Shown: positions 1 through 40,000 of the stretch, in pieces | How the letters are laid out: each line of letters starts with the position of its first letter | Numbering within the stretch: position 1 is the stretch's first letter | Assembly: GCA_963669315.1 (NCBI GenBank) | Contig: OY770021.1 | Coordinates: 3,277,467-3,317,466 of the forward strand | Origin: Paracoccaceae bacterium | Lineage (GTDB): Bacteria; Pseudomonadota; Alphaproteobacteria; Rhodobacterales; Rhodobacteraceae | Direction: 5' to 3' | Length of the DNA stretch: 40,000 nucleotides | Notes under the pieces: generated by a model | What the model saw: the letters and a program-made list of their open reading frames with translations, nothing else | Told to the model about the DNA's origin: nothing | Databases searched by the model: none | Translations under genes and position numbers: made by a program

Positions 1-104
1 GGCGTGTCGGCCTCCTTGGTGATTACCCGATAGTCCCGCCGCGCCCGCGCCAGAGTCGCATCGGACAGTTTGCGGGGTATCCAGACGACGGGTTTTTCGG
101 TCAT
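1..104 (-). CDS. Hypothetical protein, N-terminal fragment (resembles N-termini of D-2-hydroxyacid dehydrogenases); runs off the window
   Basis: Minus-strand ATG at 104-102 preceded by a GGGAGAG Shine-Dalgarno-like run. Translation MTEKPVVWIPRKLSDATLARARRDYRVITKEADT is open to the window edge. Only 34 aa are visible, so the family call is weak. Confidence 0.35.
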   Translation of the reverse strand, partial: MTEKPVVWIPRKLSDATLARARRDYRVITKEADT

Positions 105-128
105 GCCTATCTCTCCCTCAGCGCCTGC

Positions 129-677
129 TCATTCAGCACGTGCGGCCCACTTGTTCAGAAGCCGAGTCGTCCAAGGCAAGAACACGTAGCTGATCAAACC
201 GACATTAACGCAGATGAGCGCAAACGCTCTCAAAGCCTCAGGCGCGCTATCCGGCCAAACGAGGCTCAGAGCTGGCCCCAGCGTCCAACCGAGGACGTTG
301 ATCCAGATGATCAGCGCCACAACCGTTTTCCATTTTTTAGGTGTCGGGTGGGCGCTGGCGAGAACATCAAGCCCGCCAATCCATTCGATGGAAGTGTCAC
401 CCTCCACAACGGCGTTGAGCCGGGCGACGAGTTCTTTGCGGACCGGAGAATCCTCCCAGGCGATCTGACCAGATACGTTGGAGAACGTGACCAGCGATAT
501 GAAGCGGTCATTCGTTTCAGGCCCCGGCTCTATGTTCCTGATGCTTATAAAGCCGGGCTGCTTCTCCAGCGCTGGTGTGAACTCATTGAGAATCTCTTTG
601 AATTCTTCCAGTCGGTCGGCTTGCACGCGTCTGGATATGAAGGCTGTGACCGGCGTATCGTGAGCTGGCTTCGCCAA
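129..677 (-). CDS. ABM (antibiotic-biosynthesis-monooxygenase-like) domain protein with C-terminal transmembrane helices
   Basis: 182-aa ORF. The N-terminal half looks like an ABM/ferredoxin-like fold (VTAFISRRVQADRLEEFKEILNEF...VTFSNVSGQIAWEDSP). The C-terminal half is hydrophobic (WKTVVALIIWINVLGW..., ALICVNVGLISYVFLPW). TTG start at 677 lies 2 nt after the upstream stop and has a GGAGGG SD. There is no internal Met. Confidence 0.65.
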   Translation of the reverse strand: MAKPAHDTPVTAFISRRVQADRLEEFKEILNEFTPALEKQPGFISIRNIEPGPETNDRFISLVTFSNVSGQIAWEDSPVRKELVARLNAVVEGDTSIEWIGGLDVLASAHPTPKKWKTVVALIIWINVLGWTLGPALSLVWPDSAPEALRAFALICVNVGLISYVFLPWTTRLLNKWAARAE

Positions 678-679
678 CG

Positions 680-853
680 CTACCCTCCATTTTCGCCGTT
701 CTTACCCTTGGTGGAGGTGAAGAAGTCATACCCAACCAGCGAGACGGTCAGGCACACGACCGCGATGAGGTCGGGCGAGGGGACATAGATCACGAGAATT
801 GCAACGAATCCTGCGAATGTGGCGAAGGCGAGCAGGGCCATAAGCTTGTTCAT
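680..853 (-). CDS. Small hydrophobic membrane protein (57 aa)
   Basis: ATG at 853 with a GGAGAG SD. Sequence MNKLMALLAFATFAGFVAILVIYVPSPDLIAVVCLTVSLVGYDFF suggests two predicted TM helices. It is wedged between the amidase stop (868) and the next gene start (677). Confidence 0.55.
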   Translation of the reverse strand: MNKLMALLAFATFAGFVAILVIYVPSPDLIAVVCLTVSLVGYDFFTSTKGKNGENGG

Positions 854-867
854 CGTGGTCTCTCCTT

Positions 868-2217
868 TCAGCCCGCGGCGCCGTCCAGCCAGTTGAACAG
901 CCAGTTGGCGGTTCGCAGCAAACGTCCGTCTTCGTTGCGAGCGCCGATAAGTTGCGCGCCCATTGGCAGGCCATTCCCGGCGGTGAATACCGGCAGGGTG
1001 ATCGCGGGAGCTCCAACTAGGGTCCACACACCGTTGAAGATCGAATCGCCGGTGCTTTCAAGCCCTTTGGGCGCAGGGCCGAGCGCCGCCGGGCAGAGTA
1101 TCGCGTCGGCATATTCGAGTATTTTCTCGACCCCGGCATAGAGTACATCGCGCCAGTCGAGGGCAGCGAGATAGTCCTTGGCCGTGATCTCGGCGCCTTC
1201 GAGGATTGCTTCGCGAGTCACCGCGCCGAGCTGATGGGCGTCATCGCGCATATAGCGGTGATAGTTGCGCGCCATCTCGGCCAGATTGATCCGTTTGCGC
1301 AGCGCTGCGGCGTCCTCGAATTGTGGTGGCAAGTCGACGTTGAAGCATTGCTCGCCCAAGGCGCCAGCCAACTCCTCTATCGCTTCACGCGTCTCAGCGT
1401 CCGCATCCATCCATCCGGGTGGTTTGACGAAGGCTAAGACGGGTTTGACTGGCGGAGCGGAAGTCGCCGTCTGCAGAAGATGAGGGGCGGGCGTCGGCGT
1501 CGTCGCTTTGTCCGCCGGGTCGTGACCGAATAGCGCCTCGGCTATCAATGCGGCGTCGGCGGGGGAGCGGGAGAAGACGCCAACCGTGTCCAAGTTGGGC
1601 GATTGCGACAGCACGCCGGTGCGCGGGATCGCGCCGAAAGTCGGCTTGAAACCGGTAACGCCGCAAAACGCCGCGGGTCGAATGACCGAACCGCCGGTCT
1701 GAGTGCCGACCGACAGCGGGGCCATGCCCGCCGCCACCGCGGCCGCCGAGCCGGAGGAGGAGCCGCCCGGCGTATGCGCCGGATTATGCGGGTTGCGAGT
1801 TTCGCCTGGGCTGAAGAACGCGAGCTCCGCCGTGACTGTTTTGCCCAGTATCACCGCGCCCGCCTGCTTGAGCCGCTGCACGACATACGCATCCAGCAGC
1901 GGCACGCGGCCCTTGTCCTGAGGCGTGCCGTTCTCGGTCGGGATTTTGGCGGTGTCGATGACGTCCTTGATCGCGACCGGCAGCCCATGCAGAGGCCCCA
2001 GCGGGCGCCCTGTACCCCTATACCGGTCCAGCTCCGCCGCCTGCGCGCGAACGAAATCAGGGTCCCGCCATACAAAGGCCTGCACATCAGGCTCTCGCGC
2101 TTCGATCTGCTCAAGGCAGGCCTCGGCCACGTCCATCGCCGAGCAGACGCCAGAGGCCATCCGCTCTCTGAGTTGCAGAGCGTTCAGGCCGATCAGTGAG
2201 GCGCCAGCGTCTTTCAT
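868..2217 (-). CDS. Amidase-signature (AS) family amidase
   Basis: Carries the GGSSSGSAAAVAAG signature and the upstream K..D motif (PVAIKDVID) typical of GatA-like amidases. ATG at 2217 has a GGGAG SD and lies 1 nt after the permease stop. An alternative ATG at 2229 would add 4 aa. Confidence 0.9.
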   Translation of the reverse strand: MKDAGASLIGLNALQLRERMASGVCSAMDVAEACLEQIEAREPDVQAFVWRDPDFVRAQAAELDRYRGTGRPLGPLHGLPVAIKDVIDTAKIPTENGTPQDKGRVPLLDAYVVQRLKQAGAVILGKTVTAELAFFSPGETRNPHNPAHTPGGSSSGSAAAVAAGMAPLSVGTQTGGSVIRPAAFCGVTGFKPTFGAIPRTGVLSQSPNLDTVGVFSRSPADAALIAEALFGHDPADKATTPTPAPHLLQTATSAPPVKPVLAFVKPPGWMDADAETREAIEELAGALGEQCFNVDLPPQFEDAAALRKRINLAEMARNYHRYMRDDAHQLGAVTREAILEGAEITAKDYLAALDWRDVLYAGVEKILEYADAILCPAALGPAPKGLESTGDSIFNGVWTLVGAPAITLPVFTAGNGLPMGAQLIGARNEDGRLLRTANWLFNWLDGAAG

Positions 2218-2218
2218 C

Positions 2219-3637
2219 TCAACTCCCATACATCAGGTTCGGCAGGTAGAAGACGATGTTCGGGAAAATGTACATCAGCGCCATCGATATGAAGACGCAG
2301 ATCAGGAACGGCATGCAGCCCGCAAAAATCTGCGTCAGCTTGACCTCAGGCGGCGCGATGCCCTTCAGATAATAGGCCGACATCGCCATTGGCGGGGTCA
2401 GGAAGCTGGTCTGGAGGTTCAGCGCTACGAGAATGCCGAAGAACAGCGGGTCGATCTCAAAGAGCGGCAGCAGCGGCAGAAAGATCGGCACGAAGATGAT
2501 GATGATCTCGGACCATTCCAGCGGCCAGCCCAAGAGGAATATGATGACCTGCGCCATCAGCAGGAACATGATCGGCGACATGTCCAGGCCCTGCACGAAT
2601 TCCGAGATCACATGCTCCCCGCCCAGATAGGAGAAGACAGAGGAGAAGGTGTAGGACCCGACGAACAGCCAGCACACCATCGCTGTCGTGCGCGCGGTCA
2701 GATAGACGCTTTCTCTTAGGCGTTGCCATTTCATCGCTCGATATGCGATCGCCAGCACGATGCCTCCCAGCGCGCCGATCGAGGCCGCCTCGGTTGGGGT
2801 GGCGAGGCCGAACAGGATCGACCCCAGAACCGCGAGGATCAGGAAGGCGAGGGGCAGGAACGAGGTCAGGATCATGAACAACAGCTTGATCCCCGGCACG
2901 TCGGGCACTTCATCCTCGGACGGGCGCGGCGCGGCGGAGGGTTGCAGGATCGATCGGCCGGTCACATAGACCAGATAGAGGCCCACCAACGTGAAGCCGG
3001 GCAGCAGCGCGGCGGCGTAAAGCCGGACAATCGAGACGTTGGAGGCCGCCGCATAGACGATCAGCATGATCGAGGGCGGGATCAGAATGCCCAACGTGCC
3101 GCCTGCGCAGATGATGCCCGAGGCGAAGGACTTGTCATAGCGCGCCTTCAGCATGGCGGGCAGCGCCAGAAGCCCCATCAAAGTGACCACGGCGCCGACA
3201 ATGCCGGTAGCGGTGGCGAACAGCGCGCAGGTGATCAGCGCCGCGACGCCCATGGAACCGGGGACGTTCTTTGACGCTATGTTGAGCGTGCTGAACAGGC
3301 GGTCGACGATATTCGCGCGTTCGACGATATAGCCCATGAACAGGAACAGCGGGACGGCTGTCAGCACCTCATTCGACATCACGGTGTAGGTCTGGTTGAT
3401 GAACAGGTCGAATATTCGGTTATTCAACAATCCTTCGGCATAAGTTGACGCGCTGTCCCACCAGCCAGCGTCCTCCTCTAACCTGTTGAAGGCGCGCCAT
3501 TGACGACGCTCGTCAAAATAGGCGTAGTAGCCAAAGCCGATGCCCATCGCCATCAGCGTGAAGGCGATCGGGAAACCCAGGAACACCATCACGATAAAGA
3601 GGCCCAGCATCAGCAGGGCGACTTGCGGGTCGGTCAT
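2219..3637 (-). CDS. TRAP transporter large permease subunit (DctM family)
   Basis: 472-aa polytopic membrane protein with DctM-like sequence throughout. ATG at 3637 overlaps the DctQ stop as ATGA. The 28 Arg/Gly-rich codons upstream in the ORF track are treated as non-coding. Confidence 0.9.
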   Translation of the reverse strand: MTDPQVALLMLGLFIVMVFLGFPIAFTLMAMGIGFGYYAYFDERRQWRAFNRLEEDAGWWDSASTYAEGLLNNRIFDLFINQTYTVMSNEVLTAVPLFLFMGYIVERANIVDRLFSTLNIASKNVPGSMGVAALITCALFATATGIVGAVVTLMGLLALPAMLKARYDKSFASGIICAGGTLGILIPPSIMLIVYAAASNVSIVRLYAAALLPGFTLVGLYLVYVTGRSILQPSAAPRPSEDEVPDVPGIKLLFMILTSFLPLAFLILAVLGSILFGLATPTEAASIGALGGIVLAIAYRAMKWQRLRESVYLTARTTAMVCWLFVGSYTFSSVFSYLGGEHVISEFVQGLDMSPIMFLLMAQVIIFLLGWPLEWSEIIIIFVPIFLPLLPLFEIDPLFFGILVALNLQTSFLTPPMAMSAYYLKGIAPPEVKLTQIFAGCMPFLICVFISMALMYIFPNIVFYLPNLMYGS

Positions 3638-4218
3638 GGGTGGGCGTCCTTTTCGGCCTCGGCGTGTTGCGCCATCAGGAGGTCTTCGGTTTCGAACACA
3701 TCTTCTTCCGCCTCCAGCCATTCATTGGTGCGCATGCAGTGAATACAGCGCATCACCTGTGCGATCCCTTGAATGAACAGCAATACCCCCGCGACCACGA
3801 TGACGGTCTTGAATTGGAAGACCGGCACTCCGGCGGGGCTGTTGACCGACACTTCGCCGTAGCGCCAGGATCGCTCTGCGTATTTCCAGCCTGAGACAAT
3901 CATCGCGGAGACGCCGGGGAAGAAGAAAAGGAAGTATAGGACCAGGTCGATCTTCGCCTGATTTTTGGGTTGCCACAGGCGATAGAGAAAATCGCCGCGC
4001 ACATGCCCGCCGCGCGACAGGGTGTAGGCGCCAGCCATCATGAAAAGCGTGCCGTAAAGGATGAATGACACGTCCAGCGCCCACGCCGTCGGGCTGTTCA
4101 AAACGTATCGGACGAAAACCTCGTAACCGGTTCCTGCCGCCATCAGAATTATCAGCCAGGCGAAGGCCTTACCGAACCACGCGGACAATGCGTCGGCGAA
4201 GCGGATGAACTTGATCAT
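3634..4218 (-). CDS. TRAP transporter small permease subunit (DctQ family)
   Basis: About 194 aa with four hydrophobic segments, positioned between the P and M subunits. ATG at 4218 (MIKFIRFADALS...) has a G-rich SD. The track start at 4230 is a TTG. Confidence 0.85.
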   Translation of the reverse strand: MIKFIRFADALSAWFGKAFAWLIILMAAGTGYEVFVRYVLNSPTAWALDVSFILYGTLFMMAGAYTLSRGGHVRGDFLYRLWQPKNQAKIDLVLYFLFFFPGVSAMIVSGWKYAERSWRYGEVSVNSPAGVPVFQFKTVIVVAGVLLFIQGIAQVMRCIHCMRTNEWLEAEEDVFETEDLLMAQHAEAEKDAHP

Positions 4219-4294
4219 ACGCGCCCCCAATATAAGACAAATCGACCCCAGCGGCGGCGGCCGCTGGGATCCTTAATAGCATGTCGTCTTCGAC

Positions 4295-5425
4295 TCAGAG
4301 ATTCAGTTTGCCCGGGAAATAGTGGTTAAAGGCAAGCGTGTAGTCCGGAGCGTTCATGATTTCATAATACGTGACCTGCTCGGTCCACGCGCGCTGGCTG
4401 TCCATGCAGCGCTTCATGAATTCGTCCTTCTCCAACTCTGGAATCAACTGATCCCAGGCTTTCAACTGAGCATCGAGGATATCCTGCGACGTGCGGTGAA
4501 CAGCGACGCCAGCCTCCTCTTGCAGCCACTTCAGATCGGCCGAGTAACGCCGCATCGCCTTCGCGGTGTTCGCGGTCGAGACCGCCTCGACGCCGTATTT
4601 CAGGATCGCCTGCAGATCGAGTTCAAGATCATCCATGAAGTCCTTGTTGAACATGAACTCAAAGCTTTCGGATGCCTGATGGTACGAGGACAGGTAGTAG
4701 TTCTTCGCCACGTCATGCGCGCCGAAATCCTTATCCGAAGACGGGTTGTTGAACTCGAACGCGTCGATCACGCCGCGCTCCATCGCCGGAACGATCTCAC
4801 CGCCCGGAAGCTGCGCGACCGACATGCCCATGGATTGCAACAGGTCAGCGGCCAGACCGACGGTCCGGTATTTGAAGCCTTCCAGCTCGGACGCCTTGTT
4901 CACTTCGCCTTTGAACCAACCAAAGGGCTGCGCGAACATCGGGAAGCCCATATAGCCGTAAATATTGAGGCCCATGATGTCCTGGGTCAGCTCGCGATAG
5001 AGCTCAGCTCCGCCACCTTCATAGAACCATGAAAGCATCGTGGTCGCCGATCCGCCCCAGACCGGGCCGGTGCCGAAGAGGGACGCTGCCTTGTTCTTGC
5101 CGTACCAGTAGACCGGAACAGTGTGCGCCGCGTCGAGGACGCCGTCATTACAGGCGTCCATTACCTGAAATGCGCCGACGACCGCGCCCGCAGGCAGCAC
5201 GTCGACCTGAAGGCGGCCGCCCGACATCTCGCCGACACGCGTCGCGTAGTCCTTGGCAAATTCATCCCAGATGTTCGATGCGGACCATGAGGTCTGCATT
5301 TTCACCACGAGCGGGGACTGGGCGAGCACAGCGGGCGCGGCGAGCGCTCCGCCAGCGGCGGCCGCGCTGCCTGCGACAGCGGACTTGGTCAAAAACGACC
5401 GGCGATTTAGATTTTTCGATGACAT
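4295..5425 (-). CDS. TRAP transporter substrate-binding protein (DctP family) with Tat-type signal peptide
   Basis: 376 aa. The N-terminus NRRSFLTKSAVAGSAAAAGGALAAPAVLAQ is a twin-arginine signal. The body resembles periplasmic receptors of the mannitol/chloroaromatic-type TRAP family. GGGAGG SD upstream of ATG 5425. Confidence 0.85.
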   Translation of the reverse strand: MSSKNLNRRSFLTKSAVAGSAAAAGGALAAPAVLAQSPLVVKMQTSWSASNIWDEFAKDYATRVGEMSGGRLQVDVLPAGAVVGAFQVMDACNDGVLDAAHTVPVYWYGKNKAASLFGTGPVWGGSATTMLSWFYEGGGAELYRELTQDIMGLNIYGYMGFPMFAQPFGWFKGEVNKASELEGFKYRTVGLAADLLQSMGMSVAQLPGGEIVPAMERGVIDAFEFNNPSSDKDFGAHDVAKNYYLSSYHQASESFEFMFNKDFMDDLELDLQAILKYGVEAVSTANTAKAMRRYSADLKWLQEEAGVAVHRTSQDILDAQLKAWDQLIPELEKDEFMKRCMDSQRAWTEQVTYYEIMNAPDYTLAFNHYFPGKLNL

Positions 5426-5547
5426 TGAGGCACCTCCCTATGTGACTTGGCGTTTTCGCCAATTGGAAACCATTTAAACGGCTCCATATTCATCCGTAGC
5501 GCGCGCCCGGACTCTGTCCATAATTCAAGTCATTTTCGGGATCAGAG

Positions 5548-5562
5548 TTCCACTCTGTGGAA
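5548..5562. promoter_or_regulatory. Perfect inverted repeat TTCCAC-TCT-GTGGAA upstream of the TRAP operon (candidate operator)
   Basis: Read directly in the 530-bp intergenic region, about 120 bp upstream of the dctP-like start codon on the minus strand. Confidence 0.25.
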
Positions 5563-5955
5563 TCGGGACCGCTTAAGCAGTATCGCACACTTTGCATTTT
5601 CGCGTCCGGGGGTGGGATTCTCGCGGTTGTCGGCCCTCTCGCCGCAGCGGTTCGCTAGAGGCTCAGAATGCCTGAAACGGGGTGGATCAGCCCAGGTCTG
5701 AGAATAATCTCTGCGCCGATTCTCGCTGCGAACAGCCGATTTACCCCCATAGCGAGAGCGGCCGATTCGCCATCAAACCCCCACGCGCATGCGGCGTTCC
5801 GCCGCGCCTGTTGGTCATTTTTCCTGAACTTCCGTTAAGCGCCTGTTCATATAGGCTTTCTGGAACGTTTGTCGCGAATCATGCGTAACTCGATGGCCGC
5901 ATTAACTTTTTTGTCGGGTGAACTGTTTCGCGCCGCCAAATAGAACTTTCTCACC

Positions 5956-6702
5956 ATGCAAGACTCGAACTCAGGCCCCCCCCCGAGCAATTCTAGCGCA
6001 ATCGACGTTCTGGCGTTTTCGCAGGAAGCGGGCGCCGTGGCGGCGGACCCTGTCGCGTTTCTTAACCGCATCTGCGAAGTTTACGATCTGGATCACGCAA
6101 CATATGCGTCGATCATGCCTGACGGGCAGATCATCGGGTACACCAACTATCCCGAGGAATGGGTCAACTACTACATAGAGAACGAATTCCATACCATTGA
6201 TCCCGTCATTCAAACGGCCGCGAAAAGCATTGTTCCTGTCAATTGGCGCGCGATCGGCAATGACTACAAAGACAGTCTGGTCTTTCAGAAAGCGCGGGAA
6301 TACGGAATCGGATCGGCGGGCCTGAGCATTCCCGTGCGCGGCCCGTACGGAGAATTCGCGGTGTTTAGCGTCACCAAGGATTGCTCGGATGACAAATGGT
6401 CCGAGATGGTGGCCAGGTTGATCCGGGACTTTCAATCGATCGCCGTCTATATGCACGACTCTGTGCTGCGTGGTCACGGGCTGTTCAAGCTGTTGAATAA
6501 AAAGCCTCTTTCGAAGCGAGAGGCCGAAGTTCTGCAGTGGTACGCCCGCGGTAAAACGTCGAACGACATCGCCGTTCTGACCGGATTGCGCCCATCGACT
6601 GTCACGGCGTATCTGCAGTCGGCCCGCACAAAACTGAACGCGCTTTCAACGGCGCACGCGGCGGCCAGGGCGATCAGCATGGGCGCGATTGTAACCGACT
6701 GA
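5956..6702 (+). CDS. LuxR-family quorum-sensing transcriptional regulator (autoinducer-binding domain plus HTH)
   Basis: The N-terminal domain has W..Y......DP-type conserved residues (EEWVNYYIENEFHTIDPV). The C-terminal LuxR HTH reads LSKREAEVLQWYARGKTSNDIAVLTGLRPSTVTAYLQSARTKL. Confidence 0.9.
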   Translation: MQDSNSGPPPSNSSAIDVLAFSQEAGAVAADPVAFLNRICEVYDLDHATYASIMPDGQIIGYTNYPEEWVNYYIENEFHTIDPVIQTAAKSIVPVNWRAIGNDYKDSLVFQKAREYGIGSAGLSIPVRGPYGEFAVFSVTKDCSDDKWSEMVARLIRDFQSIAVYMHDSVLRGHGLFKLLNKKPLSKREAEVLQWYARGKTSNDIAVLTGLRPSTVTAYLQSARTKLNALSTAHAAARAISMGAIVTD

Positions 6703-6761
6703 TTCTGGACGGAACGCGCACAAATGCGCCGCCGACAGTATCAGTCCTGCGATTCTCCGAA

Positions 6762-6779
6762 ACCTCTAAAATTCTAGGT
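6762..6779. promoter_or_regulatory. lux-box-like imperfect palindrome ACCTCTAAAATTCTAGGT upstream of the AHL synthase gene
   Basis: 18-bp element with perfect outer arms ACCT...AGGT and about 12 of 18 positions self-complementary. It ends 68 bp upstream of the luxI-type ATG. Confidence 0.3.
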
Positions 6780-6846
6780 ATTCGCGATCGGCGAATTTAC
6801 GGCGAAGCTTGGTCATCGCAAATCGAGAAAGAGGGGAAACCGAACC

Positions 6847-7548
6847 ATGATCTACGTCGTCGATGCCCTGAACTACGCCAAAGCTCCCACCCTGTTGGAT
6901 GAGATGCACAAGCTTCGAGCGCGGGTATTCAAAGACCGGCTCGCTTGGGAGGTGAACGTCGTAAACGACAGGGAGAGAGACTATTTCGATGATCTCAAGC
7001 CTGTTTACCTTCTGCATGTCGACAACGAAGGCCGAGTTCTGGCGACGCTGCGATTGCTGCCGACCACCGGTCCGCACATGCTGTCCGACACTTTCCCGCA
7101 GTTGATGGACGAAGGGGAGCCGATCCGGTCGGCTAACATCTGGGAAAGCTCGCGTTTTTGCGTGGACACTGACATTCTGATTGGCGGCGATGGCCCTCGC
7201 GGGATCGGCAGGATCACCGGCGAGTTGTTATGCGGCGCCTATATGTTCGGCCAGGACGTTGGCCTGACGCATTTCACCTCCGCGTTCGATGTGATCATGC
7301 ATCGGGTTCTGCGGCGCGCCGGCGCAAAGCCGGATCTGGTGGGTAAGAAGAAACTGGTCGGCAAGGTCCATGCGCTGGCCGGATTGTTCGAAATCTCGCC
7401 CGAAACCATAGCGGATATTCGCGGACGTTGCGCCGTCGAAGGCCCGGTCTTGTCCTCGCCCGCTGCACTGATCGAGGCGGAGGCCGCGGCTGCGGCGCGC
7501 GTATCCAAACCGGTCGAAGAAGTTGCGCGTGTTCTGGAGCTGGCGTGA
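6847..7548 (+). CDS. Acyl-homoserine-lactone synthase (LuxI family)
   Basis: Motifs LRARVFKDRLAWEV, YLLHVDNEGRVLATLRLLPTTGPHML and WESSRFCVD are typical of LuxI-type synthases. It carries an Ala-rich C-terminal extension of about 30 aa. Confidence 0.9.
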   Translation: MIYVVDALNYAKAPTLLDEMHKLRARVFKDRLAWEVNVVNDRERDYFDDLKPVYLLHVDNEGRVLATLRLLPTTGPHMLSDTFPQLMDEGEPIRSANIWESSRFCVDTDILIGGDGPRGIGRITGELLCGAYMFGQDVGLTHFTSAFDVIMHRVLRRAGAKPDLVGKKKLVGKVHALAGLFEISPETIADIRGRCAVEGPVLSSPAALIEAEAAAAARVSKPVEEVARVLELA

Positions 7549-7817
7549 TGTGCGCGACGGATGCCGAGCGCTCAGTCGAGATGAATGTGACCGAGTGCGA
7601 GTTTGAGATTGTCTCGGCGTTGCGCGAAATCCGTGACAAGGAAGTTTCGCAGATGATCGGCGAACTGATCCATGTGCTTTCAATCAGTCACGTGGCCAAG
7701 GTCATCGAAGTCAGGCGAAGTTCCTCCGGACTGACTCTCGCGGGGGGAACCGAGGCCTCCCTTAGCGAGATCAGGCGAGAAGCGGCCCCCATAGACCTAG
7801 ATCTGGTCGATGCATAG
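7548..7817 (+). CDS. Hypothetical small acidic protein (89 aa) translationally coupled to the AHL synthase
   Basis: ATG at 7548 shares its A with the luxI-type TGA stop (GTGATG). The reading frame is open with reasonable codon usage. No recognisable motif. Confidence 0.4.
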   Translation: MCATDAERSVEMNVTECEFEIVSALREIRDKEVSQMIGELIHVLSISHVAKVIEVRRSSSGLTLAGGTEASLSEIRREAAPIDLDLVDA

Positions 7818-7867
7818 CCCCCAGCTGCAAGGGGACCGCGAGCGGGTCGGCATTACAGCCGGCCCGT

Positions 7868-8302
7868 TCAATTTCTCTGGTCAGCAGCTGACGAGATAAG
7901 TCGTTTCGGCGAATTCTTCGACCCGGCCAGCTCATCCAGGATTGGGCAATCGGGCCGCGCATCGCCATGACAGGCCTCTACCAGATGCGACAGGACGCTT
8001 CGCATTTCTCTTAGTTCTTCGATCTTCGCGTCAATCTCCGCCAGATGGGTTCGGGCGAGTCGTTTAACGTCCGCGCTGGCGCGCGCCGAATCTTCATATA
8101 AGGACAGCAGCGCGCGGCAGTCTTCGATGGAGAACCCCAGCCCTCGCGCGCGTGCGATGAAGCGCAGCATATGCGCATCGCGGTCGCGATAGGCGCGATA
8201 CCCATTCGCTGCGCGGGGCGGGATGACGAGGCCGATCTCCTCATAATAGCGGATTGTTTTGGCGGGCAGGCCGCTGGTTGTGGCCACGTCTCCGATATTC
8301 AC
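7868..8302 (-). CDS. cueR: Cu(I)-responsive MerR-family regulator (CueR/HmrR type)
   Basis: MerR HTH MNIGDVATTSGLPAKTIRYYEEIGL and a C-terminal metal loop CHGDARPDCP. GTG start at 8302 with an AAGGAG SD. Divergent from a copper ATPase. Confidence 0.9.
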   Translation of the reverse strand: MNIGDVATTSGLPAKTIRYYEEIGLVIPPRAANGYRAYRDRDAHMLRFIARARGLGFSIEDCRALLSLYEDSARASADVKRLARTHLAEIDAKIEELREMRSVLSHLVEACHGDARPDCPILDELAGSKNSPKRLISSAADQRN

Positions 8303-8321
8303 GATATGGCTCCTTTCGGGC

Positions 8322-8354
8322 TTGACCTTCCGGTCGCTGGAAGCCCCATCTGAT
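8322..8354 (+). promoter_or_regulatory. MerR-type promoter/operator of the copper ATPase
   Basis: -35 TTGACC (8322-8327) overlaps the inverted repeat CTTCC-N7-GGAAG (8327-8343). A -10-like CATCTGAT follows after a long spacer of about 19 bp, the hallmark of CueR-controlled promoters. Confidence 0.6.
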
Positions 8355-8377
8355 CCTCAGATGGGGAGATACGGCGC

Positions 8378-10690
8378 ATGTGTGAAGCAGCGGTGGCGGA
8401 GAATCTGGCGCGCGATCCGGTTTGCGGGATGAAAGTGGACCCGGAGGTGGGCAAACCACAGGCGACGCATGCGGGCGAGACCTTTCACTTTTGCTGTCAG
8501 CGATGCTGCGACCGTTTTGCCGCTGATCCGGACGCGTTCCTCGGCGAACGGCCCGCGCCGGAGCCGATGCCGGAGGGAACGCTCTACACCTGCCCGATGG
8601 ACCCTGAAATCGTGCAGGAGGGGCCGGGCGATTGCCCGATCTGCGGCATGGCGCTGGAGCCGATGGGGCCGCCGCCCGCGGACGCCGGGCCGAACCCCGA
8701 ACTGGTCGATTTCAAGCGTCGGCTTTGGGTCGGCGCGCCGCTGGCGCTTGCGGTGCTGATCCTCGCCATGGGACCGATGGTCGGACTGCCTGTGCGGGAA
8801 GCGCTGGGCCATCGGCTGGCGAGTTGGCTGGAGTTCGCGCTGGCGGCGCCTGTGGTGCTCTGGTGCGCGGCGCCGTTCTTCAAACGCGGCTGGGCGTCGA
8901 TCAAGAATCGTAGTCCAAACATGTGGACCCTGATCGCGCTGGGCGTCGGCGCGGCCTTCGGTTTCAGCGCGGTGGCGACAATCTCGCCGGGGCTTTTCCC
9001 GCCCGCCTTTCGCGAGGCTGATGGCTCGGTCGGCGTCTATTTTGAGGCGGCCGCGGTGATCATCGTACTAGTGCTGATCGGGCAGGTGATGGAGTTGAAA
9101 GCGCGGGAACGTACATCTGGCGCAATCCGGGCGCTGATGGATCTTGCGCCGAAGACCGCGCGGCGGCTGCACGACGGGCGGGAGGAGGATGTTCCGCTAG
9201 CGGAAATCGTCGTTGGAGACCGGATTCGCGTCAGGCCCGGCGAAGCAATTCCGGTGGATGGCGTAGTCGAGGAGGGGGCTTCGGCGGTCGACGAATCCCT
9301 GCTGACGGGAGAGCCGGTTCCGGTCGCGAAAGCGCTTGGCGACCCATTGACCGGCGGGGCGCTGAATGGAACAGGCTCGTTGATTATGCAGGCTGAAAAG
9401 GTCGGTGCCGATACGATGCTGGCGCATATCGTTGACCTGGTGGCGACGGCGCAGCGCAGTCGCGCGCCGATACAGAATGTCGCCGACAGGGTTGCCGGTT
9501 GGTTCACCCCGGCGGTGGTCGGCGTAGCGGTCCTCGCATTTGTCGTTTGGGGCGTTATCGGGCCGGATCCGGCGCTGGCCCATGCGCTGGTCGCGGGGGT
9601 CTCGGTGCTGATCATCGCATGTCCCTGCGCGTTGGGCCTGGCCACGCCGATGTCGATCATGGTGGCGACGGGGCGCGGCGCGAAAGGCGGCGTGCTGATC
9701 CGCGACGCCGAGGCGTTGGAGCGGCTTGCGGGCGTCGACGCGCTGGTGGTGGACAAGACCGGCACACTGACCGAAGGGCGACCTGCATTGACCGGGGTTG
9801 AGGTCGTGGCGGGCGAGAGTCGCAAGAACCTGCTGCGCGCCGCAGCGAGCCTTGAGCGCGGATCCGAGCACCCATTGGCCGAAGCCATCGTCGTGGGCGC
9901 AGAGGCGGAGGGGCTGGCGCTTGTCGAAGTGACGGATTTCGCCGCAAGGACCGGCGCGGGCGTTACGGGGAAGGTGGATGGAAGGGCCGTGGCGCTCGGC
10001 TCGGCTGAGTTGTTGGCGGAGATCGGGGCGGACGCCGGGCCGTTGGATCAGGTCGCCGCCGCGCGCCGCGATCAGGGCGAGACGGTGATGTTCGCCGCGA
10101 TTGACGGAAAGTTGGCCGGGTTGATCGCCGTCGCCGATCCGATCAAGAACTCCGCGACGGAAGCCTTGGCCGAGTTGCAGGCGATGGGTCTGAGGATCGT
10201 GATGGCGACCGGCGACGACGCCCGCACGGCCAACGCGGTCGCTGCAAAGCTGGGGCTACAGGAGGTTCACGCCAATGTCTCCCCGGAGGGCAAAGCCAAG
10301 ATCATCGCCGACCTTCGGGGCGCGGGCCTCTCGGTCGCGATGGCGGGCGACGGAGTGAACGACGCGCCTGCGCTGGCCGCGGCGGATGTGGGCGTCGCGA
10401 TGGGGGCCGGGTCGGATGTGGCCATCGAAAGCGCGGGCGTCACGCTGGTGAAGGGCGATCTGCGCGGCGTCGCGCGGGCGGTGAAGCTGTCTCGGGCGAC
10501 CATGCGCAATATCCGCCAGAATCTCACTTTCGCTTTCGTTTATAACGGGCTAGGCGTACCGGTGGCGGCCGGAGTTCTTTATCCCGTCTTCGGCCTGCTG
10601 CTCAGCCCGATGATCGCGGCGGCGGCGATGAGCCTGTCTTCGGTCTCGGTGATTTCGAATGCTCTGAGGTTGCGAACCCGGAGGCTTTGA
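8378..10690 (+). CDS. copA: Copper-translocating P1B-type ATPase
   Basis: CPC transmembrane motif ([13 protein letters not shown]), phosphorylation site DKTGTLT and hinge GDGVNDAP. The N-terminal Cys-rich metal-binding modules read DPVCGMKV...[12 protein letters not shown] and [10 protein letters not shown]...CPICGM. Confidence 0.95.
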
Positions 10691-10699
10691 GGTGGGAAA

Positions 10700-11458
10700 T
10701 TGATCGAGCTGATCTCACCGCCGGACGTCGAAGCGCTGTCCGTCGGCGGATTGGTGTTCGCGAGCTTCGTCACCTCCTTCATCACGGCTGCGTTCGGAAT
10801 CGGCGGCGGCATCGTTCTGATCGCGATCCTGGCCTCTTTGTTGCCGCCTGCGGCGCTGATCCCGGTCCATGGAGTGATCCAACTCGGGTCCAACGGGTTC
10901 CGATCTTTGGTGTTGATCCGCCACACGCTCTGGCCGGTGGTGTGGTCGTTCCTGATCGGCTCTGCCATTGGCGCGGCGCTGGGCGGCGCGGTGGCGGTGC
11001 AACTGCCCGGGTCGCTGGTGCAGATAGGAGTAGGCTTGTTCATCATCTGGTCGGTATTCTTCAAGCCGCCCGCCTTCATGCGCCAGGCCGCCGGGCCGAC
11101 GGGAGCAATCTCCAGTTTTCTGACGATGTTTTTCGGCGCGACCGGCCCGTTCGTCGCCGCCTATCTGAAGGGATTGCAGTTGGAACGGCACGCCCAGCTT
11201 GCGACTCATTCGGTCTGCATGACGTTCCAGCACCTGTTGAAATGCTTCGTATTCGGGTTCCTCGGATTCGCCTTCGAGCCCTATCTGGGCTTTATCATCG
11301 TGATGATCGCCGCCGGGTTTCTGGGTACGCTGGCAGGTAAACAGGTGCTCGCTCGGATCGACGACGCGCTGTTTCGCAAAGTGCTGAGCGGCATTCTGCT
11401 ACTGCTTGCGACTCGATTGCTGTGGTCGGGCGGAAGCGTCTATCTGGCGGATTTTTAG
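10700..11458 (+). CDS. TauE/SafE (DUF81) family anion-exporter-like membrane protein
   Basis: 252-aa polytopic protein with the GIGGG motif (AAFGIGGGIVLIAIL) and an internal repeat typical of DUF81. TTG start at 10700 with a GAGGTGGG SD. It ends 3 nt before pabB. Confidence 0.8.
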   Translation: MIELISPPDVEALSVGGLVFASFVTSFITAAFGIGGGIVLIAILASLLPPAALIPVHGVIQLGSNGFRSLVLIRHTLWPVVWSFLIGSAIGAALGGAVAVQLPGSLVQIGVGLFIIWSVFFKPPAFMRQAAGPTGAISSFLTMFFGATGPFVAAYLKGLQLERHAQLATHSVCMTFQHLLKCFVFGFLGFAFEPYLGFIIVMIAAGFLGTLAGKQVLARIDDALFRKVLSGILLLLATRLLWSGGSVYLADF

Positions 11459-11461
11459 GCG

Positions 11462-12787
11462 ATGCGCTTCGAAGAGATCGAGTATCGGGAACCGGTTGAA
11501 GCGGCCGAACGGCTGCGCGCGCGGCCGGGCGCCGCCTTTCTCGATAGCGCGATGCGGCATGAGAGCCTCGGGCGGTACTCGTATCTCGCCGCGGACCCAT
11601 TTGGCATGTTCAGCGTCCGGCATGGGATCGCCGCTTGGAACGGCGAGCAGATCGTGGATCCGCCAGACGATGAGCTGAGGGATTTACTCGCCACGAATCG
11701 CCGCGACCCGCATCCCGACCTGCCGCCATTTCAGGGCGGCGCCATCGGCTATTTCGGTTATGAGGCGGGGGCGTTGTTCGACCGGGCGCCGGACCCGGCA
11801 CACGCCGAGCAGATGCGTTTCGCATTCTACGACACGGTGATCGCCTGGGACCATGCGCAGAGGCGCCGCTGGATCATTGGCGAACGGATCAAGGAATGGC
11901 GAGCGCTGTTGGACGGGCCTGCGCCTGACGCGCCTTGTTCCGACTTGCCAACGCTCGAATGGCGCTCCGACTTCACGGCCGAGAGCTATGCGGCGGCGGT
12001 CGAAAAGGTGAGGACCTACATTCTCGACGGCGATATCTATCAGGCCAATATCGCGCAGCGGTTCTCGGCGGATTTGCCCGATGGGTTCGACCGCTGGGCG
12101 CTCTATAAGCGCCTGAGAAAAACCAACCCGGCCACCTTTGCGGCCTATCTGGATTTCGGCGACCTCGTCATCGCCTCCAGCTCGCCGGAGCGGTTCATGC
12201 GTTGCCGGGACGGGCGGGTGGAGACGCGACCGATCAAAGGCACGGCGGCGCGGTCGGTCGATCCTGCGACCGATCACGCGGCGGGAGAGGCGTTGATCCG
12301 GTCTGAGAAAGACCGAGCTGAAAATGTTATGATCGTTGACCTTTTGCGGAACGATCTTTCTCGCGTTTGCAAGCCGGGCTCGGTTCAGGTTCCGACGCTC
12401 TGCGGGTTGGAGAGCTACGCCAATGTCCACCATCTTGTCTCGGTGGCGTTGGGCGAGTTGCAAGAGGGCCGGGATGCAATAGACCTGATCGCGGCCAGCT
12501 TTCCGGGCGGTTCGATCACCGGAGCGCCGAAAATCCGCGCCATGGAGATCATTCGCGAGATTGAGGGCCATACGCGCGGTGTGTATTGCGGCGCCGTCGG
12601 ATGGCTCGGTTTCGATGGCTCGATGGATTTCAACATCGCCATCCGCACGGTGGCGTTTCAGGGCGGGGAGGCGAGCTTTCAGGCGGGCGGCGGGATCACC
12701 ATGCTGTCCGATCCGGAGGCGGAATACGCCGAGACTCTGGATAAGGCGCGACGGGTATTCGCCGCATTCGATCAAGACTCGCCATGA
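11462..12787 (+). CDS. pabB: Aminodeoxychorismate synthase component I
   Basis: Chorismate-binding family motifs (SSPERFM, FPGGSITGAPKIRAMEII, GVYCGAVGW). Assigned PabB rather than TrpE from context with pabA, pabC and folP. Confidence 0.85.
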   Translation: MRFEEIEYREPVEAAERLRARPGAAFLDSAMRHESLGRYSYLAADPFGMFSVRHGIAAWNGEQIVDPPDDELRDLLATNRRDPHPDLPPFQGGAIGYFGYEAGALFDRAPDPAHAEQMRFAFYDTVIAWDHAQRRRWIIGERIKEWRALLDGPAPDAPCSDLPTLEWRSDFTAESYAAAVEKVRTYILDGDIYQANIAQRFSADLPDGFDRWALYKRLRKTNPATFAAYLDFGDLVIASSSPERFMRCRDGRVETRPIKGTAARSVDPATDHAAGEALIRSEKDRAENVMIVDLLRNDLSRVCKPGSVQVPTLCGLESYANVHHLVSVALGELQEGRDAIDLIAASFPGGSITGAPKIRAMEIIREIEGHTRGVYCGAVGWLGFDGSMDFNIAIRTVAFQGGEASFQAGGGITMLSDPEAEYAETLDKARRVFAAFDQDSP

Positions 12788-13371
12788 TCCTGATTATCGA
12801 TAACTACGACAGCTTCGTCTTTAACGTCTCCCGCTATTTCAAAGAGTTGGGTGAGGGTGTCGAAGTCGTGCGAAGCGATGCTGTCGAAATGTACCAGCTG
12901 GAGGCGACGCCGCCCAAGGCTATCGTGATCTCGCCCGGTCCCTGCACGCCGGAACGGGCAGGCGAGTCTTTGAGGATCGTGCGAGAATGCTCAGGGCGCA
13001 TTCCCATTCTCGGCGTTTGTCTGGGTCATCAATGTATCGGCGCCGTCTTTGGCGGCCGGGTGGAGCGGGCGAAACGCCCGCTGCATGGGCGCGCCTCCGT
13101 CATCGCGCATCAGGGCGGCGGCGTTCTTAAAGGCTTGCCTTCACCGTTGTCGGTCGGGCGGTATCATTCGCTGGTCGTCGCGGGCGAGATGGATGCTTTG
13201 TCGATCGATGCACGCTCTGACGAGGGGGAGATCATGGCGCTGTCGCACCGGGAGCATCCGACATGGGGCGTGCAGTTTCACCCTGAATCCGTGCTGACCG
13301 AACACGGGCACGCTCTGTTCGGCAATTTCCTTGCGCTGGCGCGAGACTTTAACGAGGGGAGGGCGCGATGA
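12784..13371 (+). CDS. pabA: Aminodeoxychorismate/anthranilate synthase component II (glutamine amidotransferase)
   Basis: Class-I GATase triad region GVCLGHQ...FHPES. N-terminus ILIIDNYDSFVFN. ATGA overlap with pabB. Confidence 0.9.
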   Translation: MILIIDNYDSFVFNVSRYFKELGEGVEVVRSDAVEMYQLEATPPKAIVISPGPCTPERAGESLRIVRECSGRIPILGVCLGHQCIGAVFGGRVERAKRPLHGRASVIAHQGGGVLKGLPSPLSVGRYHSLVVAGEMDALSIDARSDEGEIMALSHREHPTWGVQFHPESVLTEHGHALFGNFLALARDFNEGRAR

Positions 13372-14231
13372 TCTGGCTGAATGGCGAGCGCCTTGACGGA
13401 TCGGTCGCACCTTTCGATCTGACAGACCGGGGGTTGCTGCTGGGCGACGGGGTGTTCGACACCAGCCTTGTCGTGAATGGGAGGGTCGCGTTCGGCGAGG
13501 CCCATGAGGGGCGATTGCTGCGTCACGCCAAAGCGCTGGGGATCGCGGCTGATCCGGAAATGGTTCGCGACGCTTACGCGCGGGCCAGGGAGTTGGACGG
13601 GCCGCATGCGCTGCGCGTCACCATTACGCGGGGCGCAGGGCCGCGAGGCCTGCCGAATCCTGCGGAATGCGTCCCGAGCGTGATCGCCGCCGCTGCGCCG
13701 ACCTCGGGCCTGATTTTTTCGCCGGTGACGCTTCAGAGCGTCTCGATCCGGCGGAATGAGACATCCCCGACGTCGCGGTTAAAAACGCTCGCTTATCTCG
13801 ACAATGTTCTGGCGATGGATACGGCGGCGAAAGCGGGCGCCGACGACGCATTGATGCTGAACACGAAGGGGGACGTCGCGTCTGCGGCTGCGGCGAATAT
13901 ATTCGCGATCATCGGGCGGGACCTGGTCACGCCGCGCGTGGAGGATGGCGCGCTGGATGGCGTTACCCGCGCATTCCTGATGAACGCGGCGCCTCAAATC
14001 GGCCTTGCGCCACGCGAACGGGCTCTGTCCCGAGATGAATTAAAACAGGCTGATGGGGTGTTCCTCAGCAGCAGCCTGCGTCTGCTCGCGCCGGTCAAAA
14101 GCCTCGATGGAGAGGCGGTTTCACAGGCCGCTCTAGCCGATCTTGACCAGCTTTCGGAGTTGTTGGCGAAGCAAATCGCCATTGAATGCGGCGCCGACCC
14201 TCGGTTAAGCAGCGTTTTGGAGCCCCGTTAA
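13368..14231 (+). CDS. pabC: Aminodeoxychorismate lyase (class IV aminotransferase fold)
   Basis: Class IV aminotransferase-like sequence (DRGLLLGDGVFDT, RLKTLAYLDNVLA, GVTR). ATGA overlap with pabA. Functional assignment is by operon context. Confidence 0.75.
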   Translation: MIWLNGERLDGSVAPFDLTDRGLLLGDGVFDTSLVVNGRVAFGEAHEGRLLRHAKALGIAADPEMVRDAYARARELDGPHALRVTITRGAGPRGLPNPAECVPSVIAAAAPTSGLIFSPVTLQSVSIRRNETSPTSRLKTLAYLDNVLAMDTAAKAGADDALMLNTKGDVASAAAANIFAIIGRDLVTPRVEDGALDGVTRAFLMNAAPQIGLAPRERALSRDELKQADGVFLSSSLRLLAPVKSLDGEAVSQAALADLDQLSELLAKQIAIECGADPRLSSVLEPR

Positions 14232-14242
14232 CCATTGGGACG

Positions 14243-15085
14243 ATGACCATGACGTGCGATCCGGCGAGCGGTAGAGACGCCTTTCTCGCCCGCATCAAGC
14301 AGGGCCCGGCGATCATGGGCATCCTGAACGTGACACCCGACTCCTTCTCAGATGGAGGGTTGTTCGACACGGTTGAATCCGCCGTTGCGCAGGCGGACCG
14401 GATGGTGGCGGAAGGGGCCGACGTGATCGATGTGGGCGGAGAATCGACGCGCCCCGGCGCAGCCCCCGTCGGAGAAGGGGAAGAGCGCGCGCGCGTTCTG
14501 CCGGTGATCGAGGCGCTGGCGAAAAGCTGCCCGGTTCCGATTTCCATCGACACCTACAAGGCGTCTGTGGCGCGAGACGCGGTCTCCGCTGGCGCAAGCA
14601 TCATCAATGATGTTTGGGGTTTTCAGAAAGACGCCGCCATGCCGGCGACGATCGCCGAAACGGGCGCTGCGGCCATCGCCATGTATAACCGCCCGGTGGC
14701 TGAGCCCGAACGGGACGTAATCGCCGACATGCGCGCCTTTCTGGATCACACGCTGGCGCTGTCGGACGGGGTGGGGGTTCCGCGAGACCGCATCCTGCTC
14801 GATCCCGGCGTGGGTTTCGGCAAGACCTGGAGGCAGAGCGTGCGCGTGCTGGCCGAGCTTGAAGCGCTTGACGATTTCGGCCTGCCGGTGCTGGTGGGCT
14901 TGTCGCGCAAGTCCTTTATCGGGCAGTTGCTGGACGCGCCCGTTGGTGAGCGGCTGATCGGCTCGGTCGCCGCGAACACCGTCTGCCTGATGAAGGGCGC
15001 GGCGGTGATCCGCGTGCATGACGTCGCCGAACATCGGGAAGTCGTGACCATGGTTCGCGCGCTAAGAGGGAACGCCAATGGCTGA
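14243..15085 (+). CDS. folP: Dihydropteroate synthase
   Basis: Motifs GILNVTPDSFSDGG, DVGGESTRPGA and INDVWG. ATG at 14243 is chosen because it lies after the pabC stop at 14231. The track ORF starts at 14186. Confidence 0.9.
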   Translation: MTMTCDPASGRDAFLARIKQGPAIMGILNVTPDSFSDGGLFDTVESAVAQADRMVAEGADVIDVGGESTRPGAAPVGEGEERARVLPVIEALAKSCPVPISIDTYKASVARDAVSAGASIINDVWGFQKDAAMPATIAETGAAAIAMYNRPVAEPERDVIADMRAFLDHTLALSDGVGVPRDRILLDPGVGFGKTWRQSVRVLAELEALDDFGLPVLVGLSRKSFIGQLLDAPVGERLIGSVAANTVCLMKGAAVIRVHDVAEHREVVTMVRALRGNANG

Positions 15086-15458
15086 CCGTATCTTTGTCTC
15101 TAATCTTTGCATCTACGCGCATCACGGCGTGATGCCCGAAGAGAACAAGCTGGGCCTGCGCCTCTATCTCGACATCGATTGCGAGGTGGATCTGACCGCT
15201 TGCCTTGTCGAGGACGATTATCACAAGGCGGTTTGTTATGGCTCTTTGGTGGAGGTCGCGACACAGGTCTCGGACGCGCACAGGTATAATTTGCTGGAAA
15301 GCTTCGCCGACCGGATCGCGCGCACGATCCTTGAGCGCTATGAGAATGTGATCCGGGCGACGATCATAATCCGAAAGCCATCCGCGCCGATCCCGGCGAC
15401 GATCGATCACGCCGGGGTTCAGATCACCCGGCGTCGGGAAGATTTGGGGGATGACTGA
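15078..15458 (+). CDS. folB: Dihydroneopterin aldolase
   Basis: 126 aa. Sequence IFVSNLCIYAHHGVMPEENKLGLRLYLDI...VCYGSL is typical of FolB. It overlaps the folP stop by 8 nt. Confidence 0.85.
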   Translation: MADRIFVSNLCIYAHHGVMPEENKLGLRLYLDIDCEVDLTACLVEDDYHKAVCYGSLVEVATQVSDAHRYNLLESFADRIARTILERYENVIRATIIIRKPSAPIPATIDHAGVQITRRREDLGDD

Positions 15459-15957
15459 GGCACCGGTCGAGATCGGACTCGGCCTTGGCTCGAATATTGG
15501 CGACAAGGCGGCGAACATCGCATCAGCGCTGGCGCGGATGGAGGAGGGCGGCGCGCTGAAGGTGACCGCGCGCTCCACGCCCTATCGCACCGCGCCTTGG
15601 GGCATCGAAGATCAGGACTGGTTCGTCAACGCCTGCGCTCTGGCGCAGACGACGTTGTCGCCAGAAGACCTGATCAGGCGCTGCAAAGCGGTGGAGGCGG
15701 AGTTGGGCCGCGAGAAGACGGTCCGCTGGGGGCCGCGCCTGATCGATATCGATATTCTGTTTTTCGGCGACCGGCGGGTTGAAACGTCCGATCTGACCAT
15801 TCCGCACAAAGAGCTGTTTAATCGCGCTTTCGTGCTGGTTCCTCTGGCCGAGATCGCCGCCGACCGGGCGATCGGCGGACGAATTGTTGCGGATGCGCTG
15901 GCGACGCTTGAGCGCGAGGCGGGCGATGTCGTTCCGTTCGCGGAAGGGCCTGATTGA
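15451..15957 (+). CDS. folK: 2-amino-4-hydroxy-6-hydroxymethyldihydropteridine diphosphokinase (HPPK)
   Basis: Motifs GLGSNIGD, RWGPRLIDIDILFF and IPHKELFNRAFVLVPLAEI. It overlaps the folB stop by 8 nt. Confidence 0.9.
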   Translation: MTEAPVEIGLGLGSNIGDKAANIASALARMEEGGALKVTARSTPYRTAPWGIEDQDWFVNACALAQTTLSPEDLIRRCKAVEAELGREKTVRWGPRLIDIDILFFGDRRVETSDLTIPHKELFNRAFVLVPLAEIAADRAIGGRIVADALATLEREAGDVVPFAEGPD

Positions 15958-15976
15958 CCCCTCCGCTTCAATGGAG

Positions 15977-16441
15977 CTAGTCGGCCGCTTCCATTTCGAC
16001 CGGCATATAGACCGGCTCTCCAATCGCGGACTGGGTCGCCGGCGCTTCGGCGCGATATGGAATGCCCAGAAACAGGTCCTCTGCGAAGAAGACCAGCTTG
16101 TCCCCATCGATCGCCGGCGGCGTGATGGAGCCGAATTTCGGCAAGCCGTAGTTGCGCAGCCGGGGAATCGCCGGGTCGATGTCTGCATTCGGGTCTTCAG
16201 CGTCGCGTTTGGCCACATAAGCGGCGCGGAACTCGTCCGGGTCCATGATCACCGTATAGGTGTAGCCCTTGGACAGATGGTTCACGAGCTGGGCGTAAAC
16301 GGCGACATATTGCGGGTCCAAAAGCGCGGGGGCGGCATCGAGCAGTTTCGACACGTTCTGCACCTGCACCTCGCCGACGATGACGACGGGGGCGCCGTTC
16401 ATGGTCTCGTCGAACTCGATCGGTGGTAGGGAGTCAGCCAT
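15977..16441 (-). CDS. Hypothetical acidic cytosolic protein (154 aa), partner of the giant protein
   Basis: ATG at 16441 lies 36 nt downstream of the 1315-aa gene stop. There is no hydrophobic segment or signal peptide. A hand count gives about 24 Asp+Glu against 10 Lys+Arg. No recognisable family motif. Confidence 0.6.
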   Translation of the reverse strand: MADSLPPIEFDETMNGAPVVIVGEVQVQNVSKLLDAAPALLDPQYVAVYAQLVNHLSKGYTYTVIMDPDEFRAAYVAKRDAEDPNADIDPAIPRLRNYGLPKFGSITPPAIDGDKLVFFAEDLFLGIPYRAEAPATQSAIGEPVYMPVEMEAAD

Positions 16442-16476
16442 GGTGTCCTCTTAATCTTTCCTGCGCGATGGGCGCC

Positions 16477-25540: not shown

Positions 25541-25865
25541 GTTGTGCAAATCTTTTCCAATTACTGGTAGTGTTCCCCCACGACGGTCGATGAAAGCACC
25601 CTCAAATGGGCAATCGACCTGTAAGCCAGTCCAAGCGTTTGGGAGGACGTCAAGAGAATGCTGTCGCCACTGAGTTGCCTCGATGCCGCCGTGAGGGCGG
25701 ATTTCATGCGGCGGGCGGCCCCGGTTTCGCACAAGTCGAAACCATTGAGAGGTGGGGAGCCGTTCGCGCCCCGTAAATGCAACGCAGTCGCGTCGTGAAG
25801 CGAAGGGCGCTGGCCCACGCAGACGACCAGCGCTGCGGCGCGAGAAAAGGAGAATGGGATACGCC

Positions 25866-26129
25866 ATGTCTGAAAAACTAGGAGTCGATAACGCCTATTG
25901 GAAGGCGAATATTCGACTAATTACGTGGTGCCTGGTGGTCTGGGCCTTCGTTTCATTTGGTCTGGGAATTCTGTTCCGGCCGATGCTCTCGGGCATTTCG
26001 GTCGGCGGAACTGATCTCGGATTCTGGTTCGCTCAGCAGGGATCGATCTACGTCTTTCTCGCGCTGATCTTCTTCTATGCGATCCGCATGAACGCGCTCG
26101 ATAAGAAATTCGGCGCCGAAGAAGATTAA
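25866..26129 (+). CDS. DUF4212-type small membrane subunit associated with solute symporters
   Basis: 87 aa with two TM helices (IRLITWCLVVWAFVSFGLGILF, GSIYVFLALIFFYAIRM), immediately upstream of an SSF symporter as in the VC_2705-type pairs. An alternative ATG lies at 25854. Confidence 0.8.
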   Translation: MSEKLGVDNAYWKANIRLITWCLVVWAFVSFGLGILFRPMLSGISVGGTDLGFWFAQQGSIYVFLALIFFYAIRMNALDKKFGAEED

Positions 26130-26143
26130 GGGGAAAAGAAACT

Positions 26144-27919
26144 ATGGATCTTCAAACTCTTACATACATCGTTGTGGGCGCCTCCTTTGCGCTTTACATC
26201 GGTATCGCCTTCTGGGCCCGTGCGGGCACCACAGGTGAGTTCTACGCCGCCGGTCGCGGCGTTCACCCGGTCGCCAACGGCATGGCCACGGCGGCTGACT
26301 GGATGTCGGCGGCCTCGTTCATTTCGATGGCCGGCCTGATCGCGTTCCGCGGCTACGACGCCTCGGTCTTCCTGATGGGCTGGACCGGCGGTTACGTGCT
26401 GCTGGCGCTGCTGCTTGCGCCGTATCTGCGCAAGTTCGGCAAGTTCACGGTGCCTGAGTTCATCGGCGACCGGTTCTATTCCAGCACCGCGCGCATCGTG
26501 GCCGTCATCTGCCTGATCGTCGCGTCGATCACCTACGTGATCGGCCAGATGAAGGGCGTTGGCGTCGCGTTCTCGCGCTTCCTGGAGGTTGACGCAAGCA
26601 CCGGTCTGCTGATCGGCACCGGCATCGTGTTCCTCTATGCGGTGCAGGGCGGCATGAAGGGCATCACCTACACGCAGATCGCCCAGTATTGCGTGCTGAT
26701 CTTCGCCTACACGGTTCCGGCGATCTTCATCTCGCTTGAGCTGACAGGCAACATCCTGCCTCAGCTGGGTCTCTTTGGCGATCACGTCGCCAGCGGCACG
26801 CCGCTTCTGGCCAAGCTGGACGCGACCGTTCAGGAGCTTGGTTTCACCCAGTACACGGCGCAATCAGGGGGCACGCTGAATATCGTCCTCTATACGCTGT
26901 CGCTGATGATCGGCACTGCGGGTCTGCCGCACGTCATCATGCGTTTCTTCACCGTGCCTAAGGTGAAAGACGCGCGCTGGTCCGCTGGTTGGGCGCTGGT
27001 CTTCATCGCTCTGCTCTACACCACGGCGCCTGGCGTCGGCGCGATGGCTCGCCTAAACCTGACCGATACGATCTGGCCGAGTGGCCCTCAGGCTGAGGCT
27101 CTGGCCTATGACGAGCGTCCCGACTGGTTCAAGAACTGGGAGGTCACCGGCCTTCTGACGTTCGAGGACAAGAATGGCGATGGCCGCATCCAGTACTACA
27201 ACGACAAGTCCAAGAGCGAAGAGTTCAACGCTGCGGCGACCGCCGCTGGTTGGGCCGGCAACGAGCTCAAGGTCGACCGGGACATCATGGTTCTGGCCAA
27301 TCCTGAGATCGCGAAACTGCCGAACTGGGTTATCGCTCTGGTGGCTGCGGGCGGTCTTGCGGCTGCGCTCTCCACCGCTGCAGGCTTGTTGATGGCCATC
27401 TCTTCATCGGTCTCGCATGACCTTCTGAAGGGTACGTTGATGCCGGATCTGACCGAGAAGCAAGAGCTTCTGGCGGCCCGGATATCCATGGCCGTGGCGA
27501 TCTCGATCGCCGCATGGCTGGGTCTGAATCCGCCAGGCTTCGCGGCGCAAGTTGTCGCCTTGGCCTTCGGTCTGGCCGCCTCGTCGATCTTCCCGGCGCT
27601 GATGATGGGAATCTTCTCTACGAAGATCAACGACAAGGGCGCGATCGCCGGCATGCTGGCCGGTCTGCTCGCCACCCTTCTCTACATCTTCACCTTCAAG
27701 GGTTGGTTCTTCGTCCCCGGCACGAACATGCTGGACAACACCACCGCGAACCACTTCCTGGGCATTGCGCCTGAGGCGTTCGGCGCGGTCGGCGCGGCGA
27801 TCAACTTCGGTGTCGCCTACATGGTGTCCGGCGCGACCTCAGCGGTTCCGGAGAACATCCGGCACCTGGTCGAAGACATCCGCGTCCCTAAAGGGGCCGG
27901 GGCTGCGGTCGATCACTAA
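26144..27919 (+). CDS. Sodium:solute symporter family permease (cation/acetate symporter ActP-like, DUF4212-associated subfamily)
   Basis: 591-aa polytopic SSF protein (GEFYAAGRGVHPVANGMATAADWMSAASFISMAGL...) with a soluble insertion mid-protein. AAGGGGA SD before ATG 26144. Confidence 0.9.
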   Translation: MDLQTLTYIVVGASFALYIGIAFWARAGTTGEFYAAGRGVHPVANGMATAADWMSAASFISMAGLIAFRGYDASVFLMGWTGGYVLLALLLAPYLRKFGKFTVPEFIGDRFYSSTARIVAVICLIVASITYVIGQMKGVGVAFSRFLEVDASTGLLIGTGIVFLYAVQGGMKGITYTQIAQYCVLIFAYTVPAIFISLELTGNILPQLGLFGDHVASGTPLLAKLDATVQELGFTQYTAQSGGTLNIVLYTLSLMIGTAGLPHVIMRFFTVPKVKDARWSAGWALVFIALLYTTAPGVGAMARLNLTDTIWPSGPQAEALAYDERPDWFKNWEVTGLLTFEDKNGDGRIQYYNDKSKSEEFNAAATAAGWAGNELKVDRDIMVLANPEIAKLPNWVIALVAAGGLAAALSTAAGLLMAISSSVSHDLLKGTLMPDLTEKQELLAARISMAVAISIAAWLGLNPPGFAAQVVALAFGLAASSIFPALMMGIFSTKINDKGAIAGMLAGLLATLLYIFTFKGWFFVPGTNMLDNTTANHFLGIAPEAFGAVGAAINFGVAYMVSGATSAVPENIRHLVEDIRVPKGAGAAVDH

Positions 27920-27964
27920 CTGAACTGGCTTCGCCCGGGCGCGACGACCCGGGCGAGGCCCCTT

Positions 27965-28013
27965 GAGCCGCTGGGCGCTTCCCCCCTCCATCACGCCCGG
28001 CGGCTCTTTTTTT
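27965..28013 (+). terminator. Rho-independent terminator after the symporter gene
   Basis: A 13-bp stem GAGCCGCTGGGCG / CGCCCGGCGGCTC (one G-U pair) with a 16-nt loop, followed by TTTTTTT (28007-28013). It is preceded by a second 8-bp GC hairpin at 27932-27955. Confidence 0.7.
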
Positions 28014-28073
28014 CCCGTCCTGCGGACTGGCGCTAAGTTAGGTCCGCTCTTCCTCGCAGAAAGCGCCGAGGCC

Positions 28074-29912
28074 ATGGACACGAATAAGATTAAATCCTTT
28101 CTCAGCTCGCGGCATCCGTTCGACGCGTTGACCGACGCCGAGCTTGAACATGTCGCATCTCGCACAACTCGCCGGAAGATGACCAAGGGAGAAGCCTTGG
28201 TGGAATTCGGTCATATGGTACCCGGCCTCTTCGTAGTCGAGACAGGCTATGTAGAGATCACGTCGCCAGAAAATGTTCTGATTTCGGTTATCCATATCGG
28301 TGACGCGTTCGGCGAGCGCGGCCTGCTGCGCGACGGGCGCGCGCCTGTCACGGCGACCTGTCAGGAAGATGGATCGGTTCTGCTGCTGCCGCAGACCGAG
28401 TTTCACCGTCTGGTGCAGGAGTCCCGACCTTTCGCGGAATTCTTCGACCGGCGGCTGAGCCGGGCGGCCGACAAGGGCAGGGCGCGCCGAACCGCGGTTG
28501 ATCTGACGACAACCAGGCTGGCCGACATCATGACGCCCGACCCGATCACCGTGGCGGCTGACGAAACCGTTGAGAACGCCGCTCGGACCATGCGCGACAA
28601 GAATATCTCATGCCTGCTTGTCGCGAAGGACGGCGCGCTTCAGGGCATCGTCACGACAAGCGATCTGACCAGCCGGATTCTGGCGGAAGGCCGGTTCGGC
28701 GACGTTCCGGTGCGTGAGGCGATGACGCCCGATCCGAAATCGTTGAGCCCGGAGGCTGTCGGCTTCGACGCGTTCGTGTGCATGGTCGAACATGATATCG
28801 GCCATTTCCCTGTGGTTGACGATGGCGCGTTGGTCGGCATCGTCACACGGACGCAGCTATTGAAGCGGCAGGACGTCTCGGCCGCCGCGATGATGCGCGA
28901 GATCGCGCGCGAAAGCGATATCGACGCGATGGCCAAAACGGTGAAAGGGATACCGCAATTGTTGGCCCGACTCGTCGGCGGAGGCGCAGAACACTATGTC
29001 GTCACCCGCCTCATCACCGATGTGGCCGACGCGTGCACGCGACGGCTGCTGGTGCTTGCGGAACAGAAACTCGGCCCGCCGCCGGTCCCGTATCTTTGGC
29101 TTGCGTGCGGCAGCCAGGGGCGGCGGGAGCAGACCGGCGTTTCGGACCAGGACAATTGCCTGATCCTTGATGACACCGCTACGGGGGCCGACGACGCATA
29201 TTTCGCCGAGTTGGCGAGGTTCGTCTCTGACGGGCTGGACGCTTGCGGGTACTATTATTGCCCCGGCGAGATGATGGCGACGAACCCGCGCTGGCGGCGG
29301 AAACTGTCGGTCTGGCGCGAGTATTTCGCAGGCTGGATCCGCACGCCCGATCCGATGGCGCAGATGCTGGCCTCGGTCATGTTCGATCTGCGCCCGATCA
29401 GCGGTGATACGCGCCTGTTTGAAGGGCTGCACGCCGAGACGCTGGCGAATGCGCGCGGCAACTCGATCTTCGTCGCGCATATGGTCTCCAATTCGTTGAA
29501 GCATCAGCCGCCTCTGAGCCTGTTTCGAGGCGTCGCGCTGATCCGATCCGGCGAACACAAAGACAAGGTCGATATGAAGCTGAGCGGCGTCGTGCCGGTG
29601 GTCGATCTTGGCCGCATCTATGCGCTGATGGGCGAGATTGAGGAGGTCGGGACCCATGCGCGGCTGGTGGCGGCGCGTGAGAAGAGCGTGATCAGCTCTG
29701 GCGGCGGATCTGATCTGATCGACGCCTACAATGTTATCGCTGAAGCGCGATTGCGGCATCAGATGCGTCAGATTCGAGAGGGAGACGCGCCGGATAACTT
29801 CCTTGCGCCGTCATCGCTGTCTGATCTGGCGCGCGAGCATATGCGTGACGCATTCGCTGTTGTGAAATCAATGCAGGCGGCGCTGGGGCAGGGGCGACAG
29901 TCAGTGCTCTAA
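28074..29912 (+). CDS. Cyclic-nucleotide-binding plus tandem CBS plus DUF294-type nucleotidyltransferase signalling protein
   Basis: The N-terminal cNMP-binding-like domain reads FGERGLLRDGRAPVTA. A CBS pair follows (IMTPDPITV...ISCLLV, AMTPDPKSL...HFPVVD). The nucleotidyltransferase motif is ACGSQGRREQTGVSDQDNCLIL (G-S...D-x-D), followed by a helical substrate-binding-like C-terminus. ATG 28074 is chosen downstream of the terminator. Confidence 0.85.
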   Translation: MDTNKIKSFLSSRHPFDALTDAELEHVASRTTRRKMTKGEALVEFGHMVPGLFVVETGYVEITSPENVLISVIHIGDAFGERGLLRDGRAPVTATCQEDGSVLLLPQTEFHRLVQESRPFAEFFDRRLSRAADKGRARRTAVDLTTTRLADIMTPDPITVAADETVENAARTMRDKNISCLLVAKDGALQGIVTTSDLTSRILAEGRFGDVPVREAMTPDPKSLSPEAVGFDAFVCMVEHDIGHFPVVDDGALVGIVTRTQLLKRQDVSAAAMMREIARESDIDAMAKTVKGIPQLLARLVGGGAEHYVVTRLITDVADACTRRLLVLAEQKLGPPPVPYLWLACGSQGRREQTGVSDQDNCLILDDTATGADDAYFAELARFVSDGLDACGYYYCPGEMMATNPRWRRKLSVWREYFAGWIRTPDPMAQMLASVMFDLRPISGDTRLFEGLHAETLANARGNSIFVAHMVSNSLKHQPPLSLFRGVALIRSGEHKDKVDMKLSGVVPVVDLGRIYALMGEIEEVGTHARLVAAREKSVISSGGGSDLIDAYNVIAEARLRHQMRQIREGDAPDNFLAPSSLSDLAREHMRDAFAVVKSMQAALGQGRQSVL

Positions 29913-30024
29913 ACAATTCCTGCGCAGGCCCGTATGGTCAGCGCTGACGACCGTTCGCCAGACAAAGCGGCCTGAGAATCCGCGGATGGCGAAATTGAAG
30001 ACTTAGCGGCGGGGAGGTCGCGCC

Positions 30025-30531
30025 ATGTTGTTCATGCTGATCGCGACATTTGCGGCGGGAGTCGTCGGGGCGGGGGTCGCTCTGATGGGGCCGCGCCTGT
30101 TCGGCAAACGCGCGCCGCGGCATCTGCCGCCGCTGGCCGCCGGCGTCGCCATGTTCGCCTTTATGCTCTGGAACGAATACTCGTGGTTCGACCGCTCGGT
30201 GAACGCGCTGCCCGGCGACGTCAAAATCGCATGGGCCGACGAGCATTCCAGCGCACTGCAACCCTGGACCCTGATTCAACCACGGATCAATCGTTTCGCT
30301 GCGATCGACATGGGCGCGGCGCGGCGCAATCCCGGTTTCCCAGATCAGATCATGGCCGAGGTTCTGCTGGTCTCACGATTCGATGACACCGCGTCGCGAA
30401 TGCAGGTATTCGATTGCGAAGGGCGACGCCGCGCGGACGCGCCCGAGGGCGATGCGGCGGCGGATTGGAGTCCGGACTGGGTAGAGGTCGGCGACGACGA
30501 CCCGCTGTTGATGGCGGCTTGTGGAGGCTGA
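30025..30531 (+). CDS. Hypothetical membrane protein (168 aa, two N-terminal TM helices)
   Basis: GGGGAGG SD before ATG 30025. TM segments are MLFMLIATFAAGVVGAGVALMG and PLAAGVAMFAFMLW, followed by a soluble domain with no recognisable motif. Confidence 0.55.
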   Translation: MLFMLIATFAAGVVGAGVALMGPRLFGKRAPRHLPPLAAGVAMFAFMLWNEYSWFDRSVNALPGDVKIAWADEHSSALQPWTLIQPRINRFAAIDMGAARRNPGFPDQIMAEVLLVSRFDDTASRMQVFDCEGRRRADAPEGDAAADWSPDWVEVGDDDPLLMAACGG

Positions 30532-30550
30532 GGACGAAAGGAGGCGATCG

Positions 30551-30928
30551 ATGGCGAAATCGGTTCTTATCGCGGATGACGAGGCGAACATCTCGTTGGC
30601 GATCCAGTTTCTGATGAAGCGCGCGGGATATGACGTTCGGGTCGCCGCTGACGGCGAAGAGGCGCTGGATGCAGTCAGGGACTCGCCCCCCGACCTGATC
30701 GTTCTGGATGTGATGATGCCCAAGCGGGACGGCTATGACGTGTGCCAGTCCATCCGCAGCGATCCCGATCTTTCCGACATTAAAATCGTGATGGTCAGCG
30801 CCAAGGGCGGGCCAATCGAGGTGGAGAAGGGCAAGGCGCTGGGGGCGGACGACTATCTGGTCAAGCCGTTCTCGACGCAGGAGTTGGCGGATCGCGTGGC
30901 CCAGTTGCTCTCTGACGACGCGGCCTGA
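30551..30928 (+). CDS. Stand-alone response-regulator receiver (CheY-like, no output domain)
   Basis: 125 aa with [27 protein letters not shown] and LVKPF, clearly paralogous to the receiver at 23489-23872. AAAGGAGG SD. Its stop lies 2 nt before the next ATG. Confidence 0.9.
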
Positions 30929-30930
30929 TC

Positions 30931-33075
30931 ATGTTTGAGGACTGGAGCCTCAGGCGGCGTGTCTTTCTGTTCTTCGCGTTGATCGCTTGCGGCGCTGCAA
31001 TCGCCATCGGCGCTGGCATGTGGTTCGCAGCGGCGCGGATTGGAGAGGGCGCCGGCCCCCCGCTGGTGCTTTTTGGCGGCGGGGCGGGTTTCGCAATCGT
31101 GCTGCTGACCATGTGGGTCTGGAGGATGTTCGACGAAAACGTCGCGATCCCGATTCAGGCCCTTGGCAGGCAGTTGGAGACTCAGGCCCACTCTGTCGCG
31201 GACGCGGACAAGCTGGTAACAAGGCGCGCGAAATATTTGGGACCGCTCGCCGGCGGCGCGGAAGATATCGCGAACGCTCTGTCCCGCGCCAGAGAAGAGG
31301 TGGAGGATGAGGTCGAGCGCGCGGTCGCCGAGGCGGATCGCAAGAAGGCGCAGCTTGAGGCGGTGTTGCGGGATCTTAAAAGCGGCATCCTGATCTGCAC
31401 GCTGGATCATCGCATCCTTCTCTACAATCTGGAGGCCCTTAAGCTGCTGCATGTGTCGGGCGAGTTGGGGCTGGGCCGCAGATTCACATCGCTCGTTACG
31501 GAACAGCCGATGCTTCACGCTCTCGAACGGCTGATGAACAGGTTCAAAACCCGCCGATATAAGACCCACCGCGATGGCTTGGGCGTGGGTGTCGTGTGCG
31601 CTACGCGGGATGACGGTCGGACGCTGCAGGGAAGGGTCAGCTTGGTGCTGGACGCCGCCGAAACCGCGGTTGAAGGCTATGTCGTGACTCTCGACGATGT
31701 CACGAAAACCATTGCGGCGCATACGGCGCGCGACCATCTATTGTCAGATGCACTGGATGGCGTGAGGCGACCTGTCGCCAATTTGCGCGCGTCGGTCGAG
31801 ATGATGGCGCAACTCACAGCGGATGATGGCGATGCGCGAGAGATGTTCGAGAAAGTTCTGGCGGACGAGTCCTTAACTTTGTCGAGGCGGATTGAGGCGT
31901 TGGCCGCGCGTCAAAGAGAATTGCGCGTCGGTGGTTTTCCGATGGAGGATGCGTACTCCTCAACGCTGTTCACCTGCGTGCAAGAGCGGCTGCGCGACGA
32001 TGCCGCCGTTAAGCTCGAGCCAGAGGGGCCGCCATGTTGGGTGCATTGCGAAAGCCTGACGGTGGTGGAGCTGCTGGCTGGCGCGGCGGCGCTGGTCGCT
32101 TCCTTGGCGGAGGAAACGGATGGCGCGGCCCCCTGGCTGAGTATGAGAGCCGGCGCCACCGATGCGCGCGTCTATTTCGATCTGCTTTGGTCCGGACAGC
32201 CTTTGCCGATGTCGCGGATCGAAAACTGGCTGGATGAGCCTTTGGCCGACAGCCTCGGCGGCCTGACCGCGAGGGATGTGCTGGCCCGGCACCGCACAGA
32301 GTTCTGGTCGGATCATGAACAGGATGGCCGTGCGCGGCTGCGTCTACCGTTGTCGCTGGCGGTCGAGGATCATGAGGGCGCCCCGGCCATGCCTCTGCCG
32401 GCGCGGCCCGAGTTCTATGACTTCGATCTTCTGGGGGCGGAGACTCCCTCAGATCTGGCTGACACGCCTCTAAAAGAGCTGACATTCGTAGTTTTCGACA
32501 CCGAGACCACCGGGCTCGACCCGTCAGGCGGTGATGAAATCGTGCAGATCGCCGGGCTTCGGGCGGTCAATGGGCGGATCATGCGTGGCGAGGTGTTTGA
32601 CGAGCTGGTCAATCCCGGCCGACGCATTCCCGCTGCATCGACTCGGGTGCATCGCATCACCGATCAGATGGTCGCCAAGGAGGATCGGATAGAGCAGGTC
32701 CTGCCTCGTTTTCACAACTACGCCGCGGATTCAGTGCTGATCGCGCACAATGCGGCATTCGACATGAAGTTCTTGCGTCTGAAAGAGTCGCGTTGCGGAC
32801 TGCGCTTCGAAAACCCGGTGCTCGATACCGTTCTTCTGTCCGCGTTTCTGTTCGATCAGATAGGCGAACATACGCTGGATGCTTTGGCCGAACGATTCGG
32901 AATTCGCATCCCCGAAGACGAGAGGCACACGGCGCTGGGCGACTCTCTGGCGACCGGGCAGGCGTTTTTGCATATGCTGGATCCGCTGACGGCGCGGGGA
33001 ATTGAAACGCTGGGTCAGGCGCAGGACGCGTCCGCCAAAATGTCGGCGATCCGGCGGCGTCAGGCGCAGTATTAG
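30931..33075 (+). CDS. Membrane-anchored sensor (2 TM, PAS-like, degenerate histidine-kinase-like core) fused to a DnaQ/epsilon-type DEDDh 3'-5' exonuclease
   Basis: It has two N-terminal TM helices and a PAS-like segment ([22 protein letters not shown]...). A DHp-like helix [22 protein letters not shown] has Asp where the H-box His is expected. The following region, about 130 aa long, has no N or G boxes. The exonuclease motifs are [25 protein letters not shown] and [12 protein letters not shown]. Confidence 0.85.
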
Positions 33076-33295
33076 CCTAGTATTAAAGGGCGAAACGGAA
33101 TCCTGGAAAAAGCCTGAGGCGATTCGCAGAAGCGGTTTCACTCGGCAAAATTGTGAAACGTCTGGGCGCTCCGTCTGGGTCGTAATTCTAGCACCTCAAG
33201 AAAAGTTCATCTTTGACCGCAACAAGTTCTGGCAAAATTTGACGCCAATTGTGAAATTCTGGTATCTTGAATCCAGTTTTGTAGGGAGTTGGGGC

Positions 33296-35008
33296 ATGAT
33301 TAAACGCTCACGTTCATCTCATCGGTCCATGATCAGGGCGGTGAGCGCCGCAAGGCTGACTCTATCCAGATTCATCAAAGACACGACCGGCGCGATTGTT
33401 CTGCAGACGCTCGTGTTCTTCCTGTTCGTGATGGGTGTCGCCGGTCTGGTGATCGATGTTGGCCGTATTTACGTGGTCAACACCTCGGCCCAATCCTATG
33501 TCGATCAACTCGCGCTTGCTGCTGCGACGGAACTCGACGGCAAATCGGGCGCGAGGCAGCGCGCGCGTCTCGCGGCCTTTGGTAAATCGGTCGATGAGGA
33601 CGAGCACACCGATAACACTCTTAAAAAGATGATACCGTTTGCCGACACTTCGGACTTGTTCGGGGTGAAAGAGCTGATTTTCATCAAAGAGCTTTTTCCG
33701 GATTCGGGGTTTCAGTACAAAGTCGACGACCTTCTTGGCGCCAGCAATTCGAACATTGCGACGACAGACGCTGAGGCCGAGTATGTCATAGTCATCGCCG
33801 AACCTTCGGGAATTGCGACCACGCTGCTTAGCATCGCTCGGTTAGGATCGAGTTCCGATGACGCAGTGCCAGGCACCCTGATCACCTCTGCGGTCGCCGT
33901 CGCCGGGCTGGAGGATGGCGGCATTTGCGAGACGCCGATGTTCATGTTCTGCAACCCGCGTGAGCCGAGCGAGCTCTCTTCGATTGGCAGCATCACGGGT
34001 CGGCAAATGATCCTCAAAAATCATGGCAAGAAGGTCGGTGGCGCTGACACCAGTTGGGCGCCGGGCAACTATGGCACGATTGATTTGCCGGACGATGCTT
34101 TTGGCGCATGCCCGAACAGCAGCGGCAATGCAGCTTCGCGGCAGCGCTGTCTGCTAGGGATCAATTCGCTGCAGAAATCCTGCACCACAACCACCGTCGA
34201 TATGGATCCGGGGCAATCGATCAGCATCCATACCGGGCTGAATCTGCGGTTCGGCATGTTTGACTCGCAGACGGAAAGCTTTCGAGACGATGCGAACTTC
34301 TCCCCTGACGTCAATGTCATCAAGGGGGCGGAATACACGCCGAAAAACAACGACAACAAACCTTGCTACAATGACCAATACACCGATTGGACGGAATCCG
34401 CCTATCTTCCGCGCTCGCCATGCCTTGCGGCCGGCAACTGCGCCTCTCACGCCAGTGGAATGGGGTATGCGCGGATAAGTCCGCCGATTTCCGTTGAGAC
34501 GCCCAGCGCCTTGTCGACCTACTGGGGGACGAACCACAGCGACCACAGCACGTTCGCAGCTGCGGAAACGGACGCCAGCAATAACTACAACAACACGTTC
34601 TTTCCGGATGTGATCGGGCTTGGCCTGGACACCCGCTACGAGATGTATCTGTACGAGACGTATGGCGCCGATTCTCTTGGAAATGACTTCCTTTCCGATG
34701 TCGGCGCCACCTCGGGGGTGCAGGAAGTCGGCGATCCGAACAGCGGCACGCCGACTTGCACGTCCGCGCCAGGCTTGCCGAACAGGCGGGTGATGATCGT
34801 CGCCTCTGTCAATTGCACCGACGAGGGCGTCTCTGGCAACTCCAGCGGTGTGGAGGTGGATGAATATTTTTGGGCCTTCATGACTGAACCGGTGAAAGAC
34901 AACTCCGATACGACAAGCGAAGACGATATTTATGTGGAGTTCATTCGACAGATCACCAACAAGGATGATCCGAAGATCATCCATGCCTATCCCTTGTTGC
35001 ATCGGTGA
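33296..35008 (+). CDS. TadG-like protein (Flp-pilus-assembly TadE/G-like N-terminal domain, 570 aa)
   Basis: N-terminal segment TTGAIVLQTLVFFLFVMGVAGLVIDVGRIYVVNTSAQSYVDQLALAAA is typical of the TadG-type N-domain. A GNYGTIDL motif follows later. ATG 33296 has a GGGAG SD. The track ORF start at 33002 lies in AT-rich intergenic DNA. Confidence 0.75.
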   Translation: MIKRSRSSHRSMIRAVSAARLTLSRFIKDTTGAIVLQTLVFFLFVMGVAGLVIDVGRIYVVNTSAQSYVDQLALAAATELDGKSGARQRARLAAFGKSVDEDEHTDNTLKKMIPFADTSDLFGVKELIFIKELFPDSGFQYKVDDLLGASNSNIATTDAEAEYVIVIAEPSGIATTLLSIARLGSSSDDAVPGTLITSAVAVAGLEDGGICETPMFMFCNPREPSELSSIGSITGRQMILKNHGKKVGGADTSWAPGNYGTIDLPDDAFGACPNSSGNAASRQRCLLGINSLQKSCTTTTVDMDPGQSISIHTGLNLRFGMFDSQTESFRDDANFSPDVNVIKGAEYTPKNNDNKPCYNDQYTDWTESAYLPRSPCLAAGNCASHASGMGYARISPPISVETPSALSTYWGTNHSDHSTFAAAETDASNNYNNTFFPDVIGLGLDTRYEMYLYETYGADSLGNDFLSDVGATSGVQEVGDPNSGTPTCTSAPGLPNRRVMIVASVNCTDEGVSGNSSGVEVDEYFWAFMTEPVKDNSDTTSEDDIYVEFIRQITNKDDPKIIHAYPLLHR

Positions 35009-35049
35009 ATTGTGTGCGTAGGCATGGACGACAGGCGGATGGTTGGCGT

Positions 35050-35514
35050 ATGGATCGAAAGCTGAGAAACCTTCTTCGAGACCCAAATGGAGGGCTGTCC
35101 ATTGAACTGGTGATCGCCTTGCCATTGATCGCGGTCGCCCAGGCCCTCGCGTTCGATGTCGGTCGCGTCATCATCGATCAACATGCGCTTGAATCCGGCG
35201 TTCGGGATGCGGCGCGTTATCTCGCTCGCGCCCAGGTTGACGATTGCCCCGATGCAGGCACCGGTTATTGGAAAGTGTACCATAGGTTGGTTGCGACAGG
35301 CGTGCAGTCAGACATTGTTTCCAGCGACATTCAATGCAACTTCAGGCCGTTGTTTGATGGATCAACGAGTGCGTTGAGGGTTGAATACACTCGGGTAGAG
35401 ATTGTCGCGGAAATCAATGTCACGACGCCACTGACCAGGTTCGCCGCCTGGGGAGCATGGGACGGCGGTATCACGATAGCTGCTTCCGATCAGGCGCGGT
35501 TTATTGGAGAGTAA
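35050..35514 (+). CDS. TadE/TadF-like pseudopilin
   Basis: N-terminus DPNGGLSIELVIALPLIAVAQALAFDVG matches the TadE-like prepilin-type pattern (G / xxxE plus a hydrophobic helix). 154 aa from ATG 35050. Confidence 0.7.
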   Translation: MDRKLRNLLRDPNGGLSIELVIALPLIAVAQALAFDVGRVIIDQHALESGVRDAARYLARAQVDDCPDAGTGYWKVYHRLVATGVQSDIVSSDIQCNFRPLFDGSTSALRVEYTRVEIVAEINVTTPLTRFAAWGAWDGGITIAASDQARFIGE

Positions 35515-35517
35515 GAC

Positions 35518-36204
35518 GTGAGGGTAATTCGAAAGCTGAAAGCACTTTGGCGCGATGAAAAGGGGATGCATTCGATTGAGTTCCCGCTCGTCTTCTTTTT
35601 CATGTTCATGTTCGTCATGTTCGCGTTTCAGGTCGCTTTCGCGATGTTCGAGTTGATTTCGGTGGAAAAGGCCGCCCACGCAGCTGCGCGGATCGCCGCT
35701 GTCCGAGATCCCGTCCATACGAGCGTGCCTTCCACCAATGCGGCCGTTTCACCGGATACACTCGGCGATTGGTGTGGCGTCGGAGCAAATTGCACAAACC
35801 CCGGCGGGCCTTGGGTTTGTAGTCTCGACAGCACAGACACCGGCTGCGATTCCAGCCGGATGCAAGTGATCTACACCGACATGATGCGCTATGGAATTCG
35901 CGTTGCGCCTGACGATATGACGATTTCCTATACTTATGGGTGGTTGGGCTATGCCGGAGGTCCGTTTGCGCCGATTGTTGAGGTGACCATTGAATCTCGG
36001 CCGTTTTTGTTCAGTTTTGTGCCGTTGATCGGCGGTGATTTGGTTCGCCGTCCAGTGACGGCTACCGCTGTTGGCGAAGATCTGGCGACCAACTATACTG
36101 GGTTTGCCAGCAGCACTTCCAGCACGAGCACCAGCACATCGACGTCGACCACCACCTCCAGCACGAGCGGTGGTGATGATACATCGACGTCTAGCGGCGG
36201 CTAG
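35518..36204 (+). CDS. TadE/TadF-like pseudopilin with Ser/Thr-rich C-terminal tail
   Basis: GTG start at 35518. The N-terminus is EKGMHSIEFPLVFFFMFMFVMFAFQVAFAMFE (G / xxxEF plus helix). The C-terminus is SSTSSTSTSTSTSTTTSSTSGGDDTSTSSGG. Confidence 0.7.
   Translation: MRVIRKLKALWRDEKGMHSIEFPLVFFFMFMFVMFAFQVAFAMFELISVEKAAHAAARIAAVRDPVHTSVPSTNAAVSPDTLGDWCGVGANCTNPGGPWVCSLDSTDTGCDSSRMQVIYTDMMRYGIRVAPDDMTISYTYGWLGYAGGPFAPIVEVTIESRPFLFSFVPLIGGDLVRRPVTATAVGEDLATNYTGFASSTSSTSTSTSTSTTTSSTSGGDDTSTSSGG
36109..36201 (+). repeat. Low-complexity AGC/ACS triplet repeat encoding a Ser/Thr tract
   Basis: The DNA runs agcagcacttccagcacgagcaccagcacatcgacgtcgaccaccacctccagcacgagc... at the 3' end of the third Tad-like gene. 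Confidence 0.6.
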
Positions 36205-36316
36205 CGGCGGCAACAGCAACGGCGGCAATCCACATAACTAGTTTACTAGCCTAAGCGCCTGATGGCGCGAGATTATGCCGCGTGATCAATTCGGCGCGGA
36301 CATAGCAAGATTCAGG

Positions 36317-36348
36317 ATCGGCGCCGCGCTTTTCATGCCGGCGCCGAT
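36317..36348 (+). terminator. Candidate terminator hairpin downstream of the Tad-like genes
   Basis: Perfect 10-bp inverted repeat ATCGGCGCCG / CGGCGCCGAT with a 12-nt loop, followed by TGCTGTTGTG (T-containing, but not a clean U-tract). Confidence 0.35.
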
Positions 36349-36626
36349 TGCTGTTGTGAGATATCAAACCGCCCGGAAGTGAAGTGGCTCTGGTTTTCGG
36401 GCGGCTCGGCGATGTTTTCAAAGTGGAACCAGGTTAGATTTCACGCCGACGCGCTCGAACCAGGTCAGCAGCGGAGCAATTTTCGGCCTCGGCGATTTCG
36501 CGCTTCCTGGCGGTGCTGGTGTTGAAGCACCCTGTGAAGAGGAGGCCGCGCAATGTTGAGCACCTATTCCGTCGCCATCGCCGAGACAACGCGGTCCGCA
36601 AATCACCGGCTGCGAGAGGCGCACTG

Positions 36627-36758
36627 ATGTTTGTCGTCTGCGGAGAAGCCCTTTGGGATCTGTTCGCTGTCGAGCAAGGCGGCGCGCTTGAATTCGACGC
36701 GCGGATCGGCGGCTCTCCTTTCAATGTCGCCGTCGGCCTGTCGCGGCTGGGGCAGAGG
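36627..36758 (+). pseudogene. 5' fragment (44 codons) of a PfkB-family sugar kinase (fructokinase-like)
   Basis: MFVVCGEALWDLFAVEQGGALEFDARIGGSPFNVAVGLSRLGQR matches the canonical N-terminus of rhizobial-type fructokinases (CGEAL.D....GGS.FN.A..L.RLG). After this the sequence switches abruptly to integrase. Confidence 0.7.
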
Positions 36759-37316
36759 CGCGATCGCTGGCTCAGCGAAGAAGAACTTCAAAGGCTTTGG
36801 GCAGCGTTGGATGAATACCCTGACTATCCGCCAGCCAACGCAATCCAGCTGCAGATTCTCACCGGCGCGCGGTTGGGCGAAGTCCTCAGAGCGAGGCGCG
36901 CTGATTTCGACCTTTCCCGCGGCGTTTGGACCAAGCCGTCTTACGAGACGAAGCAGAAGCGCACTGAACATGTGCCGTTGGGCGAAGATGCCGCCGGTAT
37001 CGTTGAGAGGGTCATCCAAACATCGAGCGGCGATTCCGAGTGGTTGTTTCCCGGCCGCAAGGAAGGCGAGCCGCTCAAGGACATTAAGAGATCTTGGATG
37101 TCTCTGCTCAAACATGCGAGCATCGAGGATTACCGGAGGCACGACAACCGCCACACCTATGCGTCTCATCTGGTGTCGTCGGGTCTCAGCCTCGAAGTGG
37201 TCGGGCGGCTGCTGGGCCATACATCGGCGCAGACGACCAAGCGATATGCGCACCTTGCCGACGACGCGCTGCGAGAGGCCAATAACGTCTTTGGTCGGAA
37301 ACTGCCAAACCGCTGA
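36759..37316 (+). mobile_element. 3' fragment (catalytic domain only) of a tyrosine recombinase/phage-type integrase, fused in frame to the kinase fragment
   Basis: RWLSEEELQRLWAALDE, box I LQILTGARLGEVLRARRADF, then HDNRHTYASHLV...LGHTSAQTTKRYAHL (R...H-x-x-R...H...Y). The N-terminal arm-binding and core-binding domains are absent. Confidence 0.8.
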
Positions 37317-38005
37317 AGCCAAGCTTGGTCAAGGCGGGTTCAGCCCAGCCCCGTCAGTCCGGGCTCGACTGGACCACGGACGCCCTATGCCAATTGCCGC
37401 CACCAGTAGGCGTTTGGCGTTTCCTTTTTGATGGGGGGCGTCTTGCCCTTGGAGCGGGCAATCAAGAAATCGGAAAGCTGTGGCACATGGTCTCGCGCTT
37501 CAGAAGGGGGGGGTGGGTCGATCTCTATAGCTTTTCGGTGGAAGACCGGAGGCCCCCGGCCGCCAATCATAAACCGTAACAAAAAAGGTTCCGAGGTTGC
37601 CTGGATCGGGCGTGAAGATGGAATTGCGGCATAGATCTTGGCGTCGATATACGGCCCAGACCACAAGATCGCCCAAGCTCCGCGGCGGTACAACACGATC
37701 TCCCCGAAGCGGCAATTCGTTCGAGTTAGGCGGCCAGAGTTCATTCCGGTCGTTCGCTGCGCCCAAGTCCGATGTCTCACATGCGAGACAATGCCAACAT
37801 CGGACAAATGTCTGGTTTCGGTGCGCACTCAGGCACTCAAGACATTCACTAAGGTTCCGGCCATCAGCTGGAGCACACCAGTTCTAGTCGTAGACGGCGC
37901 CCACTTAGGCATCCTGGGGACCCGCCAAAAAGTGCGTGTACACGTGTTGCCGCTTGTCCATAGTCTTCGCGGAGCGTGCACGCTTGCTGATCGAAAAGCA
38001 CTCAA

Positions 38006-38614
38006 TCATGCTCGAACCGCCGCATCGTATGCGGCAACGATCTTTTTGGCGCGCTGGCCGACTTCGGTGGCGTCAAAGCCAGGTTTGTAGAGGTTGGAGC
38101 CGACGCCGAAGCCGCTTGCGCCCGCCTTGAGCCATTCGGCGAAGTTATTGGGCCCCACGCCGCCCACGGCGTAGGTTTCAGTTCCTTTGGGCAGCACTGC
38201 GGCGATCGCTTCGAGCCCCTTTGATCCTATGAGAAAAGATGGAAAGAACTTCAGGCCATCGGCGCCGCATCTGAGCGCGGCAAAGCACTCCGTGGGCGTG
38301 GCGACGCCCGGATATGACGCCATGCCCGCCGCCTTGGTCGCCTCGATCACCGCCGGGTTGCAATCCGGCGAGACGATCATCGCGCCACCAACAGATCGCA
38401 CATCGGCCACCTGTGCTTCCGTCAGGACCGTTCCCGCGCCGATCTGCGCTTGATCGCCGAACTCCTTAGCGAGACGCCCGATCGAGGCCAGAGGATCGGG
38501 CGAGTTGAGCGGCACCTCGATGCTGCTGACGCCAACTGCGATTAGCGCGCGCCCGATCTCCAGCGTCTCGCCCGGCTGAATTCCTCGTAAAATGGCGATG
38601 ATCTTGCGGCTCAT
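38006..38614 (-). CDS. dgoA: 2-dehydro-3-deoxy-6-phosphogalactonate aldolase
   Basis: 202-aa KDPG/KDPGal aldolase family protein (IIAILRGI, IEVPLNSPDP, GAGTVL, LKFFP). ATGA-type overlap with dgoK upstream. Confidence 0.8.
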   Translation of the reverse strand: MSRKIIAILRGIQPGETLEIGRALIAVGVSSIEVPLNSPDPLASIGRLAKEFGDQAQIGAGTVLTEAQVADVRSVGGAMIVSPDCNPAVIEATKAAGMASYPGVATPTECFAALRCGADGLKFFPSFLIGSKGLEAIAAVLPKGTETYAVGGVGPNNFAEWLKAGASGFGVGSNLYKPGFDATEVGQRAKKIVAAYDAAVRA

Positions 38615-39528
38615 GGCGTTTCCTTCATGCTGCTTTCAAAGGCCGCAGTCAGACCGGCCAGCGTCATGGCGTCGCCTCCGGCCAGTTCGGCCTGCGTTCC
38701 CTGCGCCATGAGCGCGGCTGAATAAAGGTTGGACAAGGTTTCCGCCCCGATCAGGATTACATGTTGGCCGAGCCAATAGGGCCGCGCGCCGGCCAACTCC
38801 AGACCGATCAGAAATCCGGATAGTCGCGCGCGAGCCGTGGCGGGCGGCAGGCTCTCCAGCAGAGCTGAGGCGCGAATGGAGAAGAGATCCGCCGCAAGGG
38901 TTTGAGGGCGCGCCATGGCGTCGTCGATGGCCTCAGCGAAGGCCGCGCCGTCCCACCCGTCGCTGCTTATTCCATGGCGCAGTACGGAGCGCTCAGACAG
39001 CAGCGAAAACAGCTCGCCCGTCATGAATGTGCGAAAGCTGACAATCTCTCCCGCGCTGATATGCGCCCATTTCGTGTGCGTTCCCGGAAGGCAGATCACC
39101 CCGTCGAAGCCCGGGTTCTGGGCGAGATATCCCGCGATCTGCGTTTCCTCGCCCCGCATCACATCCGCGGGTTTCGATTGGCTGACGCCGGGCAGGATGC
39201 GGACGGTCAATCTGGGGTCATCGACCGGCGCGAGAATAGCGCTATTCGCGCCCGGCGGCGGACAGGGCGCCGCGTCGTATGGCGCCTCCACCCAGCCTTG
39301 GCGCGCGCCGACCATGCCGCAGGCGATGACCGGCGTTTGGCGTCCTTCGCGCAGATAGGTATCGATCAACGACAGAAGCGCCGGCTCGAACTGCTCCGGC
39401 GAAAGCCGCCCCATGCCATCCGCTGAGGACAGCGCGGCGATTTGCTCGCCCCTCGGCCCGAAAATCCAGACGCGAAGATGGGTCGTTCCCCAATCCGCTG
39501 CTATCCAACTGATGGATTGATCCGCCAT
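38611..39528 (-). CDS. dgoK: 2-dehydro-3-deoxygalactonokinase
   Basis: N-terminus WIAADWGTTHLRVW, plus ACGMVGARQGW and LPGTHTKW motifs characteristic of DgoK. Confidence 0.8.
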   Translation of the reverse strand: MADQSISWIAADWGTTHLRVWIFGPRGEQIAALSSADGMGRLSPEQFEPALLSLIDTYLREGRQTPVIACGMVGARQGWVEAPYDAAPCPPPGANSAILAPVDDPRLTVRILPGVSQSKPADVMRGEETQIAGYLAQNPGFDGVICLPGTHTKWAHISAGEIVSFRTFMTGELFSLLSERSVLRHGISSDGWDGAAFAEAIDDAMARPQTLAADLFSIRASALLESLPPATARARLSGFLIGLELAGARPYWLGQHVILIGAETLSNLYSAALMAQGTQAELAGGDAMTLAGLTAAFESSMKETP

Positions 39529-39550
39529 CGCGCTATCCCGTCACCGCCTC

Positions 39551-40000
39551 CTACTTCGCCTCGTCCCAAGTCTTATGCAGTTCCACAACGCGGCTGACTT
39601 CGTCGCGCGATCCCAGGATCACCGGCACCCGCTGGTGCGGCGACTCTGGAGGGATCTCCATGATCCGTTCGCGCCCCGTGGATGCGAGACCGCCGGCCTG
39701 CTCGACGAGAAAGCTCATCGGATTGGCCTCATAGAAGAGACGCAGCTTGCCGCCCGCGTCTCGGTTCTTCTCATCGACCGGATAAAGGAACACGCCGCCG
39801 CGCATCAGGATGCGATGCACCTCAGCCACCATCGAGGCCACCCAGCGCATGTTGTAGGTCCGCCCGCGCGGACCGTTTTCGCCGGAAATGCATTCCTCCA
39901 CATACTGCCTGACCGGCGGCTCCCACCACTTCTCGCGCGAGGCGTTGATCGCAAATTCAGGCGTCGCAGCCGGGATTTGAATGTTCGGGTGCGTCAGCCT
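39551..40000 (-). CDS. fbp: Fructose-1,6-bisphosphatase class 1, C-terminal part (gene continues beyond the window)
   Basis: The frame is open from 40000 down to the TAG at 39551. Sequence [58 protein letters not shown]...[14 protein letters not shown] is typical of class 1 FBPase. Confidence 0.85.

Follow-up and report, generated by a model that had tools for sequence, protein, structure and literature searches.

A protein of 714 amino acids encoded in the window (the whole stretch of 40,000 nucleotides that was analysed) joins a membrane-anchored look-alike of a histidine kinase, predicted from its sequence to be unable to autophosphorylate, to a 3'-5' exonuclease of the DEDDh type that is predicted to be catalytically complete. 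The protein is not a one-off: it belongs to a large and widespread family, of which no prior description was found in the literature. On balance, we lean towards the view that it is the effector of a module composed of (i) a sensor kinase; (ii) a receiver; and (iii) the pseudo-kinase/exonuclease fusion itself, working within acetate/monocarboxylate uptake. A sequence-only reading of this DNA, made before our analysis, had drawn attention to the fusion gene and to the receiver gene in front of it, and had missed the SLC5-fused kinase as probable phosphodonor, the uptake cluster with its DUF294 gene and the large family. The features of the window that are relevant to these proposals are collected in Table 1.

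Table 1. Genes of the cluster and parts of the fusion protein, with window coordinates, strand and the basis of each assignment.
Feature	Coordinates	Strand	Basis
SLC5/SSF-fused non-hybrid sensor histidine kinase, 901 aa	20558..23263	-	Pfam HisKA, HATPase_c, SSF
RamB/ScfR-like HTH regulator of acetate/short-chain-acyl-CoA metabolism (context only)	23992..25395	-	ScfRs E 2.6e-27, HTH_3
Two-subunit sodium/solute symporter: DUF4212 small subunit 25866-26129, VC_2705-family large subunit 26144-27919	25866..27919	+	NCBIfam
cNMP-binding / CBS pair / DUF294 (GlnD/GlnE-like) nucleotidyltransferase	27963..29912	+	DUF294 E 1.3e-48, DUF294_C E 3.8e-41, CBS, cNMP_binding
Small membrane protein of no known family, 168 aa	30025..30531	+	Position between DUF294 and REC genes
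Receiver (REC) gene, stand-alone, 125 aa, no output domain	30551..30928	+	Pfam Response_reg E 1.2e-28; Shine-Dalgarno, start and stop read directly
Membrane-anchored pseudo-histidine-kinase / DEDDh exonuclease fusion, 714 aa, whole gene	30931..33075	+	ORF; homologues; AF2; fold matches
Two transmembrane helices, residues about 7-66	30949..31128	+	Hydrophobic helices in model
Helix-connector-helix linker, residues 67-147, HAMP-like by topology only	31129..31371	+	Model helices 42-87, 105-147
Cytoplasmic PAS domain, residues 148-257	31372..31701	+	PAS_9, WalK PAS, conserved columns
DHp-like helical hairpin, residues 258-330; Asp276 (31756-31758) at H-box His position	31702..31920	+	Alignments, column counts
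Degenerate CA-like (Bergerat-fold) domain, residues 339-476	31945..32358	+	Profile alignment, model, Foldseek, conservation
Linker motif RPEFYDFDL, residues 492-500, between CA-like and exonuclease domains	32404..32430	+	Conservation
DEDDh 3'-5' exonuclease domain, PolC/DnaQ-like, residues 518-690	32482..33000	+	Pfam, PDB profile, Foldseek

The receiver gene starts at the ATG at 30551, with an AGGAGG Shine-Dalgarno sequence 7-8 nt before it, and ends with the TGA at 30926-30928, after which the two letters 'tc' lead to the ATG of the fusion gene at 30931. Both open reading frames, and the 2-nt gap by which the receiver had been said to abut its neighbour, can thus be read directly. The phospho-acceptor set of the receiver is intact (the acidic pair D9/D10, D53, S83 and K105) and its orthologues are highly conserved across related loci. 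The fusion protein, in turn, has 380 homologues over its full length, and its AF2 model reaches a mean pLDDT of 80.5. All the strings previously quoted from it are found in the translation, i.e. a 15-residue string at residues 271-285, DTETTG at 523-528, HNAAFD at 606-611 and HTALGD at 666-671, the last of which is the H-x4-D motif.

At the N-terminus, the two transmembrane helices of the earlier description appear in the AF2 model as a two-helix membrane anchor (hydrophobic helices at residues 7-37 and 42-87) with a periplasmic loop of ~5 residues between them, and the N-terminus is likewise two-helix in two distant relatives (L075 and L067). As modelled, this region is an anchor and not a periplasmic sensor. 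The linker behind it had been called HAMP-like: the helix topology of the model and weak profile matches to HAMP-containing chains (E about 0.03-0.06) speak for that name, but Pfam HAMP did not match the fusion protein. A PAS-like domain had also been claimed, and the comparisons bear this out, since Pfam PAS_9 is sub-threshold in the 714-aa protein (23.3 bits versus a cut-off of 27, E 7.8e-5), the Pfam PAS match is clear in relatives (best E 7.6e-8) and the region matches the PAS structure of WalK (4mn5) at E 1.7e-6. The PAS residues conserved in the family are H160, LLYN 163-166, GLGR 180-183, H196 and R200.

The central part of the protein has the architecture of a HisKA kinase, namely a DHp hairpin followed by an alpha/beta domain of the Bergerat fold. 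Aligned with VicK (4i5s), the family profile covers the PAS, DHp and CA domains with residues about 120-460 as the core (E 1e-13 to 4e-16), and the best of these matches (E 4e-16) spans residues 50-472. Other PDB profile matches that run through DHp and CA are, together with 4i5s, those to 3a0r, 4u7n and 9m08; Pfam HisKA matches weakly in 10 of 15 members. The top Foldseek matches in the PDB are full-length kinases, WalK, VicK, YF1 and ThkA (E 3e-17 to 6e-11), and so, together with the VicK alignment, indicate that a kinase-like fold is present, as had been supposed. A canonical HisKA kinase requires, in addition, a phospho-acceptor His and an ATP site with N-box Asn, G1 (DxGxG), F box and G2 (GxGxG); the His is missing here and the ATP site is degenerate.

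The claim that Asp276 stands in place of the phospho-accepting His is confirmed by two alignments, as both the H-box His of VicK and that of the window's own kinase (SHELRTP versus LDGVRRP in the fusion protein) fall on this residue. Its conservation in orthologues, which had been put forward as a check, could also be examined: column 276 is Glu in 112 and Asp in 37 of 231 full-length relatives and never His, and the family alignment has no other conserved His in residues 258-335. The conserved residues of the DHp hairpin are R279, P281, A283, N284, L285 and E290. The columns His+3, +7, +8, +11 and +14 are conserved in the family as well, and these we take to be the usual positions at which kinases contact their receivers.

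The CA-like domain is modelled with a pLDDT of about 90. In the profile alignment to VicK and ThkA, (i) the Asn of the N-box is absent; (ii) the position of the G1 Asp is occupied by a near-invariant Trp420, so that W420-x-G422 stands in place of DxG; (iii) the ATP lid is ~11 residues shorter than in VicK; and (iv) a vestige (LGGxT/SGRD) is all that is left of the G2 box. These losses agree with the earlier statement that no N, G1 or G2 box is visible. The domain has conserved residues of its own (W370, W420, G422, W433, H454 and W459), among which H454 and W459 form a vestigial HxxxxW motif, and Pfam HATPase_c found no match in the 714-aa protein or in 15 relatives. The description of this part as an ATPase-lid-less region of about 130 aa has to be amended: the lid is indeed shortened and the motifs are degenerate, but residues 339-476 make up a complete CA-like alpha/beta domain. 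Because the His is replaced by Asp or Glu, and neither the Asn that binds Mg-ATP nor the Asp that binds adenine has survived, the fusion protein is predicted to be unable to autophosphorylate, and with neither a phospho-acceptor His nor working ATP boxes it classes as a pseudo-kinase, not an ordinary kinase, in keeping with the original proposal. In the short linker motif that precedes the exonuclease, no variation was seen at F495, Y496, D497, F498 or L500 among 58 sequences, and most of the 82 locus copies retain its YDF core, with exceptions that include FDF in L017, L039 and L076 and TDF in L056; residues 492-495 have a pLDDT below 50.

The exonuclease domain matches Pfam RNase_T over residues 520-678 (E 3e-33, above the cut-off) and the PDB profile of 2p1j (E 2e-43). 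By Foldseek it superposes on the exonuclease of PolC (9qpc) with an rmsd of 1.7 A over 190 columns at 33% identity, and other matches are DnaQ (2gui, TM 0.84) and the exonuclease of DinG; the closest enzymes are the DNA-proofreading ones, PolC and DnaQ, a likeness that does not point to a particular substrate. The catalytic motifs had been judged intact, and they are: D523, E525, D611, H666 and D671 are the same in each of 58 sequences, and all five are kept in >97% of the 231 relatives. The fold and these five residues are common to PolC, DnaQ (epsilon), DinG and Cas2-DEDDh exonuclease domains, and identity to the PolC-type domains 9qpc and 2p1j is 33-38%. Unlike those enzymes, the fusion protein has no polymerase, helicase or Cas2 partner domain, and its context is one of signalling and transport, not of replication or repair. 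Moreover, it scores far below the NCBIfam cut-offs for dnaQ (TIGR01406, 108.6 versus 222.7 bits; NF004316, 99 versus 196) and polC, and the dnaQ match covers residues 520-706 of the 714 only.

Clustered at 50% identity, the proteins that match the pseudo-kinase module at E below 1e-30 form 151 clusters; almost all of these have a length of ~700 aa and contain the module between residues of about 100 and 500, and the dead-kinase module is almost always fused to the exonuclease. The neighbourhood survey comprised 80 genomes or loci, in 75 of which the position of the receiver could be judged, and 82 locus copies were available for comparison of the DHp. In at least 60 of the 75 loci, the gene immediately upstream of the fusion gene is that of the receiver. 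An adjacent receiver is missing in about 12, several of them with an intact DHp. In 40 of the 80 loci, a genuine, non-hybrid SLC5-fused kinase is an immediate neighbour on the same strand. All 41 kinase-bearing loci have a receiver gene, 39 by the strict adjacency test; as for the others, in L002 the receiver is downstream and in L080 the coordinates were misparsed. The gaps among kinase, receiver and fusion genes are often of a few nucleotides, and a Pseudomonas locus (L067) consists of these three genes alone. No kinase was found within the 8 kb examined in Rhodobacterales-type loci, and no conserved DNA-binding or HTH regulator in the 80 loci. The conserved synteny with genes for signalling and acetate uptake extends over three proteobacterial classes and further.

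The kinase of the window lies 7.7 kb from the receiver and fusion genes, on the opposite strand. Its Pfam domains are SSF (residues 59-451, E 7.4e-5), HisKA (675-741, E 2.6e-19) and HATPase_c (788-897, E 3.2e-24), with a canonical H-box and ATPase domain, and the protein ends right after HATPase_c, at residue 901; residues 15-616 match a PDB entry described as 'histidine kinase' (10ed_A, E 1e-74). It is the probable phosphodonor for the receiver. Between these genes lies the uptake cluster, with a symporter of monocarboxylate type whose two subunits score well above their NCBIfam cut-offs (small subunit, TIGR03647, E 2e-32, 111 bits versus 26; large subunit, TIGR03648, E 1.6e-250, 832 bits versus 321). 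The order of symporter and DUF294 genes is repeated in related loci, and a DUF294 gene accompanies the exonuclease fusion in 60 of 80; in the window, its true start is probably the ATG at 28074. For the 168-aa protein, Pfam, NCBIfam and PADLOC gave no match; a homologue occupies the same position in 23 loci and is conserved in the alphaproteobacterial ones. The RamB/ScfR-like regulator matches the NCBIfam RamB model at E 1.2e-56, below the cut-off, and has no homologue in the 80 loci. Two annotated related loci (L075 and L012) contain acs, and one of them also adk. At the RNA level, Rfam gave no match at gathering score anywhere in the window, the TIGR03647 RNA motif (a riboswitch candidate) had no match at E up to 10 in 25350-26200, and the leader that precedes the small-subunit gene shows no unusual stability (z -0.5).

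In the pathway that we propose, the SLC5 kinase would report the availability of acetate or other monocarboxylates and phosphorylate the receiver, for which acetyl-phosphate may be an alternative phosphodonor. The phosphorylated receiver would then bind to the dead kinase at its DHp bundle, in the way that DivK~P docks on DivL, and docking may alter the geometry of the DHp/CA-like dimer. At the membrane, this would in turn affect how active the two C-terminal exonuclease domains are, or how they pair. The exonuclease, for its part, would work with or against the DUF294 nucleotidyltransferase, both enzymes having one substrate that the symporter requires in order to be expressed or active; candidates are the 3' terminus of an RNA or an oligonucleotide, and a protein that carries a nucleotidyl group. 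If both enzymes act on such a substrate, the pathway would end post-transcriptionally, with no DNA-binding regulator, which suggests an output of trimming instead of gene switching.

The distance of the window kinase from the receiver, together with its opposite strand, and the lack of a kinase in the 8 kb examined of Rhodobacterales-type loci count against this pathway. The docking step is supported indirectly by the usual place of the receiver gene directly upstream, by the conserved DHp columns listed above and by the loci without a receiver. In these loci, the DHp is shortened to 38-46 residues in 5 of 12 copies, versus 0 of 70 with a receiver (Fisher p 2.9e-5, with copies counted as independent regardless of phylogeny), and the five deletion patterns differ from each other. 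The other 7 receiver-less copies retain a full-length DHp, which favours a different explanation: that the exonuclease is controlled by a PAS ligand, with the dead kinase as a dimerising membrane scaffold that senses a cytoplasmic metabolite, while the receiver signals elsewhere. The co-expressed receiver might then target the DUF294 enzyme, the symporter or the flagellar motor, or be a phosphate sink. Such control would be in line with the strong conservation of the polar PAS residues H160, N166, R183, H196 and R200, which suggests a ligand pocket, with the existence of about 12 receiver-less loci among the 75, and with the mutual information between receiver and fusion protein, which showed no excess in the DHp when 64 sequence pairs were analysed. 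It sits badly, on the other hand, with a DHp surface conserved family-wide (a mere dimerisation bundle would tolerate change), with the confinement of shortened DHps to receiver-less copies, and with a three-gene module that occurs alone and in which 2-30 nt separate receiver and fusion genes in most loci. We consider this explanation unlikely.

The dead kinase might, alternatively, regulate the pathway itself. It might pair with the SLC5 kinase as a heterodimer, or titrate it, on the model of RetS and GacS; or else it might take phosphate from the receiver, as a phosphatase or as a sink. The exonuclease would then be constitutive or under some other control. Both proteins are membrane-bound, their HisKA-type DHp hairpins align and their genes stand side by side in 40 of 80 loci; in addition, the acidic residue at the His position together with Gln at +4 (32 of 231) faintly recalls phosphatase motifs. 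However, the two DHp regions are only 24% identical, and at His+4, where HisKA kinases have their phosphatase Thr/Asn, the family shows no conservation (Arg, Gln, Ala or Gly). This view explains neither the near-constant fusion to the exonuclease nor the absence of any other conserved output protein in minimal three-gene loci. We give this possibility little credence. A last option, largely refuted by the sequence and in our opinion very improbable, is that of an ordinary or unorthodox active kinase, or of a housekeeping proofreading or repair exonuclease of the DNA polymerase III epsilon type next to which the receiver lies incidentally. Some sources do label members of the family 'DNA polymerase III subunit epsilon', and PolC and DnaQ exonucleases are indeed the most similar to the domain. 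Against an active kinase stands the loss of His, N-box and G1 motif altogether; against an epsilon subunit stand the low dnaQ scores given above and the fact that, in 151 clusters, the domain is fused to a membrane-anchored, kinase-like part of ~500 residues; and the conserved synteny described above does not fit a housekeeping role.

The closest precedent for a kinase-like reader of a receiver is DivL of Caulobacter crescentus, a repurposed pseudo-histidine kinase that reads DivK~P (PMC4211667). Like DivL, the fusion protein combines PAS, DHp and CA domains with a replaced His (Tyr in DivL; Asp/Glu in the fusion) and has a single-domain receiver as partner (proposed for the fusion from gene adjacency), and in both cases the idea is that the output face of a kinase has been turned into a sensor of receiver phosphorylation. 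The differences are that (i) DivL relays to CckA via its PAS domains and has no enzymatic output, while the fusion has its exonuclease in cis; (ii) the CA domain of the fusion has lost the ATP-binding residues; and (iii) receiver binding is, for the fusion, a proposal. Orthology to DivL was rejected: chain 4q20 matches the fusion at E 4e-5 to 5e-6, more weakly than WalK, VicK or ThkA, and the similarity is of generic kinase level only.

An enzymatic output has a parallel in PorX, a response regulator with a PglZ phosphodiesterase output that acts on oligonucleotides (PMC9757075). There too, as in the pathway proposed here, a two-component system leads to hydrolysis of nucleotide phosphodiesters and not only to DNA binding. 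The fold of PorX is that of the alkaline-phosphatase superfamily instead of DEDDh, and its enzyme is fused to the receiver itself, whereas the exonuclease studied here is joined to a dead kinase, which would read a receiver encoded by another gene.

With regard to the sensor, the SLC5/STAC systems provide the comparison. One of their kinases, CbrA, has an NtrC-type partner, CbrB. Like the window kinase, the kinases of CrbS/CrbR, RpuS/RpuR and CbrA/CbrB combine an SLC5-type domain with HisKA/HATPase_c and share a link to monocarboxylate metabolism (PMC5715377, PMC9100948, PMC13022988). CrbS and RpuS are of the hybrid kind, each with a receiver fused to the kinase, and they work with DNA-binding partners of the LuxR type (PMC9100948). 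The window kinase, in contrast, is non-hybrid, with orthologues beside a free single-domain receiver and the fusion gene in 40 of 80 loci, and the kinase-receiver-exonuclease module is one without a DNA-binding regulator.

A comparable enzymatic pair, with a stand-alone exonuclease, has been seen before. In Shewanella and Pseudomonas, DUF4212 genes of the cluster are cofit with a nearby gene described as COG2905 (RNase T domain protein) (10.1101/072470), and the order DUF4212, SSF, DUF294, exonuclease of the window follows that cluster by locus-tag order. In P. alloputida, the DUF294 and exonuclease genes are the strongest targets of MxtR/ErdR (CrbS/R), with function unassigned (10.64898/2026.09.07.749794). 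The stand-alone pairs (PP_0354/PP_0353, Pflu5625, Sama_1525 and Psest_0349) share with the window (i) the same companions, apparently in the same gene order; (ii) a setting of acetate, propionate, pyruvate and lactate use; and (iii) control by an SLC5-fused kinase. Their exonuclease is reported as a separate protein with an RNase T-like domain, under transcriptional control via the LuxR-type CrbR, and it is likened to the one studied here by context, not by sequence. In L075, moreover, a 217-aa ORF that adjoins DUF294 has no detectable similarity to the exonuclease domain of the fusion. Unlike in the stand-alone pairs, the exonuclease of the window is joined to a membrane-anchored dead kinase with a receiver ahead, which implies direct post-translational control.

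Taken further, and as a tentative possibility, the family may represent a widespread two-component pathway free of transcription factors, with a DEDDh exonuclease as its terminal output; exonuclease and DUF294 enzyme would form an eraser/writer pair and act as a post-transcriptional switch of monocarboxylate uptake at the membrane. The substrate may then be a signalling oligonucleotide, a nucleotidylated protein or a specific RNA, such as a tRNA or the mRNA of the symporter, acted on at its 3' end. If true, this reading would provide the DUF294/exonuclease genes of the CrbS/R regulon, long orphans, with a function.

The receiver and the fusion are both real genes. The receiver ends with a TGA at 30926-30928, followed by 'tc' and then by the ATG of the fusion at 30931; the 2-nt gap proposed in the sequence-only reading is thus read directly in the DNA. 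The ORF call for the receiver gene starts at GTG 30521 (135 aa), and an AGGAGG Shine-Dalgarno sequence lies 7-8 nt 5' of the ATG at 30551. The receiver has a complete phospho-acceptor set and its orthologues are strongly conserved. All the peptide strings quoted in the sequence-only reading are found in the translation, with Asp276 encoded at 31756-31758.

Features of the window around the receiver and fusion genes
Feature	Position	Strand	Evidence or remark
SLC5/SSF-fused non-hybrid histidine kinase	20558-23263	-	HisKA E 2.6e-19, HATPase_c E 3.2e-24
RamB/ScfR-like regulator	23992-25395	-	
DUF4212/TIGR03647 symporter small subunit	25866-26129		
VC_2705-family symporter	26144-27919		TIGR03648, 832 bits
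cNMP-CBS-DUF294 nucleotidyltransferase	27963-29912		
168-aa membrane protein	30025-30531	+	No known family; two N-terminal hydrophobic helices
Receiver	30551-30928		Pfam Response_reg, E 1.2e-28
Fusion	30931-33075		ORF listing, 714 aa; Pfam RNase_T in C-terminal part, E 3e-33
Tad/Flp pilus assembly-like genes (TadG-like, TadE-like, TadE/TadF-like)	from 33300		Directly after fusion
Phage-type integrase	36513-37316		Follows Tad-like genes

The kinase homology of the fusion is visible only with family profiles: Pfam HisKA and HATPase_c gave no threshold match in the protein, and residues 241-500 retrieved nothing as a single-sequence PDB query. Full-length homologues of the fusion number 380, and a profile of 58 homologues matches VicK (4i5s) in the PDB with E 4e-16 over residues 50-472 and, after it, ThkA, YycG/WalK, DivL and ZraS. 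In the alignment with VicK, (i) the H-box SHELRTPL corresponds, residue by residue, to L(E/D)xLRRPxANL in the family, the VicK His falling on position 276; (ii) the N-box NNAIKY corresponds to a family segment without Asn; (iii) the G1 box DQGLG corresponds to W-x-G (W420 and G422 in the fusion); and (iv) the lid of VicK is about 11 residues longer, ahead of a G2 box which is vestigial in the fusion. The genuine SLC5 kinase of the window aligns likewise (SHELRTP versus LDGVRRP in the fusion); the possibility that the dead kinase is a recent duplicate of this neighbour is ruled out by their 24% identity over 58 DHp residues. Column counts at position 276 support this alignment: the position holds E27/D10 in 58 sequences, E46/D23 in 83 sequences (80 genomes) and E112/D37, with no His at all, in 231 full-length sequences, and a scan of the DHp for another conserved His found none. 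The only member of the 231 with a His near the H-box is P0186 (693 aa), in which it lies one position past the usual acidic residue (LLRNMLNHFRAPLGSL); this box resembles the canonical SHEFRTP and may represent either the ancestral state or a reversion.

An AlphaFold2 model made from the alignment has a mean pLDDT of 80.5, rising to about 90 in the CA-like domain (339-476). Its best Foldseek matches in the PDB are WalK, VicK, YF1 chimeras and ThkA (E 3e-17 to 6e-11), followed by the exonuclease domains of PolC, DinG and DnaQ (1.7-2.3 Å). The five catalytic residues of the C-terminal domain (D523, E525, D611, H666, D671) either show no variation or persist in >97% of sequences, so the exonuclease motifs are intact. 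Taken together, the profile alignment, the column counts, the model with its Foldseek matches and the catalytic residues indicate that the fusion is a complete kinase fold whose kinase chemistry is gone, joined to an intact nuclease. The sequence-only reading held overall in every computational test that it named, the kinase-like fold and the missing N and G1 boxes included, and only two of its descriptions need qualification: the "lid-less" region does have a shortened lid but the CA-like domain itself is present, and the "HAMP-like" linker is backed only by topology and by E values of ~0.03-0.06 to HAMP-containing chains, not by Pfam HAMP.

Between the CA-like and exonuclease domains lies the linker RPEFYDFDL (32404-32430, residues 492-500). 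Few segments of the family beyond the catalytic motifs are as well conserved: across 58 sequences there is no variation at F495, Y496, D497, F498 or L500, and most of the 82 locus copies preserve the YDF core. Model confidence is lowest here (pLDDT <50 at 492-495). This linker could be a docking or autoinhibitory peptide.

When residues 100-505, the pseudo-kinase module by itself, were compared with 1.84 billion cluster representatives, 151 clusters (50% identity) matched with E <1e-30. Since nearly all of them are ~700 aa long with the module at ~100-500, the dead kinase is essentially always fused to an exonuclease. The loci belong to Alpha-, Beta- and Gammaproteobacteria, Magnetococcales and Nitrospirota, together with some bins labelled Chloroflexota, with Rhodobacter capsulatus, Zoogloea, Dechloromonas, Hydrogenophaga and a Pseudomonas species among the carriers. 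Even distant members have both N-terminal membrane helices. The fusion is not an isolated oddity but represents a large, widespread and apparently undescribed family.

The stop-to-stop reading frames of 80 related loci were screened with the proteins of the window. At least 60 of the 75 loci with enough upstream sequence have a receiver orthologue (E 1e-30 to 1e-51) directly 5' of the fusion, and in 40 of the 80 (28 upstream, 12 downstream) a non-hybrid SLC5 kinase gene is a same-strand neighbour. All 41 kinase-bearing loci have the receiver gene, 39 of them under a strict test; the two exceptions are L002, where the receiver is downstream, and L080, a coordinate misparse. Gaps in loci with kinase, receiver and fusion often measure a few nt. 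In 13 loci (L010, L014, L015, L027, L030, L031, L045, L046, L055, L056, L060, L067 and L075), receiver and fusion share one frame with a single stop between them, and in several of these the kinase-receiver gap is likewise only ~3 nt; the shared frame and these short gaps point to tight translational coupling.

DUF294 is present in 60 of the 80 loci and the symporter in 47. L075, for instance, has the order acs, kinase, receiver, fusion, short DUF294, full DUF294, 217-aa ORF and symporter, and L012 has acs, adk, DUF4212, symporter, DUF294, small membrane protein, receiver and fusion. Six Rhodocyclales-type loci (L066, L069, L072, L074, L075 and L078) have two consecutive DUF294 genes 3' of the fusion: a short one (nucleotidyltransferase and C-terminal domain only, ~400 aa) and then a full cNMP-CBS-DUF294. 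L052 and L064 also have two, neither with a full cNMP-binding N-terminus by phmmer coverage. An ORF of 217-250 aa and unclear family separates the DUF294 genes from the symporter in L074 and L075; that of L075 (217 aa) was considered as a second exonuclease and rejected, as it has no exonuclease-domain similarity and no family match. In P0148 (1154 aa), the pseudo-kinase and a truncated exonuclease lacking the Exo III motif run in frame into a CBS-DUF294 nucleotidyltransferase; this is either a natural fusion of both enzymes or an assembly or frameshift artefact, and in both cases it confirms the adjacency of exonuclease and DUF294.

In the window itself, residues 15-616 of the SLC5 kinase match PDB chain 10ed_A (E 1e-74); this chain probably corresponds to the CbrA transceptor described in PMC13022988. 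The 168-aa membrane protein is conserved between the DUF294 and receiver genes in 23 alphaproteobacterial loci, and its gene directly abuts the fusion gene in several receiver-less loci. Within the 470-nt gap between the RamB-like and DUF4212 genes (25396-25865) are a very AT-rich patch (~25470-25560) and, immediately 5' of the RBS, a GC hairpin (25807-25833); in 22 related loci, a generic GC hairpin ahead of the RBS is the one element common to the upstream regions. A 'TIGR03647 riboswitch candidate' has been described (PMC6429828); 5' of the DUF4212 gene of the window, Rfam gave no match to a cis-regulatory RNA, neither at its gathering score nor with E relaxed to 10, and the fold of the 276-nt leader is no more stable than those of shuffled sequences (z -0.52). 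A promoter and terminator scan of 25300-33500 for operon boundaries gave nothing beyond shuffle expectation. Downstream of the fusion, GC content falls to 0.56-0.59 across 33300-37316, which hints at a segment, perhaps mobile, next to the operon. PADLOC returned only generic DEDDh and REC domain matches and no anti-phage system. Elsewhere in the window, a 1315-aa Lys/Ala-rich, partly coiled-coil ORF (16477-20424, minus strand; genome 62% GC) has no Pfam family and only a marginal ZorA-like PADLOC match (E 3e-4). The AT skew of the region around it is strongly negative (-0.25 to -0.33), and the product resembles a large protein of foreign origin or one that is secreted. At 5956-7548 (plus strand), a LuxR-type autoinducer-binding regulator and a LuxI-type synthase (quorum sensing) adjoin TRAP transporter and amidase genes.

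The mechanism we propose, and hold to be somewhat probable, has four steps: (i) the receiver would be phosphorylated by the SLC5 kinase or by acetyl-phosphate; (ii) the phosphorylated receiver would dock on the dead-kinase DHp; (iii) docking would alter the dimer geometry and, in consequence, exonuclease activity at the membrane; and (iv) the exonuclease and the DUF294 nucleotidyltransferase would act on a shared substrate controlling the symporter. Alternatively, the nuclease may be under PAS-only control while the receiver acts elsewhere, which we judge unlikely. Several features of the DHp bear on its pairing with the receiver. Its positions His+3, +7, +8, +11 and +14, which we take to be the usual receiver-contact positions, are well conserved. 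Its hairpin is shortened to 38-46 residues (versus 61-69), with RRPxANL lost, in 5 of the 12 fusion copies without an adjacent receiver gene versus 0 of 70 receiver-bearing ones (Fisher p 2.9e-5, not corrected for phylogeny). The five shortened DHps show five different deletion patterns and, in three of these loci (L036, L037 and L049), the gene for the small membrane protein lies immediately next to that for the fusion, which gives the impression of an excised receiver gene. Mutual information (APC) over 64 receiver/fusion pairs, too few and too related, gave top pairs that track domain size, with the DHp unenriched.

The screened loci hold no conserved DNA-binding regulator, and in the Pseudomonas locus L067 the kinase, receiver and fusion stand alone among unrelated genes; a conserved three-gene module without a DNA-binding partner appears to end in a nuclease. 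A pseudo-kinase acting as a modulator or phosphatase of the pathway seems less probable than PAS-only control, and it is very improbable that the fusion is an active kinase or a housekeeping DnaQ. The exonuclease domain is most similar to DNA proofreading exonucleases, a likeness that tells little about what it acts on. Databases name the family only 'exonuclease domain-containing protein' or 'DNA polymerase III subunit epsilon'; its members are not DnaQ, and hence the latter label is misleading.

The proposed mechanism combines known elements, namely, reversed signalling of the DivL type, a nuclease of the DEDDh class and a two-component system with an SLC5 kinase, in an acetate/monocarboxylate module. 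To our knowledge, the logic of a pseudo-kinase reading a receiver is documented so far mainly for DivL, in cell-cycle control. DivL, which the fusion would putatively resemble, is a kinase repurposed to read a single-domain receiver in its phosphorylated form (PMC4211667), and a phosphodiesterase output has a precedent in PorX (PMC9757075). Characterised SLC5/STAC kinases are either hybrid with LuxR-type partners or CbrA with CbrB (PMC9100948), whereas the SLC5 kinase of the window is non-hybrid. The strongest targets of MxtR/ErdR (CrbS/R) in P. alloputida are DUF294 and exonuclease genes of the stand-alone kind, and their mutants have mild propionate and pyruvate phenotypes (10.64898/2026.09.07.749794). 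The DUF294 protein Pflu5625 is also a CrbS/R target and is predicted to nucleotidylate proteins (PMC5715377); DUF294_C groups with the C-terminal domains of GlnD and GlnE (PMC3710099). DUF4212 genes of Shewanella and P. stutzeri show cofitness with a neighbouring gene, COG2905 (RNase T domain protein) in the authors' description, and its requirement for symporter expression is a speculation of theirs (10.1101/072470). No description of the pseudo-kinase/exonuclease fusion, or of a link from it to a receiver and an SLC5 kinase, was found in the full-text literature covered, which leaves most subscription journals outside.

Two-component systems are textbook transcription switches. A nuclease output via a receiver-reading pseudo-kinase would differ from this usual transcriptional output. 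Moreover, relabelling the family away from DnaQ corrects a misleading annotation, and an exonuclease wired to a phosphorylation signal would offer a concrete, testable entry to the role of the CrbS/R-target DUF294 and exonuclease genes.
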